Source: Escherichia phage vB_EcoM_G5211
Sequence record: MK327947.1
Direction: 5' to 3' (one strand)
Length of the DNA stretch: 64,000 bases
Shown: one piece after another, positions 1-64,000 of the stretch
Layout of the letters: every line of letters begins with the position of its first letter
Position numbering within the stretch: position 1 is the first letter of the stretch
Notes under the pieces: generated by a model
Told to the model about the DNA's origin: nothing
The model's input: the letters and a program-made list of their open reading frames with translations, nothing else
Database searches by the model: none
Program-made: the position numbers and the translations under genes

Positions 1-373
1 CCGGCACTACGTTAGTTTTGTATGGTTGGAAGCGAACAAGCATCTGATTGCGTTTAGACCCTTCCTTAATCTTGATTTCCATCTGGATATTGTTGCCTAC
101 GTGAGCAACCGCAATTTCACCTTTATTCTCATAGACCCACTTGCTGGTAACGTCTCCAGCAAAAGCCTTAATAACTTGCAATGCTTCGTCGTATGCGGTA
201 GAGCTGTGAACTTTCAGAAGGCCAGCCGTAGCAAGACGGGAGCAGGTGATCGCCGGAGATTGCCAAACATCAACATTAATTTGCTCAATCAGAGTAACAC
301 CGCCCTGATCAACTGCTTTGAATGCTTCGAACATTGCCTTTTTCATTGCTACGTGGTTTTTACGGAATTTCAT
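1..373 (-). CDS. hypothetical protein, N-terminal part only (gene runs off window start)
   Basis: ATG at 373-371 with GAGGTGA RBS 7 nt upstream; frame open to window edge; track ORF 26..379(+) is its antisense shadow. Confidence 0.5.
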   Translation of the reverse strand, partial: MKFRKNHVAMKKAMFEAFKAVDQGGVTLIEQINVDVWQSPAITCSRLATAGLLKVHSSTAYDEALQVIKAFAGDVTSKWVYENKGEIAVAHVGNNIQMEIKIKEGSKRNQMLVRFQPYKTNVVP

Positions 374-419
374 AATTAGTCACCTCTATTGATTAGTTAT
401 TCAGAATATTAATTACAAA

Positions 420-695
420 TCAGGACATTGCCCGTTTGAATGCGTCCATTATAACAGTGTTATTTGGCTTGTCAACACGTTTTTGAACTTTATTTTTAAA
501 TTTTTTGTTGATGTGGTGTTTACGATAAACAACCTTTTCACGGTTGGCGTAAGCCTCGCGTGCATCTTTTACCATCAACCATGCCTTAGCCGCATCTTGT
601 CCGCTGATCCCGCCAATCTTTTTAGCAATATCAACAAAATTAAGACCGTGGTCTTCTCGTAGCATGTAAACCATTAACGCTGTTTTCTTGTCCAT
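420..695 (-). CDS. hypothetical protein (about 91 aa; track ORF extends to 803)
   Basis: ATG at 695-693 overlaps stop of upstream small ORF (ATGA coupling); longer track start would overlap neighbour in another frame. Confidence 0.45.
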   Translation of the reverse strand: MDKKTALMVYMLREDHGLNFVDIAKKIGGISGQDAAKAWLMVKDAREAYANREKVVYRKHHINKKFKNKVQKRVDKPNNTVIMDAFKRAMS

Positions 696-892
696 CACTT
701 CGCCCCATTGACGATTAACAGGATAGTGATCAGCACCGGAAACTGGATCATGATAGTGCCAATAAACCGGATAAACGCATTTTCTGACTTCCACACATGA
801 CATGCGACTAGCTGATATACCATTGTTGCCACCAAAGCCAGAAAATACATCTCGATTGGTGTTTCTTTGATCAATCGTACAATCTCATTCAT
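695..892 (-). CDS. small hydrophobic (membrane) protein
   Basis: GAGGTGA RBS upstream of ATG; hydrophobic stretches. Confidence 0.5.
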   Translation of the reverse strand: MNEIVRLIKETPIEMYFLALVATMVYQLVACHVWKSENAFIRFIGTIMIQFPVLITILLIVNGAK

Positions 893-1061
893 ACTTCACC
901 TCATACATTCATAAACACAACAACGAATAATACAGTAACAGTTATCAACGCCATTTTCAACCCCACATTCATAATATTTTCTTCGCCTCACTATGGACAG
1001 TAGCATGTCGATGTGTGCCATTATAGGCATCTAAATCGCTCTGTCAAGCACAAAAACAAAA

Positions 1062-1081
1062 AAGCCACCCCGAAGGATGGC
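1062..1081 (-). terminator. hairpin + U-run after hoc
   Basis: AGCCATCCTTCGGGGTGGCT followed by TTTTTTGTTTTT on minus strand. Confidence 0.6.
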
Positions 1082-1093
1082 TGATATATTTCA

Positions 1094-2308
1094 TTAAGCA
1101 GGATGCATTTCACGAATGCGTAGAACTCGCTCTAACGTCTCTCGGTCCAGTTTATGTAACTCTTTGGAATGATACATGAAACCATTGCGAGATTCCATGC
1201 AAGTGCAATCACTATATTTTTCTTCCGCTGCCGCGATTGTCTCCAGATCTTTGGCGTACTTGCTGGTTGAATAAACTTCTCGATCACGCCACTCTAACCC
1301 AGCCTCATTGAATTTAACAATCTCGTCAAATACCCACCATCCAATGTAGATAAATGAAGTTTTGCGCCACGGGATCGGGTGTACGTAACGAAACATTTTA
1401 ACAACTTCCATTGAACATTTTCGGCTTGTACTTGCTGCAACTTCTACTGTTTCATCTTCGATCTGTTGATATAGTTTAGCAACACACCAGAATTTGGCTG
1501 TGTCATCGTAAGTAGCACTCTCTTTGAACAGATGACCGTCTGGCATGATAGAAAATCCTTCCAGTGCTTCGCCGGCCTCACTACCGATTAGAGTCGGTGA
1601 CGGTTGCCCTTCGCGCTGCAAATACCAGTTATATTTGATCGTCAAATTAGGCATACCGCTAGAATCGCCTACAATGTCCTCTGACACAACATAATTAAGT
1701 GATATCTCATTACCTAGTGCCACGGTCTTTGATTCCACCACATCCTGATCTACGTTCATTGTTGCCAGCATGATTTTAGTCGATGCGCTAGCGGCTGAAT
1801 CTTCCGACTCACCCCACACTTTTACAGTATACAAGCCGTTTTTATCTGCTGTAAATTCTCGGATTGTAATATCCTGTTTTGTGTCTATAACGTCTTCGCC
1901 CTTACTCCAACTATAATGTAGTTCATAGTCGTCTGCTGGAGTCTTCCCACCAGAAAATTTTACTGTTGCATGTAATTCTACGTCTTTTTGTGATGATACG
2001 TAAAAATGCTGCGGTTCGGTGATATTTACGATTAATTCAGCTTCTTCCATGAGGAAAACTTCAGATTCTACTGATTCCGTCGTATCGGTATCTTGTACCG
2101 TTACTTTATAGCTACCCGCATTTTCACTTGTTGCGTCTGCTACAGTTAGCGTAGCTGTGTTATTTTCATGCGGTTGGTCGTCTTTTGTCCATGTATATGT
2201 CAAATTGCTGGGTAATGGTTCGTCACCCGCTACAGTCGCCGTTAAGGTGAAACCATCTCCAGCAAGAAAACATCTTTTGTTAGATTGTATTGATACTGTG
2301 AAAGCCAT
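1094..2308 (-). CDS. hoc: Hoc, outer capsid decoration protein
   Basis: N-terminal tandem Ig-like repeats; C-terminal capsid-binding region with GWWV...ESRNG motif as remembered from T4 Hoc; position upstream of inh/segD/uvsW. Confidence 0.8.
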   Translation of the reverse strand: MAFTVSIQSNKRCFLAGDGFTLTATVAGDEPLPSNLTYTWTKDDQPHENNTATLTVADATSENAGSYKVTVQDTDTTESVESEVFLMEEAELIVNITEPQHFYVSSQKDVELHATVKFSGGKTPADDYELHYSWSKGEDVIDTKQDITIREFTADKNGLYTVKVWGESEDSAASASTKIMLATMNVDQDVVESKTVALGNEISLNYVVSEDIVGDSSGMPNLTIKYNWYLQREGQPSPTLIGSEAGEALEGFSIMPDGHLFKESATYDDTAKFWCVAKLYQQIEDETVEVAASTSRKCSMEVVKMFRYVHPIPWRKTSFIYIGWWVFDEIVKFNEAGLEWRDREVYSTSKYAKDLETIAAAEEKYSDCTCMESRNGFMYHSKELHKLDRETLERVLRIREMHPA

Positions 2309-2477
2309 ATAAAGCCACTCCCATCGAAAATCCGAATTTAATTAATTGAAATAGTTGATTGTCATCAACCAGATAACCATTGCGAGATTCCAATACATGA
2401 GTATTAGAATAGTGATGCAACGAGGCCGAAATAGTATCGATCTCGTCTGGGTATTTGTTCTGTTTGATGTAATACAT
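2280..2477 (-). pseudogene. hoc C-terminal domain paralog fragment
   Basis: 65-aa ORF aligns to Hoc C-terminus (shared ESRNG motif; shared nucleotide string accattgcgagattcca); no RBS at its ATG, while a good RBS+ATG at 2493 opens a different frame. Confidence 0.4.
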
Positions 2478-2573
2478 TGATTTTGTTAGACATGTAGTAT
2501 CCTCTTTTTAATTGCATAACGGAACTACAATTAAAATTATAACAAATATTTCACAACTTTTATCACCCAAAAA

Positions 2574-3302
2574 TTACTTGAGTGTGTGGAATTGGCTATG
2601 TTTAGTCTCTCGCACCTTGACAGACCCATCGCGTTTGATATAATAGATCAGTGACTTGAGGGTGTCGTGTACATACGCGTGCGGGAAACGCTCTGGATAC
2701 TTCTTCCAATCTGGAGTATTAACGATCCAGTCGAAAATCCACCACGGGCAGGAGTAGTAACCACGACCGCCACCGATCAAGCAAATGGTTGGACGGAAGC
2801 CGGTAAGATCGCAAAATGAATCAGTGTCATGTGCTGGGGAACGATGTTCTGCTTCGTCAGATAAAATGTTGGCTACCTGAGATTCCACTTTAACTTCCGG
2901 TACAACCACAATTTCAACTGGTACTGTGTGTGGTTTGGCTTCTTCTACAACTGTAACTGTAACTGTAATTGGTTCTTCTTTTTGTTCTGGTTCTTTCATT
3001 GCTTCAACCAGAGACGGATCAACTTCGTCGAATACTACTTTATCATCTGCGGTATCTGCTGCCAGAATAAGATCGTTAATACTGGTTCCTTCTGCCGGAG
3101 TTTCTTCTTCCATTTCGGATGCCAGTTTAGTTAATTCTGTTTCTACGAACTCGATCATGTTCTCTAGTGATAGCGTCTTTTTGACCTTGATGTCAAATTG
3201 TTTTGCGTAGTCCGCTAATTCTGTTTTAGCGGCTTTCTGTGCTTCTTTGTCGTCGGACGCCGCAATAGCGCGGAGTTCTTCGAAATATTCTTTATCAAAC
3301 AT
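2574..3302 (-). CDS. acidic protein at the position of T4 inh (prohead protease inhibitor); assignment by synteny only
   Basis: 242 aa, AGGAG RBS; sits between hoc and segD-like as inh does in T4. Confidence 0.4.
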   Translation of the reverse strand: MFDKEYFEELRAIAASDDKEAQKAAKTELADYAKQFDIKVKKTLSLENMIEFVETELTKLASEMEEETPAEGTSINDLILAADTADDKVVFDEVDPSLVEAMKEPEQKEEPITVTVTVVEEAKPHTVPVEIVVVPEVKVESQVANILSDEAEHRSPAHDTDSFCDLTGFRPTICLIGGGRGYYSCPWWIFDWIVNTPDWKKYPERFPHAYVHDTLKSLIYYIKRDGSVKVRETKHSQFHTLK

Positions 3303-3328
3303 GTTATTCTCCTGATTGGGGGTGTTTG

Positions 3329-3336
3329 TATAAATA
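3329..3336 (+). promoter_or_regulatory. late promoter TATAAATA
   Basis: exact TATAAATA upstream of segD-like/uvsW. Confidence 0.5.
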
Positions 3337-3374
3337 TTTGTATACTGTATTTATTGCATACGGAGATTTTTACT

Positions 3375-4106
3375 ATGGCTAAAAGATTTCATTATGTTTA
3401 TGAGATAAAGAATCTTGTAAACGGCAAGCTGTATATAGGTAAACATTCTACTAACAATATGCATGATGGATATATGGGGTCTGGTGACCTTCTTCGTGCT
3501 GCATTTGAAAAATATGGCATTGAGAACTTCGAGAAGCGCATATTAAAAATGTTTGATACCGAGCAGGATGCTTACCTATACGAGAAAGAACTTGTCACTG
3601 TTGACATTGTAAAAGATCCCAATTATTATAATGTAGTTACTGGCGGTCGTTATGACGGAGACCAGGTATACTCAGACTCTGTACGCGCTAAAATGTCTTC
3701 TTCTGCCAAAGAGCGCGTAGAACGTGATATGAAAACTGGAAAACTAAAAAAAGCAATAGTAGGTATGCGAGAGAGTGTTTCCGGTAGCTCATGGTATAAT
3801 GACGGTGTTAAATCTATACGAGTTCGAGATGGAGAAACTCCACCTGACGGATTCGTCAAGGGTAATTTACATGCTGGGTGGGACCATATAGAATGGACGG
3901 AGGAACGCAAAGCCGCTAACAGGGAAATATGTCTAAGACAAGTCCAAAAGGATCGTGAGTCCGGTGCTCTCGCCGAGCGTGTAGCAAGGCTTAACGATTT
4001 TCATACTGGCAGTAAGTGGTATAACAACGGGGTAGTTAATAAGGTCGTGAAACGCGGTGACACCCCTCCTGATGGTTTTGTTCTTGGAAAACTTGTTAAA
4101 AGGTGA
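3375..4106 (+). mobile_element. GIY-YIG homing endonuclease, SegD-like
   Basis: N-terminal GIY-YIG motif (HYVYEIKN...KLYIGKH); two C-terminal WYNxGV...TPPDGFV repeats; position as T4 segD. Confidence 0.75.
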
Positions 4107-4110
4107 TGTG

Positions 4111-5613
4111 ATGCAAGATATTCATGTGCATTTTATGAATTATAGTTTTGTTAAAATTGAATGTTCTGATTCAATATCTATGGAATTACGAGACTATTTT
4201 TCTTTTGAGATTGAAGGTGCAAGATTTAATCCTCGTTATCGCTACGGGCAATGGGATGGGCGAATCCGGCTATTTACCTATGAAAACACTCTTCCTATCG
4301 GACTGATCAAAACTTTGGGTATCTTTGCTAAGAATATGAGCTATTCTGTTTGGATTGATCCCCGTCTTCTGGAAAAGGAGAAAATCACTAAAGAAGATAT
4401 TGATAGTTGGATCGGTTCGTTGGCGATATATTCTGGCGCTAATAAGATCACCCCTCATTGGTATCAAAGTGAAGCTGTATTTCAGGGTATACATAATCGT
4501 CGTAGAATGTTAGTTTTGCCTACTTCTGCTGGTAAAAGTTTGATTGCTTGTTTATTATCTCGATGGTATCTGGAAAACTACGAGGGAAAGGTACTAATCA
4601 TCGTTCCAACTACTTCTCTTGTTCTCCAGATGCGTGATGACTTTATTGATTATAGGCTATTCCCTTTTGAGGCTATCCATACAATGATGAGTGGTAGCCA
4701 AAAACATCCAGGGGAACGATTGATAACTGTTTCAACTTGGCAATCTGCGTGTAAGATGCCTAAAGAGTGGTTCCAGCAATACGGAATGGTTATTGTCGAT
4801 GAATGTCACAAAGCAACCGCCAAAAACCTTCAAAATATTGTAAATGATATGACTCATTGCCAATTTAAGATTGGTATGACTGGTTCACCTCGTGACGGTA
4901 AGTGTAATGCTTTACAATATGTTGGATTATTTGGCGATATATCTAGGATCGTAAGTATTGATCGTCTTATGGATGAAGGACAAGTTACAAAACTGAAAAT
5001 TAACTGTCTATTCCTAAAATATACTGACGATGAATGTACGTCGATTAAGGGGAAAGAATACGCGGAAGAGATCAAATATATAACTTCACACGGTAGACGG
5101 AATAAGTTTGTGTGTAATTTGGCACTAAAACTAGCTAAGAAGGGCGAAAACGTATTCCTGATGTTCCGCAATACTAAGCACGGAAAACTTATGTATGACG
5201 CGTTACAGAAGGTACACGACAAGGTTTATTATATTGACGGTGGAGTTAAGACAGAAGAACGTGATGAATTTAAGAAATTAGCGGAAGGGGAAACAGGGAT
5301 CATTTGTGTTGCTTCCTATGGTGTTTTCTCTACTGGTGTTTCAATTAAGAATTTGCACCATGTTATTTTCGGTCATCCCGTGAAGGAATCAACTATCGTT
5401 CGTCAGAGTATCGGTCGTGCATTGCGTAAACATGGTTCTAAGGATATTGCAACGGTCTGGGATCTTATAGATCATCTGGCGGTGAAGACAAAGAGCAATA
5501 ATGCTAAGAAACAGTTTAGCCACCTTAATTATGCTCTTAAACATGCGCTTGAAAGAATAAAAATTTACAACACCGATCGATTCGAATATGTCACGAAAAC
5601 AATCGAGATTTAA
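4111..5613 (+). CDS. uvsW: UvsW DNA/RNA helicase
   Basis: Colinear similarity to T4 UvsW incl. Walker A LPTSAGKS and DECH box; AGGTGA RBS before ATG 4111. Confidence 0.85.
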   Translation: MQDIHVHFMNYSFVKIECSDSISMELRDYFSFEIEGARFNPRYRYGQWDGRIRLFTYENTLPIGLIKTLGIFAKNMSYSVWIDPRLLEKEKITKEDIDSWIGSLAIYSGANKITPHWYQSEAVFQGIHNRRRMLVLPTSAGKSLIACLLSRWYLENYEGKVLIIVPTTSLVLQMRDDFIDYRLFPFEAIHTMMSGSQKHPGERLITVSTWQSACKMPKEWFQQYGMVIVDECHKATAKNLQNIVNDMTHCQFKIGMTGSPRDGKCNALQYVGLFGDISRIVSIDRLMDEGQVTKLKINCLFLKYTDDECTSIKGKEYAEEIKYITSHGRRNKFVCNLALKLAKKGENVFLMFRNTKHGKLMYDALQKVHDKVYYIDGGVKTEERDEFKKLAEGETGIICVASYGVFSTGVSIKNLHHVIFGHPVKESTIVRQSIGRALRKHGSKDIATVWDLIDHLAVKTKSNNAKKQFSHLNYALKHALERIKIYNTDRFEYVTKTIEI

Positions 5614-5656
5614 TAAATAGGGGCTTTAATGCCCCTTTATTCTACGGAGATTAAAA

Positions 5657-5893
5657 ATGATTAGCTTTAAACGTTTTTTGGTTGAGGCCGCTATTGACGG
5701 TTTCATGCGTAAGATTTATTCTTGTAATACTATCGAGGGATTAAATGAACTTGAGGCATATTATGAGAAGCGCAAGAAAGAAACAGAATTGAAACCTGCT
5801 GATGATATTTCGATCCGTGATGCCATCGCTGGACGCCGTAAGCAATTGGAAGCGGACAACGAGCCAGAAGAGGAGCCGGAAGAGGATTTTTAA
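5657..5893 (+). CDS. UvsW.1-like small acidic protein
   Basis: 78 aa directly after uvsW as in T4. Confidence 0.5.
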   Translation: MISFKRFLVEAAIDGFMRKIYSCNTIEGLNELEAYYEKRKKETELKPADDISIRDAIAGRRKQLEADNEPEEEPEEDF

Positions 5894-5904
5894 GATATAA
5901 AAAA

Positions 5905-5923
5905 GCCCCATCAATGATGGGGC
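5905..5923. terminator. hairpin between convergent uvsW.1 and uvsY-side genes
   Basis: GCCCCATCAATGATGGGGC flanked by A/T runs. Confidence 0.5.
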
Positions 5924-5956
5924 AAAATAAACCAATTAAAATCGGTTATCAACAAA

Positions 5957-6133
5957 TTACATTAACAGCATTGTTTGCTCTACGAGTTGTTCTTGTTCTT
6001 CGCCGTTCGCATCTTCACTAATCGAACGTTCTGTTACTAGCTGTAAGCAGTAGCCAGTGTGAACAACGCCGTTTTCTGTCTGGACGGATAACGCATCCTC
6101 GACAGGTTGTTTACAACAAATACAGATTTTCAT
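5957..6133 (-). CDS. small Cys-rich protein (58 aa)
   Basis: AGGAGG RBS; hand-translated MKICICCKQPVEDAL...; below track size cutoff. Confidence 0.5.
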   Translation of the reverse strand: MKICICCKQPVEDALSVQTENGVVHTGYCLQLVTERSISEDANGEEQEQLVEQTMLLM

Positions 6134-6154
6134 AAAAATTCCTCCTGCATGTAT

Positions 6155-6562
6155 TTAGCGACCAGATTCCAGCATACGCAATTCTATAGCATTCTTGATC
6201 GCAAATCCACGAGATTTAACGATATCAAGTGCGCGACCAGCGAAATCCATTACCATCTGGTAATATGCAATTTTCGTATCAAGCGGTAAGATCTCGTCGT
6301 CTGCTGCCATGACAACTTTCAATTCTGATTTCTCATATTCAGCACGACACCAGTCATCACTACGGTTAGTGTAAAAGTCAAGACGATTTTTCATAGCCTT
6401 TTTCTTTTTAGCCTCAAGAGCAATCGTCTCTCTTTTCGCCTCGCTGTAAATCCTTAACCACTTTGAGTATACTACCGGATTATTCAGCGCCTCCCATTGC
6501 AACTTAGTCGCATCGATCTTCATGTCAGCTTCTAATTGTTCTTTCAAATCGTTTAGGTCCAT
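6155..6562 (-). CDS. uvsY: UvsY recombination mediator
   Basis: Colinear similarity to T4 UvsY incl. C-terminal KSRGFAIK. Confidence 0.85.
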   Translation of the reverse strand: MDLNDLKEQLEADMKIDATKLQWEALNNPVVYSKWLRIYSEAKRETIALEAKKKKAMKNRLDFYTNRSDDWCRAEYEKSELKVVMAADDEILPLDTKIAYYQMVMDFAGRALDIVKSRGFAIKNAIELRMLESGR

Positions 6563-6609
6563 AATATCCCCTTATTCACACTAAGACCTATATCATATCA
6601 CACACAAAA

Positions 6610-7008
6610 TCACTTTGCAAGTCTTATGCGTAGTTGTTCAAGATCATCTGGGTTATCTATTACTGAAAAGTAGATTGATACTATGATTGAGTTATCGTCG
6701 TACTGCGGGGTTACTTCTACTGTCAGGTTTCGGACCCGTGGTTCATAGTTTCGGATCGCCTCATTGATGTTTTTTGATAAGGTATCCACTGTCAGTGGGT
6801 TCATGTTCTCAAACAGTGATTTATTGAGATCGCATCCAAACAGTGGATCAAATGGACGAGATCCCTTGCGAGTAGTCACGATCAGTAGAATAGAATCCTT
6901 AACCGCTTTAATCCCTATGTTCTTTTTAACGTCGTTATTCCACGATCTGGATATATTGAGATCCAAATCAGTATACATCTGATTAATAGTTGCCATGTTA
7001 TACCTCAA
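6610..7008 (-). CDS. 25: gp25 baseplate wedge protein
   Basis: TTRKGSRPFDPxFGCDL and SVIDNPDD motifs as in T4 gp25; same length (132 aa). Confidence 0.85.
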   Translation of the reverse strand: MRYNMATINQMYTDLDLNISRSWNNDVKKNIGIKAVKDSILLIVTTRKGSRPFDPLFGCDLNKSLFENMNPLTVDTLSKNINEAIRNYEPRVRNLTVEVTPQYDDNSIIVSIYFSVIDNPDDLEQLRIRLAK

Positions 7009-7634
7009 AGAATTTTAAGGAAACTGGATAGACCTGATAATGAATATACACCAGATTCCCCGCATTCGCACTTGATCGGTACTGCCAGTGTGATTTGATT
7101 TCTTGTTAGCTCGTCGATCACTTCTTCCACTTTATCCGTGGTAAGCATATCCAGCACGCGGTCAAAGTCCTGTGCGTTCAGGTCGTCTATATTGAATTGC
7201 TGATCGCCTATCACGATATATTCGATACATGCAATTACCATCTGCATAATATCAACATCTTCTGTAAACTTAGGTTGACGAAATTTGATTTTTACTTGCC
7301 CTAAGTCCAGAATATACGGTTCAACTTCTGGTATCTGTGTGCGTGAAACATCAAGAGAGTATACTTTCTCTTTATTGCATACACCACACACCCAAGTAGC
7401 ATCAATTTTCATCTTATTGAGGCTGTGACACCATAAGAGAAGAAAAATATATTCTGCTTCGCATTTCTCTAGCTCTAATGCATTGATCCCCGTACATTCA
7501 TGTATGATCTCTATAACAACCTCTGACAGCTTGCCAGTCTCTTTTGCTGCTACCAGTTTTTGAAATTCGCCGAAGGTGAAAGCACGGGCGTGTATCAACT
7601 TTTCGCCTAATTGGATCTTGAAAAAGTATTGCAT
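7005..7634 (-). CDS. 26: gp26 baseplate hub protein
   Basis: Size and position; paralogous to the divergently transcribed gp51. Confidence 0.65.
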   Translation of the reverse strand: MQYFFKIQLGEKLIHARAFTFGEFQKLVAAKETGKLSEVVIEIIHECTGINALELEKCEAEYIFLLLWCHSLNKMKIDATWVCGVCNKEKVYSLDVSRTQIPEVEPYILDLGQVKIKFRQPKFTEDVDIMQMVIACIEYIVIGDQQFNIDDLNAQDFDRVLDMLTTDKVEEVIDELTRNQITLAVPIKCECGESGVYSLSGLSSFLKIL

Positions 7635-7676
7635 AATAAAACACCCTTTATAAACACATAGAATTATTTAGTATTT

Positions 7677-7684
7677 TATAAATA
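7677..7684 (+). promoter_or_regulatory. late promoter TATAAATA for baseplate hub operon
   Basis: exact TATAAATA 20 nt upstream of gene 51 start. Confidence 0.55.
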
Positions 7685-7704
7685 CCCGAAAGGGGGATTA
7701 TACC

Positions 7705-8475
7705 ATGAATATTATCAGAATAAAACTACCGGAAGGTGTGCAGAGATTTAAACCATTCACGGTAAAAGATTATAGAGATTTCCTTCTGGTGTCAACTGAA
7801 ATTAAGATGAATCCAGAAGAAGAACAAACGATTCTTGATGAGCTATTAGAAGAAATATATCCAGACGTAGATCCGGCATTTCGTGAATATATTTTCCTGA
7901 ATGTCTTTACTAGTTCAATTGGTAAAACTAAAATACCTCTTTGTTTTACTTGCCCGACTTGCAACAAAGAAAGAAAAATGTTGCTTAACTTACAGGTTGA
8001 AGCACTAAAACCAATCGTTCTAGAGGCCGCAGGGCTTAAAATAACTTTCCGGTATGTTAAACCATCAACCGACTATGCAAAAACGTTTCTGGATGCGATA
8101 GAGCGTGTATCTGATGGTATTAATGATTATCTATGGACTGAATTACCGGAAGAAGTTAGAGAACAGGTTATCGATTCAATCTCATTTGCTGAATTTGAAG
8201 AAGTTGTTAAGCAGATGCACACAATCAAGATCGAACAAAAGATATCTTGTTGTGAAAGTCATGACCTGAAATACATAGGTCTTCTTCCATTATTCAAATT
8301 GTTGTTGAATCCAGATGAGTTATTCATCTTTTATCGAATAAACCATCTATTGGCAAAATCAAATTATTCTATCAGTGATCTTATGGATATGTTACCGGTC
8401 GAGAGAAACATTGCACTGACACTGGTCGAGAAAGACGTAAAAGAGGCAAATAATGCAAAGAACGGGGTTTCCTAA
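7705..8475 (+). CDS. 51: gp51 baseplate hub assembly protein
   Basis: Size and synteny. Confidence 0.65.
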   Translation: MNIIRIKLPEGVQRFKPFTVKDYRDFLLVSTEIKMNPEEEQTILDELLEEIYPDVDPAFREYIFLNVFTSSIGKTKIPLCFTCPTCNKERKMLLNLQVEALKPIVLEAAGLKITFRYVKPSTDYAKTFLDAIERVSDGINDYLWTELPEEVREQVIDSISFAEFEEVVKQMHTIKIEQKISCCESHDLKYIGLLPLFKLLLNPDELFIFYRINHLLAKSNYSISDLMDMLPVERNIALTLVEKDVKEANNAKNGVS

Positions 8476-9562
8476 TGTCTCAATAAAACTTTATCAGGAT
8501 TATGAGGCATTTCTAAATCATCGCTTTATAGAATTGGGTGCTACCTTTGTTACAATGACTCTGCGTGATTCGATTCGTGGGGTGAACGAAGGATTGTTGC
8601 AATTCTATGATAATAAGGCGATGCATACAAAATTAAACGGGAGAGAGATCATTCAGATTTCGCTATCAACTGCTAATACAGATGAAGTGTTTAACCGAAT
8701 CTATGGGATCTCTCATAGTAATGTAACAATTGACCAAAAATCCGACAACATTTTAACATTCCAGTTAAAGAGCTATCACGAAACACTAAACCTTAAATTT
8801 TCCCGCTCATTGACAAATAACGCTGTTAATAACGTAACTAGCATGATTGATGCCATCTATAAGGAAGTTCCTTTATGGAAACCTACTATAAAGGGTGATA
8901 ACGTTGTTATTCCTCGTTGTCCGTGGGTTAGTACCATAAATGACTATATGGATTTTGTGAGGGCATACGGGCAAAGCGTAGAAACAGAGTCTTTCGTGTA
9001 TTGCTGGGAAGATTTTGATGGTATAACGATCGCTGGACACGATACAATATTAAAAAATGAGCCAATACCAGCTATAATCTGTGAGCCTAGACTCATGGGG
9101 CAATTTATTGATATGTCGCCTAATCTGATGGTTTTTAATTTCGAGTGGAAGACTAAGAGCAATGCTAAAGTTAAAAATTCATTTAGCAATGTGACATACA
9201 CAACTATTGATTTTGTTACTAAGCAGTATAATAAAATTATTGTTGGTAATGGGGATAATATTGCACACTTTGCTCATGGTGGCGCTTATGGCGATTTAAC
9301 TTATAAGAATGCGTTTTTGGAAGGTTCTAAACTTGCCACAATAGAACAATATGATTCATATGCTACCGCCGTGTGTCACGGTAATTTTTCGTTGCGCCCC
9401 GGTATGGTTATTCGATTCTTTGATGAGAAGCAACAAGCACGCAATGATTTTATTGTTGACGAAGTGGTGCATGAAATTAGCCGAGAGCAATCATTAACTC
9501 ACCTGTATATGATCGGTAACAGCGAAGAATTACAGGAAGTCAAATTTGAAGGTAAGATATAA
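8453..9562 (+). CDS. 27: gp27 baseplate hub subunit
   Basis: Size and synteny (51-27-28-29-48-54). Confidence 0.7.
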   Translation: MQRTGFPNVSIKLYQDYEAFLNHRFIELGATFVTMTLRDSIRGVNEGLLQFYDNKAMHTKLNGREIIQISLSTANTDEVFNRIYGISHSNVTIDQKSDNILTFQLKSYHETLNLKFSRSLTNNAVNNVTSMIDAIYKEVPLWKPTIKGDNVVIPRCPWVSTINDYMDFVRAYGQSVETESFVYCWEDFDGITIAGHDTILKNEPIPAIICEPRLMGQFIDMSPNLMVFNFEWKTKSNAKVKNSFSNVTYTTIDFVTKQYNKIIVGNGDNIAHFAHGGAYGDLTYKNAFLEGSKLATIEQYDSYATAVCHGNFSLRPGMVIRFFDEKQQARNDFIVDEVVHEISREQSLTHLYMIGNSEELQEVKFEGKI

Positions 9563-10080
9563 TGACAGAAACTAAACCTATGTTAAAATTTGTTGTTCCT
9601 GTAAAAAAATTAGAGATAAACGGGAAACATATCAAGATCCCAAAAATGGGGATTAAGCAACATCGATTATTAAAAGATGTTCGTAGCTGTGATGAAACAT
9701 TAAAGATTCTTCTTGATTCAATCTGTCCTGGGTTAAACGCTGCCGAGTCTGAATTGGTTATGCTTAACCTTTGTGCGTTTAATGGTAAGTGTCTGGAAGA
9801 AAAAGATGGTCTTAAGCTGTCTGATGTGTATATTTGTACAGAGACTGAATTTACTTTAAATGGTAAAGTCTTTAAATTTAAAAATCCAATGTACACTTCT
9901 GACCCCATTATCGATGACGCTGATTTCTTGAGTCATCATTATCACGATCCTAGTGTAGACTTCCATGATTTCCCAGCTTTTATTATGGATTGGGCTACAG
10001 GATTAAGAAAAACTATTGCGCTGGATACACCGGAAGGTACTATCTATGGTGGAATTAACATATTGGATCGCCTATCATGA
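9562..10080 (+). CDS. 28: gp28 baseplate hub distal subunit
   Basis: Size and synteny. Confidence 0.65.
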   Translation: MTETKPMLKFVVPVKKLEINGKHIKIPKMGIKQHRLLKDVRSCDETLKILLDSICPGLNAAESELVMLNLCAFNGKCLEEKDGLKLSDVYICTETEFTLNGKVFKFKNPMYTSDPIIDDADFLSHHYHDPSVDFHDFPAFIMDWATGLRKTIALDTPEGTIYGGINILDRLS

Positions 10081-11810
10081 ATGACGCATTAACATCATTT
10101 CGCGGGATGCGCAAGGAAGCGGAAGAAAACCCGATTGATAAACTTAACAAATTAGATAAACTTGATTCTATTGATAATTTGCAAGCCGCTACCGAATTGG
10201 TGGCAGAGACAGTAGAACAAAAATCTAATGAAGTTGTTGGTGCGGTAGAGGATAACACCGCAGCCAATGAATTGACGGCAGAAAATACACAATCTACCGC
10301 TGGCAATACCCAAAAAACTTATGAAGAATTGCAAAAACTCAATAATTTCTCTTCTCAGATGAATGAGAAATTACGTGGTTTTGGTGTTATGATGGAACGT
10401 AGATTTGGTGTTGTCAGTAAAATGGCTAGCGGTATTGGTGCGATTGAAGAAGCACTGAAAAAACCGGAACAACCGCAAACAATGCCATCACCTCAGCCAG
10501 TTTTGCCTACTGTACCGGAACAGCCTAATAATGACAACTATCAAGGTCTTCCAAAGAAAAAACCGGATGTTGAGGAACGGAAGAAAAAGAACGCCGCAGA
10601 TAAGCGCAATGCAGATTCTATGGAAAATCTTCTTAAAGTTGTTCGTGGAGGATTTAAAGAAACCATAGGTATCTCTAATAAGGTCTTAGGGATGTTATTT
10701 AAGATCACCTTGACCGCTATGGCAGAAGCCGCAAAATGGGGCGCTATTTTGATGGGTATTGTTTTTGCCATTGATACCCTTATGATTCATTTCAGATATT
10801 GGAGTGATTTATTCGAAACAAAATTTGATGAATTTATGGATAAAGCCGGAGAATGGGCTGGACCAATTAGTGATATTCTAACAACTATTCGTCAAGTTCG
10901 AGATTATTGGTCTAAAGGCGAATATGGAGAGTTAATTAAATCTCTTGTTATGGGTATTGGTGATGCATTCTATAAAACCTTTATCCAACTTGATCGAATT
11001 ATCACTACTGGTATTGCTAAAATTCTTCGCATGATCCCTGGTATGGGTGATTATGCCGATAAGTTAGAATATGGTGCTTTAAAATCTGCTGTCGCTCAAG
11101 GCTATACGCCAAATGAAAGAGAACTCGAATTAATGGATAAGGTCGAGTCTGAACACGAAGAGGACAAATACGGGGAGCGTACTGGTTGGACCGGAAAAGC
11201 CCGTGATATTGGTGAGGCTATCGGTGACTCCATTAAAGATAAAGTTAACGAGGGTCTTGTTAGTCTGGGTTGGAGAGATCAAAAGGATGTTGACGCAGAG
11301 AAACGACAAGAAGAATTAAAACGCGGGGAATATAAGTCTGTTTCTGCTGAACAACGATCTGCTAGTCGTAAACTTAGAATTAAAAGCGAGGGCGCGATCA
11401 ATAATATTAATGAAGTTATGGAGAATTTGAGCGGTGACTATGACAAAGAAAGAATGGAAGAGTTGAAAAAGGATATTGATGTTTACCGTGAGCAAGTTCA
11501 AGATCCTACATTAGTTGAAAGTGATCGTTCTCAGTTAGAGCGTCTTATTGAAAAATTTGATGAGATGTATGCTGATAAAACTAAGGGTGCGGTTCCAACT
11601 AATCCTGTTCCTGCAACTGAAACGGAAACAGCAAAACAAGCGGAACGTACTGAACAAATGCAGAAACAAGCTGCAATCCAGCAACAAACGACAAATCAGA
11701 CCTCAAACGTAAATAATACACAAATTGTAACAAACAATAGAACTATTAAACAGGGTGCACCAACAACTAGAATTGATGCCCCCGGTACAATTAATATGGG
11801 GAACTTTTAA
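10077..11810 (+). CDS. 29: gp29 baseplate hub / tail length determinant
   Basis: Size and synteny; coiled-coil rich. Confidence 0.7.
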   Translation: MNDALTSFRGMRKEAEENPIDKLNKLDKLDSIDNLQAATELVAETVEQKSNEVVGAVEDNTAANELTAENTQSTAGNTQKTYEELQKLNNFSSQMNEKLRGFGVMMERRFGVVSKMASGIGAIEEALKKPEQPQTMPSPQPVLPTVPEQPNNDNYQGLPKKKPDVEERKKKNAADKRNADSMENLLKVVRGGFKETIGISNKVLGMLFKITLTAMAEAAKWGAILMGIVFAIDTLMIHFRYWSDLFETKFDEFMDKAGEWAGPISDILTTIRQVRDYWSKGEYGELIKSLVMGIGDAFYKTFIQLDRIITTGIAKILRMIPGMGDYADKLEYGALKSAVAQGYTPNERELELMDKVESEHEEDKYGERTGWTGKARDIGEAIGDSIKDKVNEGLVSLGWRDQKDVDAEKRQEELKRGEYKSVSAEQRSASRKLRIKSEGAINNINEVMENLSGDYDKERMEELKKDIDVYREQVQDPTLVESDRSQLERLIEKFDEMYADKTKGAVPTNPVPATETETAKQAERTEQMQKQAAIQQQTTNQTSNVNNTQIVTNNRTIKQGAPTTRIDAPGTINMGNF

Positions 11811-12868
11811 TGAAAATTAGTGTTATCAATGATGCCGTTGATAGCTTTAAAGCGGGGGTTAAAACCTCCGCTGGTTTTACCTCAAAAAATAAAGGGAAAA
11901 CATTAACCGCTCAATTCCCCGCTGAACGTGCTAGCGGTAATGATGCTAGCGGTTATTATATCAACGACTTATATAATAATGGTCTGTTATTCACTGCATA
12001 CGATTATACATCTCGTACTACCGGATCGTTGCGTGATTTCAGGAAAAAGAAAAATGTTGCTAGCGGTTTTGGTGGTAGCGTTAATATCGCTGGTTTTGAT
12101 TTAAATTTGGGTGGGAGAAATGCTGCATTTGACCGAGAGGCAATTGCTAATATTCTTCTTCCTCGTAGTCAATCTGACGTTGACGCTGCTAGCCATAAGT
12201 TTAATGATGTTGGTGAATCTGTCATTTCTCGCGGCGGTGGTACTTTAGGCGGTGCTCTTTCTAATATGGCATCTACTGCCGTTTTTGGTGGTATCGAAAG
12301 TATTACTGGTGGATACCTTGCCGACCACGGTGAACAGATTTATAATACTGCGCGAAGCATGTATGCGGGTGCTGACGCACGAACTAAAAACTACGTATGG
12401 CATTTAACCCCACGTAGTATTGAAGACCTTCGCAATATTCTGATCATATACGAAACGTTTTTAGAATTGTCTTATGGATCTAGTGGTATTTCCAGCACCG
12501 CAAAAGAATTAAAAGCGGAAGTTGATGCGTGGTATAAAAATACACTATTGAGAAAATCCACCCCAGAGGAAGCGAAGAGAAATGATACTCTGTTTGAAGG
12601 GATCACCGATTTTCTATCAAACGCAATTACTGTATCTAACCCGACAATATGGATGATCTCTAACTTCGGTAAGCGTACATCGTTTGAAGGGCGTAGCGAT
12701 GCATTTGGTCCCGCTCAGATCTCAAGTGTACGTCTGGACAAGTCGCCTGATGGTAAGTTTAATGGTCTTGCTATTTCTCCTAACTTGCCTAGTACATTTG
12801 TTCTGGAAGTATCATTTAGAGAGATCTTGACACTTTCCCGTGGTACTATATTTGGGAGTGCGGCATAA
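11810..12868 (+). CDS. 48: gp48 baseplate tail-tube junction protein
   Basis: Size and synteny. Confidence 0.7.
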   Translation: MKISVINDAVDSFKAGVKTSAGFTSKNKGKTLTAQFPAERASGNDASGYYINDLYNNGLLFTAYDYTSRTTGSLRDFRKKKNVASGFGGSVNIAGFDLNLGGRNAAFDREAIANILLPRSQSDVDAASHKFNDVGESVISRGGGTLGGALSNMASTAVFGGIESITGGYLADHGEQIYNTARSMYAGADARTKNYVWHLTPRSIEDLRNILIIYETFLELSYGSSGISSTAKELKAEVDAWYKNTLLRKSTPEEAKRNDTLFEGITDFLSNAITVSNPTIWMISNFGKRTSFEGRSDAFGPAQISSVRLDKSPDGKFNGLAISPNLPSTFVLEVSFREILTLSRGTIFGSAA

Positions 12869-13800
12869 TGTTTGATTTAAATGACTTTAACGAACAAGCC
12901 GCTAACCTTGACTTTCAGCGATCTAACTTATTCAGCGTGGCATTTGCCACCACTCCAAGTAATAAGACACAAGCGATCCTAGAAAGTATGGGCGGTGCGG
13001 TATATGATATTATACCAAATGCATTAAATGACTATTTCGGGATTACTCGTGGTGATTATACTGACGCATTAACAAATCTTGCTGTACAGGGTGTTAGGCG
13101 TGCTGTTGATTCATCCGGTGTCAAAAAGTATCTTTTAGGTGCAATGTCATCCCGCGTAGTTCAATCTCTTCTGGGGCAATTTGATGTTGGTACATATGCG
13201 CTTGACTGGTTCAATATGGCATATAAGACAAGCGGTCTTCTGGTGTATGCTGTTAAGGTTCCAGAAAACAGATTGAATTATGAAATGGACCGTAACCACA
13301 ATGCGCCAAACATTCGAATTACCGGACGTGATTTTGATCCGCTTGTATTGAGCTTTAGAATGGACTCTAGCGCATCAAACTATAGAGCAATGCAGGATTG
13401 GGTTAACTCAGTAGAAGACCCCGTGACAGGGCTTCGTGCGCTTCCTGTTGACGTTGAAGCAGATATTCAGGTTAACTTACATAACCGAATGGGAGTTCCT
13501 CACACAATCATGATGTTTAATGGTTGTGTTCCTGTTGGTGTGAGTGCACCGGAATTAACCTATGAAAACAACAACGAAATTACAACATTCGATGTTACTT
13601 TTGCGTATAGGACTATGCAAACTGGTGCTGTAGGAGAGCAAGCCGCGCGAGAATGGATTGAGGATAAGGCAATAAACGCAATAACAAACACTTTCGGCAA
13701 TAATTTACTTGATAGTGGGTTATCTGCTGCTGGTAATGCTTTATCGCGTCTAAATGGCGTTGGTGGGCGTGTGGTGAATACTGTCACTAACTGGTTCTGA
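12868..13800 (+). CDS. 54: gp54 baseplate tail-tube initiator
   Basis: Size and synteny. Confidence 0.7.
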   Translation: MFDLNDFNEQAANLDFQRSNLFSVAFATTPSNKTQAILESMGGAVYDIIPNALNDYFGITRGDYTDALTNLAVQGVRRAVDSSGVKKYLLGAMSSRVVQSLLGQFDVGTYALDWFNMAYKTSGLLVYAVKVPENRLNYEMDRNHNAPNIRITGRDFDPLVLSFRMDSSASNYRAMQDWVNSVEDPVTGLRALPVDVEADIQVNLHNRMGVPHTIMMFNGCVPVGVSAPELTYENNNEITTFDVTFAYRTMQTGAVGEQAAREWIEDKAINAITNTFGNNLLDSGLSAAGNALSRLNGVGGRVVNTVTNWF

Positions 13801-13809
13801 TAAGCGAAA

Positions 13810-13833
13810 GGCGGGGATTATCCCCGCCTTTTT
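13810..13833. terminator. bidirectional terminator between gene 54 and lipoprotein gene
   Basis: GGCGGGGATTATCCCCGCC + TTTTT. Confidence 0.6.
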
Positions 13834-14317
13834 ATTTTGCTAAATCATTGCAATATTTTAGTGCCTTAGTTTGAAATTCTGCGCTGTTAAGTTCTTCATA
13901 ACGGTCATAATCACCGTTTAATGCTGCTTTTCTTGCTTCTTGCTCTATCTGCATGTCAGACATGATAATACAGCGATCCCGCGCTTTCATCTTCTCAAGT
14001 TGTATAGACTCTTCTTTCTGCTTGCGCAATTCTTCTTGACGCTTCTTTTCTTCTTGTGCTTTCTCTTCCCGCGCTTCTTTGATTGCATCCTTGAACATCT
14101 GCGTTTGTGGTGCTAAACCAACTTTAACTCGATCTACGTCTCGACGTTCCATTTTAGAAATAAAGCATGATTCGATCTGATCATCACTTGCATATGCTGC
14201 TTTACATTCACGAAGCAAGAAAACCGGATCTGATTTAGCATTCATCATAGCTTCCATGTTGGCACAACCAGTAAGCATGAATGCAGCCGCAAGACCAATC
14301 AGTTTAATCATTTTCAT
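13832..14317 (-). CDS. predicted lipoprotein with coiled-coil region
   Basis: Signal peptide with lipobox LTGC; charged K/E-rich middle. Confidence 0.6.
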   Translation of the reverse strand: MKMIKLIGLAAAFMLTGCANMEAMMNAKSDPVFLLRECKAAYASDDQIESCFISKMERRDVDRVKVGLAPQTQMFKDAIKEAREEKAQEEKKRQEELRKQKEESIQLEKMKARDRCIIMSDMQIEQEARKAALNGDYDRYEELNSAEFQTKALKYCNDLAK

Positions 14318-15138
14318 TTAGTCACCTCACCGAAAATTGTAAATTGTCTACGATTCTCATCGCCGAAAGATTCTACTACGTCGTTTACCTTGACGCAAGT
14401 CCCGCGCGGTAAAATTACTTCACATTCGCAAGGGTTCCATGCAATGGACCCAACAACAAAACCTTTATGATCTTTTACATCAATCACCCATGATACATTA
14501 CAAGAATGTTGCATCTTTCCGGTCATGGATTCATATCGATTCTCACAATAAAGGCTAGTGCTGTTTGATAGCCAGCCTCCAAAGATGATCGGTGTCATGC
14601 TGGTCGATACAAAGTTTTTAAAGGTAAACTCCTTATCTTCAATGATACGCTCTATTGTCTGAATGTCAAGATGTTGACCGCGATAAAGAGTACCGTTTAA
14701 CTTTTCGGTTTTATCCATGACGCAATCCATCAAATCGACAATCTCTGATATCTCATCGGTCATGTCTTCTTCCCCTAAGAGAGCACCATTTACCCATTCG
14801 TATTGCTCAGACACATAATCACAGATTGCATTATATTCTGCTGGGGTTATGTTGTTATGTTTGTAATGTTTGAATACATTATCTCCAAAGTCTTCGGAGT
14901 GTACTTCATACATCACATTAATGATTTTCTTGACAAATCCATAATCTTGTGTCTCACGCTCAAGGAAGCGGATAACCTTCACATAATCATCAAAGTTAAT
15001 CTGATCGCTGATCATCTCAGTGATCATGTAACCATTAATACCCTCAATGTCATATGTTTCGATGTAATTATCCATACGTTCCATCATTGATTCGCGTGAT
15101 TCTTCTGAAAGACGAAAATCCTGTAATTTCTTGAACAT
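14314..15138 (-). CDS. ADP-ribosyltransferase, short Alt-like paralog (catalytic domain only)
   Basis: LYRG...FVSTS...CECEVILPRG (R, S-T-S, E-x-E motifs) aligning with the C-terminal part of the adjacent Alt. Confidence 0.75.
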   Translation of the reverse strand: MFKKLQDFRLSEESRESMMERMDNYIETYDIEGINGYMITEMISDQINFDDYVKVIRFLERETQDYGFVKKIINVMYEVHSEDFGDNVFKHYKHNNITPAEYNAICDYVSEQYEWVNGALLGEEDMTDEISEIVDLMDCVMDKTEKLNGTLYRGQHLDIQTIERIIEDKEFTFKNFVSTSMTPIIFGGWLSNSTSLYCENRYESMTGKMQHSCNVSWVIDVKDHKGFVVGSIAWNPCECEVILPRGTCVKVNDVVESFGDENRRQFTIFGEVTK

Positions 15139-15162
15139 TTTAAACCTCCCATATAACAGAAA

Positions 15163-15190
15163 ACGGGGCTAGTATAAAACTAGTCCCCGT
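15163..15190 (-). terminator. hairpin between alt and Alt-like gene
   Basis: ACGGGGACTAGTTTTATACTAGCCCCGT palindrome, U-rich tail on minus strand. Confidence 0.4.
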
Positions 15191-15216
15191 TTGAGTCAAC
15201 CATTATTTCTTAAAAA

Positions 15217-17268
15217 TTACATTTTAAATTTATCTGGCATTGCGTCTACAGATACCAGATCAGCGATAAGCTGACGTAGAGTTGCCTTATCTGCTTTCTT
15301 ACGTTCGGTTTTAGCTTCGCTAATGAAGCTGGAGAAAGACAGGTCAGAAGCAGGTTTAATAACACCTTCACGGATGAATGCATCACCGTCCGCGATCATC
15401 TCGCCAGATTCTTGTAATGCTGCCAGTTCATTTTTGTTCATAATATGTGCCTCAATGTAATAAGTTTCTTGTGAATCCGTCGATGCCGTAGCACGAGTTA
15501 CCGTATCAAAGGATAACACAACACCGCGAGGAAGTAAAATCTCGCATTCTTTGTAAGCAAATGCTTTGTTACCTACTGGCAATACAGGGATGTTTTCCGC
15601 GCCAGCAATGGAGAAAGCAACATTAGCGCCACCTTCACCGCGAGAGCCAGCCATAGAATCAACACCAGCAACGGCACTAGCCACGTTTGCATTCCAGCCG
15701 CCAAAAATGTTAGGTGCAAGGGAAGTGCTCACATAGTTTTTAAAGTAAAACGCTTTTTGCTTACGTGCAGTTTCCCACATTTGCGACCGGAAGTCCATAC
15801 CACGATACAGAATAGTACCCGGATCAAGTTTAACGCCATAGTTGGAGAAGGCATTATCCAGTGCATCGCACATCTTGACCAATTCTTCTGGATCTGCGAT
15901 GCCTTCAAACTCTTCCAGCTTACGGTCGGTTAGGAAGTTGTTCATATTGATGTATGCTGCATCGGCATATTCGCTCAACACAAAACCTTCCGCGCCCGGC
16001 AGATCAAGATCAATATCTGCCATCATTTCACCCATGTTGCTAGCAATTGCTTCAAACATACCGGAAGCAACATTACGTAGGGCATCGGTTTTAATCTGGG
16101 TGATGTGACTACGCAGCATTTCAGCTTTTACATCTGCTGGCATAGACTGGTCTACTCGATCCATTGCCAGGGCGGTGATCTTGTTTTCGAATACTTCCTC
16201 GCTCATGATTTCTTTTAAGCGTTTGATTGATGCTGCGATAACTTCCGCAGACAATGGATCATATTGATCCTGAACTTTTACCAGTTCGCTTACTGCGTAT
16301 TTTGCATCGGCTTCGCTTTCAAAAATAGTACGCATGAAACCATAGCGAGTGATAATATCACTTGTCCAGTCATTCAGAGAACGGGCGGTTGAACGTTCTA
16401 AGGCTTGACGATCAATCAGAGTATTAAACTGTTTCTTAGGTTCGGCTTCGGTGATATCTTCTTCCGGTTTAAGATTAATTTTTTCTGGATGATTCACATA
16501 GTCGCTGTTATAGGTCGCTTGAGTTTTCAGCATTTCTTCTTTAGTCAAACGAGATTTAGCCGCTACGCGTTGTTCTGCTTCCGCGTTTCGTTCTTCTTCT
16601 GACACAAGACTAGCCGCATATGCCTCATCTTTAGTCAGAGATTCACCAGTAGCCTTAGATACCCAGCGATCACCTAAATCACTTTCTACTTTAGTGAACA
16701 AGGATTCATCAAGTTTAATCCCTTTAATCTTATCAATCGCCATCCCGCGACGCTTGACAACAACTAAAGCGATCTTTTTGCTGGTCATTACTTCCTGCTG
16801 GAATACTTCAAACTTCGGTGTACGACGCACCAAACGCTCTATAACGCGCTTAACCAGTTCGGTCTTACCTTTCATGCGGGATACGTTAAAACGGAACATA
16901 ACAGCGTCTAATTGCGCTTTACGGGCTGTTTCCATAACCACATCAAAAGCACTTGACATAACTGCAATCGGGTTATCGCCTAGACCATTTTTAAGCTGTA
17001 CAATACGACCGCTTTTGTTCATTTCGCACAGTACAACATGTGCGGTCTTGTCACCCATACGAATGATTTTAGGTGTTTTGTTGGTGAAGTTACAAAGACG
17101 GACAATCACATCTTTATCGCGTGTCTGTACTGCAAAAAGCTGTTTAGGATTCTGCTTAGGCTTTAAGCACTGTACCGGAGCAATACTGCCAAAGTTTTCT
17201 TCCTCTTCCGTCAACAGCCATTTCTCGAAAGATTCAATCATTAGATCGTCGATTTCTAAGTTAAACAT
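15217..17268 (-). CDS. alt: Alt ADP-ribosyltransferase
   Basis: 683 aa; C-terminal ART motifs YRG, STS, ECEILLPRG; position after gene 54. Confidence 0.8.
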   Translation of the reverse strand: MFNLEIDDLMIESFEKWLLTEEEENFGSIAPVQCLKPKQNPKQLFAVQTRDKDVIVRLCNFTNKTPKIIRMGDKTAHVVLCEMNKSGRIVQLKNGLGDNPIAVMSSAFDVVMETARKAQLDAVMFRFNVSRMKGKTELVKRVIERLVRRTPKFEVFQQEVMTSKKIALVVVKRRGMAIDKIKGIKLDESLFTKVESDLGDRWVSKATGESLTKDEAYAASLVSEEERNAEAEQRVAAKSRLTKEEMLKTQATYNSDYVNHPEKINLKPEEDITEAEPKKQFNTLIDRQALERSTARSLNDWTSDIITRYGFMRTIFESEADAKYAVSELVKVQDQYDPLSAEVIAASIKRLKEIMSEEVFENKITALAMDRVDQSMPADVKAEMLRSHITQIKTDALRNVASGMFEAIASNMGEMMADIDLDLPGAEGFVLSEYADAAYINMNNFLTDRKLEEFEGIADPEELVKMCDALDNAFSNYGVKLDPGTILYRGMDFRSQMWETARKQKAFYFKNYVSTSLAPNIFGGWNANVASAVAGVDSMAGSRGEGGANVAFSIAGAENIPVLPVGNKAFAYKECEILLPRGVVLSFDTVTRATASTDSQETYYIEAHIMNKNELAALQESGEMIADGDAFIREGVIKPASDLSFSSFISEAKTERKKADKATLRQLIADLVSVDAMPDKFKM

Positions 17269-17334
17269 TTTATATCCTCTAGTTGATAACCTATAAACCT
17301 ATATTTATGAAAAGGGGGCTTAACGCCCCATTTA

Positions 17335-17547
17335 TTATAATGCACCATCGAGCAATTGCTCTAAGGTGTATCCTGAATAGTCTTTTTCAATCAGGATATA
17401 TTTTCCTACTCGTTTAATACAACCACGCATTTCAACGTATTCTGCGTAGTTGATGGTACGAGTTGTTCCATCTTCCAGTAATGCAGTACCGATTTCGTTA
17501 ATGCGGTCATAAGTTACGTCGGTAATGATGATTTCGATGTTAGCCAT
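17335..17547 (-). CDS. hypothetical early protein
   Basis: ORF preceded by early promoter/leader cassette. Confidence 0.5.
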   Translation of the reverse strand: MANIEIIITDVTYDRINEIGTALLEDGTTRTINYAEYVEMRGCIKRVGKYILIEKDYSGYTLEQLLDGAL

Positions 17548-17550
17548 TTG

Positions 17551-17615
17551 ATACTCCTTAGTAGTTCGTTTCGGTATGGGTGTATTATGATATACACCCT
17601 CTGTTATGTCAACAA
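17551..17615 (-). promoter_or_regulatory. early promoter/leader cassette
   Basis: TTGACA, ~17-nt spacer, CATAAT, conserved leader, GGAG SD. Confidence 0.55.
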
Positions 17616-17618
17616 CTT

Positions 17619-17798
17619 TTAGAACATTTTTGAAATTAATTCTGCTTTGATTTCGCAGAGAACATCTAAAGATTTCTCGTCACCCGCTTTTGCTGCTTCT
17701 GCTTGCATTTTTGAAATGGCTTCAATGTCAGTGCAATTATAAGCCGCTTGAACTTTAGCGATTGCGATGATTGCCGATTCGATGGTTAAGTGTTTCAT
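17619..17798 (-). CDS. hypothetical small early protein (59 aa)
   Basis: Hand-translated MKHLTIESAII...; preceded by cassette. Confidence 0.45.
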   Translation of the reverse strand: MKHLTIESAIIAIAKVQAAYNCTDIEAISKMQAEAAKAGDEKSLDVLCEIKAELISKMF

Positions 17799-17868
17799 GT
17801 TTGATTCTCCTTTCGTTTCGGTATGTGTGCATTATAGGGGATCTCCGACCCCCCTGTCAACAACTTTT
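17799..17868 (-). promoter_or_regulatory. early promoter/leader cassette with GC palindrome in spacer
   Basis: TTGACA 17855-17860, TATAAT 17831-17836, palindrome GGGGGGTCGGAGATCCCC between them, GGAGAATC SD. Confidence 0.55.
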
Positions 17869-18422
17869 TAGTTATTTTTTAATTGCTCATCTTGCAATAG
17901 GGCAATCACATGCTGGCGATGTTCTTCCGATTGAGGAACACCGAAAAAGTTTGTTTTGTAGAAATACTCTAATCGGTCTTCTCGTGTGCTCTCTTCCATC
18001 ATGATCGCGGGTAGTCCGAGATTTCGGAAACGTCGCTTTTCTGCTGGCGTAAAATCACTGTAATACAACATAGAATCATCATTACCAGCAATGCTAAACT
18101 CATCATTCATGAAGGAGAATATTGCGTTTAAACGCTGTTTACCGTCCACGATTTCGATCTCATAGCGAGAGCCATCATCAATCTTAGCCATTGCGATAGC
18201 ACCAACCGGAAAATCATTAATCAGGTTTTCGATAAACATACGTTTGTTTTCGGTGTCCCATACCAAAGGACGCTGATAATCTGGGTTCATGTTGATATAG
18301 CCATCTTCTAACCATGCATCATAAACAGAGATGACAAAGTTTTTAGTATTGGTATAGTAACGGCGTTTAGGCGTTAAACGGTTCATGTTATAGTCTCCTG
18401 AATGGATCATCACGTAAATCAA
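17868..18422 (-). CDS. DUF262 (ParB-like / GmrS N-terminal-like) domain protein
   Basis: PDYQRPLVWD ... FPVGAIAMA ... IVDGKQRLNAI matches the DUF262 signature (DGQQR-type motif). Confidence 0.6.
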   Translation of the reverse strand: MIYVMIHSGDYNMNRLTPKRRYYTNTKNFVISVYDAWLEDGYINMNPDYQRPLVWDTENKRMFIENLINDFPVGAIAMAKIDDGSRYEIEIVDGKQRLNAIFSFMNDEFSIAGNDDSMLYYSDFTPAEKRRFRNLGLPAIMMEESTREDRLEYFYKTNFFGVPQSEEHRQHVIALLQDEQLKNN

Positions 18423-18717
18423 TATCTTTTAAGAACTCATCCCATGAATGGCGGATATTGTTCTTAATTCTCCAGATAAGCGCAGGGATTGAACGCTCTC
18501 CCATCTGGAAGTAAGGATCATATGATCCGTATGCCCAATATGCTACTACAATTCCACAGTCAGCGCAATAGTATTCTATTTCACTTGCTGGCGACCAAAG
18601 TCCATCAATATGATCAGTGATCTTGCTTTCGATGTTATGACTATGACAATCAGGGCAACGGATGCAATGACCTTGTTTATCGTAATTTGACGTTAGAGAA
18701 TACTTAAACAATCTCAT
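18388..18717 (-). CDS. zinc-ribbon protein
   Basis: CIRCPDCH ... CADCG cysteine pairs; ATG overlaps upstream stop (TAATG). Confidence 0.5.
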   Translation of the reverse strand: MRLFKYSLTSNYDKQGHCIRCPDCHSHNIESKITDHIDGLWSPASEIEYYCADCGIVVAYWAYGSYDPYFQMGERSIPALIWRIKNNIRHSWDEFLKDIDLRDDPFRRL

Positions 18718-19433
18718 TATAGATCCTTATTGGCTTCAAATACTGCCTTTGCGAATCCTCGCGGGGTAAGTGACCTGATAGTCTTTGTTCTGGTTCCTTT
18801 CCCGCCTAGCTTAGAATGCTGTTTACTGTACCCTTTATTAATCTGCAACGGTTTCTTTTCTGGCATTATAAAGCCTTGTCCGGTCCATAAGCAAGTCTTT
18901 TTCGGGTACATATCACGGGCGGCAATATACTCAGGAAACGTAGGATGCTTATCATCTTCCGGCAAATAACCGCCATATTCCCACGGATGGAACATGTAAT
19001 CAGGCTTACGCCACATACTAGAGATAACGCTTACAGGATTCTCTATCATGTAGGGAACTCCTAGCCATTCACCCAAATAAGCGGTTATTTTAGCTGTCCG
19101 TACATCATGAACTTGAATCAATGGTCCTTGTTCTCGTTTCTTTCGTTCAAAGTGTGCAGCGCCACTAACAGCTAAATTGGTGCACGGTGGGAATGCAAAG
19201 ATAATATCCGGTTTCCCCCATTCAAGGTCCATTGCTCTTTCCAGCCAGTTCAAATCAATCCAGGTGTTTACATAAGTAATGTTTGGATGTTCAAATCTGG
19301 TATTATACTTTTTGTATGTACCGTGGTCGGCGTCATCCGCATTAAAGCAGACTACCTTATGACCTGCTTTAGCCCATTCTAGCCCCATTATCCCCGATCC
19401 GTCAAAGTTGCAGAATATTAATTTTTGTTTCAT
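18717..19433 (-). CDS. compact DNA C5-cytosine methyltransferase-like protein
   Basis: Motif I-like FCNFDGSGIMG, catalytic-type FAFPPC, ENP (ENV-like), C-terminal R-LTPR motif IX-like; only 238 aa. Confidence 0.5.
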   Translation of the reverse strand: MKQKLIFCNFDGSGIMGLEWAKAGHKVVCFNADDADHGTYKKYNTRFEHPNITYVNTWIDLNWLERAMDLEWGKPDIIFAFPPCTNLAVSGAAHFERKKREQGPLIQVHDVRTAKITAYLGEWLGVPYMIENPVSVISSMWRKPDYMFHPWEYGGYLPEDDKHPTFPEYIAARDMYPKKTCLWTGQGFIMPEKKPLQINKGYSKQHSKLGGKGTRTKTIRSLTPRGFAKAVFEANKDL

Positions 19434-19671
19434 ATACCACCCTTTAACCCAGCACAGATTTTAGTCGGTTCTTTACCGTGCCACATTAAGTAAAGTCCGT
19501 TAATGCGACCTTGTTTTGTGTGTGATTCTTTTCTAATCTTCTTATAGTGTCGTGCTTCCTCAACTTATTGTTTAGAATACCAATCATAAAGGAAGAGGCA
19601 CAAAGGCCAACCATTAGCGGCCTTAATGCAGTTATTAAGAAATTCCTTATTGCGTTTAATTAATTTTCTTT

Positions 19672-19923
19672 TCACGCTACCCCCATTGGTTTGATAGTAA
19701 CAGAATCTAAAAGACCTTTGTTAGCCAGTTCGCGGCAAGTTTTCAGATCCGCAACTTCCCAGCCAGCCGCAATCAGGTTATCAATCAGGCTGTTAGCAAC
19801 TTCTTCGCTCATGAAAGAGCACTGTTTGCCGATGGTGTAGCGCACACGCTGTAATTTCAGTTTACGGAAGCCTTTAACGTTCAGGTCTTTAGCGATTTTC
19901 TTTGCGGTTTCGATGTTAGCCAT
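19672..19923 (-). CDS. hypothetical early protein
   Basis: ORF preceded by cassette. Confidence 0.5.
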   Translation of the reverse strand: MANIETAKKIAKDLNVKGFRKLKLQRVRYTIGKQCSFMSEEVANSLIDNLIAAGWEVADLKTCRELANKGLLDSVTIKPMGVA

Positions 19924-19998
19924 TGTTTGATTCTCCTAAGTGGTATCTCGTCTTGATGGTTGTATTGTAGGGGAGTTATCCTCCCCTGTCAACACTTT
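19924..19998 (-). promoter_or_regulatory. early promoter/leader cassette with GC palindrome
   Basis: TTGACA 19987-19992, palindrome GGGGAGGATAACTCCCC, TACAAT, GGAGAATC. Confidence 0.55.
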
Positions 19999-20006
19999 TT
20001 ATAAAA

Positions 20007-20174
20007 TTATTTGTTAATTTCTGGTGCGTTGCTAGGATAGTAACCTTCTTTAACTCCGAGGTATTTCGCAACCATCCCTACAATCTTCTGTGCTACTACA
20101 ATGTCAAATTTCAGATAATCTTCGCCGTGGGTTTCAATGATATATGCTTCACATGCTGCTTTAGTCTCGAACAT
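20007..20174 (-). CDS. 55-aa conserved small protein, copy 1 of duplicated gene
   Basis: Hand-translated MFETKAACEAYIIETHGEDYLKFDIVVAQK...; near-identical to copy at 23273..23440. Confidence 0.55.
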   Translation of the reverse strand: MFETKAACEAYIIETHGEDYLKFDIVVAQKIVGMVAKYLGVKEGYYPSNAPEINK

Positions 20175-20242
20175 TTTGATTCTCCTATTTCGTTTCGGTA
20201 TGTGTGTAGTATAGGGGATCTCCCGATCCCCGTCAACAACTT
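20175..20242 (-). promoter_or_regulatory. early promoter/leader cassette with GC palindrome
   Basis: TTGACG, palindrome GGGGATCGGGAGATCCCC, TATACT, GGAGAATC. Confidence 0.5.
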
Positions 20243-20250
20243 TTTTAAAA

Positions 20251-20532
20251 TTATTCGTGATTAGTTTCGATATTGTGCATTTTGCACCAGTTCAGCCAAT
20301 CGCCCAGATCTTTATAGTTGATGCTTTTATCTGCTGCCATCGTTTTTGTCTTGATACCCATATGTGCGTTATGAGTAAGCATTTTTACAGTGAACTCAAT
20401 TTTATCGCCTTTAGCTTTAACATCAACCAGTTTGGTCCACTGGCTACCAGCGCCGCGAATGTTCATACCAACGATGTTTCCGATGTATGCTTCTTTGTTT
20501 TTCAGGATTTCGGTTGCTTTGATGAATTTCAT
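20251..20532 (-). CDS. hypothetical early protein
   Basis: ORF preceded by cassette. Confidence 0.5.
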   Translation of the reverse strand: MKFIKATEILKNKEAYIGNIVGMNIRGAGSQWTKLVDVKAKGDKIEFTVKMLTHNAHMGIKTKTMAADKSINYKDLGDWLNWCKMHNIETNHE

Positions 20533-20600
20533 TTTTGATTCTCCAGTTCGTTTCGGTATGGGTGTATTATGCTATGTTCTTACTTTGGTGTCAACAACTT
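20533..20600 (-). promoter_or_regulatory. early promoter/leader cassette
   Basis: TTGACA, CATAAT, conserved leader. Confidence 0.55.
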
Positions 20601-20602
20601 TT

Positions 20603-20872
20603 TTAGATATTTTCAGAAATAAATTTTAAAACTTGACGTAAATGTTTCTCATCTTTGATAGTCGCCGGAAGTTCTTCTTTTACTTCCTGTGCAAGATAGA
20701 TATTTCCGTTCCAAGTGAAAGATCCGTCTTTGTTTACGCGATAGCTGAACATCCACTCGCAATCATTTTCGATTTCATATACACACAGAAGGGTGTAATC
20801 GTTAAAGCTATTGATTTCAAGGTCGAAGCCGTGACGTTTTGCAAAGTTGGTAGTGGTTTTAGTCAGTGCCAT
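20603..20872 (-). CDS. hypothetical early protein
   Basis: ORF preceded by cassette. Confidence 0.5.
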   Translation of the reverse strand: MALTKTTTNFAKRHGFDLEINSFNDYTLLCVYEIENDCEWMFSYRVNKDGSFTWNGNIYLAQEVKEELPATIKDEKHLRQVLKFISENI

Positions 20873-20948
20873 TGTTTGATTCTCCTAAGTGGTATCTCGT
20901 TTCGATGGGTGTATTATGCTATAGGCTAGATCAGGTGTCAACAACTTT
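20873..20948 (-). promoter_or_regulatory. early promoter/leader cassette
   Basis: TTGACA 20936-20941, CATAAT, GGAGAATC. Confidence 0.55.
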
Positions 20949-20971
20949 TTTAATTTTTTGGAAATAAAAAA

Positions 20972-20991
20972 AGCCGACACTAAGGTCGGCT
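20972..20991 (-). terminator. hairpin + U-run
   Basis: AGCCGACCTTAGTGTCGGCT + TTTTTTT on minus strand. Confidence 0.6.
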
Positions 20992-20998
20992 AATAAAA

Positions 20999-21307
20999 TC
21001 ATTTAGACAAATAATCATTCTGTGCAATCCGGTCGGCGTATGCTGGTGTTATGTCAATCGCCAGCACTTTAACGCGTGCTTTCTTGCGACCTGTGTTTTC
21101 TCGTAACCAGTGCTCATGACCGTGAACATTTTTATACTGCGATGCTTCTTCGAAGGTACGGATCGGACCTGGATAATCTGCGTAAAGGATCTCTAGGTCT
21201 TCGGTGATGTAAAAATATACATCATAATTACTGTTCTCTAGTTTAAGCAGAGACTTTCGGAACATTGGGAGATTTTCGCGGGTAAATTCAAAGATATTAT
21301 CTTTCAT
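20999..21307 (-). CDS. small His-motif family protein, member 1
   Basis: Shares Y-x-Y...HxHxHW...(V)LA(I/V)D pattern with 21727..22005, 22020..22328, 22738..23016. Confidence 0.5.
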   Translation of the reverse strand: MKDNIFEFTRENLPMFRKSLLKLENSNYDVYFYITEDLEILYADYPGPIRTFEEASQYKNVHGHEHWLRENTGRKKARVKVLAIDITPAYADRIAQNDYLSK

Positions 21308-21335
21308 AGTATTATCCTCAATAGTTGGATGAAAA

Positions 21336-21352
21336 GGGGGCTTAACGCCCCC
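21336..21352 (-). terminator. hairpin + U-run
   Basis: GGGGGCGTTAAGCCCCC + TTTT; same hairpin as at 17314-17329. Confidence 0.5.
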
Positions 21353-21357
21353 ATATA

Positions 21358-21645
21358 TTAAAACAGACCTTCCTGTACACCGTAGTAGAGTTCATCGCTG
21401 ATAATTTCATTAATGCGACGGTGTGCATATTCCTGATTTGCGAAGTTGTCAGCAAGTTCTACTTTAGTTTCGCCGTCATGAGTCCATTTAGTGATAACTT
21501 TACCATCTGCAAATTTGAAGTTGAACTCTTTAGCTACCGCATCGCGTACCAGACGTGCAAACTTATTGTTGCGGATTGCATTGTCGGTTTCGTGTGCAGC
21601 GTGAGCGAATTTGTTAACTTTCAGAGTGATAGTAATGTATGCCAT
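21358..21645 (-). CDS. hypothetical early protein
   Basis: ORF preceded by cassette. Confidence 0.5.
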   Translation of the reverse strand: MAYITITLKVNKFAHAAHETDNAIRNNKFARLVRDAVAKEFNFKFADGKVITKWTHDGETKVELADNFANQEYAHRRINEIISDELYYGVQEGLF

Positions 21646-21728
21646 AATTTGATTCTCCTAGTTAGAAAGTGTATCTCGTTTCGATGGGTGTATTATGCTA
21701 TACACCCAACCTCATGTCAACACTTTTT
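21646..21728 (-). promoter_or_regulatory. early promoter/leader cassette
   Basis: TTGACA 21715-21720, CATAAT, GGAGAATC. Confidence 0.55.
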
Positions 21729-22005
21729 ATAAAATAATTTTTTGATATTTTTCTATGATGTTCGTGTAATTCACATCAACCGCTAGCACCGTTGCTTCGA
21801 ATCCACCGTTTAGCCAATGGCTATGATCGTGATCGTGAAAGAAACCTAGACCAGTACGAAGACCTTCTTTATATTCGGCGCGTACATTTAGATCATCATC
21901 GATAAACAGATAAAACCATGAATTTTTACTAGGATTGATGATACAACCTTTCAGATTCGGGAGAATATCACGACTAAGAATAAACTTATCACCTACTTTG
22001 AACAT
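21727..22005 (-). CDS. small His-motif family protein, member 2
   Basis: FHDHDHSHWL ... VLAVDV. Confidence 0.5.
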   Translation of the reverse strand: MFKVGDKFILSRDILPNLKGCIINPSKNSWFYLFIDDDLNVRAEYKEGLRTGLGFFHDHDHSHWLNGGFEATVLAVDVNYTNIIEKYQKIIL

Positions 22006-22019
22006 AATATTTTCCTCAC

Positions 22020-22328
22020 TTATAAAGTTTGACCGTTGTTTTTCGCATAATGCTTAATGCGTGCTTGATCTGCTTCCGCTGGTGATAGATTCCATGCAAC
22101 CACTACAACTTCTGACGCATCGTCATCCGTTTCTGATACCCAATGGTTGTGATTCATACAGTTATTTGCTATCGAGTGAGCAAATGATTTCATCACTGGA
22201 GACGTATAATCATAGTAACGGATTTTCAGATTTTCATCAACATACAAGTAGATCGTATAAGGTTTATATTCAGTAACCAGTAACAGACAGTTACGCAATT
22301 CTGGGAAAATCTTTTTAGTTAATTTCAT
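22020..22328 (-). CDS. small His-motif family protein, member 3 (track ORF extends to 22409)
   Basis: MNHNHWV ... VVVAWN; GAGGA RBS before internal ATG at 22328. Confidence 0.45.
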   Translation of the reverse strand: MKLTKKIFPELRNCLLLVTEYKPYTIYLYVDENLKIRYYDYTSPVMKSFAHSIANNCMNHNHWVSETDDDASEVVVVAWNLSPAEADQARIKHYAKNNGQTL

Positions 22329-22329
22329 T

Positions 22330-22551
22330 TTATAATCCTCGGTCGCGGCTATAGTACACGGTACGCCATACAATTTCATGTTTCGTGTCGCTCCAGCACA
22401 CGATCTCATTTACTCTTAAATCTTTGTTATCAACAAAAGATGAACATTGTGACGCTTCTTTCATCATTTTATCTGCTGTTTTCTCATCAAATACAGCACA
22501 GATTTCTTTATACACTCGATAATCTTTAAACTTGCTCATAATTAACACCAA
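22330..22551 (-). CDS. MSKFKDY-family small protein, copy 1
   Basis: Tandem paralog of 22542..22757. Confidence 0.5.
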   Translation of the reverse strand: MVLIMSKFKDYRVYKEICAVFDEKTADKMMKEASQCSSFVDNKDLRVNEIVCWSDTKHEIVWRTVYYSRDRGL

Positions 22552-22757
22552 TCAAGAGTTTTTGAGAAAACCTCTATCCATTGTTGAGTATATGCGGTTT
22601 CTTTCCATGATACAATACCAGTAGAATAATGGTTTTTGTTTCCAGAAAATGACGGGCATTTTGATGCATCTTCCATCATCTTTTCGGCGAACTCTGGTTC
22701 GTATACTCGCAAGATCTGTTGATATGCTTTATAATCTTTAAATTTGCTCATAATCAT
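22542..22757 (-). CDS. MSKFKDY-family small protein, copy 2
   Basis: Tandem paralog of 22330..22551. Confidence 0.5.
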   Translation of the reverse strand: MIMSKFKDYKAYQQILRVYEPEFAEKMMEDASKCPSFSGNKNHYSTGIVSWKETAYTQQWIEVFSKTLDWC

Positions 22758-23016
22758 TCACTACCTTATCAGCTTCTTTTGTTGTTTTTACATCAACTGC
22801 GATAACCCGTAAAGGTTCGTCATGGTTCCACCAATGATCGTGAATATCGGCTTGTGATTTATCACCAAAGGAATCACGAATATCATTTTTACTTTTATAG
22901 CTAATGTGACCGTCATAGTCAACATAAAGGTAATTATCGAAAATCGGCGTTTTTAAGATCATGCCGAAAAATCTTTCTTTGTGTGTCTTATCCAGCGTTG
23001 CAGTAATTCGCATCAT
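22738..23016 (-). CDS. small His-motif family protein, member 4
   Basis: IHDHWWNH ... VIAVDV. Confidence 0.5.
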   Translation of the reverse strand: MMRITATLDKTHKERFFGMILKTPIFDNYLYVDYDGHISYKSKNDIRDSFGDKSQADIHDHWWNHDEPLRVIAVDVKTTKEADKVVNDYEQI

Positions 23017-23028
23017 AATATATTCCTC

Positions 23029-23208
23029 TTAGAAAGGGATGGTCATTTCTTGAGCTTGTACATTCTCGTTAGGATTAAACTTCATCCAACCAATATTGTC
23101 TACCAGCATATGCACATTTTTATCATATCCTACGTGAGTAGTCAACACTAAATGTGATTTACCTTCAACGATGATTTCCATGTACTTCTGAACTTCGATA
23201 GCTTTCAT
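23029..23208 (-). CDS. hypothetical small early protein (59 aa)
   Basis: Hand-translated MKAIEVQKYMEIIVEG...; preceded by cassette. Confidence 0.45.
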   Translation of the reverse strand: MKAIEVQKYMEIIVEGKSHLVLTTHVGYDKNVHMLVDNIGWMKFNPNENVQAQEMTIPF

Positions 23209-23272
23209 TTTGATTCTCCGTTTGTTGTCTTGATGGGAGTATCTTACTACTCCCTTTAATCATTGTCAACTA
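23209..23272 (-). promoter_or_regulatory. early promoter/leader cassette
   Basis: TTGACA 23264-23269; GGGAGTAGTAAGATACTCCC palindrome spanning TAAGAT -10; GGAGAATC. Confidence 0.5.
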
Positions 23273-23440
23273 TTATTTGTTAATTTCTGGTGCGTTGCTT
23301 GGATAGTAACCTTCTTTAACACCCAGATATTTTGCAACCATTCCGGTGATCTTCTGTGCTACTACGATATCGAATTTCAGGTAGTCTTCACCGTGTTTTG
23401 CTACAATGTATGCTTCGCATTCTGCTTTAGTCTGGAACAT
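23273..23440 (-). CDS. 55-aa conserved small protein, copy 2 of duplicated gene
   Basis: Hand-translated MFQTKAECEAYIVAKHGEDYLKFDIVVAQK...; paralog of 20007..20174. Confidence 0.55.
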   Translation of the reverse strand: MFQTKAECEAYIVAKHGEDYLKFDIVVAQKITGMVAKYLGVKEGYYPSNAPEINK

Positions 23441-23520
23441 TTTTGATTCTCCTATATCTCGTTGGTATGTGTGTATTATAGGGGATCTCCCGATCCCCTG
23501 TCAACAACTTTTTTGAATTA
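23441..23520 (-). promoter_or_regulatory. early promoter/leader cassette with GC palindrome
   Basis: TTGACA 23509-23514, GGGGATCGGGAGATCCCC, TATAAT, GGAGAATC. Confidence 0.55.
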
Positions 23521-23994
23521 TTTTTCTTGATGCTCGCGCTCGTACTTTTCGAAATAAAATTCTACTGGCTGGTCATGAATTGACAGCAAGCCAAAGCGTT
23601 TAGCCGCTCGCAATCCCATATTGCGCTGAATGTACTTCTGGAAGTTCTCGCGTATACACTTACGCCAGTATTCTAAGCCCATACAGCTTTTATAAAGATT
23701 GCATTGTACACACGCCGGATTCATGTTATCAAGTATATCATGTTCCGGTTTATGCATTCCTACAACCTTATACTTCCACGACCCATCATCATTACGGGCA
23801 ATTCGTCCATTTTCATCATAGACTACCTTTGAGCGTCGCAATACTGGTTTGATATGGTCTGCGTGCCAGCGATCCCCTAGTTCCTCGCCACAATAGGCAC
23901 AACGCCCACCGTATTTCATTTTCAGGATCTGGCGTTGCTCTTTCTTTGACAATTTTTTAGGTTTAGGGGCTTTCGCCCCTTCATTATCACACAT
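23518..23994 (-). CDS. HNH endonuclease
   Basis: CAYCGEEL...HADHIKPV...NMNPACVQCN HNH/zinc-finger motif; overlaps 3' end of ligase gene. Confidence 0.65.
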   Translation of the reverse strand: MCDNEGAKAPKPKKLSKKEQRQILKMKYGGRCAYCGEELGDRWHADHIKPVLRRSKVVYDENGRIARNDDGSWKYKVVGMHKPEHDILDNMNPACVQCNLYKSCMGLEYWRKCIRENFQKYIQRNMGLRAAKRFGLLSIHDQPVEFYFEKYEREHQEK

Positions 23995-25483
23995 CGAATA
24001 CCTCTTTTACTGTATTTGCCGTGGTCTTGTCGTAGCGAATACGTTTGATGATTGGGAGAAATAAAGAGAACTCCGGTTCATCTTCTTTACGTGATTTGCT
24101 GCGGATATACCCGTTGCATGTCATCTCAATGACTTTTCCAATCAGGTTATGACGGTCAGCCCATAACATTTCTCGGTCGAGTTCATTTCGACGATCGAAC
24201 GGAATTACACGTTCGATACCATCATCACCTTTTTCGGTTGTGGTGTCGGTTAATCCCGATCCGGTGTTAGTCATCATTCGTCCGCACGCACTACGGACAG
24301 TAAAACCGCCTACCTTATTGGGGTCTTTACTATGCGGATATACATCAACAATTTCCGCGTCGAAGTCAATAACTTCTTTAAATTTAACCTGATCTTTACT
24401 GCGACGATCTTCAAATACACCATGTAAATTTTTAAGGATAATACCTTCTAAGCCCATGTTTACATAGCGATGATATACTTCGCGAGCTTCATCGATATTG
24501 TTAACTACAGTGTTTTCGATTATCTGAACACGAGGATCGTTAAGTTCTTCAACAATCTGTTTTAGTTCTTCGAATCGATCTTTATATTGCTTCGTTGCTT
24601 TCTCGTTTCCGTAATACACATCACGGTCGATAACATCCCAGACAGTGTAAACAATACATTGGGCTTCTTCTTTTGGAATAGTTCCTTTCAGTGATTTGTT
24701 GAGGATACCATTTCCGGTCTGACGATCTGCAACAACGGATTCTTTCACTGCTTCCGCTACTGGCGTTAATGGCATTTCATCTTCTTCAAATATCCATGAC
24801 AGAGTACCATCATAAACGCTCTCAACGAAGTTCTGCGCTGGTGTTTGCGAAAGGGTAGGCATATATACCAATTCGCCATCTAGAACAATTCCACGGCCTC
24901 GTAGACGCTCTAAAACCACAAACAAATCATCAAGCCCTTGATAGGTATTACCTGAACGGGTATAGATTGCTAATGTTTCCCCGTCAATATCAGCCATCCC
25001 ACGAGCGCCATCGCTTTTAAGTTGTGCATACGCCGGATATTTGATATTGGCAATGGTCTTATCAGAACATGACGATGCAAGGTGGCACGGCTGCTGAGGA
25101 ATCAGTTTCTTCCATACCTTGTTTGCGGTGGTAGCGGAACAACCGCATTCTAGGTCTCGATTCAGGACCATCATTGCAACTTTAGCATCGTCTTCCGACA
25201 AGCAAGTCAGAGTATCGGTAACTAGCTGTAATGCTGCATTACCAGTTATTTGACGCGTGGCAAGTTTATTTTTAAAGACCTGTAATGCGCCAGATAAAGA
25301 CAATACAGATGAATAACGCGACGGTTTATCGTATTTCTTTACGCCAAACGTAACCTGTTTGCAATATGCCAGATAAAAGCATTCTTTCAGCGTTTCATTG
25401 CTTGCAGATTCTTTCAGGATCTTTTCTTTCAGCGATGTTTTGTCTGTTGCTGCAAGCTGATTAATGATATTAAGAATTGACAT
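23987..25483 (-). CDS. 30: ATP-dependent DNA ligase gp30
   Basis: Colinear with T4 DNA ligase (FPAYAQLKSDGAR..., DGELVY, NKSLKGTI, EGIILKN); probable ATG at 25483 with GAGGTGA RBS (track start 25489 is GTG). Confidence 0.85.
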   Translation of the reverse strand: MSILNIINQLAATDKTSLKEKILKESASNETLKECFYLAYCKQVTFGVKKYDKPSRYSSVLSLSGALQVFKNKLATRQITGNAALQLVTDTLTCLSEDDAKVAMMVLNRDLECGCSATTANKVWKKLIPQQPCHLASSCSDKTIANIKYPAYAQLKSDGARGMADIDGETLAIYTRSGNTYQGLDDLFVVLERLRGRGIVLDGELVYMPTLSQTPAQNFVESVYDGTLSWIFEEDEMPLTPVAEAVKESVVADRQTGNGILNKSLKGTIPKEEAQCIVYTVWDVIDRDVYYGNEKATKQYKDRFEELKQIVEELNDPRVQIIENTVVNNIDEAREVYHRYVNMGLEGIILKNLHGVFEDRRSKDQVKFKEVIDFDAEIVDVYPHSKDPNKVGGFTVRSACGRMMTNTGSGLTDTTTEKGDDGIERVIPFDRRNELDREMLWADRHNLIGKVIEMTCNGYIRSKSRKEDEPEFSLFLPIIKRIRYDKTTANTVKEVFDV

Positions 25484-25949
25484 TTTCACCTCGTTTTGTT
25501 AAACGTTCACGAATATCATTGAGGATACTACAAAATTCCGATTCAGTCAATATAGTCTTTAACGGATCAGTTCCACCTATGCTATGACGTAATTTCTTAT
25601 TTCCGGTAGCGAGTAATGCTTTACAAAATTCTGGGTTATTCCGTGCCATCGTAACAAATGCCAGATGTACCAGTCTGTAATAATGCTCACTCATTCGATG
25701 AATAGGGCGACCCTGAAAATATAACATGTGATTCTCAATCTTTTCAGTTCTTCCGGTTCTTTTTGCTTTGCCACCGTGCATCAAAAAGATTTCTCTTTGT
25801 CTCTGAGGGTTCTTAAATCTTAGCCCCTGTAAAAATCCTTCTGTGCTGTTAATATCGCAACCAAATAGACGGAATGGTCTTTTATTGAAATTGCTCAATT
25901 CACCCGATGGATAAGGTCCACCCGCATAGATATCAATTTCAGAAGTCAT
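25470..25949 (-). CDS. NADAR (YbiA-like, DUF1768) domain protein
   Basis: Aligns by eye to E. coli YbiA: ELSNF...STEGFLQGLRF (cf. FSNF...TSEHYFQAQKF) and CKALLATGNKKLRHS (cf. LRALLLATAPAKLVEHT). Confidence 0.6.
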   Translation of the reverse strand: MTSEIDIYAGGPYPSGELSNFNKRPFRLFGCDINSTEGFLQGLRFKNPQRQREIFLMHGGKAKRTGRTEKIENHMLYFQGRPIHRMSEHYYRLVHLAFVTMARNNPEFCKALLATGNKKLRHSIGGTDPLKTILTESEFCSILNDIRERLTKRGENVNS

Positions 25950-26124
25950 TGAAACTAATCTCGCTAATCAGAGAGAACGGATCATAATCGTCATTAGGAA
26001 TATCGATAGTAATCGAATGAGGATTTACCCATACACCAAACTGGCCTTCTTCGGTGAATACTTCGGTATGGATTTCGTGGATGTTTACATTCATAGTTTT
26101 CATAATAAATTCCTTAATAATCAA
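25939..26124 (-). CDS. hypothetical protein
   Basis: ORF only. Confidence 0.4.
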   Translation of the reverse strand: MIIKEFIMKTMNVNIHEIHTEVFTEEGQFGVWVNPHSITIDIPNDDYDPFSLISEISFNDF

Positions 26125-26154
26125 TAACTTACAAAATCATATAGCCAAAATATA

Positions 26155-26173
26155 GGCGGGATTATTTCCCGCC
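26155..26173 (-). terminator. hairpin after gene 31
   Basis: GGCGGGAAATAATCCCGCC then U-rich. Confidence 0.5.
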
Positions 26174-26184
26174 GTTTAAAATCA

Positions 26185-26508
26185 TTAACCGTAAACTACC
26201 ACAATATTCTGTTTGTGTGTTACAGTCCATTTCAGGTCGATCTCTTCTTCCTTCTTAACGCCATTAATAACGTCTGGATGAGGAACTTTATTCATCTTGC
26301 CATGTGGCAGTAAAACAGTTTTACCCAGCAATTCTTTATCTACCGTTTCACCAATATCAATAATCTTACCTACCAGCGGAATCTCACCCATAGTGCGCTT
26401 TTGCTCAATAATGATCCCCATAGAGCTTTTTACTTCGGTCCCTGCGCTTTCTGCTTTAGCTTCGATAATTACATAATCACCAAGTGCTTTAGGAGTTTTA
26501 ACGGTCAT
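26185..26508 (-). CDS. 31: gp31 co-chaperonin (GroES-like)
   Basis: Size, VPHP motif, GEIPLVGK mobile-loop-like region, position near cd. Confidence 0.7.
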   Translation of the reverse strand: MTVKTPKALGDYVIIEAKAESAGTEVKSSMGIIIEQKRTMGEIPLVGKIIDIGETVDKELLGKTVLLPHGKMNKVPHPDVINGVKKEEEIDLKWTVTHKQNIVVVYG

Positions 26509-26549
26509 AATTTTATTACCTCTTCAAATCAATACAGTTTAATGATGAA

Positions 26550-26870
26550 TTATTTATAAATTTCGACGATCTGCTCTGTAGTCAGCCCGTCTACATTAAT
26601 CAGACTATCAAGCCCAAAACTACGGAAACCTTCAACTGCAATTTCATATACTGGCAAAGATGTTTCTGATTCTTTACGCGGTTTTTCAACATTCGGAACT
26701 AACCACTTTTCGTATGTTTCAAACGGCATCAGTGCCGGATCTCGCGTGGCGATCATCTCACAGACAGTACCATCTTTCTTAGTAAACTGCAAAGAGTGAG
26801 TACCGACCGAAAACATTTTCTTTAGTGCTTCACGAAGTGCGATATTATCAACTTGTTCAGTCATTATCAA
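26550..26870 (-). CDS. hypothetical protein
   Basis: ORF only. Confidence 0.45.
   Translation of the reverse strand: MIMTEQVDNIALREALKKMFSVGTHSLQFTKKDGTVCEMIATRDPALMPFETYEKWLVPNVEKPRKESETSLPVYEIAVEGFRSFGLDSLINVDGLTTEQIVEIYK
26551..26558 (-). promoter_or_regulatory. late promoter TATAAATA upstream of gene 31
   Basis: exact TATAAATA on minus strand about 40 nt upstream of ATG. Confidence 0.5.
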
Positions 26871-27363
26871 TACCCTTCAAATCAGTCAATAATGCTTTTG
26901 GAATACGCGTGATCGTAATATCTGCATTATTCAGAATATCAGCCCAATCACGCCCACCATTTCGATCATATGTGTCGCAATAGTATAGATGTTTAATACC
27001 ACTGTTTGCAATTGCTTTAGCGCAATCTGGACACGGTGAAGCAGTACACCACATACTAGCGCCTTCAATCGATACACCGCTACGGGCAGCAAACAAAATA
27101 GCATTTAATTCAGCATGGATCTCGTTTTTCTGTGACCATGCACTATGCTCTGGTCGTTTTTCTGGGATCATTTTGCCGTCATCATCCAGCCAACCGTTTT
27201 TATGTGCATGACAGCTACAATTTACTTGCCCTGCTGGAGTTCCGTTAAATCCAGTAGAAATGATTCGCCCGTCTTTTTCGATCAGTGCGCCTACCTTCCA
27301 CGAAACACATTTAGAGTTCTTTGCGATCAGATAGGCGATCTGCATGTAAGTTTGTGACAACAT
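26857..27363 (-). CDS. cd: dCMP deaminase
   Basis: Zinc-binding CHAE...PCxxC deaminase motifs (HAELNAI, SPCPDCAKAI). Confidence 0.85.
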   Translation of the reverse strand: MLSQTYMQIAYLIAKNSKCVSWKVGALIEKDGRIISTGFNGTPAGQVNCSCHAHKNGWLDDDGKMIPEKRPEHSAWSQKNEIHAELNAILFAARSGVSIEGASMWCTASPCPDCAKAIANSGIKHLYYCDTYDRNGGRDWADILNNADITITRIPKALLTDLKGIDND

Positions 27364-27384
27364 AATATAATCCTCACATAGTAA

Positions 27385-27588
27385 TTAACCGTATACGCGA
27401 AAGTATTCTACTGATCCGTCGCTATACTGTTTTACATTGAATGTATTCACACCATGATTATTTCTCATGATGACATATACACTGCGACGTTCATCGCTAA
27501 ACGGCATAACTGGCGCTGGTTCAATATCAACACTAAAACCACGTTTAGCAAGTGCTTCGCCTAATTGCTTGAGTTTATCGGTAAACAT
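27385..27588 (-). CDS. hypothetical protein
   Basis: ORF only. Confidence 0.4.
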   Translation of the reverse strand: MFTDKLKQLGEALAKRGFSVDIEPAPVMPFSDERRSVYVIMRNNHGVNTFNVKQYSDGSVEYFRVYG

Positions 27589-28487
27589 TAAAATTCTCCG
27601 TAGTTAACCTGAAAACATTCTACACCAATTGAGCGGTACATGTCAACCACTTGATCACGGTCATCTACCGCCAAAACAACATGATAACGCGGTGCAATTT
27701 CAGAGAAGAAGATCTCTTTCTTCACTTCATGATCAGGACGACGATCATTAGTTTCACGTTGAAAGTGATCACTAGGTTCAATACCCTGTTCACGCAACCA
27801 TTGCAGAGTATCTTCTTCGCAAACATCCTCACGCCCTGAGCATGTGATGATACGATAGCCATTATCACGATACAGTTTAAGCATTTCGACCACTTGCGGA
27901 CGCGGTTTATCTTCTTTGACCTTTGTCCAGTCAAACGGATGACGACCGCCCTTATCCGCTAATGTCCCATCAATATCAAAGATCACTGCCTTTGGCAGCA
28001 TGGTATTCGGTTTGTATACTTCTTGACCCATATATTCCTGCATCAGATAAAATTGGTTGCGCAAATGAGAAAGTGGAATTGCTTTCTCGCCGCGATAGAA
28101 ATTACGTTTCTTTAGTGTCTCAAATGATTCATTGAACACTTGTTCAGTATACACCGCGTTAAATTCTTTTGCAAGTTCTTTGTAGAATACACGATGTTTT
28201 TCTTTCAGGTTGGTATCGGAGATAATGATACTCAATCCGCGTGATAGAGTCTCACGAGCAATCATTCTCTGAATAGACTCTACCAGCTTTTCTTTTTCCT
28301 TAGTATACTTGTATTTCAAATGTGAGTCAACACCAAACAACATAAGACGAAGATCATCACGATTCACATTACGATAATTACTAAACCGTTTACACGTTTC
28401 CATAGCCCATGTAGTTTTACCGGACCCAGAACAACCAACGGTTAAAATCACTTCACATTTCGGCATTATTTCTCCTTCGGTTTGCAC
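27588..28487 (-). CDS. pseT: polynucleotide 5'-kinase / 3'-phosphatase
   Basis: N-terminal P-loop GCSGSGKTTWA; C-terminal HAD motif VIFDIDGTLA; colinear with T4 Pnk. Confidence 0.85.
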   Translation of the reverse strand: MQTEGEIMPKCEVILTVGCSGSGKTTWAMETCKRFSNYRNVNRDDLRLMLFGVDSHLKYKYTKEKEKLVESIQRMIARETLSRGLSIIISDTNLKEKHRVFYKELAKEFNAVYTEQVFNESFETLKKRNFYRGEKAIPLSHLRNQFYLMQEYMGQEVYKPNTMLPKAVIFDIDGTLADKGGRHPFDWTKVKEDKPRPQVVEMLKLYRDNGYRIITCSGREDVCEEDTLQWLREQGIEPSDHFQRETNDRRPDHEVKKEIFFSEIAPRYHVVLAVDDRDQVVDMYRSIGVECFQVNYGEF

Positions 28488-28918
28488 CGTTCCTCATTAA
28501 GTTCTTTTCGATAATAACACATGATCAACTTACTTTCAAGTGTATATCTCTTAATATCCGCAAGCCAGACTCTGAATTTTTGGGAGTCCTCCCACGACAT
28601 AGAAACTCTAGGTTTACCGTCTATTGTATCCACTTTCAGGTCAATGTCAACTTTTTCTATTGGTGCTGGTAGTTGAGGATGTAATTTCGGTTCCTGTGAA
28701 TACTGGTCCATTGTACACGAAGAAAGAGCAAATACAATAGGTACAGCGAAGACATGGATTATGGCGGTCTGAAAATTCTTATGTGCTTTCTTAAACATCC
28801 AGTGTATCACGAAAATTGAAAACACCATCAGGATAATAATGCTTGCACCTATCCCCAGATAATCAACCAGATTAAAATTGCTTATCTGCTCTTGCGTAGG
28901 CAATATTTCTATGCTCAT
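28466..28918 (-). CDS. membrane/lipobox protein, possible o-spanin (start ambiguous)
   Basis: Hydrophobic N-terminus, lipobox-like LSSC, Pro-rich mature part; coupled (ATGA) to upstream gene. Confidence 0.35.
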   Translation of the reverse strand: MSIEILPTQEQISNFNLVDYLGIGASIIILMVFSIFVIHWMFKKAHKNFQTAIIHVFAVPIVFALSSCTMDQYSQEPKLHPQLPAPIEKVDIDLKVDTIDGKPRVSMSWEDSQKFRVWLADIKRYTLESKLIMCYYRKELNEERCKPKEK

Positions 28919-29238
28919 TTAGTAGCCTCCTTTAATTCTTCGGTAAACTCCTTAAATGAATCATTAAGCTGTTTCTCTACCAACTTGGGTTTTTGTGCTA
29001 CTACATAGCCTCGTGTAGCGTCTTTCATTGCTTTGTTTTGTTCTTCTGCAAACTTAGTTCTTATTCCGTACATATCCTTTTGTAGTGAGTCTACGACCTT
29101 CATCTTTTCATCTGTCTTTTTCTTATACTCTGTAAATTCCTGATTCAGTCGGTCTACCTCCTTTTTATTTTCCCACCACATATTACCACCTACCCCTAGC
29201 AACACAGAGATGATAACAATGTATATCAGCTTTGACAT
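28915..29238 (-). CDS. N-terminal TM + coiled-coil protein, possible i-spanin
   Basis: MSKLIYIVIISVLLGVGG TM then charged coiled coil; track ORF extends to 29289. Confidence 0.35.
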   Translation of the reverse strand: MSKLIYIVIISVLLGVGGNMWWENKKEVDRLNQEFTEYKKKTDEKMKVVDSLQKDMYGIRTKFAEEQNKAMKDATRGYVVAQKPKLVEKQLNDSFKEFTEELKEATK

Positions 29239-29257
29239 ATTACCCCCAACGACAAAA

Positions 29258-29276
29258 GGCGGGGAACTAGCCCCGC
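29258..29276 (-). terminator. hairpin + U-run after rnlA
   Basis: GCGGGGCTAGTTCCCCGCC + TTTT. Confidence 0.55.
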
Positions 29277-29282
29277 TTATTA

Positions 29283-30452
29283 TTACCAATCAATCTTATC
29301 AGCCGGAATAAGTTTCTTATAATTCCGTAGATAGTAAGTTTTCATTGAATCCAGAATACGGTCATAATCAAGACCATCAAATGCAATCATCAGACACATG
29401 AAAATATATGCTTGTGCATCACCATGTTTACTTGATTCGATAGTCGCATTTGATGCATATGTCTTTCTGTCTTCTCCCGCGTGTGCGTTATAAAATTCTG
29501 TTGCTGTCGTGAAGGCATTGCGAAGAATAGACCTGAATGCTTCCTCGAATAGCTCGATTCGTTCCAGTGCTTCCGGTTCGCCTTCATATGCAGCACGCAA
29601 ATCATCGGTTTCGCTTTCTACGACATAGTAGATCAGGTTATTAGGAAACATCGATGTGTTTTTAATGTTATGCACACCAATATACCATTCACTCTTCACT
29701 TTGAACATTTGACCGTCTTTAGTGCGTGCAACAATTCCTTCGATACCTTCTGCGGTCCGAACTTCATCAAGAATATTGCTAAAACGCGCTGAATCAACCT
29801 GTAACGCATTTACCAGATGAGGACGTAGGATTGCGTCCGCAAATAGCATTTGATGCGGTACGTACTCTCCTGTGACGTTATGACGTACATTCAGAAGTGT
29901 TAGCGACGGTTCAGAATATTCTACAACAATTCGGTTGCTGGGCGCTGTATATTCAAAGTTGAAAGTATAATCAGACCCAATATCAGCAATCTTAGCGCGT
30001 AGATCCGCATACTTCTCTGAATACAGAAGACCGTTTGCTCTCTCTGCCTGGCTTGAGTACAAGGCCGCTTTAGACTTCAACTGAACATAGCCGTTATCAA
30101 TGTAGGTGCTTACTAGACTACCGTCCATTTTGTCCATGACCATTTCCACATCTTCCGGCTTAAAGCGAGCGCGATCATTCTCGCCTAAATTAAAAAACTT
30201 CTCCATAGGACGAGATGCAATGCGGACCGGACGACCTTTATCGTCAATTTCAAACATGATCCCGCGACACTCTAACGCATCTGGTTTATTCCACATTTCA
30301 GGTTTGCTCAAGTACAGATAACTAAAAATGCGCATACGGGTTTGCATCGCCGTAATTTCATCTTTGTAATAGAACGTATCAGATCCGTCACATAGTGCCA
30401 TCAGATTTTTGAACAATGCTAAAACTTTTTTGTTGTTTTCTTTTGTTGACAT
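29283..30452 (-). CDS. rnlA: RNA ligase 1
   Basis: Colinear with T4 Rnl1 (RIFSY, DALECRGIMFE, RIASRPMEKFFNL, KxDGSLVSTY). Confidence 0.85.
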   Translation of the reverse strand: MSTKENNKKVLALFKNLMALCDGSDTFYYKDEITAMQTRMRIFSYLYLSKPEMWNKPDALECRGIMFEIDDKGRPVRIASRPMEKFFNLGENDRARFKPEDVEMVMDKMDGSLVSTYIDNGYVQLKSKAALYSSQAERANGLLYSEKYADLRAKIADIGSDYTFNFEYTAPSNRIVVEYSEPSLTLLNVRHNVTGEYVPHQMLFADAILRPHLVNALQVDSARFSNILDEVRTAEGIEGIVARTKDGQMFKVKSEWYIGVHNIKNTSMFPNNLIYYVVESETDDLRAAYEGEPEALERIELFEEAFRSILRNAFTTATEFYNAHAGEDRKTYASNATIESSKHGDAQAYIFMCLMIAFDGLDYDRILDSMKTYYLRNYKKLIPADKIDW

Positions 30453-30849
30453 AATTTGTGTTCCATTCTGGTTTAAATTTGGTGATCAAAACAGGTTCTT
30501 CGATATCGGCAGTGCTTATAATATCTTTACCCGTTGGATTCTCAATATATAACTCAAAGCACTGGCGGTAATAGAATGTTACTGTCTTACCTTCCTCTAG
30601 CGCCTTATGAATATTCTTACTCTTGCGAGTATCCGCTGTTGGTGTTTGTCTGTTAATGCTAGTCCGGTAATAATTGATCCGCTTTCTGAGATTGACAGTC
30701 TGACCAATGTATACCAGTTCATCATCAACAACAATAGCGTAAAGAACATTTAAACGGTTCTTCTGAGGCGGCAGAATCACATCACCATCTTTACACTCTA
30801 AACATGAATATTTAACGAATCCATAGTTTTCTATTAGCTCATTAATCAT
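30388..30849 (-). CDS. denA: endonuclease II (GIY-YIG)
   Basis: NVLYAIVVDDELVYIGQT-NLRKRINYYRT matches T4 EndoII closely. Confidence 0.85.
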   Translation of the reverse strand: MINELIENYGFVKYSCLECKDGDVILPPQKNRLNVLYAIVVDDELVYIGQTVNLRKRINYYRTSINRQTPTADTRKSKNIHKALEEGKTVTFYYRQCFELYIENPTGKDIISTADIEEPVLITKFKPEWNTNYVNKRKQQKSFSIVQKSDGTM

Positions 30850-30874
30850 TATCCTTTCCTCACGTCACAACAAA

Positions 30875-30892
30875 GGCGGGATTTCTCCCGCC
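30875..30892 (-). terminator. hairpin
   Basis: GGCGGGAGAAATCCCGCC. Confidence 0.45.
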
Positions 30893-30899
30893 CACCTTA

Positions 30900-31298
30900 T
30901 TAACTTTCCAGAATATCGCGAGCTTCGTTACGCTCCTTGATGATTTTCAGGACAAATTCCAGTTTTTCTTTGTTTAGTGTTCCGTTTTCCATTGCTTCTT
31001 TGACGGTAAACACTCCGCCACCTTGCCCGTATACAGTGACAGTGATTTCACCTAACATCGTGGTGTGAAAACCGCCAATTTTCGGTGATTCGAAAGAAAC
31101 AATTACCTCGCGGACAGTATTACCGTCGTTGATTTCTGAGAGGGTAATGTCGTTTTTGTAGGCGGTTGCTTTAACCATACGGATCAGCATAGTCTGATCT
31201 GGGGAGATGGTCATTTTGTCCATTGCATGTTGCAATGCAGCGTAACCGAAAACTTTAACGAAGTCCAGAACGTCTTTGCGAGTTTGAAATTTAATCAT
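30900..31298 (-). CDS. hypothetical protein
   Basis: ORF preceded by cassette. Confidence 0.5.
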   Translation of the reverse strand: MIKFQTRKDVLDFVKVFGYAALQHAMDKMTISPDQTMLIRMVKATAYKNDITLSEINDGNTVREVIVSFESPKIGGFHTTMLGEITVTVYGQGGGVFTVKEAMENGTLNKEKLEFVLKIIKERNEARDILES

Positions 31299-31368
31299 CT
31301 TGATACTCCTTAGTTGTTTTGGTATGGGAGTATCTTACTACTCCCGTGATATGCTGTCAACTGCTTTT
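31299..31368 (-). promoter_or_regulatory. early promoter/leader cassette
   Basis: TTGACA 31355-31360; GGGAGTAGTAAGATACTCCC palindrome over -10. Confidence 0.5.
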
Positions 31369-31518
31369 TTATGCAACCGCAAACATCAACATTTGAACAT
31401 TCTTGGCTGTCTGGCTTTCAAAGTTCTGACATTCTTTGATAATGTCCTCTACTTTCTCGCCGGAGATCTCCGCGTAAGTTTCGATTGCCATTTTCAGTAC
31501 CGCGTCAAAGTTGTTCAT
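31369..31518 (-). CDS. hypothetical small protein (49 aa)
   Basis: Hand-translated MNNFDAVLKMAIETYAEISG...; preceded by cassette. Confidence 0.4.
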   Translation of the reverse strand: MNNFDAVLKMAIETYAEISGEKVEDIIKECQNFESQTAKNVQMLMFAVA

Positions 31519-31592
31519 TTGATTCTCCTTAAAGTGTATTTCGTTTCGATGGGGGTATATTACTACCCCCGTTTCATGCTGTCAACTACTTT
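31519..31592 (-). promoter_or_regulatory. early promoter/leader cassette
   Basis: TTGACA 31580-31585; GGGGGTAGTAATATACCCCC palindrome. Confidence 0.5.
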
Positions 31593-31804
31593 TTAATGAC
31601 AAGTTCGAATTTTGCTACCTTGCGTCCTCGTTTATTGAAAGCAACCCACGGACGGTTTTCAATGTAGAACAATTCTTCGCCAATAATGAATACTGGCTGA
31701 TTGTAAAGGCGACCCATCAGGTCACGCTGGCGAATGGTAGTAGATTCGTATACTTCGCCTACTACAAAGTGCTTGCTGATAGAGTCGGTGCAAGTAAATT
31801 TCAT
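31586..31804 (-). CDS. hypothetical early protein
   Basis: ORF preceded by cassette. Confidence 0.5.
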   Translation of the reverse strand: MKFTCTDSISKHFVVGEVYESTTIRQRDLMGRLYNQPVFIIGEELFYIENRPWVAFNKRGRKVAKFELVIKK

Positions 31805-31875
31805 TTTGATTCTCCTTTGTTTCGTTTCGATGGGGGTATATTACTACCCCCCCGTTATTCAGTGTCAACTACTTT
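31805..31875 (-). promoter_or_regulatory. early promoter/leader cassette
   Basis: TTGACA 31863-31868; palindrome over -10. Confidence 0.5.
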
Positions 31876-32094
31876 TTACTTGTTGTATTCATTCCACCAT
31901 TGGGTTAGCTTATCAATTATTTTTGTGTTTCTATCCAACTTCTCCCACCGTTTTCTAGGGTTTATCAACCGGAATAGGTAAGGTGTACTTGTTAAGTGAA
32001 CTCGGTCAATGTAGTGATTGATGTACTGCTTTTCGATTCTAAGTTTCATCTTTTTACGATGAAAATATGCAATGACTTGTTCTTCTGTTTCCAT
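31876..32094 (-). CDS. hypothetical early protein
   Basis: ORF preceded by cassette. Confidence 0.5.
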   Translation of the reverse strand: METEEQVIAYFHRKKMKLRIEKQYINHYIDRVHLTSTPYLFRLINPRKRWEKLDRNTKIIDKLTQWWNEYNK

Positions 32095-32152
32095 ATGTTC
32101 CTCCGTTTCGATGTGCGTATTATGCTATGGCAAGATCAGATTGTCAACACCC
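32095..32152 (-). promoter_or_regulatory. early promoter/leader cassette
   Basis: TTGACA 32142-32147, CATAAT. Confidence 0.5.
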
Positions 32153-32163
32153 AATAACAAAAA

Positions 32164-32183
32164 AGTCGCCACTATGGGCGACT
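32164..32183 (-). terminator. hairpin + U-run
   Basis: AGTCGCCCATAGTGGCGACT + TTTTT. Confidence 0.55.
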
Positions 32184-32194
32184 TTGAACAAACA

Positions 32195-32671
32195 TTAATC
32201 ATGACCGTGATTTGCAATATCCGCTCGCGTCTTATCTTTGTGATTTCCTACGTCAAAGACACGATAACCATTTTCACGCAAAACTTTAATCACTTCTGGG
32301 TTATCCTCAAAGACTCCGACAACTTCATCTTTATCAAAGGATTTAATTACCTCTAATTTGATGTGATAGTCTTTACGGGAATCGGTACGGCCTCTCATAA
32401 AGATTTTATCAAAACACACCCCGTTAGAAATTAACCAATCAATTGTTTCCATGTAAGCATGTGAACTTCGTCCGGTGAGGATGTAAATCAAATGCCCGTT
32501 GTCGGAAAGAGCATTAATAACACGAATTACATCGTAAATGGGGGAATCTCCCCCACATGCCTTGTTATATTCGATCCATGACTCGACTTTATCAAGATTT
32601 TCGGTTGGCATCTTTGCTAGTCGATGCGTTGGATCTGTGATCGTAAAATCTAAATCGACAAAATATATCAT
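32195..32671 (-). CDS. HAD-superfamily phosphatase (nucleotidase / 3'-phosphatase-like)
   Basis: Motif I FVDLDFTIT (DxDxT), motif II ILTGR, C-terminal acidic motif GVFEDN. Confidence 0.6.
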   Translation of the reverse strand: MIYFVDLDFTITDPTHRLAKMPTENLDKVESWIEYNKACGGDSPIYDVIRVINALSDNGHLIYILTGRSSHAYMETIDWLISNGVCFDKIFMRGRTDSRKDYHIKLEVIKSFDKDEVVGVFEDNPEVIKVLRENGYRVFDVGNHKDKTRADIANHGHD

Positions 32672-33855
32672 AGATATTTCCCGAATCGGTTGTAGTCTTC
32701 GTCTGTTAAATCGGTATTAACCTGAGATACCAGATACATGATCTCTACTTCTTGCGCCGCGTTTTGAACTTCGTCAGAGTTTAACCACTTACGCATCCAC
32801 GGTAAAGGATGACGACGAACACTAAACGGGCTTTTCAGTCCGGCAGCACGCATACGGGAATCTGCCAGGTATTCTACATAGGTTTTCAGAATTTCCGGTG
32901 ACAGGTTAGGAATTGCCCCCATTGCGAATAGGTGGTCTACCCATTCTTTTTCTTGCTCGACAACATCCAGAAAGATTTTCGTTGCTTCGCCTTCAAGTTC
33001 TTCCGCAATCTGTTTCCACTCATCACCATCAGCCCCCGTTTGCCATTGACGAATAATGTATTGTGTGCCTTTTAAGTGAAGTTGTTCATCACGCGCAATA
33101 AATTTCATGATCTTCGCGTTACCTTCCAGTAAACCACGTTCGGCAAAGCTGAAAGTACATGCAAAGGACACATAAAAACGGATTGCTTCCAGTGCATTGA
33201 CGCAGTGTACACACAGATAAATCGAAGCCATCAGATCTCGTTTTGTATCTTCAAAAAATCTTCTTGCATCATCTAATTCTGTCTGATCGTCTCGTTCTTC
33301 CCAATAGTGGTGGAGAACTTCTTCTTCCCAATAGCGGAGATCTTCTTTTGCATTCTCATACTTACGAATCCAATAGAGAACATCATCATAATATTGCCCG
33401 ATAGATTCCGCTCGCTTCATGATAGCAGGGTTATCGATGATCTGGTCAAACTCACTAGCCGGATCAATAAAACAGTTACGCATAATGTGTGTATAGCTTC
33501 TGCTATGAATCGTTTCGCTGAATGTCCATGTTTGCAACCATGTATCAAGAGTTGGATCAGATACAATTGGACCAAATACACGGGCTGGCGCTCTGCCTTG
33601 AATCGAATCTAGCAAAGTTTGATAACGTAAGTTCTCGGTGAAGAAACGCTTTTCAACATCGCTCATATTCAGATATTGAATGCGGTCAGTTGCAAGTGAA
33701 ATCTCTTCTGGACGCCAGAAAAATGACAACTGCTTCTCGATCAACTCTTCAAATACTTGATGACGCTGAATATCATAACGGGCAATCCCTAAATCACTAC
33801 CAAAAAACATCGGTTCGGTCATAATATCAACATGTTCACGATTAAATACGCTCAT
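32668..33855 (-). CDS. nrdB: ribonucleotide reductase small subunit (class Ia), uninterrupted
   Basis: Iron-centre and tyrosyl-radical regions (FSETIHSRSY, EAIRFYVSF, ARDEQLH); no intron. Confidence 0.85.
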   Translation of the reverse strand: MSVFNREHVDIMTEPMFFGSDLGIARYDIQRHQVFEELIEKQLSFFWRPEEISLATDRIQYLNMSDVEKRFFTENLRYQTLLDSIQGRAPARVFGPIVSDPTLDTWLQTWTFSETIHSRSYTHIMRNCFIDPASEFDQIIDNPAIMKRAESIGQYYDDVLYWIRKYENAKEDLRYWEEEVLHHYWEERDDQTELDDARRFFEDTKRDLMASIYLCVHCVNALEAIRFYVSFACTFSFAERGLLEGNAKIMKFIARDEQLHLKGTQYIIRQWQTGADGDEWKQIAEELEGEATKIFLDVVEQEKEWVDHLFAMGAIPNLSPEILKTYVEYLADSRMRAAGLKSPFSVRRHPLPWMRKWLNSDEVQNAAQEVEIMYLVSQVNTDLTDEDYNRFGKYL

Positions 33856-33857
33856 CA

Positions 33858-34397
33858 CTATTCTCCATCAATTTTGTTTATATTGTAGCCCATGTTGCCT
33901 TTTTCTATTTCTCTCAACGCAACTGAATTAAACGCTCTTGCCGCATCTTGTTCGCTATCAAATCTCCCTATATGAACACTCTTTCCTTGTATATTAATAT
34001 GAACTAGCCATCTATTTGTGTACTTACACCAACTTACCCCGTTATATTTTGATGATGCACCTTTAAATTTAGTTCTGTTTCTATTATTGACAGAATAATC
34101 AGTACCTCGTAAATTTTCTATATGATTGTTCAGCTTGTTTCGGTCGATGTGATCTATAACTTTAGGCTTATGCCCGTGAAACATATGATAAATCACATGA
34201 TGTATTAACTTCTTTCTATTGTCTACTGTTAGTTGAAGATATCCCCCATTATGTGGACTTCCAACCTCATCACCAACTTTAACTTTATTGCTTGTTGAAA
34301 CCTTTCTGAAAAGTTTACCATCTTCGTATTTAAATAGATAATGATACCTTTCGTAAAGTATTCGGTCCTCTTCCGTATAATGTATTACCTCATACAT
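33858..34397 (-). mobile_element. HNH homing endonuclease with AP2 DNA-binding domain, MobE-like
   Basis: HHVIYHMFHGHK...DHIDRNKLNNHIENLR HNH motif; C-terminal AP2-like domain; lies between nrdA and nrdB as T4 mobE. Confidence 0.7.
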
Positions 34398-34407
34398 AAT
34401 ATTTTAC

Positions 34408-34575
34408 TCACTTTTTAACACAAAATAACTTAGTATTTCTGTTTACTTCGCTATCCCGCTGCAATTCCTGCACAGCTTCAAAACAATTTTGATATGATGA
34501 AAACTCTACGCTGGTAACAGTTCCTTTATTATATACGCCTACGCTAACGGAAAGCAATAACCATAATGTAGCCAT
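34408..34575 (-). CDS. small protein (55 aa), paralog pair member
   Basis: Hand-translated MATLWLLLSVSVGVYNKG...; ATG overlaps upstream stop (TAATG). Confidence 0.4.
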   Translation of the reverse strand: MATLWLLLSVSVGVYNKGTVTSVEFSSYQNCFEAVQELQRDSEVNRNTKLFCVKK

Positions 34576-34748
34576 TAGTTCACCTTTTGTTTTTCAACGC
34601 AATATAGATTCATAAAGCGTTTATTGTCTTCGCTGATAATCTCGCGAGCTTTAACGCAATCCTGCTTTGTTGCAAACTCAATGCTTGACATATTTCCGTA
34701 ATTATACATTGAATTGCTTATTGCAATCAATAACCATACAGTAGCCAT
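34575..34748 (-). CDS. small protein (57 aa), paralog pair member
   Basis: Hand-translated MATVWLLIAISNSMYNYG...; TAATG coupling on both sides. Confidence 0.4.
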   Translation of the reverse strand: MATVWLLIAISNSMYNYGNMSSIEFATKQDCVKAREIISEDNKRFMNLYCVEKQKVN

Positions 34749-34915
34749 TATCCGACAACCTCAAAACATTTATCATCAGGAAGAATCGCCCATTCTACAC
34801 CGTATTCATCCTCGACGTAGTAGCAAGTCCCATCATGTCGAGCATCATATTCATCACCAACAACAAAGCTATCAGCTAGTTCAAAATCTACAGCAACACA
34901 TTTTAATTTGGTCAT
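34748..34915 (-). CDS. hypothetical small acidic protein (track ORF extends to 34978 from GTG)
   Basis: ATG at 34915 directly downstream of early cassette. Confidence 0.45.
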   Translation of the reverse strand: MTKLKCVAVDFELADSFVVGDEYDARHDGTCYYVEDEYGVEWAILPDDKCFEVVG

Positions 34916-34982
34916 AATAAAATCCTCACTTGTTTTTGATGGTTGTATTATAGCGGGGATTTCTCCCCGCGTCAACACTTAT
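34916..34982 (-). promoter_or_regulatory. early promoter/leader cassette with GC palindrome
   Basis: TTGACG, GCGGGGAGAAATCCCCGC, TATAAT. Confidence 0.5.
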
Positions 34983-34983
34983 T

Positions 34984-37227
34984 TTACAGCTTGCAAGATG
35001 AGCACTCGCTAGCGTCTTCCGTACCATCTGCACCGTCGCGAACGTTCGCATAATACAGGGTTTTCAGACCGTAATATTGAGCAAACAACATATCATCTAA
35101 TACATCAGCAATATCGACTTTACCAGTCTTATAAGTGCTTGGATCGTAGGATGTGTTGGAACTAATCGCCTGATCTACAAACTTCTGCATGATCGCTGCC
35201 AGTGTCAGATAAGGCTTGTTACCTTTCTTGATCAGTGTCCAAAGCAGGTCAATAACATCAGCATTATTCTCTACGTTCGGAATAACCTGATTAAATTGCC
35301 CTTCTTTCGATCCTTTAACCGATACAATACCGCGAGGCGGTTCAATACCGTTTGTGCTGTTAGATACCTGAGAAGACGACTCACAAGGCATCAGCGCCGA
35401 CAGTGTACTGTTACGAATGCCATATTTTTTCAGGTCTTCGCGCAGTTCTTCCCAATCCATCTCATACACCGGATCAACCAGTTCATCTACTGTCTTTTTG
35501 TACCAGTCGATAGGAAGTTCACCGCGACCATAGCGTGTTTCGTGCATCAGTTCGCAAGCACCCTTCTCTTTAGCCAGTCGCACACTAGCCTTAATCAGAG
35601 CATATTGCAAGCGTTCAAACGTTTTATGCGTAAACTCGTTAGCGTCTTCATATGTGAAGAAATTATCTGCTAGATATGATGCAAAGTTAGTAACACCAAC
35701 ACCCAGAGAGCGACGTTTTTTGGCTGTCAGAGCTTGTTCTACAGGATAATCCTGATAATCTAACAGGTTGTCAAGTGCACGCACCATAACCATAGCAATG
35801 CGTTCTACTTCTTCCATATTTTCGATATCGAAATTACCTAAAACATATGCTGCCAAAGTACATAGGCTAATTTCTGAATCATCACGCCCCATCGGTTTTG
35901 TTGGCAGAGCAATTTCACAACACAAGTTAGATTGTTTAATCGGTGCTACATTACGAATAAACGCCCCGTGATTGTTCATGTTGTCTGTGAACGTTGGGTA
36001 GATTCGACCAGTGTTAAAACGTTCAATTGCCACCGCTAAAAACAGGTCTTCGGCTTTAACACGAGTTTTACGAACACTCGGATCTTTTTCCAGTTTTTCG
36101 TAAAGCTGGCGGAAACCTTCCTCATCTCGGAAGTATAGATCCCACAACAAGCCACCCGCAACATCTGGACTAAACAGAGTAATGTAATCCCGTTTAAGGA
36201 ATCGCTCTACCATCAGGTTATTAATCTGTACGCCGTAGTCAAGATGGCGAATGCGGTTATCTTCCACGCCCTTATTGTTCTTTAACACAATCAGACTTTC
36301 AAACTCTAAATGCCACATTGGGTAATAGAGAGTCGCCGCCCCGCCACGAATGCCGCCTTGTGAGCATGACTTAACGGCAGTCTGAAAATGTTTCCAGAAT
36401 GGGATAACGCCAGTATGACGAACTTCACCATGCCCGATCTTAGATCCTTCCGCGCGAATCATGCCAGCGTTGATACCGATACCAGCACGCTTGCTAATAT
36501 ACTTGATGATTGCATTTGCTGTTTCGTTGATGCCCTGCAATGAGTCATCACTTTCAATCACCACACACGAACTAAATTGGCGTGTTGGGGTACGCACACC
36601 TGCCATAATCGGAGTAGGCAGAGAGATTTGCTTATTCGCAACAGCATTATAAAAATCAATCACATGTTCAAGTCGATTTTCTGTCTCTTCTTGATGCAAG
36701 CACATACCGATCAGCATATACGCAAATTGCGGTGTTTCGATGATTTTCTTAGTGCTGCGATCCTGAACAAGATATTTCTCTTTTAACTGCATCGCACCAG
36801 CATAGGTCATTTTAAAATCAAGTTTATGGTCGATGAATTTCTCCAGATATTCCACTTCTTCACGGGAATACTTTTGCAGAATTTCGCGATCATATTTTCC
36901 GGTTGCAATATTACGCTCAATATGGCTGTAAAAATCAATCGGTTGGAATTGACCGTATACTGATTTGCGAAGCGCGAACATTGCAAGGTTACTTGCTACA
37001 TATTGATAATCGGGCGTTTCTACCGTGATGTTATCTGCGGCGACCTTAATCAATACTTTCTGGATATCATTGGTAGACATACCTTCTGTCAGAAGTGGTT
37101 CAACCATATCAAACAATTCATATGGATCAACGTTATGACCTTCGGCTGCCGCTTCCAGAATTTTCATTACTTTTTCTTTTTCAAACGGAACAGTCAGACC
37201 GGAAGACTTAACAACATTTTTAATCAT
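34984..37227 (-). CDS. nrdA: ribonucleotide reductase large subunit (class Ia)
   Basis: N-terminal ATP-cone, catalytic Cys/Asn/Glu region (NLCCEI), C-terminal CxxC redox pair. Confidence 0.9.
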   Translation of the reverse strand: MIKNVVKSSGLTVPFEKEKVMKILEAAAEGHNVDPYELFDMVEPLLTEGMSTNDIQKVLIKVAADNITVETPDYQYVASNLAMFALRKSVYGQFQPIDFYSHIERNIATGKYDREILQKYSREEVEYLEKFIDHKLDFKMTYAGAMQLKEKYLVQDRSTKKIIETPQFAYMLIGMCLHQEETENRLEHVIDFYNAVANKQISLPTPIMAGVRTPTRQFSSCVVIESDDSLQGINETANAIIKYISKRAGIGINAGMIRAEGSKIGHGEVRHTGVIPFWKHFQTAVKSCSQGGIRGGAATLYYPMWHLEFESLIVLKNNKGVEDNRIRHLDYGVQINNLMVERFLKRDYITLFSPDVAGGLLWDLYFRDEEGFRQLYEKLEKDPSVRKTRVKAEDLFLAVAIERFNTGRIYPTFTDNMNNHGAFIRNVAPIKQSNLCCEIALPTKPMGRDDSEISLCTLAAYVLGNFDIENMEEVERIAMVMVRALDNLLDYQDYPVEQALTAKKRRSLGVGVTNFASYLADNFFTYEDANEFTHKTFERLQYALIKASVRLAKEKGACELMHETRYGRGELPIDWYKKTVDELVDPVYEMDWEELREDLKKYGIRNSTLSALMPCESSSQVSNSTNGIEPPRGIVSVKGSKEGQFNQVIPNVENNADVIDLLWTLIKKGNKPYLTLAAIMQKFVDQAISSNTSYDPSTYKTGKVDIADVLDDMLFAQYYGLKTLYYANVRDGADGTEDASECSSCKL

Positions 37228-37274
37228 ATTACCTCACTTCATATTTTAGCAGGAACAAGTTTATCCTCCATATT

Positions 37275-37299
37275 GGGGGCTTTCGCCCCCCTTTTTTTT
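37275..37299 (+). terminator. hairpin + T8 oriented for plus-strand (antisense) transcription, between td and nrdA
   Basis: GGGGGCTTTCGCCCCCC followed by TTTTTTTT on plus strand; U-run overlaps td stop codon. Confidence 0.45.
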
Positions 37300-38518
37300 A
37301 TACTGCCATTTGAGCGGTGATCGCTGGATGGCTTTGATAGTTGTGAATTTTAAAGTCTTTAGGAGTTTTTGTCAATACCTCATCTAAAGATTTAAATTCC
37401 GGCAACTCAATTGTTGGTTTATCAAACGGAACACGGCTTAACTGTTCCATAACTTGGTCAAAATGGTTTTTGTAAATGTGAGTATCTCCACCAGAGAAAA
37501 TCAGTTCTCCTACCTCAAGATCACACATTTTCGCTATGATGTGAGTTAACAGCGCATAGCTGGCGACGTTAAAGGGCAAGCCCAAAAAGCTGTCTACGCT
37601 TCGCTGAAACCACATACAAGACAATTTACCTTCATTGACATAGAATTGCACGAAAGGATGACATACACCTAATACAGCATTATGTGTTCCTTGTACGTTC
37701 CATGAGTCAATAATGATCCGGCGATCCGTTGGATTGTTTTTAATTTGTTCAATCACGTTTTGTAACTGGTCTTCCCAAATCTTCGGGCGATAGACATATT
37801 CTTCATCGTCTTTAGTGCTTGATGTGTCTACGTCCATACTAACAAACATCGTGGTATCCGGTGCTATAATATCCCCACCCAGATAATCACTATCAAGCAG
37901 ATAACCGAAATAACCATCATCTACCCATTCCTGGAATCCCCACAAGCAATATGCATCATTAACAAAATTAGATTGAGTCTTCCAGTGGTCTGCTACCAGA
38001 ATATAATCAAACTCTTCATAACGCATACCACGCCAGATAGCACATAAACGGTCTTCTGTGTCATTGGTTGGCGTAAAGTCTTCTACCCACGGGTGCTTAA
38101 ATGTATGTGTATATTTGCTCTTAACGCGCTTAATTTTGATTTCACCATGTGGATGAATCGGTTTGCGTCGCCACGCCATACCATACATATTGCCGACATT
38201 ATAACCATTGAATCGCAAGGGATTCTTTTCTTTCATATCAAGACAGTTGCCGCGCCAAATATCAAAGGCTTCCTCGTCAAACTTGCCTCGTGTAATTTCC
38301 TGTAAGCGACGGCGGTCAAGTGATCCCTCCATAAACCATAGCAATTCGCCAATTACAGAGGCTGTAGCCATCTTTTTAGTGGTAAGTAAGGGGAAACCCT
38401 TGCTTAAGTCAATTCGCATCTCTGCGCCGAATTTAGATAGCGTACCTACCCCCGTGCGGTCTTCACGAGGCCAGCCATTATCAAGAACATCATGCAACAG
38501 TTTCAAATATTCTTTCAT
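37298..38518 (-). CDS. td: thymidylate synthase with ~125-aa internal insertion, no intron
   Basis: TS N-terminus and core incl. catalytic-Cys region VCHPFVQFYV and RSVDSFLGLPFNVASYALL; insertion between WRRKP and IWEDQ vs E. coli/T4 TS. Confidence 0.8.
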   Translation of the reverse strand: MKEYLKLLHDVLDNGWPREDRTGVGTLSKFGAEMRIDLSKGFPLLTTKKMATASVIGELLWFMEGSLDRRRLQEITRGKFDEEAFDIWRGNCLDMKEKNPLRFNGYNVGNMYGMAWRRKPIHPHGEIKIKRVKSKYTHTFKHPWVEDFTPTNDTEDRLCAIWRGMRYEEFDYILVADHWKTQSNFVNDAYCLWGFQEWVDDGYFGYLLDSDYLGGDIIAPDTTMFVSMDVDTSSTKDDEEYVYRPKIWEDQLQNVIEQIKNNPTDRRIIIDSWNVQGTHNAVLGVCHPFVQFYVNEGKLSCMWFQRSVDSFLGLPFNVASYALLTHIIAKMCDLEVGELIFSGGDTHIYKNHFDQVMEQLSRVPFDKPTIELPEFKSLDEVLTKTPKDFKIHNYQSHPAITAQMAV

Positions 38519-38786
38519 CCCACATCACCTTTTTCTTATTGATTGCTTTCTTACGCAGTTTTGCTACTGTCTCGTCAATATCGATAAAGACAACTCCACG
38601 GTCGAATATAGTAGCAGGTCTTGAGATATCGCTATTTTCCTGTACTGGAAGCCATGATGCGCTCGCTTCATCATAGAGATATTGTAAACCGTAATAATCT
38701 ACGGCTACTGCGTAGTTTTCACTGGTAGCTGACCATAATTGAATAATACCGACTTTCATTATTGTTCCCGTCCGCAATGTAAACAC
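38490..38786 (-). CDS. hypothetical protein
   Basis: ORF only; overlaps td start by 29 nt. Confidence 0.4.
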   Translation of the reverse strand: MFTLRTGTIMKVGIIQLWSATSENYAVAVDYYGLQYLYDEASASWLPVQENSDISRPATIFDRGVVFIDIDETVAKLRKKAINKKKVMWDERIFETVA

Positions 38787-38852
38787 CGACTACCAGCAAA
38801 CATCAAAGATTCACCACAATGTTTGCACTCATAATCTGTCAGAATTTTCATG

Positions 38853-39422
38853 TTACGCCTTCTTACGTTCTAAAATTTGTTCGCTGATCAGGTAATCATC
38901 AAGGAAGTAATTATGTTCTTCTTTTGTTGCAAAGTCAAAATATAATTCCTGAATCATTTCCTTAGAGATGCCAACATCATATTCAAACGGATCATTAATT
39001 CCTGATCGTTGAACATACGTTAACACAATACGGTCCGCAAAGTCAACTGCTTTTTCAATCAGGGAAGGTCCGCCAATAACGCTTACCAAACCTTGCGTTT
39101 TCTCTAGGGCTTTTAACAGATCCTTCAATTCAATTCCAGTATACACATCAGGTTGGTCGCCGTTTTTAGCTTTCGGTTCTGGCTTGCTGGTATCGGTGCT
39201 AATAACCACATTCAAACGTCCCCAAAGTGCTTTAGGCAGACTTTCAAAGGTATTACGTCCCATTACTACCGCAGCAAAATCAACCTCGCCAATAGTGCGG
39301 ATTTTAAAGTTTTCCATATCTTTTTTGATTGGACGCCCCCACGGTAAACCGCCTTTAAAACCAAAAGCCCAATTTTCATCCGACATTTTAGTGTCACCAA
39401 TCGCAAATACACATTGAATCAT
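38853..39422 (-). CDS. frd: dihydrofolate reductase
   Basis: GLPWGRP...FKxRT...MGRNTFESLP DHFR motifs; position next to td. Confidence 0.8.
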   Translation of the reverse strand: MIQCVFAIGDTKMSDENWAFGFKGGLPWGRPIKKDMENFKIRTIGEVDFAAVVMGRNTFESLPKALWGRLNVVISTDTSKPEPKAKNGDQPDVYTGIELKDLLKALEKTQGLVSVIGGPSLIEKAVDFADRIVLTYVQRSGINDPFEYDVGISKEMIQELYFDFATKEEHNYFLDDYLISEQILERKKA

Positions 39423-39437
39423 AATATAAATCTCCTA

Positions 39438-39767
39438 TCAAATCAGTTTAAAGAAGTTTTCGTTTACATTTTCTTCTGTGATTGCTGTCTTAAATTCTTG
39501 ACCGTTATCCGGTGTGATGAAATAACGGTCAGAATAATCACGAAAACGTTTTAAGTGAGATACCCCAACATTAACACCATTTTCCCAAAAACGAAAGGTA
39601 ATCATTTTTGGTTCATATCGATAGTCGCTGGTTAACACAGTACCATCACCACGACGGGCTTCATAAACCGTAATACATTCACGATTAGCGGCTTTAAGGC
39701 ATTCTTCAATAGTGCCGCACGAGATAATACTTACTTTTTCATCTACGATTTGTTCTACAGTCCACAT
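39438..39767 (-). CDS. hypothetical protein
   Basis: ORF preceded by cassette. Confidence 0.5.
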   Translation of the reverse strand: MWTVEQIVDEKVSIISCGTIEECLKAANRECITVYEARRGDGTVLTSDYRYEPKMITFRFWENGVNVGVSHLKRFRDYSDRYFITPDNGQEFKTAITEENVNENFFKLI

Positions 39768-39832
39768 AATATAATCCTCTCTTTGTTTTGATGTTTGTAT
39801 TATACACTATTGCGTTACGCTGTCAACCTTTT
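39768..39832 (-). promoter_or_regulatory. early promoter/leader cassette
   Basis: TTGACA 39821-39826, TATAAT. Confidence 0.55.
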
Positions 39833-40152
39833 TGTTCCATGAAAAGCGGTGCTGTTTCTTCTTTCAGTTTAATAACTAGCGCGGAAACTTCATCAAGAAA
39901 ATCTTTTTCCATATGAGCAAGCATTGATTTAGAATCTTTGATGACTTTCAAAGAATATTCACTTAGATTTCCTTGTCCTAACAATAATGCAGGATACACA
40001 CTATGTGGGATCTCGATTTCATGATATTCGCTCATATTATAATATTTGTGAATTTTTAAATCTATATTTCTTCGTTGTACGTCCACATCAGCAATGACAT
40101 ACAGAAGTTCGATTTTATCACTTTTCTGGGAAAGGGTAGCATTCAAAAACAT
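39823..40152 (-). CDS. hypothetical protein
   Basis: ORF preceded by cassette. Confidence 0.5.
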   Translation of the reverse strand: MFLNATLSQKSDKIELLYVIADVDVQRRNIDLKIHKYYNMSEYHEIEIPHSVYPALLLGQGNLSEYSLKVIKDSKSMLAHMEKDFLDEVSALVIKLKEETAPLFMEQKG

Positions 40153-40215
40153 TGTTAATCCTCCGTTGTTTCGATGAGTTCATTATACATTACCTCGCCA
40201 ACATGTCAATACATT
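40153..40215 (-). promoter_or_regulatory. early promoter/leader cassette
   Basis: TTGACA 40204-40209, TATAAT. Confidence 0.55.
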
Positions 40216-40239
40216 TTCATAAAATTTTAGGCAATAAAA

Positions 40240-40261
40240 AAGCCTCCCCGAAGGAAGGCTT
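40240..40261 (-). terminator. hairpin + U-run after gene 32
   Basis: AAGCCTTCCTTCGGGGAGGCTT + TTTTATT. Confidence 0.65.
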
Positions 40262-40270
40262 TAAAATTCA

Positions 40271-41245
40271 TTACATCCCTAACAGAGCGTCAAGATCATC
40301 CAGATCAGAAGCGGAGGAAGTACCGCCACCCAGATCCAGCGATGCCATCAGGTCATCAGCGGAAGAATCTAACGCCGTGCTAGCTGCGTTAATACCAACT
40401 ACAGTGCTAGCTGCGTTAATACCAGAATCGAATGCATTCATCTGTGCGTCAAAATCGTCAAGCTGGCTGTTAATCGCTGCCGCAGCACTGGAAGCCGCAG
40501 CACCAGCTACCATAGAAACGCCCATAGTTTTCTTAAATTTGGTTTCCAGTTCATCGAACGGTTTAAACTGGCTAGGCGCTACAATCTCACTCAGGTCAAC
40601 CATGTTTTCCATCAGATATTTCTGATATGCTTCGTCTTCAATTTTCGGAAGCTGTGATTGCTGCATGAAACGAGAATCATCATAGTTCTGGTGTTTATCA
40701 ACCTTCTTAGCTTTCAGGAGGAAGTTAGCACCGGAGAACACACAAGTTACATCTACCGGAACTTCGCCCATGTCGGTATTCACGTTCACCATTGCAACGA
40801 TCTTATCATAAATTTTCTGACCGAAGCGGAATTTGAATACCTTACCTTCATTTTCTGGTGATTGAGGATCTTTCAGTACCAGAATATTTGCGTAGTAAGA
40901 CGCTTTACGCTTAATCAGTTGCCATTCGGTTTTATCGGTATTGTACAGGTCTTTTTCGTTAATATATTTGCACACAGGGCAAGAATCAAAATCACCGTGG
41001 GTGCTGGAGCAGTTTTCCCAATACCATTTGCCATTAACTTTGAAGGAATGGTTTACCAGTTTCACAATCGGCAGACCGTCTTCTGTCTTAGACGGCAGGA
41101 AGCGAATCAGGGCTTCACCGTTACCTGCTGCATCAGTCTTAATCTTCCACTCTTTTGGATCTTCTTTGGAGAAACCGTTGCCACCTTTCAGTGCGGCCAG
41201 TTGAGCTTGCAGTTTGGAAGAATCTTGGCGTTTAAACATATTCAC
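40271..41245 (-). CDS. 32: gp32 single-stranded DNA-binding protein
   Basis: Colinear with T4 gp32 ([38 protein letters not shown]); acidic C-terminus. Confidence 0.9.
40377..40430. repeat. 27-bp tandem direct repeat (2 copies) inside gene 32 C-terminal region
   Basis: GTGCTAGCTGCGTTAATACCA at 40377 and 40404; encodes duplicated INAAST. Confidence 0.7.
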
Positions 41246-41310
41246 TATTCCTTCTTTTGATTAATTTACTAGACTATTATACAGATTTAAGTTTACTTGT
41301 CAACTATTTG
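41246..41310 (-). promoter_or_regulatory. sigma70-type promoter upstream of gene 32
   Basis: TTGACA 41298-41303, 17-nt spacer, TATAAT 41276-41281. Confidence 0.55.
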
Positions 41311-41980
41311 TTTCGGATTTTAATTGAGATATTTCTTTACACTCTTTAACTACTTTAACAAATAATGCTCTTGCTTTTGCGGCGTCAATAACAAGTAGTT
41401 TCTTGTACGCCTTCATTTTAACACTATAAGTTTGCCAAATCAAGTCTTTGGCTACCTTGTCGTGTTCGTCGATTATATTTAGAAAGCTATCTAACAACAT
41501 AAACGACTCAAACGATATAATCCGATTTTGCAGTAGTTTAAAGATACCGCTAGTTTCGGTTGCGGGATTGTATGTAATTAGCTCTTTAAGAGTAACCCCG
41601 CGTTTCTCGGAGAAGTATACCAGACTTTTAATGTCATCGTCAAATCTTGTTGCTGCATCGGTTATCTTTCCTATGTATTCCATATAAAAGCCGTATGCGT
41701 CAACATCAGTGATTTCACCTACCCATGCATCGGTATTAGCTACCAGATTGCTTAGGAATAGGAAGTATAGTTCTCTTAGATTGTACTTTTCCGCTAATTT
41801 TGCGAAATAATACTTATCTCTGCGTTTATTGAATGCGGCATCAGACAACCGCATCCTCCAATTGTATTTTACGCAATCATAACGCCCGTTCATATGAGCT
41901 TTCATCATGCAATATAACATATACACAGATTTAGCATTAATTCGCATATCTGGATCTGGAGGAAGACGGTTTCTGATCAT
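41300..41980 (-). CDS. 59: gp59 helicase loader
   Basis: Colinear with T4 gp59 (KSVYxLY, HMNGxYD, KYNW, SDAAxxKRRDKY, LSNLVAN). Confidence 0.85.
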   Translation of the reverse strand: MIRNRLPPDPDMRINAKSVYMLYCMMKAHMNGRYDCVKYNWRMRLSDAAFNKRRDKYYFAKLAEKYNLRELYFLFLSNLVANTDAWVGEITDVDAYGFYMEYIGKITDAATRFDDDIKSLVYFSEKRGVTLKELITYNPATETSGIFKLLQNRIISFESFMLLDSFLNIIDEHDKVAKDLIWQTYSVKMKAYKKLLVIDAAKARALFVKVVKECKEISQLKSETNS

Positions 41981-41989
41981 ACATACCCC

Positions 41990-42259
41990 TTAAATATCGA
42001 GAGTGTTGGTCGGTTCGTCGATCACTCCCTTCCTGAGCGTTCTATTTACTATACATTCTTGTGTGATCTTGTCAATAATGGACACCGGAATATACTTCTG
42101 ATAGTGACCATATTCGATAGAGTTTTCCTCTACAAACTGCGTTGTCGCTTCAAGATAAGTCAATCCCTCTTCAACAACCAGTTTTTCGATTGCAAGACCG
42201 TTTGCTGTTTTGTTCGCGGCTTTTACCGCATGTTCATTAAGCATTGAACACCCGATCAT
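41990..42259 (-). CDS. 33: gp33 late transcription co-activator
   Basis: Similarity to T4 gp33 core (EKxVEExGxxYLEATTxFxEENSI); position. Confidence 0.7.
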   Translation of the reverse strand: MIGCSMLNEHAVKAANKTANGLAIEKLVVEEGLTYLEATTQFVEENSIEYGHYQKYIPVSIIDKITQECIVNRTLRKGVIDEPTNTLDI

Positions 42260-42512
42260 AGAGTTCTACCGCTTCATCGCGTTCTGCTTCGAAGGTTTCG
42301 CGCTGTTGCTGGTGATACAGTTTAAACAGAATGCCCCACATTTTACCATCTACGCCTAATTCTTCTTTAGCACGCTGTTTGATCTCTTTGATCTTATCGC
42401 CATATGCTTCTTGAATGGTTTTCTGATCGCTGGCTTCTTTAATCAGTTGTGCCAGGGTATTTCCGTGTACATTTTCGTCAAATACTACTTTTTCTTTTTT
42501 CTGTTCAGTCAT
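42237..42512 (-). CDS. dsbA: DsbA-like dsDNA-binding protein
   Basis: Size (91 aa) and position between 33 and rnh. Confidence 0.55.
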   Translation of the reverse strand: MTEQKKEKVVFDENVHGNTLAQLIKEASDQKTIQEAYGDKIKEIKQRAKEELGVDGKMWGILFKLYHQQQRETFEAERDEAVELYDRVFNA

Positions 42513-42516
42513 AATA

Positions 42517-43113
42517 TTAACCCTCTTTCGTCATTAATTGAAAACCACGTTCAGCTTTTGAAATTTCGCTAGGACTTAAATCGTCACCCACATATTCTAG
42601 CATCATTTCTCGGATAATGTCAAGTGCTTTTTCATCACCTGATTTTAACTCGAACTCAAGTTCATAGTGAGCATCTCCCATGACTTTGCCGACTTTGCAA
42701 TAATAGAAAGTGTCTTTGCACATTTCCACTATAGCACCCTCAAGGTCAAGTGTCAATGACTTGCGGTATGTCATTACTTGCAATAAAGGAACGATAAGGT
42801 CGGAGTTTACGCCTAGACTATCAACATAGTGATAGAAATCATCCATTGTTGAAAAAGTAATTTCTTCTCGGTTGAATAGTCCAGATTCACCATCACCTAT
42901 TTTGACCATGATCAATGATCTATTAACGTCAAGTCGAGCATAAATTCCTTTTCGACGCAGTGCATGATCTTCGGTATCATAATAAAATTCGTGTTTTAGA
43001 ATGTTATCTCGGTCTACGAGATTGTACCCGTCATACATTGCTACCCACAAATCACAGATGGTTTCGACGCCAATTTGTGAGTGTGCATAGTATTTTAATT
43101 CAAGTTCTTTCAT
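42517..43113 (-). CDS. CYTH-like (triphosphate tunnel metalloenzyme / CyaB-like) domain protein
   Basis: N-terminal ELELKY (ExExK), LRRKGIYARLD (R-x-R strand), C-terminal YELEFELK; 198 aa; no counterpart at this position in T4. Confidence 0.55.
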   Translation of the reverse strand: MKELELKYYAHSQIGVETICDLWVAMYDGYNLVDRDNILKHEFYYDTEDHALRRKGIYARLDVNRSLIMVKIGDGESGLFNREEITFSTMDDFYHYVDSLGVNSDLIVPLLQVMTYRKSLTLDLEGAIVEMCKDTFYYCKVGKVMGDAHYELEFELKSGDEKALDIIREMMLEYVGDDLSPSEISKAERGFQLMTKEG

Positions 43114-43123
43114 ATGTCAACCC

Positions 43124-44071
43124 TTAGAACTCACCAATTTTCTGCAACATTTTAACTAACGCATTTGTTACAAAATAGTTATAAATTTTACCGCGTGGTG
43201 CTGGTTTAGATTTTTCCCATGACGCCAGAATCTGATTCTGAATATTGTCTGGGATGTAATCGAAATCAATAAGTTCGCGGTTTTCGTCAAAACGTCGTGC
43301 TTCTTCCTCTGTCATCAAAGACTTTGGATCTTCGGCATCGAAAATTTGCTCTAACCATTTGGTTGCAATTGGTTTAGCTCGTTCCCCTTCCAGTCGAGAG
43401 ATAATGAAATCACTACGACACTTGACAGAAGCCACACCGTCTTTTGCGTCACCCTTAACACATTTTACCATAAGGTCTTTGTAAGGGCTACCATATTTGC
43501 ATTTCTTCCATGCTTTCTGTACTGGCGCCCACTGTTTCACATTTTTGTATTTGTGTAACTGTGTGTAGTCACCATCGCCGGAGTTGATTAGCACCTGACG
43601 ACCTTCTACAGAAAACTTTTTAGTTAACACAGCGATTATATCATCTGCCTCAACTTTGTCAACCTTAATAACGTGATAAGGCATGTTCTCTTTAAACTCT
43701 TCGGTGATCTTATTGATCGCAGCAAAGATCATCTCCCAATCACGCGGATCTGCGTCTCGTTTTTCCTTACGGTTGCGTTTATAGTAAGGGGCGATATCAC
43801 GTCGCCAGTAACCTTTGCTTGAATCGAATGCAAGTACCGTTATTGGGTATTGCTCTTTGAATTTTGTCATATTATAACGCATGGTGTCAAGAATAAGATG
43901 ACGGATCATGCCTTCATTAATAGGATCTTCCGGTTTAAATGTATGAGAGATAGTAGCAATCATAAGCTGTGACATATCAATCAAATGCACACCTTCCGGT
44001 AGTTTATCTTCTGGATCATCGAAGAAATCATTAAGTGTAGCGGTAGTTTTTGTAAACGGGTTATACGTCAT
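43124..44071 (-). CDS. rnh: RNase H / 5'-3' exonuclease
   Basis: Colinear with T4 RNase H (GYWRRD, YKxNR, MPYxV, EADDxIAVL, SxDGDxTQLHKYxNVKQW, IDFDYIPDNI, PRGKIY). Confidence 0.9.
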   Translation of the reverse strand: MTYNPFTKTTATLNDFFDDPEDKLPEGVHLIDMSQLMIATISHTFKPEDPINEGMIRHLILDTMRYNMTKFKEQYPITVLAFDSSKGYWRRDIAPYYKRNRKEKRDADPRDWEMIFAAINKITEEFKENMPYHVIKVDKVEADDIIAVLTKKFSVEGRQVLINSGDGDYTQLHKYKNVKQWAPVQKAWKKCKYGSPYKDLMVKCVKGDAKDGVASVKCRSDFIISRLEGERAKPIATKWLEQIFDAEDPKSLMTEEEARRFDENRELIDFDYIPDNIQNQILASWEKSKPAPRGKIYNYFVTNALVKMLQKIGEF

Positions 44072-44073
44072 AA

Positions 44074-44259
44074 TTAAGTTCTCTCCACTCTCACAACAAC
44101 ATATTCGCCAAACGAGTTAGATACTTCACGATCATACCCGTATTTCTCCATAACTCGCAGAATTGCATTGTTTAATTCGGCACGGAAATAATTGTAATCC
44201 TTATCAGGGATTCTGTCAACTACCCATTTTGCACCATCTGACAAATCAAATTTAACCAT
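44074..44259 (-). CDS. hypothetical small protein
   Basis: ORF only. Confidence 0.4.
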   Translation of the reverse strand: MVKFDLSDGAKWVVDRIPDKDYNYFRAELNNAILRVMEKYGYDREVSNSFGEYVVVRVERT

Positions 44260-44297
44260 AATATATCATCCTCTTTTGTTTCTATCAAGCCTTATTT

Positions 44298-44305
44298 TAT
44301 AAATA
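44298..44305 (+). promoter_or_regulatory. late promoter TATAAATA for gene 34
   Basis: exact TATAAATA about 30 nt upstream of ATG, followed by AAGGAG RBS. Confidence 0.6.
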
Positions 44306-44333
44306 TGAACATACTATAAAAGGAGACCCAATA

Positions 44334-47300
44334 ATGGCAGATTTTTCTCAACATTTCAAGGCCACATTTGGCTTTGACGCTGGTAATGAAAAGGTCGTCA
44401 ATGTAGCATTGGCTGATAAGAATGTCAACACCGATGCGGTCAACGTTGAATTTTTCAATTACCATAATGGTATTACTCAGTATGACGCAACTCGCGGTTA
44501 TGATCAATACGGCACTACAATCTATCAAAACCGTCCGTATTATGCAAAAGAAGATATCACAAAACCAGCAGGTGATTTTGACCCGACTAAATGGCAAGCA
44601 CTGCGCACGGACCCACGTTGGGATTATGTTGCAGCAACTTCCGGCGATACTCCTTTAAAGTCCGGTGATTATATCGCAGCGGACTGTCAGTTTGCAAACT
44701 TGACATTCTCAATGCCTACAAATCCGGTAGAGGGCGACAATATAACAGTAAAAGATATCGGTGGCAAGTGCGGTGTTAATGAGTTATCGTTCCTTTCGGT
44801 TGGTCATGAGTTCTATCATAATGGTGTGGTAAACAACCGCAAATGGTACTGTACTACCCCTTATGCAATGAACTACTTCATTTTTGTTCGCAATCGCTGG
44901 CACGTTTACCAGACGGGAACGGAGCCACGCGGGGTATATGCACAACCATCTATCGACCCGATCCAGATGCAAAACGGTGATCAGGTATTCCGCCGTAGTT
45001 CTTTGGGTAACATTGTTTTGATGCTTCCTAAGTTTGCTAATAACGGTGATATGATCCAGACTACCGATCTTGACGGATTGACTGCAACCAACCATGTTAC
45101 GGTAAAAGTGCATGAAGGTGCGCAAGAACAATCGATCGGTACTTTCGGGGTAAAAGAAATTGTTGGTAAGCGTAGCGGTCATGGTGTATTCATATTTGAC
45201 AAACCGGAAAACTTATGGCGTTTGTGGGATGGTGATCAGTCTGTTCGCTTGAATCCTATCATTAGTGATACTCGCTTGTCCCCCAATAGCTATGTTGCAG
45301 TATTTGGTGATCGTGATGTTACCTTGACTTTACCGACCAGCGTCGAGCATGGTGATCGTATCCAAATTTCTATGCAGTATATGCACGGAAACCAGAATTG
45401 CCGAATCGTTACCGCAGAAGAGGATACAAAAATCCTTATGCAGAAAAACATGGTTCAGTTTCCTAAGCGTAGCGAGTACCCGTTCAATGGGACCGATACA
45501 TGGAAGGAAGTGTCTGAATTGTCTTTCAACGCTGCAAATGATTATGTACCTTATCTGGAGTTCTCTTATTCAGAAGGTGATGATGGTAAGAAACACTGGT
45601 TGGTAGCACATGCTCACCCGATCGTAGAACGAGTAGATCCGACTCGTAAAGAGCGTGTTGGTGTTATTGCGCTTGCAACACAGGACGAAACCAACAAAAA
45701 CCATGAAGATAATCCTAGCGACGAAGTTGCAGTAACGCCAAAAATGCTTGCCAATAAGACTGCAAACGAAACGCGTCGAGGTATTGCTAGAATCGCTACT
45801 CAAGAAGAAACGCACCAACATACAGGGGCAAATTTTCTTGATGATGTGATCGTAACTCCTAAAAAACTAAATGCGTGTGTTGCTTCCGAAGAACATCGAG
45901 GCGTGTTGGAGATTGCAACTCAGGAAGAAACCAACGTAGGTTTAGACGATACACGCGCAATCACCCCTAAGAAATTAGAGGAACGTCGCGCGTCGGAAGA
46001 CCTTGCTGGTATCGCTGAAATTGTTCAGATGGGTGGTAGTGCTGCCGCTCGACGTGGCGAAGCTGGTACAGGGGTCTATAACATCAATGACCATGCTAAA
46101 ATCGTTACACCACAAAACATCAACGAAGTTAAGGCGACCGAAACTTCCCGTGGTGTTGGTTATCTGGCAACTGACGCGGAAGTGCAAGGGGCTACAGAAG
46201 CAACCCCGCAAGATGCAATGCTGATCACTACTCGCACGTTAACCAAGCGTACTGCTACCGAATCGCGTACTGGTATCGCTGAAATTGCTACGCAGGAAGA
46301 AACTAACTTAGGCCAGAGTGATAACCATATCATCACGCCTAAAAAGCTGCATACTCGCCGCGCAACTGAAACTTTACATGGTTTAGCAGAAATTGCAACT
46401 CAGCCGGAATTTGACGCAGGTCGTGACGATGCTCGCATTTCTACTCCATTGAAGATTAAAACCTTCTTTGAGAAAGCACAGCGTTTGAGAGTAGATCCGA
46501 ATCAGGGGCTTAACCTTACGGGTGATTTATGGCAAGGTATCACGATCAGCGGTCTTGATGCAACCGAAGATACAAAAGGTGTCGCGAAAGTTGCTACTAG
46601 TCAGCTTACCGATGTGGGAGAAGATGACGCCACGATCATTACTCCTAAAAAGCTGCAAGGCAAAAAGGCCACCGAAGATAAAGAAGGTATTATCAGAGTT
46701 GGTACTCAAGCCGAAACCGTCGCTGGTGCACTGGACAATGTAGCAATTTCTCCGAAGAATTTCAAATATGTTGTCCAGACAGAGGATACATGGAAAGCAA
46801 CCGAAGCGCGTCGTGGATTCTTGAAAGTTGCTACTCAGGAAAACTGTTTTGTTGGCGATAATCTGCAAGGTTCTACTCAAGAGCTTGATGAATATCAGCA
46901 TGATGGGATTGCGGTAACTCCGAAAGGATTAAACTACGCACTTGCTAATTTCTTACCTAAAATGGCAACCGCTCAGAATAGTTTGAAATTGGGTAACGTA
47001 GAGGCCGCTAAATGGGCGCGCAGAGACATTGACCAGACCATTGAGAGCAATTACACGTTTAATAAAAACGTTAACGTGAAGGGCGATTTAGAGTGCTTAA
47101 AATCCGGTTCCTTTGAAACTCTGTTTGTGACTAAGAACTCGACTGACGATCCGAGTAATGGTCATCTGGTATTGGGTGAGCGTGGAGTTGACGGTCACAC
47201 CGGAATTACTCTGCATGGCACAACCTTGTCAGAAGGTATGGAAAACTCATGGTCTATTATCGTTGGTGGCACTGGAACGGCGCAAGCAGTTAATAGTGAT

Positions 47301-48074
47301 GCTATCGCTTTCTGTAAGATTGACGATTCTGGATCTGTTGAACATTATGCCTTTGCTATGGAACGTGACGGCGATGCGTTAGCATATAGAGACTTCATAG
47401 CAGGTCGTAACCTGTATGCGAAGCAAGGCGGTTTATATATTGTAGACCACTCCAATCCGGCAATGACTCGCTCTCCAGACGGTATGTTGAATATCGGTCA
47501 CGGTGGAAGTGTTAACATCAAAGCAGGTTATCAGAATCTGACTACAGAGATCGCTGGGCAGAAATATCAGATCGTACACGCAGGAAACGCTGACGAAGTT
47601 CTTAACCGTCAGTTTGTTAAGAATGCTGGCGATACAATGGTCGGTAAGCTGATTATGGATAATGCGCCTATTGTTTCTGTTAAGCATGAAGCTAGCGCGG
47701 CAACCGCTCCGGCAATCGGTAACATCGGTTTCTGGAACATGCGAGTAACTACCCAAAACATCAAAGAAACCTATCCAGAGAAGAAAAACGGCACATTGAT
47801 GCAATGGGGTACTGATGAAAACGGCCTTACCCAAATCTGGTCACCTGATGGTACTCATAAGCATTATATCCGTTCCGGTACAGATGGTCAATGGACCGCA
47901 TGGGGCGAAATTTACACCAAACAGAACAAGCCTACCGCTCAGGAAATCGGGGCAGTGGTTGCCGAAGGTGGTTTGATGAACTCTATGACGGTTCGTGACT
48001 GGATCAAGGTTGGTAATGTTAAAATTATTGCCAATAATCTGACTCGTACCGTAGATTTTATCTGGGAAGACTAA
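44334..48074 (+). CDS. 34: gp34 long tail fiber proximal subunit
   Basis: Colinear with T4 gp34 (N-terminal RGY/NVALAD, repeated ATxExRRGIAxIATQxE motifs, C-terminal WIKVGNVKI). Confidence 0.9.
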   Translation: MADFSQHFKATFGFDAGNEKVVNVALADKNVNTDAVNVEFFNYHNGITQYDATRGYDQYGTTIYQNRPYYAKEDITKPAGDFDPTKWQALRTDPRWDYVAATSGDTPLKSGDYIAADCQFANLTFSMPTNPVEGDNITVKDIGGKCGVNELSFLSVGHEFYHNGVVNNRKWYCTTPYAMNYFIFVRNRWHVYQTGTEPRGVYAQPSIDPIQMQNGDQVFRRSSLGNIVLMLPKFANNGDMIQTTDLDGLTATNHVTVKVHEGAQEQSIGTFGVKEIVGKRSGHGVFIFDKPENLWRLWDGDQSVRLNPIISDTRLSPNSYVAVFGDRDVTLTLPTSVEHGDRIQISMQYMHGNQNCRIVTAEEDTKILMQKNMVQFPKRSEYPFNGTDTWKEVSELSFNAANDYVPYLEFSYSEGDDGKKHWLVAHAHPIVERVDPTRKERVGVIALATQDETNKNHEDNPSDEVAVTPKMLANKTANETRRGIARIATQEETHQHTGANFLDDVIVTPKKLNACVASEEHRGVLEIATQEETNVGLDDTRAITPKKLEERRASEDLAGIAEIVQMGGSAAARRGEAGTGVYNINDHAKIVTPQNINEVKATETSRGVGYLATDAEVQGATEATPQDAMLITTRTLTKRTATESRTGIAEIATQEETNLGQSDNHIITPKKLHTRRATETLHGLAEIATQPEFDAGRDDARISTPLKIKTFFEKAQRLRVDPNQGLNLTGDLWQGITISGLDATEDTKGVAKVATSQLTDVGEDDATIITPKKLQGKKATEDKEGIIRVGTQAETVAGALDNVAISPKNFKYVVQTEDTWKATEARRGFLKVATQENCFVGDNLQGSTQELDEYQHDGIAVTPKGLNYALANFLPKMATAQNSLKLGNVEAAKWARRDIDQTIESNYTFNKNVNVKGDLECLKSGSFETLFVTKNSTDDPSNGHLVLGERGVDGHTGITLHGTTLSEGMENSWSIIVGGTGTAQAVNSDAIAFCKIDDSGSVEHYAFAMERDGDALAYRDFIAGRNLYAKQGGLYIVDHSNPAMTRSPDGMLNIGHGGSVNIKAGYQNLTTEIAGQKYQIVHAGNADEVLNRQFVKNAGDTMVGKLIMDNAPIVSVKHEASAATAPAIGNIGFWNMRVTTQNIKETYPEKKNGTLMQWGTDENGLTQIWSPDGTHKHYIRSGTDGQWTAWGEIYTKQNKPTAQEIGAVVAEGGLMNSMTVRDWIKVGNVKIIANNLTRTVDFIWED

Positions 48075-48080
48075 TTAAAA

Positions 48081-48098
48081 GGGGGGCGAAAGCCCCCT
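48081..48098 (+). terminator. hairpin after gene 34 (weak U-tract)
   Basis: GGGGGGCGAAAGCCCCC. Confidence 0.35.
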
Positions 48099-48109
48099 AT
48101 GGGGTTATT

Positions 48110-49249
48110 ATGACACAAGAAATAGAATTACGCAATACTGGAATTAAGTTTGCGCATTTCGACGAAGACTCCGCGACATTTACAAGCATTTCAGAAAACA
48201 ACTCTGTGATGTATAAGCTGGAAGTGCGCGGATCTAATGCGGATTCTTCCAAACCAGCAAGGATTAGATTTAATGGAGTGGAGATCGTCGGGACTGGCTA
48301 TGAGACTGGCCTAAACTTTAAAGTTTTTACTCCAACTGGACAATTGCACGAAGAAAAGGTATTCTATGGTCGTGGTGCTGTATTGGCAATGCGTGATTAT
48401 CTTTATTTGCTGAAAGGCGACTATATCATTGCGATGGCAACGCATGGAGAATTGTTTGCAGATCCGATAAGTGATGATATATTTTCTAAGCTGGGATCTG
48501 TATCATTCCCGAATCACATTTTGTTACAGCAAATGCCTCGTGTGTCATATGCTGCAATTTATTCTACTAAAATGGGTAAAATTGTGTGCGAAGGGATGCA
48601 AGCAACGCACGGAGAAGGTCAAGATTCGTCTATACAAATTGAGAAGGTTTATGATACTATAGATGATCTTGCGGTCACAGGAACACCACAACGATTTTTA
48701 GATTATCCGGTTGAGTATGTTAGCGAAGATGCCGAACATTTCGAGCTAATACAATGGCCTCATGATGAGATCAGCGCACCACTTGAATATTTTAACATAA
48801 AGGCAGGTGACAAACTATCAATATCCTTTGAATTGTTCCGTGATAGTGCCGCAGCCGCAGCCAACGTAACAGCGCGTTTCTATCACAACTACTTCACTGA
48901 TGGACAATATCAAACTGGCGTTCGTTATAATGCCAGCCAGAAAGATCAATGGGAAAAGTTTGAAGCCGTCTATACCGTACCGGAAGGAGTTGATAGTGTA
49001 GTAACTGGTTGTATCAGATATCCAACCAACTCCAATGAAGGTGTTGTTAAGGTTAGAAACATACTAATAACGCCGATCAGTGGAGTCGTCAAAACTACTG
49101 GTCCTACTTCATTTGGTGTTAATGGTGTTAGAACAACTCATATTCAGGATAACGGTGATTTTACTAACCCTGTAATGAGTCTTCTTAAACTGCCTAGAGA
49201 TAATAAACACATCACATCCAACAACTTTAAAGAGTTCGATGTTGATTAA
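48110..49249 (+). CDS. 35: gp35 long tail fiber hinge
   Basis: Size and position between 34 and 36. Confidence 0.7.
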   Translation: MTQEIELRNTGIKFAHFDEDSATFTSISENNSVMYKLEVRGSNADSSKPARIRFNGVEIVGTGYETGLNFKVFTPTGQLHEEKVFYGRGAVLAMRDYLYLLKGDYIIAMATHGELFADPISDDIFSKLGSVSFPNHILLQQMPRVSYAAIYSTKMGKIVCEGMQATHGEGQDSSIQIEKVYDTIDDLAVTGTPQRFLDYPVEYVSEDAEHFELIQWPHDEISAPLEYFNIKAGDKLSISFELFRDSAAAAANVTARFYHNYFTDGQYQTGVRYNASQKDQWEKFEAVYTVPEGVDSVVTGCIRYPTNSNEGVVKVRNILITPISGVVKTTGPTSFGVNGVRTTHIQDNGDFTNPVMSLLKLPRDNKHITSNNFKEFDVD

Positions 49250-49260
49250 CATTTTTAACA

Positions 49261-49283
49261 AGCCGATCCATGTGGTCGGCTTT
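49261..49283 (+). terminator. hairpin + T-run after gene 35
   Basis: AAGCCGATCCATGTGGTCGGCTT + TATTTTT. Confidence 0.6.
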
Positions 49284-49410
49284 ATTTTTATACAGTTGGT
49301 TAAAACATAACCAAAACGAAGAAAGATCTTTAGAATAATAGAAAATTTGTTTCGGCTAAAAAATAGTCAGTGCCTACGGCACGTCGCGAAGCGATATTTT
49401 GTTAACATTC

Positions 49411-49418
49411 TATAAATA
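49411..49418 (+). promoter_or_regulatory. late promoter TATAAATA for genes 36-37
   Basis: exact TATAAATA 34 nt upstream of gene 36 ATG. Confidence 0.6.
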
Positions 49419-49451
49419 CTCGGAACTATAACTAATTTTTGAGGTTACTTT

Positions 49452-50942
49452 ATGGCAGATTTGAAACATGGATCTACTGTAGGCGGATCTCCCATTTGGA
49501 CGCAAGGAAACTTGACGATCCAGCCAGCGGGTGATCAGCTTTTCTACAAAGGTCATAAAATCTATACCGCTTTTGATAAACCTTCGGCTGCCGATTTTGA
49601 TGCTGTTAGTGCATCCGAAGGGGGTACATTTCAGAAACTGGTCCATTTTGAGGAAGGTTTAAGCGTAGGTAGCGCATCCGGTGGAGAAACCAAAAAGAAC
49701 GGGATCTTTAAAGGCAATAGTGATGCGGCTAACTTTGACGGTGTAAGTTGGGGTTTGCATTCGTGGAAATCTATTGGTTTTGTTAATGCTCGTGATGATG
49801 TTATCATGGCTTATATTGACACTACCACAGGTGATTTTAAAACTAAAGGGACCATCGAAGGGACAACCATTAAAGACACAGGTCAACGCGTCTATAGCCC
49901 TGTTAATAAACCAACGAATAATGATTTAGATTTGGTGTCTCGTCGCGGTGATACCCTCACAGGAACATATAATTTAAACACTGTCACTGTTAAACTATCG
50001 GTTGATTCGAAATTAATTGCAAGGGAACGTGATTTAATTAATTTTGATGCGACTAAGATCTATTATGGTAACGTTCTTGATACGTTGGTCTTCCGAAGTA
50101 AAGATGAGCCTACCATTTTTGTTAATGGCAGAGAAGGTCGTTTTTATCACACCAACAATAAACCAACTAAAGCCGATGTTGGGCTAGGCAATGTCACCAA
50201 TGATGCACAGGTTAAACGTGCTGGTGATATTATGGAAGGTAACTTGCAAGCGCCTAGAATGTTGGCGACAAACGATCCGGCTGGTCCTAATGAATTGGTT
50301 CGTTTGAGCTACTTTGAGAAAAAATCAATGGTAGCAAATCCAACCATCATAGGAAACGTTGATTGGAACACTCTTATTAATCGCGGTATCTATCGTGTGG
50401 AAAATGCTGGGTCAGGTACTAATAAACCGTCTGATAGCTATTATAACGGCGTTTTGATGGTATATCGCCCAGAAGATGCGGTCGGTACTCGTCGAATTGT
50501 TCAGGTATACTATCCTGAATCTATTGATCATCCGATGTGCTGGCGTTCTTGTTCTAATGAATCATGGACTGCATGGAACTATGTAGATCACCGTAAATTG
50601 GCTGATATTCGCTATGTTAACGTCACTGGCGATACCATGACAGGACCGTTAACTGTTCCGGCGGCAAATGGCGTTCATACCGCAGAAGCTAACTATAATG
50701 GTGATAATTGCTACGCTGGACTTAATAGCTTAAATGGCACAGCAATGATTCATCGTGTTAGTGATATTAAAGCGCACGAGAAACTAGGCATCACACATGA
50801 TTCTAAAATTATTTTCGTTAAATCACGCAACAATACTCAGGACACCGATACATTTGAATTATACCACGAAGGACACAAACCAACTCCTGATGATGTTGGC
50901 GCTGTTCCGCTTAATGCGGTAATTGATTTTGGTACTTTCTAA
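49452..50942 (+). CDS. 36: gp36 long tail fiber distal connector (enlarged, 496 aa)
   Basis: N-terminus MADLKxGSTxGGSxIWxQGN as in T4 gp36. Confidence 0.8.
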   Translation: MADLKHGSTVGGSPIWTQGNLTIQPAGDQLFYKGHKIYTAFDKPSAADFDAVSASEGGTFQKLVHFEEGLSVGSASGGETKKNGIFKGNSDAANFDGVSWGLHSWKSIGFVNARDDVIMAYIDTTTGDFKTKGTIEGTTIKDTGQRVYSPVNKPTNNDLDLVSRRGDTLTGTYNLNTVTVKLSVDSKLIARERDLINFDATKIYYGNVLDTLVFRSKDEPTIFVNGREGRFYHTNNKPTKADVGLGNVTNDAQVKRAGDIMEGNLQAPRMLATNDPAGPNELVRLSYFEKKSMVANPTIIGNVDWNTLINRGIYRVENAGSGTNKPSDSYYNGVLMVYRPEDAVGTRRIVQVYYPESIDHPMCWRSCSNESWTAWNYVDHRKLADIRYVNVTGDTMTGPLTVPAANGVHTAEANYNGDNCYAGLNSLNGTAMIHRVSDIKAHEKLGITHDSKIIFVKSRNNTQDTDTFELYHEGHKPTPDDVGAVPLNAVIDFGTF

Positions 50943-50946
50943 TTCT

Positions 50947-50965
50947 AGCGGGGATTATCCCCGCT
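50947..50965 (+). terminator. hairpin + T-run after gene 36
   Basis: AGCGGGGATTATCCCCGCT + TTTCT. Confidence 0.5.
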
Positions 50966-51009
50966 TTTCTAAATAATATTATTCTAACAACCGTTAAGGA
51001 TTTTATAAA

Positions 51010-53790
51010 ATGGCAGATTTACAGAGAATCCAATTTAAAAGAACAAGTACGGCAGGTCGCAAGCCGGATGCGAATATTCTAACTCCGGGTGAACTTGCTA
51101 TTAACCTAGCGGATCGAGAACTATATACAAAAGATGACAGCAATAATGTAATTACTTTGGGACACTTTCGCGGTGAGTTGCCATCTGATGCAAATTTAGA
51201 TAATTATGGACCTACTGGTAAATTTACTGGCGTTTGGTCTAAATCAACTTCAACAAATGCGCAGCCAGCAAATAAATTCCCAGAAGAGAATGCTGTAGGT
51301 GTATTAGAAGTATTTGTGGCTGGTCAATTTGCTGGCACTCAGCGTTATACTGTTCGGTCTGGTAACGTTTATATCCGTTCTTTGTCTGCGAAATGGAATG
51401 GCGTAGATGGTCCATGGGGTCCGTGGCGCAATATTCAAACTGGCACACGTCCACTATCAACTACACTAGACTTGAATACTTTAGGTGATGCTTCTCATTT
51501 TGGGTTATGGCGAAATAGTTCAAGTTCCATTGCATCATTTTCTCGAAATTACCCAGAAGAAGGTGGTCTCGCGCAAGGTCTTTTAGAAATTTATGAAGGT
51601 GGTAACTATTCTCGCACGCAACGTTATACTACCCGAATGGGTGTTGTATATGTTCGTTGTCTTGCTGGTGCATGGGATCCAGAAGCTCCGAATTGGGGAC
51701 CGTGGCAACAAGTAGGTATGGTTACTCCCAACACATTCTATGACGGGGATCTTAATAATTTTCGTTCTCCTGGCTTATATAATATTTTAGGCACTGATGC
51801 CGTTATTAACCGTCCAGTTGCAGAAGGTGTTCCGGTTGAGATGACCGGATTGCTTGAGGTTAAACAGCGTGCTTCCGGTGGCGCTATTTTCCAACGTTTC
51901 ACTACCGCAGGAACGGGATCTACTACCCGTGGTCGTGTTTTTGAACGTGCAATGACAAATAATATCTGGGGAAATTGGCATGAAGTATATACATCTTATT
52001 CTCTGCCAATTACTTTGGGTATGGGTGGTATTAAAACTCAATTAGCGGAGCTAGATTGGCAAACATTTGATTTTGTTCCTGGTAGTATGTTTAGCGTTCC
52101 TTTGAACAAAATAAAGAACATGCCAGCAAATATGGATTGGGGTGCGATTGACGGAAACTTGGTTATGTTTTCTGTCGGTCCTAGCGAACACACTAGCACA
52201 GGGCGTACTGTTCAGGTTTGGCGTGGTACTGTATCCCAGACAAACTACCGTTATTTTGTCGTTCGTGTGTTCGGTAATTCTGGAAATAGAACTTGTACAG
52301 TTCGCCGTGTTGTTCTTGAAGACGGATCACATACTTGGACTGCTAAACAAGATTTTAATGGTGCTGTCAACTTTGGTGGTTCGACAACTTTTAAGTCCAC
52401 TACAACTTTTAACACAGAAGTTAAATTCCGTTCATCCAATGCATTTAAAATGTATGGCGGTAATTTTGGCACAATTTTCCGTAATGATGGTGAAAGTCTT
52501 TATATTCTTTCCACCGACGAAAATGATCAAGATGGAAACTTTAATACAAATAGACCTTTCCGCTATCAATTAAAAACTGGCGATGTTACTTTGGGTGGCA
52601 CTAGCGGTGCTAACGCTTTAGTATTAAAAGGCGGTTCTCTTGCTGCTACCTTTAGCGGTGATGTTAATTTAAGTAAAGGTACGCTGACGTTTGAAGCGGG
52701 TGGTAAGCAATCACGCGATTATTTCCGGTTTAATCATTGGGGTGATAGCAATAACGCTCGTGATAACATTATTCAGTTAGAAGATAGTAAAGGCGCTCAT
52801 TTTTCCACTGAACGTACTTTAGCGACTGGTGCAATTAAAACTAAATTCTTTGGTGAAGTTGAATCAACTGGTCGATTGACTATTAAACGTCCGGGTGGTG
52901 CTATTGTATTATCGACTACAGCCAGCAACGCTTTGCATATTCGCGGTGACGTAGACGGGAATGGTAACTGGTATATTGGTAAAGGTGGTGCTGATAATTC
53001 GCTAGCATTTTATAGCTATGCTACTCAGGCGGCAGTACATATAACAAACAATGGTGAGATTGCGTTAAACCCGCAAAATACCTTAATGGTTAACGTTAAC
53101 CGCGATCGTATGTATATCAATGGTGCAAGTTGGGTTGCCAGACAACCAGGTGATTGGGGCAACCAATGGCGAGTAGAAGCTCCATTATTCGTTGATCATG
53201 GTTATGTTGGTCAAGATAGTTATTATCCTATTCTTAAAGCAAGAAGCGTTATAACCAATCAAGGATATAGCACCGCTGTTGACTTTGGTATGCGTCGTAT
53301 TCCATCACAGTGGGGGCAAGCAATCATTCGTGTCGGATCCACGGAGGCTTCTCCTGATGCTGGACACCCACAAGCTGTGTTTGAATTCCATCATGATGGG
53401 TTCTTTTATACACCAGGAAATGGTAGCTTTAGCGATGTGTATATTCGTTCTGACTCCCGTCTTAAGATTAATAAAGAAGAGTTAGAAAACGGAGCACTTG
53501 AAAAAGTATGCCGTCTGAAAGTTTATACTTACGATAAAGTTAAGTCTATTAAAGATCGTAGTGTGATTAAACGTGAAGCTGGTATTATTGCTCAGGATCT
53601 TGAAAAAGAATTGCCGGAAGCTGTATCTAAAGTTGAAGTTGATGGATCTGATGTTCTGACAATTTCTAACTCGGCAGTGAATGCTCTTTTAATTAAGGCT
53701 ATTCAGGAAATGAGTGAAGAAATTAAAGAATTGAAAACTCCTTTCTTTACTAAAATTGCTCGCAAAATTAGTAAATATTTTAAATTCTAA
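51010..53790 (+). CDS. 37: gp37 long tail fiber distal subunit with C-terminal intramolecular chaperone domain
   Basis: N-terminus MADLQRIQFKR..GELAINL..TKDDS like T4 gp37; C-terminal ~113 aa carries SDxRLK ... AGIIAQDLEKELPEAV (peptidase S74-type chaperone signature). Confidence 0.85.
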   Translation: MADLQRIQFKRTSTAGRKPDANILTPGELAINLADRELYTKDDSNNVITLGHFRGELPSDANLDNYGPTGKFTGVWSKSTSTNAQPANKFPEENAVGVLEVFVAGQFAGTQRYTVRSGNVYIRSLSAKWNGVDGPWGPWRNIQTGTRPLSTTLDLNTLGDASHFGLWRNSSSSIASFSRNYPEEGGLAQGLLEIYEGGNYSRTQRYTTRMGVVYVRCLAGAWDPEAPNWGPWQQVGMVTPNTFYDGDLNNFRSPGLYNILGTDAVINRPVAEGVPVEMTGLLEVKQRASGGAIFQRFTTAGTGSTTRGRVFERAMTNNIWGNWHEVYTSYSLPITLGMGGIKTQLAELDWQTFDFVPGSMFSVPLNKIKNMPANMDWGAIDGNLVMFSVGPSEHTSTGRTVQVWRGTVSQTNYRYFVVRVFGNSGNRTCTVRRVVLEDGSHTWTAKQDFNGAVNFGGSTTFKSTTTFNTEVKFRSSNAFKMYGGNFGTIFRNDGESLYILSTDENDQDGNFNTNRPFRYQLKTGDVTLGGTSGANALVLKGGSLAATFSGDVNLSKGTLTFEAGGKQSRDYFRFNHWGDSNNARDNIIQLEDSKGAHFSTERTLATGAIKTKFFGEVESTGRLTIKRPGGAIVLSTTASNALHIRGDVDGNGNWYIGKGGADNSLAFYSYATQAAVHITNNGEIALNPQNTLMVNVNRDRMYINGASWVARQPGDWGNQWRVEAPLFVDHGYVGQDSYYPILKARSVITNQGYSTAVDFGMRRIPSQWGQAIIRVGSTEASPDAGHPQAVFEFHHDGFFYTPGNGSFSDVYIRSDSRLKINKEELENGALEKVCRLKVYTYDKVKSIKDRSVIKREAGIIAQDLEKELPEAVSKVEVDGSDVLTISNSAVNALLIKAIQEMSEEIKELKTPFFTKIARKISKYFKF

Positions 53791-53794
53791 CAAC

Positions 53795-53813
53795 AAGGGG
53801 GCGTTGCCCCCTT
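53795..53813 (+). terminator. hairpin after gene 37
   Basis: AAGGGGGCGTTGCCCCCTT. Confidence 0.5.
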
Positions 53814-53826
53814 TGGAGTATAAATT

Positions 53827-53940
53827 ATGGCAGTAGTTGGTGTTCCTGGTTGGATTGGAAGTTCAGCCGCAAATGAAACAGGACAACGATGGATGAGTCA
53901 AGCGGCTGGTCAATTAAGATTGGTGTTCCTTGCTGGATGA
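53827..53940 (+). other. 38: out-of-frame N-terminal coding segment of gp38 (apparent -1 frameshift)
   Basis: GGAG RBS then ATG 53827 encoding [32 protein letters not shown], ending at TGA 53938; downstream gp38 body is in the -1 frame. Confidence 0.6.
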
Positions 53941-54626
53941 GTCAATTTGCAGGTCGCTCGCGAGAAATTATTCATACTGTAGGAGCAAACCACAATTTTA
54001 ATGGTCAGTGGTTCCGTGATAGATGCTTTGAAGCTGGCGGTGCACCTATTGTATTCAATATTGTTGGTGATATCGTTTCTTATTCTAAAGATGTACCGCT
54101 TTTCTTTATGTATGGTGACACTCCTAACGAATACGTTGTCCTTAATATTCATGGTGGTGTCCATATGTGGGGTCGAGGTGGTAATGGTGGATACACTCAC
54201 TCAGGTGGAGATGGTAACGGTACACAAGGCGGTCATGTTATTCAAAATGATATCGGTGGACGGCTTCGTATTTGGAACTACGGTGTTATAGCTGCTGGCG
54301 GTGGTGGCGGTGGTGGTATTGCATATCGTCCACACTCAGGGGCAAACTGGCAAGATATCGGTGGCGGTGGCGGTCGACCTTTCGGTGGTGCTGGCGGTGG
54401 CGGTTATTCCGGTGGTGCTGCTTCTTATGAAGGTCCGGGTGGTGGTTACAACTATGGTAACGCACACTCCGGCGCGGGTGGTAATGCTGGCGCTGCTGGT
54501 CAGAATGCATGGTCTGATGGCGGTAAAGTTCTTAAAGTTGGTGTTGGTGGTGCTTCTGGTCATGCCGTGTTTGGATCTTCTCCAACTTGGGGCGCTGTAG
54601 GGACAATTTATGGACCTTACATTTAA
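53889..54626 (+). CDS. 38: gp38 receptor-binding adhesin, T2-type (glycine-rich motifs); N-terminus as drawn is probably not native
   Basis: Multiple poly-Gly tracts ([21 protein letters not shown]) separated by variable segments; conserved [13 protein letters not shown]...[15 protein letters not shown] attachment region. Confidence 0.75.
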
Positions 54627-54685
54627 CCGTTAAAAAAGAATTAAGGAAAAATCCCAGGGAAGGGAACTACTAAGGAGAAACGGCT

Positions 54686-54925
54686 ATGGTCTATAATATC
54701 GTCATTGGTGCTTTGTCTAATTTCGGAATGAAATTATTGTCAAAGTTAATTAGTGAAAAGATGCTCACTAAAATTTTCTTCTATTGCGCTCGTCGTCTTG
54801 CGGCTTATACCAATACGCCAATTGATGATCGTTTTGTGGAAGAACTTTATAAGGAGTTTAATAAAGATCAGTCAGAAGATAGTAACGAGCAAGATAAACC
54901 TAGTGATAGTCAACTACCTAAATAA
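54686..54925 (+). CDS. hypothetical protein
   Basis: AAGGAGA RBS; 79 aa. Confidence 0.5.
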   Translation: MVYNIVIGALSNFGMKLLSKLISEKMLTKIFFYCARRLAAYTNTPIDDRFVEELYKEFNKDQSEDSNEQDKPSDSQLPK

Positions 54926-54958
54926 GAGTACACTGTCATAGTTATCTTAGGGCATTAT

Positions 54959-55615
54959 ATGCAAGTTTCTGAAAAAGGGAAAGACTTTGCTATCTCAAAT
55001 GTCCTGCGCGCTATTTTCACAACTAAAAGCACGGAGTTGCTCGTACTTCGTGTTTTTGCTGCCGTCGTGTTGTCCATATTAGCATTTGTCGTTTATAGTA
55101 AAAACGAGTTATTTGCGCTTTATAAAGAGACTCGTTATGAGACTTATGCTCACATTCTCCAGGTAGAGAAAGACCGCAATTTTGATAATGCAGCACAGGA
55201 GCAGTTACAGATAGTTCATGTGTCGGCTGATGCCGATTTTTCTGCTGTTTTTAGTTTTCGTCCGAAAAACCTAAACTATTTTGTTGATTTGGTGGCATAT
55301 GAAGGAAAGTTACCGCATACAATCGATGAAAAAAATTTAGGCGGATTCCCTATCAATAAAACGAGTGAAGAATATCGTAGGCATCTTTTAGGTAAATCAT
55401 ATTTTACCGATAAAGATTTCCAGTATATTCCATCAAGAGAAAAGAAATTAGAGAATATCGATATAGGGTTTATGTATTCTTGCCCTATATTCAATCTCGA
55501 TAATGTCTATTCTGGTAGTATCGCCATTGCATGGAAGAATAAACCGGATATTGACATTGAGAATTTAGATACTCTTTGCAATCAATCTGCCAGAATCCTC
55601 GGAAGGATTAGATAA
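54959..55615 (+). CDS. t: holin T
   Basis: Colinear with T4 holin T (single N-terminal TM, LQIVHxSADADFSAVxSFRPKNLNYFVDxxAYEGKLP, MYSCPxFNLDN, ARILGR). Confidence 0.9.
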   Translation: MQVSEKGKDFAISNVLRAIFTTKSTELLVLRVFAAVVLSILAFVVYSKNELFALYKETRYETYAHILQVEKDRNFDNAAQEQLQIVHVSADADFSAVFSFRPKNLNYFVDLVAYEGKLPHTIDEKNLGGFPINKTSEEYRRHLLGKSYFTDKDFQYIPSREKKLENIDIGFMYSCPIFNLDNVYSGSIAIAWKNKPDIDIENLDTLCNQSARILGRIR

Positions 55616-55620
55616 CTTAA

Positions 55621-55644
55621 AGGGGAAGCCTTTCGGCCTCCCCT
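55621..55644. terminator. bidirectional hairpin after t
   Basis: AGGGGAAGCCTTTCGGCCTCCCCT + CTTTTTATT. Confidence 0.55.
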
Positions 55645-55649
55645 TCTTT

Positions 55650-55898
55650 TTATTGGCGCATAGAAGCCCCTGAATCACATTTTGACGCTGTATGATGAAA
55701 ACAGGTAGCGTACCAGTCATCGGCTTGTTTGTCTTCGTCAGAAAACGCGTAATTGCGTTGTATGCCGTTTTCTACTTTGACCAGTGCAATAGCTGTTTCT
55801 GGAAGATCAATCAATCGGACAAAATCACCATCTTCCCACTCTACACGAGCAATATCATAGCCCATCTCAACGTATACAATCGCTTGTTCTAATTTCAT
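55650..55898 (-). CDS. hypothetical protein
   Basis: ATG overlaps upstream stop (ATGA). Confidence 0.45.
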   Translation of the reverse strand: MKLEQAIVYVEMGYDIARVEWEDGDFVRLIDLPETAIALVKVENGIQRNYAFSDEDKQADDWYATCFHHTASKCDSGASMRQ

Positions 55899-56218
55899 TC
55901 TGGAAACTTCCCGTAAACATTCTCTGCCAGCTTACGTGCATCTTTTACAATATCTTTCATGTAATGACTATAATTTTTAGCTAGATCAATGATACAATCA
56001 ACAAAGAAGTAATAGCGTCGCAGTGCTACCAGCCCAACATCTTCAAGATGACCATTTTCTCCAATCGCTGAAATGTGTTTAAATTCCTTTCGGATCGCGT
56101 CCATCGCTACATTAACTTCTTTTATAATATCTTTAGTATTATATGCACCTCGACTAATCAAAATTTTGGTTAGGTCTTCTGCTTTTTCGTGAAAGTTGTC
56201 AATTTCAAACTCGATCAT
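55895..56218 (-). CDS. hypothetical protein, tandem paralog A
   Basis: Similar to 56333..56665 (shared ...ENVYGKF / ...ENIFGKF C-termini); GAGGTGA RBS. Confidence 0.5.
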   Translation of the reverse strand: MIEFEIDNFHEKAEDLTKILISRGAYNTKDIIKEVNVAMDAIRKEFKHISAIGENGHLEDVGLVALRRYYFFVDCIIDLAKNYSHYMKDIVKDARKLAENVYGKFPE

Positions 56219-56332
56219 AATCACCTCTCATAATTTCACGCTGTTGTTTCAACATTTTTTCGTGGTTTGCTAATTCTATACCTTGTAATAGCATAACCAG
56301 TGCAATTTTCAATGATTCATCATCTTTCATAA

Positions 56333-56665
56333 TCAAAATTTACCGAAAATATTCTCTGTCATAATTCTTGCTTCGTCGATTATTTTCGTCATGTTCATGG
56401 TGTAGTTATGATCATTTAGTGCCTTAATGACAACGAGCAAGGAATCTAAAAACACTCGATACCGTGTATATTCTACGCTATTTGTGAATACCGATGTTTT
56501 CTCTACTTTATCGATCAGATAGCCTAAAACCGATAGCGCCTCGTTGACTTCCCTTGTTACTTTATCGGCGCTAAACAGCACCGGATAAAGACGCGGTGTG
56601 ATTAACCGCGCTGCCTCTTTCAATTCGGTCGCTTTCCATGATTCATATTTGTCATAGTTAAACAT
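56333..56665 (-). CDS. hypothetical protein, tandem paralog B
   Basis: Paralog of 55895..56218. Confidence 0.5.
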   Translation of the reverse strand: MFNYDKYESWKATELKEAARLITPRLYPVLFSADKVTREVNEALSVLGYLIDKVEKTSVFTNSVEYTRYRVFLDSLLVVIKALNDHNYTMNMTKIIDEARIMTENIFGKF

Positions 56666-56677
56666 TGTATAATCTCC

Positions 56678-57010
56678 TTACAGATGAAAACCTGTTACAA
56701 TAACCGCATCGATCATACCGCTAGGAATAAACGGTTCGCCCTCTTTTATTTCAACTTTGAATTGATGCCATTTCGCTAATACTTCTTCCGGTACACCCAG
56801 CGATTCGGCGTCTGCTTTAGTTTCATCCATAATCCAACTAGGCTGCATGAGAGCATAGTTTACATAGTCCATTTCTGGGGTCATGTCATCAATGTTAATA
56901 TATTTGCAGTTGACGCGTTTCAGAATTTCAAATTCTTTATTATCAACCTGTACCATGTATAATTCAGTAGTTTCTGGAATCAGTTCCCACACAATCAGTA
57001 CATTTTTCAT
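56678..57010 (-). CDS. hypothetical protein
   Basis: ORF only. Confidence 0.45.
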   Translation of the reverse strand: MKNVLIVWELIPETTELYMVQVDNKEFEILKRVNCKYINIDDMTPEMDYVNYALMQPSWIMDETKADAESLGVPEEVLAKWHQFKVEIKEGEPFIPSGMIDAVIVTGFHL

Positions 57011-57018
57011 AGTTCACC

Positions 57019-57387
57019 TCACTTAACAAAGATTTTCTTTAATGCTTTCAGGATCGTTGCTTCCGGCGCTTCTTCCGGTGGAGGGAGCAATTCTACCACT
57101 TCCTCTTCCAACTCGATATAGTCTACCAGATATTCTACATAGAATGCAAGTGCTTCCATGAAATTAGATGCTACATCCGATTCACCACACGCGCCTACAT
57201 GCATTGTATAAACATCACTGCGATCAAGTTTGTGGATGCTTCCCAGATAGTTCCGGTTATACCAGACTTCCCACACTTTCAGCTTTCCGGTTTTGGTTGA
57301 TGTTTTATAATCGGTTTCGTAATGATGCAATTGACGTTGCAGATCATTGATAATAACACATTTTTCGTAATTGTTTTGAATTTCCAT
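57019..57387 (-). CDS. hypothetical protein
   Basis: ORF only. Confidence 0.45.
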   Translation of the reverse strand: MEIQNNYEKCVIINDLQRQLHHYETDYKTSTKTGKLKVWEVWYNRNYLGSIHKLDRSDVYTMHVGACGESDVASNFMEALAFYVEYLVDYIELEEEVVELLPPPEEAPEATILKALKKIFVK

Positions 57388-57397
57388 GATGCAATCC

Positions 57398-57589
57398 TCA
57401 CTTATCGTTCAGAAGTTCTAAAACTTTCTGTCGTACTTTGTCAATATTAGTTGATTCAAAAACTGTACGGTATCCCCAGCTTTGACCGTATGAGCGGTTG
57501 CAATCTCCATATCCCCATTGTTCAACCTGATAGTATTCAAGGAATGGATGCTGTCGAACTATGATACCATCGCGATTAAAAATTACCAT
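57398..57589 (-). CDS. hypothetical protein
   Basis: ORF only. Confidence 0.4.
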   Translation of the reverse strand: MVIFNRDGIIVRQHPFLEYYQVEQWGYGDCNRSYGQSWGYRTVFESTNIDKVRQKVLELLNDK

Positions 57590-57612
57590 AATATAATCCT
57601 CACGTCAACAAC

Positions 57613-57900
57613 TTATTTTCGGTTGTGGTCACGATATGTTTTAAAATATCCCTCGTACCACGGTAAAACATCTGGATTTTTACCACTATACAGACCTTTA
57701 ACCATCATGTCAATAAGGCCATCCGGTGTTTGATAGTTTCCAGCTTTTATAAGCTCTCTGATTAAAATCTCTCTGTATATGTCTTTCGGATCTTCGTAAT
57801 CAACTTGTATTGTGGTTGTGGTCTCATTCAATTTGGTTTCTGGAGTATCTCGCATCACATCCCACCAATCTTTTGTGATCTTCATGTTATTGAATTGCAT
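57613..57900 (-). CDS. hypothetical protein
   Basis: ORF only. Confidence 0.45.
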   Translation of the reverse strand: MQFNNMKITKDWWDVMRDTPETKLNETTTTIQVDYEDPKDIYREILIRELIKAGNYQTPDGLIDMMVKGLYSGKNPDVLPWYEGYFKTYRDHNRK

Positions 57901-57911
57901 AATTTAACCTC

Positions 57912-58670
57912 TTACTTGCAAACGTATTGATCTACATCAATTGCGCCACCGAATGTAGGATGACGTTTTTCAAATCTAATAGTTCCGTCGTTTGGTTCGA
58001 AAACGGAGTATTCATATAGATCTTTCTTGCCAACATTCTTATAAAACCCGCCTTTAGTCATAACGGTTTCTTGTACGTTTGCTTTGTGTACGTTGTATTC
58101 GTCAATGTATACAAAATCAACCATCTTCCCATTTTTAATGGTTACTTTAAGATCTCCTGGTTGATTTCCATATTTTGCATACAGTGGCGCTTCTTTAATT
58201 TTTGTGGAAATTCCATCTTTCATACTCCACTCATAACGAACGGTGCATTGATAGGTAAAAGTTTCGACCTTCGGTTCTTCTACCACTTTTGCTTCCTGTT
58301 TCGGTTGTTCTTCTTCAACCTTCGCAGAAGTCTCTGAATCGCTTTCTGACGCGGTTTCTTCTTTAGGTAATACGTTCATCAAGTTTTGGATTTGAGCGTT
58401 GTATACAGCCTCCAGTGGCTGAATCTGCCCGATATTGATCATTGTATCACGAACAGTTTTATTCCAGTTTCGTTGCTCTTGTTTCAGAGACGGATCAATC
58501 TTAACAGCCTTAACATACACCTCATGAAGTTTAGAGTCCAGTGCGGAGATAGACTCATTAGCACAAATAAACTTCTCTGATTTGGTAGTAGCTTTAGCGC
58601 AATCAAAGGACGCAGCGTTAGCACCGAAAGCAGTAGCAGAAAGAACGATAGCAGCGATAATGTTTTTCAT
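57912..58670 (-). CDS. secreted DUF1311 (LprI-like) domain protein
   Basis: Signal peptide MKNIIAAIVLSATAFGANA; FDCAKATTKSEKFICANESISALDSKLHEVY...QRNWNK matches the DUF1311 pattern. Confidence 0.55.
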   Translation of the reverse strand: MKNIIAAIVLSATAFGANAASFDCAKATTKSEKFICANESISALDSKLHEVYVKAVKIDPSLKQEQRNWNKTVRDTMINIGQIQPLEAVYNAQIQNLMNVLPKEETASESDSETSAKVEEEQPKQEAKVVEEPKVETFTYQCTVRYEWSMKDGISTKIKEAPLYAKYGNQPGDLKVTIKNGKMVDFVYIDEYNVHKANVQETVMTKGGFYKNVGKKDLYEYSVFEPNDGTIRFEKRHPTFGGAIDVDQYVCK

Positions 58671-58740
58671 AATATATTCCTCAGTGTTTTGTCTTGATGG
58701 GAGTATCTTACTACTCCCTTAATCCGGTGTCAACTACTTT
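58671..58740 (-). promoter_or_regulatory. early promoter/leader cassette
   Basis: TTGACA 58728-58733; GGGAGTAGTAAGATACTCCC palindrome. Confidence 0.5.
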
Positions 58741-58896
58741 TTAAATTTCTTCTACAGTAAAGTCTTCAATGTTGTTGTGCTCGGCGAACGTTGCCAGACC
58801 AGCATTCCATGCATCATCCTCAGAGAAGAATACACCGTAACGTTCATATCCTTTAGCGCCTTCAAATTTAACCATTAATTTGTGAGTATGTTTCAT
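58741..58896 (-). CDS. hypothetical small protein (51 aa; track ORF extends to 58959)
   Basis: ATG 58896 directly downstream of cassette. Confidence 0.45.
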   Translation of the reverse strand: MKHTHKLMVKFEGAKGYERYGVFFSEDDAWNAGLATFAEHNNIEDFTVEEI

Positions 58897-58962
58897 TTTG
58901 ATTCTCCTTCGTTGTCTTGATGAGTTTAGTATAGGGGATCGCCGATCCCCTGTCAACAACTA
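58897..58962 (-). promoter_or_regulatory. early promoter/leader cassette with GC palindrome
   Basis: TTGACA 58951-58956, GGGGATCGGCGATCCCC, TATACT. Confidence 0.5.
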
Positions 58963-58966
58963 TTTT

Positions 58967-59179
58967 TTAATTTTTACCCGCTCGTGCATTAATACGCATT
59001 TTCTGCATAGCCATGATCTGGCTTACTGCTTCTTCTTTACGTTCTTGCGTGATAACGTGACCAGATTCCGCAAACTCTCCCGCAACTTCTTCTACGATCT
59101 CGCGAATTTGAGAACGTCCAAAGATGCGGTTTCCTTCGTAGCCCATAAACTCGGTTACTACTTGCTCGATAGATTTCAT
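58967..59179 (-). CDS. hypothetical small protein (70 aa)
   Basis: ATG 59179 downstream of cassette. Confidence 0.45.
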   Translation of the reverse strand: MKSIEQVVTEFMGYEGNRIFGRSQIREIVEEVAGEFAESGHVITQERKEEAVSQIMAMQKMRINARAGKN

Positions 59180-59243
59180 GTGATTCTCCTTTCGTTTGGT
59201 ATGGGAGTATGTTACTACTCCCATTTCTTTACGTCAACAACTA
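59180..59243 (-). promoter_or_regulatory. early promoter/leader cassette
   Basis: TTGACG 59232-59237; GGGAGTAGTAACATACTCCC palindrome. Confidence 0.5.
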
Positions 59244-59402
59244 TTTTAAATTATTTTCGACCTTCATCCATTCCGCGTATTCTTGCGCGGCTACTTTCGG
59301 ATTTAGTCCATCTTCGTACATTGCTTCAAGTAATTCTTTGTCGGTGGGCTTATACCCTAGATAAGCCTCCACCTGATTTTTCCAAATTTTATACCAGTTC
59401 AT
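59241..59402 (-). CDS. hypothetical small protein (53 aa)
   Basis: Internal ATG 59402 with GGTGA RBS; track ORF extends to 59471. Confidence 0.4.
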   Translation of the reverse strand: MNWYKIWKNQVEAYLGYKPTDKELLEAMYEDGLNPKVAAQEYAEWMKVENNLK

Positions 59403-59406
59403 ATTA

Positions 59407-59679
59407 TCACCAATCAAGAGCGCGTGTCTCTGCGTCTTCCCATGCTTGACCCATAACAGCCTTGAAAACATATTCTAGAGTATCATCTTTAGAGAATCCG
59501 AAGACCTTAGACGGGATATCTTCAATTGCTACTCCCGCAACTTCTGCATTGCGCGCTTGGCAGTAATGCAACTCTAAGTTATCGAGATAGCGACCGCCTA
59601 ATTTCTCCATATCATCCCAGCATTTCCAGTAACCTACTTTATCTGCAATTGCTAACACTTTGCTGTTTTTGTTGCTCAT
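59407..59679 (-). CDS. hypothetical protein (90 aa)
   Basis: ATG 59679 downstream of cassette. Confidence 0.45.
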   Translation of the reverse strand: MSNKNSKVLAIADKVGYWKCWDDMEKLGGRYLDNLELHYCQARNAEVAGVAIEDIPSKVFGFSKDDTLEYVFKAVMGQAWEDAETRALDW

Positions 59680-59752
59680 CTTTGATTCTCCTTTTGTTTG
59701 GTATGTGTGTATTATGCAATGATGGATTATGGAAGTCAACAACTTTTTAAAA
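59680..59752 (-). promoter_or_regulatory. early promoter/leader cassette
   Basis: TTGACT 59744-59749, CATAAT, GGAGAATC. Confidence 0.5.
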
Positions 59753-59757
59753 TAAAA

Positions 59758-59780
59758 AAGCCGACCACAAGGATCGGCTT
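59758..59780 (-). terminator. hairpin + U-run
   Basis: AAGCCGATCCTTGTGGTCGGCTT + TTTTATTT. Confidence 0.6.
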
Positions 59781-59789
59781 AATAATCAG

Positions 59790-60182
59790 TTACTTACTAA
59801 ATTTCTTTTTGGCTTCGTCTACTGCATGAGATGCCAGTACCGCTGCCGCATGTGCACTTTTATCTGTGTTGCAGAGAACACCCAGATAAACATCACGCCA
59901 AAGTTTAATCATCTCGTAGATCATATCAATATCATTTTCTTGTTTGTTGGTGATGCTATTCGTCGTTATCTGGTAAGGTAACGGCTTAATCTGTACTGGT
60001 TCCGCCATCGGGCTAAACGGTTTCTGATCAGTCATCGGATTAATTGGTGGCGATGTTTTCCATACGCCATTATTCCACGGTTTAACCGTTGTGTCGTAAA
60101 GTTTATAAGGATTTTTGTCTGGGTCAACCATCCATGCATGATGAGTACCCAAACCATTTGAAGTGATGCGTCGTTCAGTCAT
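59790..60182 (-). CDS. hypothetical protein
   Basis: ORF only. Confidence 0.45.
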   Translation of the reverse strand: MTERRITSNGLGTHHAWMVDPDKNPYKLYDTTVKPWNNGVWKTSPPINPMTDQKPFSPMAEPVQIKPLPYQITTNSITNKQENDIDMIYEMIKLWRDVYLGVLCNTDKSAHAAAVLASHAVDEAKKKFSK

Positions 60183-60185
60183 AAT

Positions 60186-60389
60186 TTATTTCCTCTCTGA
60201 AAATTCTTTCATCAAGCTGTCGATCTTTGCTCTGTGTTCTGGCGTGTTTGTCATCTCTGCTAATTTGCTCAGAGATTCACTGGTGATCCGGTTGGATTCT
60301 TCCAGTGTTTCAACGACAATTGGCACAATCTTTTTATTGTTGTACAGAAATGCAATATAACCGCCTTCTGGATATTCTTTCATAATCAA
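60186..60389 (-). CDS. hypothetical small protein
   Basis: ORF only. Confidence 0.4.
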   Translation of the reverse strand: MIMKEYPEGGYIAFLYNNKKIVPIVVETLEESNRITSESLSKLAEMTNTPEHRAKIDSLMKEFSERK

Positions 60390-61765
60390 CCCTTCTTAAG
60401 TTCTTTAAGATCTTTCTTATATTCCTTCATTGCGGTCGTCTTTGTCCAATACTCATATTCACTATGATGTTTCTCGGCATCTTTGACCAGTCGATCATAC
60501 TCTTCTTGAGTAACGCTATACAATGGCATAGAAACTAGCTTATCGGCGTATGGAAGCAGTTTTTCATGTCCATTGATGGATTGTATTACCTCGGCCTTTT
60601 TCTTTCCCTGTAGCTCGATTTCGCCCTTAATTACGCGATCGATAAATTCGGCTTTAGCCATTGCATAATTGTATGCTTCCAGCGTTTCCGCTTGCATCAA
60701 TTCAATGCGTTTATCGACATACCCTAATCGGATTTCGACGAATCGACGGATCAGATCGCTCGCTTTCTCGAATACTTCAACTAAACCACGTTCGTTAACT
60801 ACTACGATATTCTGGGCTACTAACTGTGTTAGTTTAAAATCCTTCATGATTTGCTCATGTCGAGCGGATTCATCTTCGCTTTTGAAATAATCGCGTTTCA
60901 GTGTTACTTCAAATCTGAATCCGTCCTTAGAGCAACGGTCATTATATGAGACAATCAGATCTTTTTCTTCCAGTGCATCCAGTACCGCTACATATTCTTC
61001 ACGGTCGAACTTATAAGGAACTTCTGATATTGTCAGTTTAGTCTTGCCGTTTAGTTCATATGTACCCTCAAGAATCACACCATCGCGATCATCTCGCGGG
61101 ATAACTTTACCCGTGAATTTCGGGAATTGAACACTAGGTTCTTTATCCAGTTTTCCGGCAAGTGCTAGCTCTGTGCATTCAATGAGGCTTTCCAGTGAAT
61201 GCGGTAAAATGTCAGTTTTATACCCTGTAGCAATACCACTAATACCATTAGCCAATACCATTGGCACAACTGGCAAGTAGAACGCTGGCGGGATGTGTTC
61301 CAGATCTTCGTGCTTGGGTGCGCAATTCATATCTTTATAGATTTTAAAGAAGTTTTCATGCACGCGAGCAAAGATATAACGTGCCGCACCTGCTTTCTGG
61401 ACTAAACGCGATCCGAAGTTACCTTGACCGTCAAGCAGTGGAGTATTATTGCTCCATGTATTCGCCATGAGTGATCCGGCTTCTACGGCATTAGTTTCCC
61501 CGTGGTGATAACCCAACTCAGCAACACCAGATCCAATATCTGCCATCTTACGGAATTTCTTACGGTCGCCTTTACTCTTTTGTAAAGCACATTCCATAAC
61601 AAAGCGTTGCACTGGTTTAAGCCCATCCACTAATTGAGGAATCCCGCGTTCCTCGGCAGAATAGATCGCATATTCCTTAGCTTCATTATGTACAATGCTT
61701 TCAAGGCTGCGGTAAGTAAATGTGTTTACAATTTGACTAATTTTATCCATCTTCACCTCATACAC
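60386..61765 (-). CDS. 52: gp52 DNA topoisomerase II medium subunit (GyrA-like)
   Basis: IPQLVDGLKPVQRFV and GxxGIATGY topoisomerase IIA motifs; size ~T4 gp52. Confidence 0.85.
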   Translation of the reverse strand: MYEVKMDKISQIVNTFTYRSLESIVHNEAKEYAIYSAEERGIPQLVDGLKPVQRFVMECALQKSKGDRKKFRKMADIGSGVAELGYHHGETNAVEAGSLMANTWSNNTPLLDGQGNFGSRLVQKAGAARYIFARVHENFFKIYKDMNCAPKHEDLEHIPPAFYLPVVPMVLANGISGIATGYKTDILPHSLESLIECTELALAGKLDKEPSVQFPKFTGKVIPRDDRDGVILEGTYELNGKTKLTISEVPYKFDREEYVAVLDALEEKDLIVSYNDRCSKDGFRFEVTLKRDYFKSEDESARHEQIMKDFKLTQLVAQNIVVVNERGLVEVFEKASDLIRRFVEIRLGYVDKRIELMQAETLEAYNYAMAKAEFIDRVIKGEIELQGKKKAEVIQSINGHEKLLPYADKLVSMPLYSVTQEEYDRLVKDAEKHHSEYEYWTKTTAMKEYKKDLKELKKG

Positions 61766-62120
61766 GCTTACAAATCACATTCTTTACTTTATCAGATTTA
61801 TCAGCCCAATCCAATAGCCATTTTAACGGAAGGATTGACACAATAAACGGGGCAGCAATCAAAGCAAACATGATACACCTGATAATCAGGAAAACGCAAG
61901 TGACAAAACTAGCGATAGTGATCCCGACAAAACAAAATACCATAGAAAACAGAGTAATGATATAGAAAGGCCAGAATACCCACTCCCGCATCTTAACGCC
62001 TTTGTATTCTCTGAATTGCTTAAAATCTACAAACAACTCTCGGATAGACGCGTACAGGACCGAAAAATCATCTTTCATTGCTCTGAATGAGCAATCTTCT
62101 ATTTTAGAATGACCTAGCAT
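61758..62120 (-). CDS. membrane protein
   Basis: Two long hydrophobic segments. Confidence 0.5.
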   Translation of the reverse strand: MLGHSKIEDCSFRAMKDDFSVLYASIRELFVDFKQFREYKGVKMREWVFWPFYIITLFSMVFCFVGITIASFVTCVFLIIRCIMFALIAAPFIVSILPLKWLLDWADKSDKVKNVICKRV

Positions 62121-62122
62121 TA

Positions 62123-62416
62123 TTAACCGCCTTTCATCATTGATACTGGAATTGTTTTCTGATTTGTGTATAACTGGCCTACTTCAATTTTTTCTTGAAT
62201 CACCACGACGTTACAATATCCACTGTCTTTAAGTTTTCTGATAATAACTCGCTTTTGTTCGTCGGTGATAGGATTGACTGTTCTCACCAATTCACCGCAA
62301 ATAATAGCACCATCTTTACAATTACCAGTAACTTTCATGCTACGACCGTGAACAACAACCACATCACCGTAAATCACATTTTCGTCGTCGTATTTGGTAA
62401 TAACCGTGACCGTCAT
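62123..62416 (-). CDS. hypothetical protein
   Basis: ORF only. Confidence 0.45.
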   Translation of the reverse strand: MTVTVITKYDDENVIYGDVVVVHGRSMKVTGNCKDGAIICGELVRTVNPITDEQKRVIIRKLKDSGYCNVVVIQEKIEVGQLYTNQKTIPVSMMKGG

Positions 62417-62462
62417 AATGTTATTCCCTCTAAGAAAGGCCGCGCAAAGCGGCCTATGTTTA

Positions 62463-62789
62463 TTATTGTTCTACAGTATAGCCGTTGTTTTCAAGCCATG
62501 CAATAACAATCTTTTCGCCAATTTCATCGAGCATTTCATCAGCGCCGTATTCTTTAATGAAAGTCGATGGATCATTATTGCTTACTACGTGCTGGATCAC
62601 AACATGTTCAGGAATTGCGTCTAGCAGTTCGCTATGATCATACTCATTAACGATATCTTCAACACTAACATTATTAACCAAATCAACATCATCCATAGTC
62701 ACAGTAACGCGACCGGACGGACGCAATGAATATTGGCTACTTTCAACTTCAACATGTGCACTTTCGCAAGTAACTTTCATATCAATCAT
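62463..62789 (-). CDS. hypothetical acidic protein
   Basis: ORF only. Confidence 0.45.
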   Translation of the reverse strand: MIDMKVTCESAHVEVESSQYSLRPSGRVTVTMDDVDLVNNVSVEDIVNEYDHSELLDAIPEHVVIQHVVSNNDPSTFIKEYGADEMLDEIGEKIVIAWLENNGYTVEQ

Positions 62790-62803
62790 AATTAATTCCT
62801 CTG

Positions 62804-63805
62804 TTAGTAATGGCTAAACCCTTCGGTTACATCTTCAATCACATAGTAACGATGACAGCGCATTTTGGCATTCGCATAATCTTTCGGGATACTTACAACG
62901 TGACGCGGATCAACTTTGCATTTAATGATTCGGCCTCGCCCACCGCCATAGTGCGGAATATAGTGTTTCGCTGCAACGTGGAGGCCATTAGAGCAAGTAC
63001 GGTCATCATCTGGGTCCACGTCTTTACGCTTCATTTTAACCGTGCGCCCTGGGCTATTATCAAACGTATGCGTAAAGAAATCTTTATAATCAACATCAAC
63101 ACGTTTCCATGCATAGAAACAACCATCTTCCCCGATCTCAATGTCGTTGTGCTCTAAGAAGTCAAATAGACGATCTACGGCCTTACGGCTAGGGTTTTTC
63201 TTGCACTTCTCAAAGAAGTTCAGATAGTGAGTATATGGCTTATTCTCTTTAATAGACTCAACAACTCGACGAGTCAGATTATTATCAAGAACAATATTAT
63301 GATAATACACAATACCATTTTCGATACGGAAAGCGCCGTGATAATATACTTCAACCGCTTTCTTAATGTCAATCAGCGTAATTGCTTTAATAAAATCATT
63401 CTGCTTAACTGCTTCCAGTGCTTCCTTAAAGTTAATATGTGATGGATCAGCAGTATAAACAATGTCACCGCATGTAATAGTAATAAACTTAGTTGAGGCT
63501 ATGGCTACGATTTTTGAGGTAGTAGTCACGGGCTTTTTTGCGCGTTCACCGCCTTTTCCTTTACTGGTTTTACGGCGTGCTTTACGTTTTTCTAGTGCCT
63601 TGCGACCTTCCGCTACTGCGTCTTTCTGAATCAGTAATACACGGGAGGCAGTACGACGAGATACCCCAAATGCTGCCGCAAGTGCTTCGCGGGTAGTAAA
63701 CTTACCTTCGCCCCACTGTTTAGCCAGTTTGATTTGTTTTGCAGAATCCAGGCATTGAACGTTACGGTCAGAGACGGTGATTTTTGCTTTAGTCATAGTA
63801 TTCAT
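62804..63805 (-). CDS. rIIB: rIIB protein
   Basis: Colinear with remembered T4 rIIB (NSPGxxVxMxR, CSxGLHV, PRxVVSIPxDYxxAKMR, EDVTExF); N-terminal HTH. Confidence 0.7.
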   Translation of the reverse strand: MNTMTKAKITVSDRNVQCLDSAKQIKLAKQWGEGKFTTREALAAAFGVSRRTASRVLLIQKDAVAEGRKALEKRKARRKTSKGKGGERAKKPVTTTSKIVAIASTKFITITCGDIVYTADPSHINFKEALEAVKQNDFIKAITLIDIKKAVEVYYHGAFRIENGIVYYHNIVLDNNLTRRVVESIKENKPYTHYLNFFEKCKKNPSRKAVDRLFDFLEHNDIEIGEDGCFYAWKRVDVDYKDFFTHTFDNSPGRTVKMKRKDVDPDDDRTCSNGLHVAAKHYIPHYGGGRGRIIKCKVDPRHVVSIPKDYANAKMRCHRYYVIEDVTEGFSHY

Positions 63806-63857
63806 TCCTCTGTTAGTGGGCGACTAACGCCGCCCGATTCACATCATTATACCAGAA

Positions 63858-63989
63858 TTATTTTGCTTCGACAACCTTGCGGATTGTGCGGTCTGATACA
63901 TTATAGATTCGTGCCAGTTCGCCTTTAGTCAAGCCGCGAGCGTATTGTTTACGGATGGTTTCTTTCTGGGTAGCGGTCAGTTTAGTCAT
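63858..63989 (-). CDS. small HTH protein (43 aa)
   Basis: GAGGTGA RBS + ATG; hand-translated MTKLTATQKETIRKQYARGLTKGELARIYNVSDRTIRKVVEAK. Confidence 0.4.
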   Translation of the reverse strand: MTKLTATQKETIRKQYARGLTKGELARIYNVSDRTIRKVVEAK

Positions 63990-64000
63990 AATATCACCTC

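Follow-up and report, generated by a model that had tools for sequence, protein, structure and literature searches.

The two minus-strand genes for 55-aa proteins in the window, the 64-kb stretch of phage DNA analysed here, most probably represent an old cassette duplication, an account to which, taken whole, we assign a probability of roughly 0.8. Each copy would be a self-contained immediate-early expression cassette consisting of its own PeSL (promoter-early stem-loop) and a 55-aa ORF, homologous recombination between PeSLs having placed a copy of one such unit at another PeSL site ~3.3 kb away. The source of the window is an RB49-like T4-type coliphage (Krischvirus), matched at 90-97% by 58 Krischvirus records, and the locus is hyperplastic region HPR3, known from the literature as the PeSL type locus. 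PeSL cassettes were first described in this same genome region (Arbiol et al. 2010, PMC2839356), and PeSL-mediated modular shuffling in HPR3 of RB49 and phi1 was reported by Arbiol, Comeau, Kutateladze, Adamia and Krisch (2010, PMC2839356) and by Comeau et al. (2014, PMC4122927), the events including ORFan insertion, deletion and replacement as well as mini-circles. With mechanism and locus already known, the paired 55-aa genes are real but largely explained, and current understanding is unchanged by the present results.

Copy A (20007..20174, minus strand) is the ortholog of RB49p191 and phi1 ORF191, and copy B (23273..23440, minus strand) that of RB49p205 and phi1 ORF205; both were taken from the ORF list, their orthology was assigned from the RB49 and Phi1 annotation, and both fall into phrog_8009 (E = 7e-38 for copy A). 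The original prediction had placed two near-identical ORFs at exactly these coordinates, and the proteins align without gaps at 49 of 55 identical residues (BLASTP, E = 2e-37). At the nucleotide level 142 of 168 positions match, leaving 26 differences (15.5% divergence). Both reading frames are complete and the similarity spans the whole coding region, so that its confinement to the promoter cassette is rejected. The pair is the strongest set of paralogs in the window, the next best reaching at most 44% identity, and the two starts lie 3,266 bp apart, in agreement with the predicted spacing of about 3.3 kb. Substitution rates between the copies (dS = 0.99, dN = 0.059, dN/dS = 0.06) indicate that the duplication is old and under selection, and that both copies are kept by purifying selection. 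In the blastn alignment the repeat opens with the upstream gene's stop codon and an AT-rich tract and closes with the stop codon that ends the 55-aa ORF; these limits are those of the cassette. The repeated unit of ~250 bp thus comprises one PeSL and one ORF, and no larger block.

The PeSL upstream of copy A (PeSL193/191, 20175..20250, minus strand; promoter scan and RNA fold) begins with an AT-rich tract and contains a predicted promoter (-35 TTGACG at 20236-20231, -10 TATACT at 20213-20208, N17 spacing), the hairpin GGGGATC-GGGA-GATCCCC (20231-20214) and, at the 3' end, a leader, the SD GGAGAATCAAA and the ATG; it folds at -14.5 kcal/mol (z = -2.9 versus shuffles). In the PeSL upstream of copy B (23441..23517, minus strand; promoter scan), the same hairpin (23498-23481) fills an 18-nt spacer between -35 TTGACA (23504-23499) and -10 TATAAT (23480-23475), again followed by SD and ATG, with a fold of -16.0 kcal/mol (z = -3.2 versus shuffles). 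The two elements are identical at 69 of 77 positions (90%), which substantiates the claim that the same early cassette lies upstream of each copy: TAAT(T)nAAAAAAGTTG precedes both promoters and GGAGAATCAAA(A)ATG closes both leaders. Both are intergenic and show near-consensus sigma-70 hexamers at 17 ± 1 bp spacing, an AT-rich tract, a stable G-tract/C-tract stem-loop and an SD with ATG at the 3' end, an anatomy that agrees with the published one (PMC2839356). The element upstream of copy B is the counterpart of RB49 PeSL206/205, from which it differs in hairpin loop and upstream tract, and whose promoter activity, measured with a lacZ fusion, was about 13,000 Miller units (PMC2839356). Unlike PeSL206/205 in its RB49 context, it directly follows a gene for an HNH endonuclease (23518..23994, minus strand; Pfam HNH, E = 5e-6), the ortholog of RB49 ORF212, the window genome being devoid of RB49 ORF192 and ORF206-211 in the architecture comparison.

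Downstream of copy A lies PeSL191/190 (19924..20006, minus strand; promoter scan), with the hairpin GGGGAG-GATAA-CTCCCC and a fold of -19.4 kcal/mol (z = -5.5). Homology with the flank of copy B stops here, at the 3' limit of the repeat, and the hairpin is likely to act as the terminator of copy A; terminator activity in vivo has been reported for the RB49 PeSL211/210 hairpin (PMC2839356). The PeSL downstream of copy B (PeSL205/204, 23209..23272, minus strand; promoter scan) is of another subtype, its hairpin GGGAGTA-GTAAGA-TACTCCC overlapping the -10 box (-12.2 kcal/mol, z = -3.1). The block between the copies (20251..23208, minus strand) comprises ten early ORFs of small size, whose RB49 orthologs are ORF193, 194 and 197-204; additional PeSLs lie within it at 20594, 20941 and 21720. 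The prediction that the copies bracket small paralogs is correct: a four-member family with 27-32% identity (20999-21307, 21727-22005, 22020-22409 and 22738-23016) and a tandem pair with 44% identity (22330-22551 and 22542-22757) are encoded there, all on the minus strand.

The promoter scan located nine PeSLs between 17.6 and 23.6 kb, and the hairpin subtype of the A and B elements recurs at 17860 and 58956, upstream of unrelated genes and with 79-84% identity. On the minus strand of the window there are 12 occurrences of the 10-mer GGAGAATCAA, on the plus strand none. No Rfam family matched 17-26 kb at the gathering threshold. The PeSL is a genome-wide repeated element, and its presence alone is therefore a weak sign of co-duplication. 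The promoter was likely co-duplicated with the ORF, short of proof because the A and B elements stand modestly above their subtype (89-90% versus 79-84%) and are only 73% identical in phiS. Since neighbouring PeSLs are alike, the original junctions are not resolvable to the nucleotide.

Two copies are present in 51 of the 58 Krischvirus records and both are missing in none, at least one 55-aa gene being found in every sampled genome; the protein of copy A is 100% identical to copy A in 43 phage records (tblastn). A-type and B-type genes are told apart at 26 diagnostic nucleotide sites in all genomes compared, with at least 19 of the 26 fixed per copy type in every genome examined, and both types occupy orthologous positions with the same diagnostic differences in RB49, Phi1, phiS, PTE-Eco09 and an ECD7-like contig. 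Orthologous copies differ by ~0-3% in most genomes, larger differences being confined to copies with a conversion tract. These comparisons indicate that the duplication is ancient, fixed in the genus and older than the divergence of the sampled Krischvirus genomes; copy-number heterogeneity is accordingly unlikely to show.

Comparison of the genomes shows that the two copies are also still recombining with each other. Six contiguous A-type diagnostic sites (positions 51-75) are found in copy B of Brandy and PTE-Eco09, a B-type leader with the first 24 nt in copy A of PTE-Eco09, and B-type patches near the 3' end of copy A in Cognac and phiS. In Cognac and FL04 the whole A-B block is deleted and the ORF206 context is fused to an A-type ORF; the crossover points differ between the two, that of FL04 lying inside the PeSL hairpin/-10 region, and these A x B collapses are two independent events. 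Copy A is cleanly lost in Brandy, JK32 and UPWr_E1, where a chimeric PeSL, in which the promoter-hairpin of 193/191 is joined to the leader of 191/190, occupies its exact place at the ORF193/ORF190 junction. A chimeric PeSL is also found at the MIZ4 deletion, and the region upstream of copy B differs cassette by cassette among RB49, Phi1, Brandy, PTE-Eco09 and phiS. Such junctions show the PeSL serving as a recombination site that inserts, deletes or shuffles the ORFs it flanks; a published RB49 mini-circle carries ORF191-194, with the crossover downstream of the -10 box and upstream of the ATG (PMC2839356). Of the recombination-driven expansion originally proposed, gain and loss are thus confirmed by related genomes, but the event is an ancient one limited to a ~250 bp cassette.

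In the proposed mechanism, the downstream PeSL hairpin would insulate the cassette as a unit, and copying may have taken the form of an unequal exchange between replicating genomes or of reinsertion of an excised PeSL mini-circle. It would have occurred before the sampled Krischvirus genomes diverged, with purifying selection retaining both copies since. As persisting recombination substrates, the copies would then give rise to short conversion tracts, to deletion of everything between them and to clean excision of one cassette. Anatomy, repeat limits, selection, conservation across genomes, conversion tracts and the junctions left by collapse and excision are shown by the present data; the direction of the original duplication and its exact route are inferred.

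Alternatively, the Krischvirus ancestor might have acquired A and B in two separate events, both as related cassettes of other phages, which we consider unlikely. The gene is mobile, with homologs in Swiduovirus swi2, Bas81, the Salmonella siphoviruses D10, Pu29 and SeSz-2 and a lambdoid prophage; dS of ~1 far exceeds the divergence among Krischvirus orthologs, and only copy A is linked to ORF193/ORF194, as in the prophage. However, the identity between A and B is 89%, compared with 57-72% to outside homologs, in a tiny family (~4 representatives in 1.84 billion) in which conversion is present, so that their sisterhood falls short of proof. They also have in common a C-terminal APEINK tail and a HGEDYLKFDIVVAQKI core missing from the outgroups, and no closer donor was found among 5.8 billion proteins, 1.84 billion cluster representatives and 50,697 phage records. 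The PeSL mini-circle model does not discriminate between transfer within a genome and transfer between co-infecting relatives.

Gene conversion bears on another reading, that the likeness is upheld mainly by ongoing concerted evolution of much older paralogs, age and sisterhood being artefacts of homogenisation. Several tracts are visible, and the window's PeSL upstream of copy B has the A-type loop GGGA where the other two-copy genomes compared have GGT or ACC. The tracts are nevertheless short and sporadic, and the fixation of the diagnostic sites implies that homogenisation is weak relative to divergence, making this explanation quite improbable. A duplication that is recent or unstable and confined to the window genome, or an assembly artefact in it, has a negligible probability; copy-number heterogeneity would then be expected in read coverage. 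In a recombination-proficient T4-type phage, direct repeats of ~250 bp can collapse, as Cognac and FL04 exemplify, but independently sequenced genomes carry both copies at orthologous positions, with the identical 26 differences; the 51 two-copy records and the shared diagnostic sites already refute this possibility, and 15.5% nucleotide divergence rules out a recent event.

The 55-aa protein is a predicted two-helix ORFan. The AF2 model, built from a 7-sequence alignment, consists of two helices with pLDDT 80.8; an earlier run with a 6-sequence alignment (pLDDT 61.6) was not used. Neither a Pfam scan, which covered A, B and the neighbouring ORFs, nor a PDB sequence-profile search gave a match for the 55-aa protein, and Foldseek comparison of the model with PDB and BFVD returned nothing below E = 3.6. 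The sole family match is phrog_8009, to which PHROGs assigns no function. As a guess, this small, helical early product could act by binding to a factor of the host or of a competitor, and differences in helix 1 possibly give the two copies different specificities.

Relatives outside Krischvirus occur in siphoviruses and a lambdoid prophage. A word-indexed search of 5.8 billion proteins yielded 4 close matches and a profile search of 1.84 billion representatives ~4 true relatives; of the remaining profile matches, P0006 resembles a chimeric assembly, and P0008 and P0009, long repetitive proteins, were regarded as noise. The IMG/VR scan found 2 loci only, too few for a copy phylogeny. The swi2 homolog belongs to a two-gene unit that has a promoter (TTGAAG-N17-TAGAAT) and an intrinsic terminator and lies on the strand opposite to its neighbours. 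In the lambdoid prophage, carried by a non-E. coli enterobacterium, the homolog is located at the prophage end behind TTGACA-N17-TAATAT and a leader hairpin, and its SD, GGAGAATCAAAGATG, is of the Krischvirus type, the 10-mer occurring once in the 12.8 kb examined. Homologs of ORF193 and ORF194 come next; the neighbours are those of copy A, and the gene set is that of the RB49 ORF191-194 mini-circle. The prophage order 191-193-194 cannot be obtained by circularly permuting 194-193-191, the order in Krischvirus, and a single mini-circle opening therefore does not explain it. It is conceivable, though doubtful, that the 55-aa gene with its PeSL-type leader is a truly inter-family mobile cassette, a 191/193/194 module with a diverged spare copy. 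If so, mini-circles would carry gene sets between virulent T4-type and temperate phages, and the copies would be kept for different targets via their helix-1 differences rather than as a mere redundant duplicate.

Under the preferred reading of an ancient PeSL-mediated duplication, the locus is a clean natural example of T4-type phages building and pruning small early-gene arrays, in which a conserved promoter-hairpin cassette doubles as expression signal and recombination site. The wording of the published PeSL papers (PMC2839356, PMC4122927) includes neither 'duplicat-' nor 'paralog-' terms, and PeSL-mediated duplication is thus an extension of their model: a retained duplicate can result, and duplicates then undergo gene conversion and repeat-mediated collapse. 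The presence of at least one copy in every genome, together with travel alongside ORF193/ORF194-like genes into a prophage, suggests that the 55-aa protein is useful, and functional studies of early ORFans in host takeover or anti-defence could reasonably include it.

The closest known system is the set of HPR3 PeSLs of RB49 and phi1, the same locus in the same genus, whose ORF191 and ORF205 are the two copies. It shares the AT-rich tract, TTGACA-N17/18-TATAAT, the G(n)-loop-C(n) hairpin, SD and ATG. Recombination is also alike, with chimeric PeSLs marking the junctions of indels and crossovers falling between the -10 box and the ATG. The reports on it differ in containing no retained cassette duplication, paralog gene conversion or two-copy collapse, and the window genome has its own arrangement.

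Morons of lambdoid and other tailed phages are autonomous promoter-gene-terminator inserts, a concept of Hendrix and Juhala. Like them, the cassettes are accessory ORFs with their own sigma-70 promoter and a flanking hairpin/terminator, set between other genes, and the homologs in swi2 and at the lambdoid prophage end are in moron-like positions. Unlike morons, the Krischvirus cassettes are densely tandem and belong to a strictly lytic cycle, and their repeated regulatory sequence is conserved and itself the recombination site. By analogy only, integron gene cassettes also combine one ORF with one recombination site, a circular intermediate, reinsertion at like sites and arrays, whereas PeSL cassettes involve no integrase and no attC/attI, each has its own promoter, and exchange proceeds by general homologous recombination over ~70-100 bp of PeSL.

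Both minus-strand ORFs for which a segmental duplication had been proposed, copy A (20007-20174, the ortholog of RB49 ORF191) and copy B (23273-23440, the ortholog of ORF205), were recovered in the ORF check. The 55-aa proteins encoded by them have 49 of 55 residues in common without gaps (E = 2e-37), and the genes differ at 26 of 168 positions. They are by far the closest paralog pair of the window, the remaining pairs having at most 44% identity. In the intergenic cassettes preceding the two copies, 69 of 77 positions are identical. On the transcribed strand, the homology starts with the upstream gene's stop codon and AT-rich tract and ends at the TAA of the 55-aa ORF, beyond which only a generic likeness between different cassettes is seen. 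Thus, the repeat is one unit of about 250 bp, located on the minus strand at 20006-20255 (copy A) and 23272-23522 (copy B), spaced 3,266 bp from start to start.

The original prediction also placed other small paralogs between the copies, and the intervening block does comprise a four-member family and a tandem pair; the observation is confirmed in full. The family consists of the orthologs of ORF197, 199, 200 and 203 (20999-21307, 21727-22005, 22020-22409 and 22738-23016), which are 27-32% identical, have an H-x-H-W motif in common and include members of phrog_9345, 17255 and 15972; it represents an earlier expansion, in a different ORFan family. The tandem pair, the overlapping orthologs of ORF201 and ORF202 (22330-22551 and 22542-22757), encodes proteins of 71 and 73 aa with 44% identity, both having the N-terminus MSKFKDY. 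Elsewhere in the window, paralog pairs within the 25-40% identity range are 34408-34575/34575-34748, 14314-15138/15217-17268, 55895-56224/56333-56665, and the divergently oriented 7005-7634 (minus) and 7705-8475 (plus) at 7.0-8.5 kb; the Alt and Alt-like ADP-ribosyltransferases are among these pairs.

The 19.5-24.0 kb part of the window matched 58 phage records with 90-97% identity, all 58 belonging to Krischvirus, the RB49-like T4-type coliphages of the Straboviridae. According to the RB49 and Phi1 annotation, the locus is flanked by DNA ligase/HNH genes on one side and by DNA methyltransferase/Alt genes on the other. The region bearing both copies has been named hyperplastic region HPR3 (Arbiol et al. 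2010, PMC2839356). The ORF189.1 ortholog (19430-19675, minus strand) is cut to 36 aa in the window genome because codon 37 (19565-19567) is TAA; the same codon is TCA or TCG in RB49, Phi1 and PTE-Eco09.

In its sequence, the cassette upstream of each copy matches the anatomy of the promoter-early stem-loop (PeSL), which combines a strong sigma-70 promoter with a terminator/attenuator hairpin and is present in about 50 copies per genome, mostly within hyperplastic regions (PMC2839356). The minus-strand order before each copy is an AT-rich tract, TTGAC(G/A), a spacer, TATA(C/A)T and a leader. The spacer of 17 or 18 nt is nearly entirely occupied in both copies by the hairpin GGGGATC-GGGA-GATCCCC, with folding energies of -14.5 and -16.0 kcal/mol (z about -3), and the leader of about 25 nt ends at its 3' side with GGAGAATCAAA(A)ATG. 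Nine PeSLs are found at 17.6-23.6 kb, and the window contains 12 minus-strand instances of the signature 10-mer GGAGAATCAA and no plus-strand instance. The RB49 counterpart of the copy B cassette is PeSL206/205, whose promoter, fused to lacZ, yielded about 13,000 Miller units, and ORF191, corresponding to copy A, is one of the four ORFs (ORF191-194) on 'band H', an RB49 mini-circle that has been sequenced (PMC2839356). Two further minus-strand PeSLs with the same hairpin subtype, GGGG(A/G)(T/G)C...GATCCCC, lie at 17790-17885 (17860) and about 58880-58970 (58956); they precede unrelated small genes and are 79-84% identical to the cassettes of A and B. Therefore, cassette likeness by itself is weak evidence of co-duplication; it is the similarity of the ORFs that establishes the duplication.

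Comparison of the two copies by the Nei-Gojobori method gave dS = 0.99, dN = 0.059 and dN/dS = 0.06; both copies are under purifying selection. By tblastn the 55-aa gene was detected at 121 places in 70 phage records; among the Krischvirus records, 51 have two copies, seven have one and none lacks it. The same 26 diagnostic sites distinguish the nucleotide states of copy A (A-type) from those of copy B (B-type) in every compared genome. The A/B difference is 15.5%, whereas the window copies differ from their orthologs by 0-3% in most genomes, larger differences being confined to copies with a conversion tract. Given these differences, the shared diagnostic sites and the copy distribution, the duplication is older than the sampled genus.

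Comparison of related genomes indicates that copies A and B still recombine. In Brandy and PTE-Eco09, copy B contains a conversion tract of six contiguous A-type sites (positions 51-75); at the neighbouring seventh site (position 45), most B copies have the A-type state. In copy A of PTE-Eco09 the leader and the first 24 nt are B-type, resulting in a chimeric protein, and B-type patches lie close to the 3' end of copy A in Cognac and phiS. The hairpin loop of the PeSL upstream of copy B (23481-23498) is the A-type GGGA in the window and GGT or ACC in other genomes (comparison loci L006:2600-2674, L007:3650-3725, L002 and L010-L012). Inside the palindromic stem GGGGATC/GATCCCC, GGT versus ACC amounts to a reverse-complement flip of the whole hairpin.

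Recombination has also removed whole segments. Cognac and FL04 retain only one copy: the ORF206 context that usually precedes B runs into an A-type ORF, ORF190 comes next, and the entire block between the copies is missing. Cognac has its crossover at the SD/ATG and FL04 within the hairpin/-10 region; as these points differ, the two collapses are independent events. Brandy, JK32 and UPWr_E1 have cleanly lost copy A, and ORF190 directly follows ORF193. At the junction, the promoter-hairpin of PeSL 193/191 continues into the leader of PeSL 191/190, forming a chimeric PeSL whose crossover falls between -10 box and SD. Crossovers in the same zone have been reported for the RB49 mini-circles (PMC2839356). 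MIZ4 has a larger deletion, from PeSL to PeSL, and a non-PeSL deletion in a 150-kb IMG/VR contig (L004:7428-7773) fused mid-ORF199 to mid-ORF190, taking out ORF198, 197, 194, 193 and copy A.

Upstream of copy B, variation proceeds cassette by cassette. The order HNH-211-210-209-208-207-206-B of RB49 lacks 211 in Phi1, 210 and 211 in Brandy and JK32, and is reduced to HNH-210-B in PTE-Eco09 and to HNH-B in phiS and the window. The window genome is without the six genes ORF206-211 (23441-23994 versus RB49 locus L006:215-2842), an arrangement that among the inspected genomes is found elsewhere only in phiS.

The 55-aa protein falls in PHROG 8009, a family without known function, and had no matches in Pfam or among PDB sequences; about four true relatives were found among 1.84 billion cluster representatives. 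The AlphaFold model, built from a seven-sequence alignment (pLDDT 80.8), predicts two helices (residues 5-16 and 18-39), and a Foldseek search with it returned no significant match. The protein has a conserved GYYPSN tail, and most of the six A/B differences (residues 3, 7, 13-15 and 32) fall in helix 1. A small early protein binding a host or competitor factor would be a guess that homology does not support.

Outside Krischvirus, Swiduovirus swi2 and Bas81 and the Salmonella siphoviruses D10, Pu29 and SeSz-2 have homologs with 72-74% identity. A lambdoid prophage has a homolog of 53 aa (57% identity) at its end, adjoining ghrA and tRNA-Ser; since the flank is just 77% identical to E. coli, the prophage belongs to another enterobacterium. 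Downstream of the 53-aa gene come homologs of ORF193 (58% identity, E = 3e-40) and ORF194 (39%, E = 2e-25), a trio found at loci L017-L026 (e.g. L020:10001-10856, compare window 20007-20872). Upstream of the 53-aa gene are the PeSL-like promoter TTGACA-N17-TAATAT, a hairpin in the leader and the Krischvirus-type SD GGAGAATCAAAGATG, a 10-mer present once in 12.8 kb. The same three families are neighbours at copy A in the window and are all carried by the published RB49 ORF191-194 mini-circle (PMC2839356). The PeSL-like leader and the shared genes of the prophage suggest that cassette and leader may travel together between phage families, and ORF191, 193 and 194 may be one module.

The main alternative is that related cassettes were acquired twice, separately. 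This is improbable, as A and B resemble each other far more than they do any outside homolog and have common features that are missing from the outgroups; it keeps a small probability because the 55-aa gene family is small. The most likely mechanism (probability about 0.8) is that one PeSL+ORF unit was copied onto another PeSL through homologous recombination, by unequal exchange or mini-circle reinsertion, and both copies of the gene were then kept. Each would be transcribed separately by the host RNA polymerase directly after infection, insulated by the flanking hairpins.

In swi2 (L005:4930-5380), the homolog belongs to a two-gene unit beside the large terminase gene, on the strand opposite to its neighbours, with the promoter TTGAAG-N17-TAGAAT, a 34-nt leader partly like that of the PeSL upstream of copy B and an intrinsic terminator downstream. 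This layout, with its own promoter and terminator, resembles that of a moron. For the Krischvirus locus, both 55-aa genes entered GenBank with the RB49 genome, and the PeSL papers make no mention of the ORF191/ORF205 paralogy. The element type, the mechanism and exactly the HPR3 locus are already published; to this known system the present analysis makes small additions, namely the variants with conversion, collapse or excision, together with the 191/193/194 trio of the prophage.

Follow-up and report, generated by a model that had tools for sequence, protein, structure and literature searches.

What are the small genes that crowd the alt-gene 30 region of RB49-type phages, and what do they do? 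Roughly half of the genes of Krischviruses, coliphages common in therapy and as models, lack a known function. In phage vB_EcoM_G5211 six such genes, all annotated as hypothetical, lie close together within the window (the whole 64,000-nucleotide stretch of DNA that was analysed). A sequence-only reading had proposed that four of them encode related proteins with a histidine cluster (here family A) and that the other two, beginning MSKFKDY, are a pair of paralogs (family B). The features of the locus are listed in Table 1.

Table 1. Genes and sequence elements of the locus (positions in the window)
Feature	Position	Strand	Description
A1 (RB49 ORF197 orthologue)	20999..21307	-	102 aa, family A, HGHEHW
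A2 (ORF199)	21727..22005	-	92 aa, family A, HDHSHW; KOW-like N-terminal sequence
A3 (ORF200)	22020..22328	-	102 aa, family A, NHNHW
A4 (ORF203)	22738..23016	-	92 aa, family A, IHDHWW
B1 (ORF201)	22330..22539	-	69 aa, family B (MSKFKDY)
B2 (ORF202)	22542..22751	-	69 aa, family B; start overlaps the end of A4
ORF204 orthologue	23029..23208	-	59 aa; heads the unit ORF204-A4-B2-B1-A3-A2
ORF198 orthologue	21358..21645	-	95 aa; outside families A and B; between A2 and A1
PeSL	23241..23269	-	TTGACA-17-TAAGAT; stem-loop overlaps the -10 box; -12.2 kcal/mol, z=-3.1
PeSL	21692..21720	-	TTGACA-17-CATAAT and stem-loop; closes the six-gene unit, opens ORF198
PeSL	23475..23504	-	TTGACA-18-TATAAT; GGGGATC/GATCCCC stem; junction of the ORF206-211 deletion
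Terminator-like hairpin	21336..21352	-	GGGGGCGTTAAGCCCCC then TTTT; directly upstream of A1
Terminator-like hairpin	20972..20991	-	then T7 run; directly downstream of A1; z=-5.0
ORF205-type 55-aa gene	23272..23443	-	upstream copy of the 172-nt direct repeat
ORF191-type 55-aa gene	20006..20177	-	downstream copy of the 172-nt direct repeat

Setting and promoters of the locus

The genome is that of a Krischvirus (RB49/phi1-like), is 96-97% identical to other Krischvirus genomes across this region, and has genes that map one by one to RB49 ORF191-205 and to phi1. The phage is thus pseudo-T-even, of the RB49 type, and the label 'T-even' applied by the sequence-only reading was wrong. The six open reading frames are all present where that reading had placed them, six of six on the minus strand, and their products are 100% identical to hypothetical proteins of vB_EcoM_G5211; the variable early setting that it proposed was borne out, the genes lying behind sigma70-type promoters. 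The block is situated in the alt-gene 30 hyperplastic region, which was defined, together with the promoter-early stem-loops (PeSLs), by Arbiol et al. 2010 (PMC2839356).

Near-consensus sigma70 -35 and -10 boxes with an AT-rich tract upstream were found at 23504-23475 (12/12 matches), 23269-23241, 21720-21692 and 20941-20913, and an extended motif, AAGTTGTTGACR, occurred 14 times, all on the minus strand, where one occurrence was expected. Stem-loops of -12 to -16 kcal/mol (z=-2.5 to -3.7) form at three of these promoters, while the fourth, at 20941, lacks an internal stem and a separate terminator hairpin is located at 20991-20972. Judged by sequence, these elements have the attributes of PeSLs: a promoter, a stem-loop (at three of the four sites), and recombination between cassettes. 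ORF204 and five of the six family genes are arrayed in close succession behind a sigma70-type PeSL, and the element at 23241..23269 is the likely promoter of this six-gene unit. Within it, A3 has a GAGGA Shine-Dalgarno sequence 5' of the ATG at 22328. A1 stands apart from the unit, flanked by two terminator-like hairpins, and the stretch from the upstream hairpin to the A1 start codon gave no strong sigma70-type promoter match. Early expression of the family genes is suggested by the promoter consensus and by published reporter assays of other PeSLs (Arbiol et al. 2010, PMC2839356). A search of 18.5-25.6 kb against Rfam found no RNA families.

Two families of small proteins

Alignment of A1 to A4 revealed seven invariant residues (Y31, H64, H66, W67, V81, A83 and Y99), five of which (H64, H66, W67, A83 and Y99) remained invariant when 18 homologues were added to give 22 sequences. 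Lack of positional conservation of the histidines, which would have spoken against a single family, was not what the multiple alignment showed, as the H-x-H-W core is aligned throughout. It is conceivable that short aromatic- and His-rich sequences resemble one another by chance, and the direct similarity of A3 to A4 is indeed weak (z = 2.8), this pair being joined to the family via other members. For every other pair, however, Smith-Waterman scores lay at z = 7.5-20 relative to 1000 shuffles, and 0/1000 shuffles reached the observed score. An independent profile, phrog_9345, matched A1, A2, A3 and A4 (E = 1e-48, 2.7e-5, 2e-51 and 8.6e-4), over the full length for A1 and A3 and in part for A2 and A4, and the predicted folds superpose. 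Chance resemblance, to which we assign almost no probability, is refuted by the profile, the alignment and the shuffles, and the sequence comparisons indicate that the four proteins are true paralogs, as had been proposed. With pairwise identities of about 25-34%, they are old.

The motif described by the sequence-only reading needed some adjustment. The histidine cluster is conserved in position as H-x-H-W, but the residues of A4 that align are IHDHWW rather than 'DHWWNH'. In the proposed '(V/I)(L/V)A(I/V)D' strand, the alanine is invariant but the other positions vary, A3 having VVAWN. The additional histidines (the first of HGHEHW and the HDH of HDHSHW) vary among orthologues, as in P0036 (FGHEHW) and P0028 (NEKDHSHW). 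An N-terminal pattern, 'VGDK...LKG.II', is confined to the A2 and ORF208 types.

Relatives of the phage carry six lineages of family A, the further two being ORF206 and ORF208, which are present in RB49, phi1, FL37 and JK32 and are both missing from the window. The usual copy number is therefore six in most relatives and four here, and no further copies were found in the rest of the 64-kb window. ORF208 carries the motif GHTHW...VLAVDV, and ORF206 reads TSNHW, with serine in place of the first histidine. Full-length PHROG membership of the window proteins was supported at E=1e-48 to 1e-64. The PHROGs concerned (9345, 17255 and 15972 for family A, 8471 for family B) are unannotated and divide family A in three: phrog_9345 already joins the A1 and A3 types, phrog_17255 matches A2 and phrog_15972 matches A4, and the link of A2, A4, ORF206 and ORF208 to the common superfamily comes from weak cross-matches or from the HMM built here.

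The two MSKFKDY proteins were confirmed as paralogs: B1 and B2 are 44% identical (E=7e-19, shuffle z = 25) and are both matched by phrog_8471 (1.6e-33 and 3.6e-36, respectively). Because their similarity begins at MSKFKDY, the ATG codons of this sequence, at 22539 and 22751, are the likely starts. A model from an alignment headed by B2 is all-alpha (pLDDT 95.5), and family B, with two copies here, is predicted to be an all-helical domain of roughly 69 aa. For family A, the A1 model (pLDDT 79.6, pTM 0.75) gave TM values of up to 0.76 against BFVD predicted models of its paralogs. It points to an alpha/beta domain of roughly 90-105 aa with an invariant His-x-His-Trp loop, and the motif region itself (residues 61-70) has a mean pLDDT of 63, the lowest confidence in the model.

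Distribution, loss and selection

A HMMER search of 1.84 billion protein representatives gave 14 matches to family A, of which 13 were family members, and no annotated relative was among them; P0065, a 649-aa eukaryote-like repeat protein, was rejected as a low-complexity false positive. The family comprises 54 clusters, all from phage-sized contigs, and family B comprises 13. By tblastn, A3 and ORF208 were each found in 56 Krischvirus records, and only in those of Escherichia/Shigella Krischviruses. Both families thus appear, from the sequence searches, to be ORFan families confined to Krischvirus-type phages. The two are linked on contig L005, which has a divergent homologue of B directly upstream of one of A that is likewise divergent. 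They do not always travel together: contig L004 carries five A domains but lacks B, and phages Cognac and FL04 have kept two A genes and no B. A divergent metagenomic contig also has ORF204 in the company of family A.

The organization resembles the PeSL-flanked ORFan cassettes of RB49 and phi1. These lie in the same region (ORF191-212, between alt and gene 30) and share with the window a sigma70-consensus promoter with stem-loop and gain or loss via PeSL or repeat recombination (Arbiol et al. 2010, PMC2839356). The portion of that study considered here treats the regulatory cassettes and the unique ORFans (192, 195, 196, 210 and 211), and contains no family description for ORF197, 199, 200, 203, 206 and 208, nor for ORF201 and 202, and no mention of the H-x-H-W motif; the word 'paralog' was not found anywhere in PMC2839356. 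A literature search with the locus tags of RB49 and the identifier of the PHROG found no papers. The cassettes of the RB49/phi1 hyperplastic regions are reportedly also the subject of Comeau et al. 2014.

A 172-nt direct repeat (D1, 85% identity), formed by the ORF205-type and ORF191-type genes, flanks the block. Cognac and FL04 lack ORF193-204, and in each a single 55-aa gene region fuses ORF205-side with ORF191-side sequence, at crossover points that differ, which indicates two separate recombination events. ORF206-210/211 are absent from the phage studied here and from phiS; the crossover points of the two differ and both fall inside PeSLs, and the window has lost ORF206 and ORF208 by recombination between PeSL cassettes. 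The pattern indicates that the block, with its flanking repeats and PeSLs, is gained or lost whole by homologous recombination, and it is therefore dispensable for propagation on the isolation hosts of those phages.

Such mobility raises the question of whether the genes are functionless passengers, persisting through efficient shuffling and copying of PeSL cassettes, for example as PeSL mini-circles. Repeated loss of a dispensable block would fit this, as would the state of A1, with frameshifts in the JSE and kvi copies and a pN/pS of 0.37, and mini-circle formation in the hyperplastic region was shown by Arbiol et al. 2010 (PMC2839356). On the other hand, pN/pS was 0.10 for A2, 0.05 for A3, 0.12 for A4, 0.08 for B1 and 0.13 for B2, values comparable to those of neighbouring genes and indicative of purifying selection, relaxed in A1. 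The motif residues are invariant in spite of the low identity between paralogs, A3 and ORF208 are widely retained, and at least two family A genes were present in every genome examined. We consider the passenger explanation improbable. The most constrained gene of the block was ORF198 (pN/pS 0.01).

Possible functions

The histidine cluster had been taken as a sign of a metal-binding mini-domain, and family A might be such a self-contained domain, possibly a metallo-enzyme, with the cluster chelating Zn, Ni or Fe. The H-x-H-W motif is invariant in A1 to A4, in ORF208 and in all metagenomic members, and several members have further histidines nearby. In addition, two A domains are naturally fused in tandem in P0064 (203 aa), a hint that family A may form dimers, in which two H-x-H motifs could meet. 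Against this, only two histidines are invariant, with no invariant Asp, Glu or Cys, the first of the two is replaced in ORF206, and the extra histidines come and go among orthologues. Model confidence is lowest around the motif, and fold searches with family A gave no significant match, whether to metalloprotein folds such as JAMM, HIT and cupin or to others. Metal binding of this kind is a rather unlikely reading.

Several known folds were considered and rejected. Scans of the six proteins and their neighbours against Pfam, NCBIfam and PADLOC gave nothing above threshold, and weak matches to PROCT, TTL, HNF_C and an F1 epsilon-like family were set aside as sub-threshold. A JAMM/MPN metalloprotease, which would call for an E...HxH...S..D motif and a profile match above threshold, was rejected, the PROCT match (E=0.0034, 17.7 bits) falling below the cut-off of 23.6. 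The H-phi-H-phi-H-phi-phi motif of HIT proteins does not fit, as the first histidine varies and polar residues (G/D/N, E/S/T/D) stand in between, and there were no HIT structures among the fold matches. The best hit of a PDB sequence profile search with family A, the NEAT domain of IsdC (E 0.24, not significant), came from a local 'NHSHW' match, and the predicted fold is not Ig-like. A KOW/Spt5-like name was given by one source, to P0048 (an A2 orthologue) only, and the Pfam scan gave no KOW match. Isoelectric points of 5.6-7.7, not strongly acidic, ruled out a DNA mimic. For family B, a presumed lead was the SAM-like helical protein YozE/UPF0346 (PDB 2FJ6), which is similar in length, predicted helix order and a local 'EFA..(M/A)(M/Y)ED..SF' stretch. 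It was rejected at the sequence level (hhalign probability 0.2%, E=0.34); Pfam and PDB searches with family B returned no YozE match, and the best PDB profile hit was not significant (E 0.095).

The explanation that we favour, as somewhat better than an even prospect, is that both are Krischvirus-restricted ORFan families in a dispensable PeSL block, encoding accessory binders. Right after infection, the six-gene unit would be transcribed by host RNA polymerase that is still unmodified, and its products would, by analogy, be small accessory binders that modulate components of the host or of its defences. Family A would share a scaffold in which the H-x-H-W loop is the functional site of all members and makes contact with a metal or other ligand, possibly across a dimer interface, and the hypervariable stretch that precedes the motif may give each paralog its own specificity. 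Observations counted against this explanation include the occurrence of family A without family B and the lack of the first histidine in ORF206.

The proposed role in host takeover or anti-defence is a candidate one, pointed to by genomic context. By analogy, anti-CRISPR and anti-Thoeris families such as AcrIIA7 and Tad2 may be compared with families A and B, being small, patchy in occurrence, clustered in accessory regions and predicted to be early, with homologues limited to a narrow phage group. Comparison by sequence and by fold revealed no resemblance to known anti-defence or defence proteins. A more specific proposal along these lines, which we regard as doubtful, is that family A is a new small fold whose interfacial His-x-His-Trp site (for metal or nucleotide) neutralises host factors. 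The six paralogs, partly with a helical family B partner, would form an arms-race array in which every copy blocks a separate defence system, or variant of one, of E. coli, with PeSL and repeat recombination tuning the repertoire between isolates. Still less probable, and again by analogy, family A might act as sponges for small signalling molecules, like Tad1, Tad2 and Acb2, with Trp and Tyr stacking on bases and His contacting phosphates.

Seven to eight of the small alt-gene 30 genes of most isolates are hereby reduced to two conserved families with an invariant motif, and a list of 'hypothetical proteins' becomes a short, testable set. Natural deletion variants (Cognac and FL04 for ORF193-204, the window phage and phiS for ORF206-211) could expose a phenotype without engineering, by host range. 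Should the proteins turn out to be defence inhibitors or takeover factors, the repertoire of these would gain a new fold and motif, and the locus would serve as a worked example of PeSL shuffling altering the accessory arsenal of a phage; if there is no phenotype, they would be an ordinary ORFan family.

Other genes near the block encode two ADP-ribosyltransferases, a GmrSD_N-domain protein, an HNH protein and, by the annotation of relatives, a DNA methyltransferase.

Paralogy, constraint and distribution of families A and B

The four small His-motif proteins of family A (A1-A4) were alignable end to end, with invariant residues Y31, H64, H66, W67, V81, A83 and Y99; once 18 homologues drawn from every orthologous group had been added, H64, H66, W67, A83 and Y99 were still invariant, so that both histidines are positionally conserved. 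The common pattern described by the sequence-only reading was borne out by this alignment, by shuffle scores (Smith-Waterman versus 1000 shuffles; z = 7.5-20 for every pair but A3-A4, at z = 2.8, whose tie runs via A1 and A2), and by the independently built profile phrog_9345, which matched A1-A4 with E = 1e-48, 2.7e-5, 2e-51 and 8.6e-4, respectively. Its details held in part. The His cluster is conserved as an H-x-H-W core, but the aligned residues of A4 are IHDHWW and the extra histidines differ even between orthologues, and the alanine of the 'VLAVD' strand is invariant while the other positions vary. The segment just before the motif (roughly columns 50-68 of the alignment) showed strong variation between paralogs, and indels. 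The proposed paralogy of family B, the MSKFKDY pair B1 and B2, was confirmed by 44% identity (E = 7e-19, z = 25) and common membership of phrog_8471.

The pN/pS values (table) indicate real, constrained protein-coding genes, with relaxed constraint in A1, a pseudogene in two phages (frameshifted in JSE and kvi). The ORF198 orthologue (95 aa, phrog_7474) was the most constrained in the block (pooled Sd=52, Nd=2), with a ratio below that of the adjacent DNA ligase.

An HMM derived from the aligned family A sequences found four copies, and no more, in the 64-kb window and six in each of RB49, FL37, phi1 and JK32, the extra members being ORF208 (...YKGHTHWLGSEDVVEVLAVDV...) and ORF206 (...RTSNHWYGG...), which has Ser at the first His position. 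In JSE and KMB43 a divergent A3-like gene replaces A2, and there is a single B gene. Metagenomic contig L004 (SRR8048117_15661) carries five A domains in 2.1 kb and no family B gene; its 203-aa protein P0064 (823-1434) is a natural tandem fusion of two A domains, with HNHW in both. On another contig (L005), a divergent B gene lies directly upstream of a divergent A gene. A word-indexed search gave 54 clusters for family A, all on phage-type contigs, and 13 for family B, and HMMER against 1.84 billion representatives returned 14 family A matches (13 real, none annotated). Among cultured phages, tblastn with A3 and with ORF208 each gave 56 records, all Escherichia/Shigella Krischvirus. Families A and B are two ORFan paralog families confined to Krischvirus-type phages.

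A PeSL-organised early block

The 4-kb region shares 96-97% identity with Krischvirus genomes (RB49/phi1/JSE group, 'pseudo-T-even' coliphages), and window genes were matched to RB49 ORFs through the annotations of RB49 and phi1. All genes from 18.7 to 25.5 kb are on the minus strand. The block is flanked by alt on one side and by the genes for an HNH protein and DNA ligase gp30 on the other, an interval that is the hyperplastic region investigated by Arbiol et al. 2010 (PMC2839356). Some gene callers choose a longer ORF (22020-22409; products of 119-123 aa), which extends A3 upstream. Because this ORF overlaps B1, B1 and A3 share a cluster in a protein collection clustered at 90% identity, which is an annotation artefact.

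Features of the region and its flanks (signal order from minus-strand reading combined with a promoter and terminator scan; pN/pS from pooled Nei-Gojobori counts versus seven related genomes, rough values since pairs are not independent)
Feature	Position	Strand	RB49 ORF	pN/pS	Remark
HNH protein and DNA ligase gp30	23518-25489	-		0.04 (ligase)	ligase is the comparison gene
Deletion junction	23441-23530				inside PeSL adjoining HNH gene
55-aa ORF	23273-23440	-	205
Repeat unit, ORF205 type	23272-23443				172 nt
PeSL promoter, TTGACA-17-TAAGAT	23269-23241	-			first in order; stem-loop overlaps -10 box
59-aa ORF	23029-23208	-	204
A4	22738-23016	-	203	0.12
B2	22542-22751	-	202	0.13
B1	22330-22539	-	201	0.08
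A3	22020-22328	-	200	0.05
A2	21727-22005	-	199	0.10
PeSL	21720-21692	-			after A2, before ORF198
95-aa ORF	21358-21645	-	198	0.01
GC hairpin then TTTT	21352-21336	-			between ORF198 and A1
A1	20999-21307	-	197	0.37
Hairpin then T7	20991-20972	-			after A1, before next PeSL
55-aa ORF	20007-20174	-	191
Repeat unit, ORF191 type	20006-20177				172 nt
238-aa ORF	18717-19433	-
172-aa early ORF	17868-18386		187
alt (ADP-ribosyltransferase)	15217-17268
Second ADP-ribosyltransferase	14314-15138

After the first PeSL (promoter-early stem-loop, a sigma70-type promoter and stem-loop cassette) come ORF204, A4, B2, B1, A3 and A2. Neighbours in this series overlap, or lie apart, by 1-14 nt, and their ribosome-binding sites are of the GAGGA type. 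The stem-loops folded significantly better than shuffled sequence. For A1, the promoter scan found no strong match from the upstream hairpin to the start codon. The extended -35 motif AAGTTGTTGACR occurred 14 times in the window versus about one expected, on the minus strand in every case; its copies (17607-23510, 27641, 31580-31874 and 57603-59745) were clustered in at least three variable regions. Other PeSLs of the hyperplastic region acted as strong promoters and terminators in the reporter constructs of Arbiol et al. 2010 (PMC2839356), and we therefore infer that family A and B genes would be transcribed early by host polymerase.

Loss of the block by recombination

In Cognac and FL04, ORF193-204 are wholly absent, and with them A1-A4 and the B genes. 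In the window, a 172-nt direct repeat (85% identity; ORF191 and ORF205 types) brackets the block, and the 55-aa ORFs of these two types form a third paralog pair. Cognac and FL04 retain one 55-aa gene, whose region joins ORF205-side to ORF191-side sequence. That of Cognac has an ORF205-type upstream flank, PeSL and leader and an ORF191-type coding body, while FL04 switches at the AT-rich upstream border of the PeSL. The two deletions are independent recombinations between the repeat units. The window and phiS lack ORF206-210/211, including two more family A genes; their crossover points within PeSLs differ, so these deletions too are independent of each other. At least two family A genes were kept in every Krischvirus region examined. 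Single genes are constrained, but the complete block can be dispensed with, and the families sit in a recombination-prone early block organised by PeSLs.

Predicted structures, function and neighbourhood

The AlphaFold2 model of A1 (22-sequence alignment; pLDDT 79.6, pTM 0.75) was alpha/beta and comprised five strands, one helix spanning 52-58 and another, long one at the C-terminus. It placed H-x-H-W in its least confident segment, where residues 64-67 form a short 3-10 turn. The H-x-H-W loop would be a functional site common to family A, and the variable segment before it may give each paralog its own specificity. The metal-binding role first proposed for these proteins is possible, for example if four histidines met at a dimer interface, at which the tandem fusion hints. 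It is weakened in that just two histidines are invariant, the first of which is missing from ORF206, in that invariant acidic or Cys residues are lacking, and in that no metalloprotein fold was matched. Families A and B would be accessory factors that act on components of the host soon after infection.

The region had been described before, as had its plasticity and regulatory cassettes, and the genes were deposited as hypothetical proteins, partly grouped by PHROGs. GenBank holds identical sequences for all six proteins, with A1-A4 and B1 as vB_EcoM_G5211 products (G5211_00198, 00200-00204), all named 'hypothetical protein', and a literature search found no paper mentioning these ORFs. New are the grouping of ORF197, 199, 200, 203, 206 and 208 into one family in which H-x-H-W is invariant (save for the Ser of ORF206), that of ORF201 and ORF202 into a second, the bracketing repeat that mediates block loss, and natural deletion variants usable as ready-made mutants. 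The finding is sound but modest, an uncharacterised addition to a known type of phage accessory cassette; the probability that the families represent a new inhibitor family is small.

The family B model was all-helical (pLDDT 95.5, pTM 0.84); a resemblance to YozE/UPF0346 was not supported by hhalign (probability 0.2%). Searched against BFVD, the A1 model matched UniProt C4MZ33 (probability 0.99, TM 0.48), a protein without H-x-H-W that was assigned to JSE-specific EpJSE_00215 (88 aa, 10662-10928 of region L003) by length and accession order. At the level of predicted models, this points to further, more remote structural relatives of the A fold in the same region.

Nearby genes encode two ADP-ribosyltransferases (alt and a second, at the flanks of the hyperplastic region), a 172-aa GmrSD_N-domain protein, the HNH protein, and a product called DNA methyltransferase in relatives, which fits, by association only, a host-takeover or DNA-modification neighbourhood. 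The last, the 238-aa ORF, goes by the annotation Dcm-like or C-5 cytosine DNA methyltransferase in relatives and had no Pfam match here. The 172-aa ORF matched GmrSD_N/DUF262 above the Pfam cut-off (E=5e-20); this ORF187 orthologue has no C-terminal nuclease domain and could act as a decoy or a regulator connected with type IV restriction.

Follow-up and report, generated by a model that had tools for sequence, protein, structure and literature searches.

We analysed 64,000 nucleotides of Escherichia phage vB_EcoM_G5211 (MK327947.1), hereafter called the window, in which gene 30.3 lies within the gene order 31, 31.-1, 30.3, 30 (Table 1). The gene encodes a protein of 159 aa, and its end overlaps the DNA ligase gene (gene 30; PF01068, E=5e-22), as an earlier note on this DNA had reported. 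The ligase ATG, at 25483, has a GAGG ribosome-binding site ahead of it inside 30.3 and is also the start given in the RB49 and W115 annotations. With the GTG upstream of it, at 25489, as the start, the overlap grows to 20 nt. At its other end, 30.3 overlaps the small gene 31.-1, which encodes 54 aa from an ATG at 26103 and matches phrog_15277. The mechanical ORF list instead places the start of 31.-1 at a TTG at 26124 (61 aa), but the ATG is favored because the phrog_15277 match starts at residue 8 and because RB49 and W115 annotate the ATG.

Table 1. Features of the gene 30.3 region and of the two ADP-ribosyltransferase genes, in window coordinates.
Feature	Coordinates	Strand	Basis or equivalent residues
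Gene 30.3, probable adfN ortholog; ATG start, 159-aa stand-alone phage-NADAR domain	25470..25949	-	PF08010, T4 gp30.3 homology
Overlap of 30.3 end with DNA ligase gene 30 ATG, 14 nt	25470..25483	-	Sequence; RB49 and W115 annotation; relative L005
Overlap of 31.-1 end with 30.3 start, 11 nt	25939..25949	-	Sequence; RB49 annotation
E37, putative catalytic Glu, codon GAA	25839..25841	-	T4 E36, YbiA E48, Phytophthora NADAR E43, E. coli C7 NADAR E88
R44, phosphate-binding catalytic Lys position, codon AGA	25818..25820	-	T4 K43, YbiA K55, Phytophthora K50, E. coli C7 K95
H122, last-strand His, codon CAT	25584..25586	-	T4 H124, YbiA E125, Phytophthora E125, E. coli C7 D171
Predicted C-terminal alpha-helix, residues 136-157	25479..25544	-	AF2 secondary structure
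Terminator-like hairpin, 3' of gene 31	26155..26173	-	Consensus scan, weak
ADP-ribosyltransferases (Alt-like; 274 aa and 683 aa)	14314-15138, 15217-17268		PF03496

In the terminator-like hairpin, 6 of the 7 stem base pairs are GC and a T run follows; it sits just upstream of the translationally linked 31.-1/30.3/30/HNH block. In consensus scans, promoter and terminator matches were no more frequent in the region than in shuffled sequence. The minus-strand ORF at 26550-26870, which lies between cd (dCMP deaminase) and gene 31, corresponds to T4 31.1 and carries a WYL_2, Sm-like SH3 beta-barrel domain (PF10902, E=7e-9). On the other side of the ligase gene, the HNH endonuclease that had been noted at 23518-23994 was confirmed (PF01844, E=5e-6). 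This ORF, on the minus strand, shares 8 nt (23987-23994) with the stop end of the ligase gene. The same place downstream of gene 30 holds alt.1 and alt in T4, and not an HNH gene, which suggests a homing-endonuclease insertion beside the ligase. At 23400-23520, a 3.2-kb query matched W115 (L001 3001-4640) and most other Krischviruses in two pieces spread over ~4.7 kb. Downstream of the HNH gene, those genomes have ~1.5 kb of additional small hypothetical ORFs (W115_134-138) that are missing in the window, and the site appears to be a variable spot for accessory genes.

Krischvirus genomes (RB49, W115, FL38, kaaroe and others) match the region at 97-98% identity. These phages are virulent, T4-like myoviruses of E. 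coli and belong to the Straboviridae, outside Tevenvirinae. The window protein itself is 100% identical to RB49 gp30.3, deposited as AJ550428. Relatives are widespread: tblastn with the window protein found them in 1,509 phage records, and an exhaustive HMMER search returned 973 clusters when grouped at 50% identity. We compared the gene with a metagenomic relative (L005) whose protein is 69% identical, which has matching synteny and an equal 14-nt ligase overlap. This comparison gave a dN/dS of ~0.11, with synonymous sites near saturation. Because of this value and the relatives in phage records, gene 30.3 is not a chance ORF.

The window protein matched Pfam family PF08010 (Phage_30_3) at 132.5 bits, against a 36-bit gathering threshold, over profile positions 2-138 of 138. 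The earlier note had placed it in the NADAR family and had proposed a search against PF08719 (NADAR/DUF1768) as the check. The score in that search was 15.5 bits (E=0.021), below the 35.1-bit gathering threshold, so the protein has no formal PF08719 membership. We rejected a direct PF08719 assignment on this sub-threshold match and on the replacement of the last-strand Glu by His. A PF08719 profile match is nevertheless a misleading test here and would wrongly reject the protein, because its correct Pfam family is PF08010. At the superfamily level, the NADAR claim held. Weak PF08719 matches were found for 33 of 68 family members (best E 1.1e-6), and the 68-sequence family profile had YbiA as its sole match in the PDB (E=0.0015). 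Profile-to-profile alignment with YbiA by hhalign gave 94.7% probability (E=6.3e-8, 134 columns). On these three results, NADAR superfamily membership of the window protein is firm. The protein has a YbiA-like alpha+beta fold, with a helical core between two small beta-sheets. The likeness to E. coli YbiA along most of the length, seen by eye in the earlier note, thus stands for the family profile, but the single sequence shows it only weakly (23% identity by BLASTP across 107 aa, E=0.006). A PDB search with the single sequence returned only DltA (E=3.8e-4), which is spurious. Among other resources, the NCBIfam model 'NADAR family anti-phage protein' was far below threshold (13.8 bits against a 240-bit cut-off), the PADLOC models gave no match to the window protein, and PHROGs assigns it to phrog_652, 'unknown function'.

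The PF08010 domain also has forms other than the stand-alone phage protein. In ~470-aa proteins (P0024, P0039 and P0076; 465-497 aa) it is C-terminal, behind an N-terminal part of ~320 aa with no Pfam match. Other architectures include fusion to a calcineurin-like phosphoesterase (Metallophos; P0058), fusion to BspA-type leucine-rich repeats (P0061) and tandem duplicates (P0019 and P0021).

To place the active-site residues, we mapped the protein by BLASTP alignment to T4, hhalign to YbiA and alignment to the Phytophthora NADAR, and scored conservation in 157 family representatives; residue roles follow published work on the NADAR active site (PMC11543638, PMC11825919). Conservation of the catalytic residues, another check proposed earlier, gave a split outcome. 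E37 and H122 are kept, at positions that are Glu in 156/157 and His in 155/157 representatives, but the catalytic Lys is replaced by R44. That position is Lys in 145 (92%) of the 157 representatives and Arg in 8; the members with Arg belong to at least three separate lineages. All other near-invariant family residues are kept. Judged from the alignments, R44 is a natural substitution of Arg for the catalytic Lys, and L005 also has Arg at this position. In the NADAR of E. coli C7, the equivalent K95R change preserved guanine-ADPr hydrolysis in vitro and abolished rescue of cells from DarT1 (PMC11543638). K63 of the window protein pairs with E. coli C7 K115 through the hhalign alignment, a tentative correspondence that crosses a gapped region. 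T4 has Gln at this position, and in E. coli C7 the Lys is needed for antitoxin function in vivo and not for catalysis. The C-terminal helix is intact, with the BLASTP alignment extending to the C-terminus of T4 gp30.3.

The gp30.3 family was placed in the NADAR superfamily in 2012. Its members form a 'phage NADAR' branch, defined by a last-strand His at the position of Glu in the YbiA family and of Asp in the DarG1 NADARs (PMC11125620, PMC11543638). T4 gp30.3 was shown in 2024 to act on DNA in vitro, hydrolysing guanine-ADP-ribose and not thymidine-ADP-ribose (PMC11125620). In 2025, Johannesman et al. renamed it AdfN (anti-DarT factor NADAR) as an anti-DarTG1 factor. AdfN frees DarT1-modified DNA of ADP-ribose, and deletion of adfN makes T4 sensitive to DarTG1 (PMC11825919). 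Rescue by T4 AdfN is impaired by E36A, by K43A, which leaves partial rescue only, and by a 15-residue C-terminal truncation that is the natural RB69 allele; this allele lacks the C-terminal helix and is inactive (PMC11825919). In a transposon screen, adfN was dispensable on plain K-12 and required only on DarTG1 hosts (bioRxiv 10.1101/2025.11.20.689424). For the T4 ortholog, both the enzyme activity and the phenotype on DarTG1 hosts are already in the literature, and the finding is not new. Our literature search found no report of a Krischvirus protein or phage tested against DarTG.

By BLASTP, the window protein is 38% identical to T4 gp30.3 (residues 3-150 vs 2-152, E=2e-30). The two proteins share their size, a core NADAR domain without extensions, the catalytic Glu, the last-strand His and the intact C-terminal helix, and both are encoded between genes 31 and 30 of a T4-like E. 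coli myovirus. They differ in R44 for K43 and in K63 for Gln, and the window phage, as a Krischvirus, lies outside the Tevenvirinae. In the T4 annotation, 30.3 is one of many small genes (30.9 to 30.1) that separate rIII/31 from gene 30, and alt adjoins gene 30. With 30.1 and 30.2 missing from the window, 30.3 directly adjoins the ligase gene and overlaps it, and we found no T4-like internal 30.3' ORF of at least 40 aa inside the gene.

Compared with other characterized NADARs, the window protein is more distant. The DarG1 NADARs (BC4488 family; Geobacter lovleyi 8BAT, E. coli C7) have a last-strand Asp and an N-terminal beta-beta-alpha extension and are encoded beside DarT1, whereas the window protein lacks the extension and is an orphan, without a toxin gene nearby. 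We rejected identity as a DarG1 antitoxin on the last-strand His, the core domain without extension, and the neighbors 31.-1 and ligase. YbiA (2B3W; PF08719) is about 21-23% identical and has Glu in place of the His. It is a host N-glycosidase tied to riboflavin intermediates, swarming and a LexA operon, and gives no DarT1 protection in cells. AdfN-Bas32 (T5-like) and AdfN-Bas60 (Vequintavirinae) are phage orphan NADARs that counter DarTG1, like T4 AdfN. They are independent acquisitions from other NADAR branches and, unlike T4 AdfN, neutralize DarT1 without infection.

The ORF, its family and fold, the conservation of key residues and purifying selection are established for the gene in the window. 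From these and the T4 homology, the gene is most likely the Krischvirus (RB49-type) ortholog of T4 gene 30.3/adfN, encoding an orphan-antitoxin-like glycohydrolase that would remove DarT1 guanine-N2-ADP-ribose from phage DNA. The counter-defense role proposed in the earlier note gains support from the orthology to T4 AdfN at 38% identity with E37 and H122 kept. In the proposed mechanism, the protein would be expressed from the 31.-1/30.3/30 (ligase) gene block, host DarT1 would place ADP-ribose on guanine N2 of phage DNA, and the AdfN ortholog would most likely cut the N-glycosidic bond to ADP-ribose. Homology would place E37 and H122 on either side of the distal ribose, with R44 touching the phosphates. 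Removal of the adduct would let phage replication go on in DarTG1-carrying E. coli. We infer that the RB49-type protein acts as T4 AdfN does, across 38% identity and with Arg for the catalytic Lys. Counting against the AdfN reading are the low identity, this Arg, the sub-threshold PF08719 score and the activity of T4 AdfN, which is context-dependent since it fully works only during T-even infection (PMC11825919). A rather unlikely variant is that R44 and K63, under purifying selection, mark a functionally shifted AdfN with another substrate range or efficiency, or one free of T-even-specific helpers.

It is unlikely that the protein is an active NADAR hydrolase whose main substrate is something other than DarT1-modified phage DNA, such as guanine-ADPr RNA, adducts of other ART toxins (YarT- or pierisin-like), or soluble ADPr-derived immune signals. 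All NADAR families tested, T4's included, also remove guanine-ADPr from RNA (PMC12945103), and the Lys-to-Arg change at the phosphate-binding position could mean an altered substrate preference. However, no gp30.3 protein has a demonstrated phenotype other than DarTG1 counter-defense, the Glu and His of the active site are kept, and no soluble substrate has been demonstrated for the family.

The same substitution raises the question of a weakened or non-functional relic allele, comparable to that of RB69, in which an essential Lys has become Arg. The failure of E. coli C7 K95R to rescue from DarT1 in vivo and the partial rescue by T4 K43A fit this explanation. We consider it very unlikely, however, in view of the dN/dS of ~0.11 in a lineage that keeps R44 across 31% protein divergence, the retention of the other near-invariant residues and the recurrence of Arg in separate lineages. 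K95R is also active in vitro, and the window ORF is full-length with its C-terminal helix, unlike RB69. The earlier note had further linked the NADAR to two ADP-ribosyltransferases at 14314-17268, both of which we confirmed (PF03496, E=4e-16 and 2e-9). Reversal or tuning of ADP-ribosylation by these enzymes is most improbable: they do lie in the window, and T4-like NADAR genes are expressed early, together with ARTs (Iyer et al.), but they are 8-11 kb from 30.3 in a separate gene block, T4 Alt and Mod modify proteins (T4 annotation), the reported NADAR activities concern base-ADPr in nucleic acid (guanine, cytidine) and riboflavin-pathway intermediates, and T4 needs adfN only in the presence of DarTG1.

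No homologs of T4 AdfA (61.2), AdfM (tk.4), 30.1, 30.2 or ModB were found in the window. Elsewhere in its genome, the complete relative W115 encodes a homolog of the AdfM (tk.4) macrodomain with 44% identity (L009 93-548; W115 record 50093-50548) and a ModB-like gene. T4 tk.4 was named AdfM, an anti-DarTG2 factor, in a 2025 preprint. A homolog of AdfA (T4 61.2) was absent from the complete W115 genome. The genus Krischvirus thus appears to carry both enzymatic anti-DarT factors and not the toxin-binding one. Since W115 has the anti-DarTG2 factor AdfM and lacks AdfA, AdfN is the sole recognizable anti-DarTG1 gene in a W115-type phage.

In conclusion, the identical RB49 gp30.3 has been in GenBank since 2003, and the value of this analysis is one of annotation: what is a 'hypothetical protein' in most Krischvirus genomes can be described as an AdfN-like phage NADAR. 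The remaining point of interest is that this lineage naturally carries Arg in place of Lys at the catalytic position where, in a bacterial NADAR, the engineered change split in vitro activity from in vivo protection.

What the first reader, a model, noticed from the sequence alone, without database searches (positions are those of the whole stretch)
37781..38158. Thymidylate synthase with a ~125-aa in-frame insertion and no intron
The td ORF (406 aa) has the canonical TS N-terminus and catalytic core, but about 125 extra residues (approx. aa 121-246) sit between the WRRKP segment and the IWEDQ...RRII segment when compared with E. coli ThyA and T4 Td. The insert has no stop codons, is not at the T4 td intron position, and lacks intein junction residues (no N-terminal Cys/Ser, no C-terminal His-Asn). 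It appears to be a lineage-specific extra domain. Both td and nrdB are intronless here.
Basis: partly seen in the sequence, partly recalled or inferred. Interest (0 to 1): 0.55.

Follow-up and report, generated by a model that had tools for sequence, protein, structure and literature searches.

The report
Homing-endonuclease fossil inside thymidylate synthase
The 126 extra residues in this RB49-like phage's thymidylate synthase are a trimmed, inactivated remnant of a homing-endonuclease-type mobile element that sits in frame, unspliced, in one surface loop; full-length and apparently still mobile versions occupy the same loop in dozens of other phage thymidylate synthases.

Summary
The td ORF (37298-38518, minus strand, 406 aa) carries one block of 126 residues (aa 121-246 = 37781-38158) between WRRKP and IWEDQL, which is the E. 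coli ThyA 102-109 loop. It is neither an intron, an intein nor an artefact: 58 Krischvirus genomes carry it.

It is not a lineage-specific invention. Profile comparison shows it is a reduced copy of the atypical HNH module of "IPA-HNH" homing endonucleases (for example ICP1 Gp59). About 70 other thymidylate synthase (TS) clusters carry 190-360-aa versions at the same loop, and all 60 inserts of at least 188 aa keep the invariant D-K-D motif. Related free-standing genes sit in split polymerase and ribonucleotide reductase genes.

The window copy has lost the N-terminal beta module, the Cys loop, the motif residues K, Y-S, C and N, and the C-terminal DNA-binding part. It is acidic (net -11), is predicted to fold confidently, and is under purifying selection (dN/dS about 0.13-0.3).

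Among jumbo Asteriusvirus phages the insert is polymorphic. It arrives with a divergent block of flanking TS sequence, as expected from gene conversion. The window Td carries the same hitch-hiking upstream flank.

Best reading: a fixed, nuclease-dead fossil of an in-frame, splicing-independent homing element, in a TS that keeps every catalytic residue I checked. Any current function of the insert is unproven.

The parts
37298..38518 (-). td gene: thymidylate synthase of 406 aa including the insert, one continuous ORF
   Evidence: ORF list. Pfam PF00303 scores 282 bits against a cut-off of 24.3. NCBIfam TIGR03284 scores 282 bits. 58 near-identical Krischvirus td genes.
38159..38518 (-). TS N-terminal segment, aa 1-120 (R21, E58, W88, Y112, WRRKP)
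   Evidence: Alignment with E. coli ThyA and T4 Td; motif positions.
38159..38263 (-). Upstream flank, aa 86-120 (DIWRGN...RFNGYNVGNMYGMAWRRKP). This signature travels with the insert.
   Evidence: 54-82% identical to long-insert TSs, but only 30-40% identical to insertless TSs, T4, E. coli and P0017. The N-terminal 85 aa show the opposite trend. The same GNMY signature lies inside the replaced block of UE-S1 td.
37781..38158 (-). The insert, aa 121-246 (126 aa): degenerate IPA-HNH-type homing-endonuclease module
   Evidence: Block boundaries. hhalign of the window-led insert profile against free-standing proteins gives probability 100%, E 1.5e-42. The TS-insert profile against ICP1 Gp59 gives 98.2%, E 3e-14. 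dN/dS is 0.13-0.3.
38066..38158 (-). Insert aa 121-151: outgoing strand (GEIKI) and linker. This is what remains where long inserts have an approximately 80-aa beta module.
   Evidence: Alignment; AF2 secondary structure shows E125-129.
37838..38065 (-). Insert aa 152-227: retained core of the module, with helices 152-170, 176-188 and 194-199 and a beta hairpin at 205-208 / 223-226
   Evidence: AF2 models. Invariant W, W, F, D, T and F are kept. BFVD Foldseek matches to TS-with-insert and free-standing proteins, TMq 0.53-0.64.
37982..38017 (-). EEFDYILVADHW, aa 168-179: the place where the R-C-Y/Cys loop of intact modules is deleted. It is also a 4-aa indel hot spot within Krischvirus.
   Evidence: RB49 and P0001 have EEFDSEYNLFLVADHW, which accounts for td genes of 1233 versus 1221 nt.
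37883..37900 (-). LLDSDY, aa 207-212: degenerate form of the invariant L-D-K-D motif (Lys replaced by Ser)
   Evidence: D-K-D is invariant in 25 free-standing proteins and in 60 of 60 TS inserts of at least 188 aa. The window reads D-S-D.
37838..37870 (-). IIAPDTTMFVS, aa 217-227: degenerate form of the Y-S-x-x-T-C-x-F motif
   Evidence: Y-S has become I-A and C has become T.
37781..37837 (-). Insert aa 228-246: acidic loop MDVDTSSTKDDEE and return strand YVYRPK. It replaces the helix with the invariant Asn and the NUMOD/HTH-like tail of long inserts.
   Evidence: Alignment; AF2 shows E240-244; the YVYRPK junction is conserved across TS inserts.
37298..37780 (-). TS C-terminal segment, aa 247-406 plus stop (R266, R267, C286, H287, R306, S307, D309, N317, D345, H347, Y349)
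   Evidence: Residue mapping to E. coli ThyA; PDB alignments with aa 250-406 matching E. coli 110-264.

Best explanation
The insert is the fixed, eroded remnant of a homing-endonuclease-type mobile element of the IPA-HNH kind. The element inserted in frame into the codons of a permissive surface loop of thymidylate synthase (E. coli ThyA 102-109), and it is translated as part of the enzyme without RNA or protein splicing.

Shown here:
- The insert is homologous to the IPA-HNH module.
- Larger, motif-intact copies sit at the same loop in many unrelated phage TS genes.
- The window copy has lost the N-terminal beta module, the Cys loop, five motif residues, the helix carrying the invariant Asn, and the C-terminal DNA-binding tail.
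- The TS catalytic residues that I mapped are all intact.
- The insert is predicted to fold confidently and is under purifying selection.
- The insert is present or absent among close Asteriusvirus relatives, and its presence goes with a replaced block of flanking TS sequence.

Inferred:
- The ancestor arrived by endonuclease-driven gene conversion. It brought about 35 codons of donor TS sequence upstream, the GNMY signature that the window Td still carries.
- The nuclease then decayed, as in the usual homing cycle.
- The remnant persists as a harmless, well-folded bump. Clean deletion is rare, misfolding variants would damage an essential enzyme, and an occupied site can no longer be cut by related endonucleases from co-infecting phages.

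The enzyme itself most likely works as an ordinary dimeric TS.
For: Homology:
- Same-site inserts in jumbo phage UE-S1 and Vibrio phage D148 were found by tblastn.
- Their inserts hit PHROG 'HNH endonuclease' families at 4e-32 and 4e-24.
- hhalign gives 100% and 98.2% probability against free-standing proteins and ICP1 Gp59. Gp59 is a founding IPA-HNH homing endonuclease gene (PMC10448857).

Spread:
- An exhaustive profile search finds 10,295 representative proteins at E<=0.001.
- About 66 of the best 150 are TSs broken at HMM positions about 100-110.

Degeneration:
- All inserts of at least 188 aa keep D-K-D, and 40 of 70 keep all eight motif residues.
- All inserts of 178 aa or less, the window among them, have lost them.
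- Net charge is -11, against +4 to +14 in long inserts.

Constraint:
- dN/dS of the insert is 0.13-0.3, against 0.01-0.1 for the core.
- pLDDT of the insert blocks is mostly 88-98.

Mobility:
- UE-S1 td (1554 nt) and 121Q td (930 nt) are about 95% identical outside a central block. That block holds the insert, about 30 codons upstream and about 100 codons downstream, and is only about 50% identical.
- The core of P0017 is 84% identical to an insertless TS but at most 63% identical to any other insert-bearing TS.
- The window flank aa 86-120 groups with long-insert TSs.
- Free-standing relatives sit in split DNA polymerase and RNR genes and next to TS genes.

TS residues are intact.
Against: - The window insert alone matches PHROG 2081 only at E 0.06. 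The link rests on intermediate sequences.
- Purifying selection and a confident fold fit an exapted function equally well.
- The mosaic in UE-S1 could come from ordinary recombination without an endonuclease.
- The representative library is clustered at 50% identity, which biases nearest-neighbour comparisons; only the P0017 case is robust.
- I could not inspect model coordinates, so the position of the insert relative to the active site and the dimer interface was not measured.
Confidence: 0.75

Rival explanations
1. Exapted accessory domain. The remnant has acquired a new job in the Krischvirus lineage, for example docking TS into the T4-type dNTP-synthesising complex or onto another phage or host protein. 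It would then be kept for that reason rather than as a tolerated fossil.
For: dN/dS is 0.13-0.3 across Krischvirus and against P0002. The insert is retained with no frameshift or stop in lineages whose TS cores are only about 60% identical (P0003-P0006). The compact fold is predicted confidently. There has been a marked shift to an acidic surface, net -11. The insert is fixed in all 58 genomes.
Against: No partner or phenotype is known. The insert evolves 3-20 times faster at non-synonymous sites than the core within Krischvirus. A 4-aa indel polymorphism lies in its middle. Selection against misfolding of an essential enzyme gives the same signal. The short inserts differ a good deal from each other (35-51% identity).
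Confidence: 0.17
2. Still-active mobile element or DNA-binding domain. The window insert itself would bind or cut DNA, for homing or for regulation of td.
For: It is homologous to a homing-endonuclease module. A beta hairpin corresponding to the motif region is retained.
Against: Lys of D-K-D, Y-S, Cys and Asn are all replaced. The beta module, the Cys loop and the NUMOD/HTH-like tail are deleted. Net charge is -11. There is no presence/absence polymorphism among 58 genomes. Base composition shows no anomaly.
Confidence: 0.03
3. A spliced element, or a hidden gene in another frame. [quoted passage not shown]
For: In-frame insertions at conserved sites are typical of inteins. A precedent exists for an out-of-frame HNH hidden in an in-frame insertion (PMC11855218).
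Against: The first residue is Ile, the last is Lys and the +1 residue is Ile, and there is no Hint or intein Pfam hit. No Rfam intron is found. The in-frame translation is itself homologous to proteins. The longest stop-free stretches in the other frames are 85 codons on the opposite strand and 49 on the same strand.
Confidence: 0.03
4. Ordinary loop expansion. The residues arose in situ by gradual growth of a variable loop, and the similarity to endonuclease modules is convergent or spurious.
For: The loop varies in length among TSs, with classes of 5, 10, 11 and 27-33 residues.
Against: Profile-profile probability is 100%, E 1.5e-42. Invariant W, W, F, D, T and F are shared. Graded intermediates exist between 126 and 290 aa.
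Confidence: 0.02

Closest known systems
IPA-HNH homing endonuclease genes (ICP1 Gp59, Gp115-116, Gp209; Barth, Dunham and Seed 2023, PMC10448857)
   Same: The sequence module is the same. The TS-insert profile matches ICP1 Gp59 at 98.2% hhalign probability. The lineages that paper lists as enriched, the Barbaviruses (Rheinheimera phages) and ICP1, dominate my tblastn hits. There is also the same association with nucleotide-metabolism and replication genes.
   Different: Those are free-standing genes with a C-terminal AP2 or NUMOD domain. Here the module is embedded in frame inside the target protein. In the window it is truncated, has lost the invariant motif residues and has no DNA-binding partner domain. 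The paper does not mention thymidylate synthase and states that T4 has no IPA-HNH genes.
ShiLan domain and the 'lone LAGLIDADG' insertion in mycobacteriophage DNA methylases (Arsenault, Gosselin and Gogarten 2025, PMC11855218)
   Same: Both are insertions at a conserved site of a phage enzyme. They read through in frame, have no detectable splicing apparatus, are patchily distributed among close relatives, and are predicted to loop out of the host protein.
   Different: In ShiLan the endonuclease is encoded in another frame and the in-frame product is a low-confidence hairpin. Here the in-frame product is itself the endonuclease-like domain and is predicted to fold confidently. The host gene here is an essential-pathway enzyme rather than a dispensable methylase.
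Inteins with homing endonuclease domains
   Same: An in-frame mobile insertion at a conserved site of a nucleotide-metabolism enzyme, with the endonuclease translated as part of the host protein.
   Different: There is no Hint domain and no Cys/Ser/Thr or His-Asn junction residues. The insertion lies in a surface loop and is apparently tolerated rather than excised.
T4 td group I intron with I-TevI, and free-standing mobE / HNH-AP2 genes of T4-like phages
   Same: Both are homing elements that target td or nrd genes of T4-type phages. This window also carries a canonical HNH_3+AP2 gene between nrdA and nrdB.
   Different: The site differs, lying about 65 codons upstream of the T4 intron site. 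The nuclease family differs, and no RNA splicing is involved.
The 50-residue 'small domain' insert of Lactobacillus casei-type TS
   Same: A length-variable surface region of TS that tolerates extra residues.
   Different: In the L. casei sequence as I recall it, the 50 residues lie between the IWDEW segment and the GDLG..YG segment, about 15 residues upstream of this loop. I dropped my initial idea that the sites coincide. Enterococcus phage 163 carries the endonuclease module at that other site.

Membership tests
Thymidylate synthase ThyA (PF00303 / TIGR03284) | Profile match above the curated cut-off over the whole fold | tested here: met
   PF00303 scores 282.4 bits against a cut-off of 24.3, in two stretches. 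TIGR03284 scores 282 bits against 108. The best PDB hit is E. coli TS at 1.5e-68.
Thymidylate synthase ThyA (PF00303 / TIGR03284) | Catalytic and substrate-binding residues (E. coli R21, E58, W80, Y94, R126, R127, C146, H147, R166, S167, D169, N177, D205, H207, Y209) | tested here: met
   All are present in the window Td: R21, E58, W88, Y112, R266, R267, C286, H287, R306, S307, D309, N317, D345, H347, Y349. Enzyme activity itself cannot be tested with these tools.
IPA-HNH homing endonuclease module | Sequence homology to the module of ICP1 Gp59 and free-standing relatives | tested here: met
   hhalign of A4 (window first) against A5 gives 100%, E 1.5e-42. A3 against Gp59 gives 98.2%. The window insert alone is weak, with PHROG 2081 at E 0.061 and phage alia protein against the window at E 4e-5.
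IPA-HNH homing endonuclease module | Invariant polar motif D-K-D ... Y-S ... T-C-x-F ... N, plus R-C-Y | tested here: not met
   The window reads D-S-D, I-A, T-T and D, and the R-C-Y segment is partly deleted. Inserts of at least 188 aa keep D-K-D in 60 of 60 cases.
IPA-HNH homing endonuclease module | Partner DNA-binding domains (N-terminal beta module; C-terminal AP2 or NUMOD/HTH) | tested here: not met
   Both are absent from the window insert. They are present in long TS inserts and in free-standing proteins.
IPA-HNH homing endonuclease module | Variable presence among close relatives (mobility) | tested here: not met
   The insert is fixed in 58 of 58 Krischvirus td genes. The feature is met for the long form in Asteriusvirus.
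IPA-HNH homing endonuclease module | Endonuclease activity and HNH (beta-beta-alpha-metal) fold | tested here: inconclusive
Intein | N-terminal Cys/Ser/Ala, C-terminal His-Asn, +1 Cys/Ser/Thr, Hint fold | tested here: not met
   The insert starts IHPHG, ends YVYRPK and is followed by I. There is no Hint or intein Pfam match.
Group I/II intron | Structured RNA, with interruption of the reading frame | tested here: not met
   No Rfam match at gathering score in 31.5-41.5 kb. The ORF is continuous, and its translation is homologous to proteins.
ShiLan-type insertion (out-of-frame hidden HNH) | A long ORF in another frame of the insert that encodes an HNH endonuclease | tested here: not met
   The longest stop-free stretch in another frame of the same strand is 49 codons, and on the opposite strand 85 codons.

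The most novel reading that the evidence does not exclude
Thymidylate-synthase-embedded IPA-HNH modules are a distinct class of splicing-independent homing element. The full-length forms (for example UE-S1, KP13-7 and about 60 metagenomic clusters) would be active endonucleases made as a domain of a working TS. They would cut insertless td alleles at the codons of the WR/IDQ loop and copy themselves in with a co-conversion tract. The Krischvirus 126-aa insert would be the late, nuclease-dead stage of that cycle, kept partly because an occupied site is immune to cutting by relatives.
Probability: 0.4. Interest if true: 0.8.

Novelty: new variant of a known kind. Interest (0 to 1): 0.62.

Why it matters
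Homing endonuclease genes are thought to survive inside essential genes only by hiding in self-splicing introns or inteins, or by sitting between genes. Here the element appears to survive simply by landing in a loop where an extra domain does no harm. It would be an in-frame case in an essential-pathway enzyme, alongside the recently described ShiLan insertion.

The data give a series of forms that can be tested in order:
- a free-standing gene next to td;
- an intact 240-aa insert that is polymorphic among Asteriusvirus phages;
- the 126-aa fossil fixed in RB49-like phages;
- possibly 30-aa loop remnants.

Practical consequences:
- TS genes longer than about 400 aa in phage genomes should not be annotated as "HNH endonuclease" or "hypothetical protein". 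Both mislabels occur.
- The E. coli 102-109 loop is a naturally validated site for domain insertion into TS.
- The GNMY and LGxCHP signatures in phage TS sequences may mark past invasion rather than vertical descent.

Tried and rejected
- The word-indexed protein search with the insert profile returned only 8 hits, and with a 188-aa long-insert query it returned none. The exhaustive HMM search was needed.
- No Pfam or NCBIfam family covers the module.
- I first thought the site was the L. casei 'small domain' site. The L. casei sequence as I recall it, compared with the alignments, places that insert about 15 residues upstream, so I dropped the idea.
- I first read the module as a pure DNA-binding domain. 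Four things point instead to the nuclease-type module: the invariant D-K-D/Y-S/T-C/N motif, its N-terminal position before AP2 or NUMOD domains, 170-180-aa proteins made of only the beta module plus this module, and the HHsearch result in PMC10448857.
- DNA binding by the window insert was rejected on charge, net -11.
- Intein, intron, hidden out-of-frame ORF and artefact were each tested and rejected.
- My first core-identity table used hmmalign --trim, which aligned only the C-terminal half of insert-bearing proteins. I redid it on insert-excised sequences. Only the P0017 result is robust, because the representative library is clustered at 50%.
- Literature searches found no description of the RB49-type Td insert. 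The 2002 RB49 genome paper was not available.
Full report
**What is there**

The window comes from an RB49-like T4-type phage (Krischvirus). The td region is 96-98.6% identical at nucleotide level to 58 phage records, among them RB49, Phi1, JSE, GEC-3S and kvi. The td ORF is 37298-38518 on the minus strand and encodes 406 aa. It lies in the order gp32 ... frd - small ORF - td - nrdA. Pfam and NCBIfam identify thymidylate synthase (TS) at 282 bits, but as two separate stretches.

Alignment with E. coli ThyA, T4 Td and 19 relatives shows one block of 126 extra residues. It spans aa 121-246, between MYGMAWRRKP and IWEDQL. E. coli has TPDGR (loop 102-109) and T4 has DFGG at that place. The block maps to 37781-38158, exactly the coordinates given. 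The TS residues that matter are all present: R21, E58, W88, Y112, R266, R267, C286, H287, R306, S307, D309, N317, D345, H347 and Y349.

**What it is not**

- It is not an intein. The insert begins with Ile, ends with Lys and is followed by Ile, and no Hint or intein profile matches.
- It is not an intron. No Rfam family reaches threshold in 31.5-41.5 kb, and td and nrdB are each continuous.
- It does not hide a gene in another frame. No other frame holds a long ORF; the longest stop-free stretches are 49 codons on the same strand and 85 on the opposite strand.
- It does not stand out in composition.

**What it is related to**

A tblastn search with the insert found the same-site block in the TS of jumbo Asteriusvirus phages. 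UE-S1 has a 517-aa TS, and the match is 34% identical at 2e-12. It also found the block in a Vibrio phage D148 protein that is annotated 'HNH endonuclease' but is in fact a TS-like protein with the insert. There were weaker hits to free-standing 'HNH endonuclease' and 'AP2' proteins.

The longer inserts match PHROG 'HNH endonuclease' families 2081, 953 and 374 at 4e-32 to 1e-14. The window insert alone reaches only E 0.06 against PHROG 2081.

A full-length search returned 17 TSs of 401-613 aa with a block at this loop. An exhaustive profile search with the aligned inserts found 10,295 representative proteins at E<=0.001 and 3,328 at E<=1e-10. Of the best 150, about 66 are TS proteins interrupted at HMM positions about 100-110. 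The rest fall into three groups:
- 170-290-aa free-standing proteins;
- proteins with two tandem modules;
- proteins that join the module to an AP2 domain or to I-HmuI NUMOD-like domains.

No Pfam, NCBIfam or PDB entry covers the module.

The literature supplies the name. Barth, Dunham and Seed (PMC10448857) defined 'IPA-HNH' homing endonuclease genes from ICP1 Gp59, Gp115-116 and Gp209. These are atypical HNH domains that only HHsearch can detect. They usually carry a C-terminal AP2 domain and are common in Barbaviruses and Flaumdraviruses. My tblastn hit in ICP1 is Gp59 itself. The TS-insert profile matches Gp59 at 98.2% probability, E 3e-14. The window-led insert profile matches the free-standing proteins at 100%, E 1.5e-42.

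Free-standing members sit where homing endonuclease genes usually sit:
- between the two parts of a DNA polymerase gene in phage alia;
- inside a fragmented ribonucleotide reductase gene in Lactococcus phage AM4;
- two genes from td in Vibrio phage K412;
- directly after the 3' end of a TS gene, in the case of P0137, which is a free-standing copy of the entire long insert.

**The window copy is a stripped-down, inactivated version**

Twenty-five free-standing proteins share the invariant residues W, R, (C), Y, W, F, D, D-K-D, Y-S, (T)C, F and N. Among 70 TS inserts, all 60 of at least 188 aa keep D-K-D, and 40 keep all eight motif residues. All inserts of 178 aa or less have lost them. The window reads D-S-D, I-A, T-T and D.

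Compared with a long insert, the window copy also lacks four parts:
- the roughly 80-aa N-terminal beta module;
- the R-C-Y/Cys loop, at a spot that still shows a 4-aa indel among Krischvirus genomes;
- the helix that carries the invariant Asn;
- the C-terminal NUMOD/HTH-like part.

Its net charge is -11. Long inserts are +4 to +14 and a free-standing protein is +7. DNA binding by the window insert is therefore unlikely.

**It is nevertheless a real, constrained domain**

AlphaFold2 on the full protein gives mean pLDDT 93.3 and pTM 0.91. The insert blocks are mostly 88-98. The predicted elements are an outgoing strand, three helices, a beta hairpin and a return strand. Modelled alone, its core stays at pLDDT 84-97.

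Nei-Gojobori estimates on five td genes give dN/dS of 0.13-0.3 for the insert in most pairs, and up to 0.6 in the closest pairs, which rest on very few substitutions. The core gives 0.01-0.1. The insert is therefore constrained, but less so than the enzyme. The short form is shared with more distant T4-like phages that have the same synteny (P0002 to P0006).

**Evidence that the full-length element moves**

Within Asteriusvirus, UE-S1, KP13-7 and phiKp_21 have a 1554-nt td with the insert. 121Q, PBECO4 and about 30 others have a 930-nt td without it.

UE-S1 and 121Q are about 95% identical over 1.5 kb on each side, over td nucleotides 1-270, and from about nucleotide 1380 onward. The central block is only about 50% identical. 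It holds about 30 codons upstream of the insert, the insert itself and about 100 codons downstream. This is the pattern expected from double-strand-break repair with co-conversion of flanking sequence, although ordinary recombination is not excluded.

The replaced block carries the RFNGxxxGNMY...WR and LGxCHP signatures, which about 22 of the 70 insert-bearing TSs share. The window Td shows the same thing. Its aa 86-120 are 54-82% identical to long-insert TSs but only 30-40% identical to insertless TSs. Its first 85 residues show the reverse trend.

Separately, the TS core of P0017 (insert of about 270-278 aa) is 84% identical to an insertless TS but at most 63% identical to any other insert-bearing TS. 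The element is therefore found in at least two very different TS backgrounds at one site.

**Interpretation**

The window insert is best read as the late stage of a homing cycle. An IPA-HNH-type element entered the td loop in frame, bringing a short donor tract with it. It was tolerated because the loop is permissive: insertless TSs already vary there between 5 and 33 residues. It then lost its nuclease and DNA-binding parts and became fixed.

Why it persists is inference. The candidate reasons are selection against misfolding of an essential enzyme, the rarity of clean deletion, and protection of the occupied target site from related endonucleases. A newly acquired function is the main rival. 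I cannot separate the two with sequence data.

The closest published analogue of an unspliced in-frame homing insertion is the ShiLan domain of mycobacteriophage methylases (PMC11855218). There the endonuclease is read in another frame.

I found no paper that describes the Td insert of RB49-like phages or TS-embedded IPA-HNH modules. The library lacks many subscription-journal papers, and the 2002 RB49 genome paper was not available.

Noticed in passing
window 33858-34397 (-): A 179-aa ORF lies between nrdA and nrdB. It is a canonical free-standing homing endonuclease: Pfam HNH_3 at 1e-9 plus AP2 at 4e-7. This is the position mobE occupies in T4. It is a different HNH type from the td insert.
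   Followed up: partly
window 34398-34983: About 590 nt between the HNH-AP2 ORF and the nrdA stop codon contain no ORF of 90 aa or more on either strand. The stretch could hold small genes, regulatory RNA or endonuclease debris.
   Followed up: no
window 38490-38786 (-): A 98-aa ORF with no Pfam match overlaps the start of td by 29 nt. It is annotated as a hypothetical protein in RB49, Phi1 and JK32.
   Followed up: no
L002:2632-4065 (Vibrio phage D148, OZ196545.1): This protein is annotated 'HNH endonuclease' but is a 477-aa TS-like protein with the insert at the same loop. Several TS motifs are altered: ETRSG for DRTG, LRS for QRS, SFYNIWSY for LPFNIASY and LKDAHTY for GGDTHIY. It may be an inactive TS or a TS with altered specificity.
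   Followed up: partly
L003:2090-3565 (Enterococcus phage 163): A 491-aa TS-family protein carries the same endonuclease-type module plus an HTH, but at a different site. The site is after IWDSW, which by my recollection of the L. casei sequence is its 'small domain' position. It is also the top BFVD structural match (491 aa). This looks like an independent invasion of TS at a second permissive loop. P0238 may be similar.
   Followed up: partly
L017:1501-2430 (phage 121Q td) and P0019-P0117: Many 'insertless' TSs carry 27-33 extra residues in the same loop, in several unrelated sequence classes. In 121Q the end of this loop (SHGVVMKRTTDQL) resembles the return junction of the UE-S1 insert (THVVRPKIYIDQL). 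These loops might be deletion scars of older elements.
   Followed up: no
P0143, P0153, P0198, P0200, P0218, P0230, P0259: Seven insert-bearing TSs have a second extra segment of about 20-45 residues near E. coli position 152-158, in the hairpin after the catalytic Cys.
   Followed up: no
L016:1-1560 (metagenome contig): P0137 (264 aa) is a free-standing copy of the whole long TS insert, junction-like ends included. It lies immediately downstream of the 3' end of a TS gene (...IKAPLSVG*) and upstream of a DNA-polymerase-like gene. It may represent the free-standing stage that precedes in-frame insertion.
   Followed up: partly
long TS inserts P0007, P0008, P0011-P0013, P0017 (first insert residue): Most long inserts begin with Cys or Ser (CNPHG, CEPHG, SEPHS) and carry an H-x-C about 20 residues later. 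This could be a small metal site at the base of the domain, or a coincidence. It is absent from the window, which reads IHPHG.
   Followed up: no
L008:671-1693 (contig carrying P0002): In the closest non-Krischvirus relative, a 340-aa gene with CapR domains lies between gp32 and frd. CapR is a DNA-binding domain associated with homing endonuclease genes in PMC10448857. This points to other endonuclease-related genes around this nucleotide-metabolism cluster.
   Followed up: no
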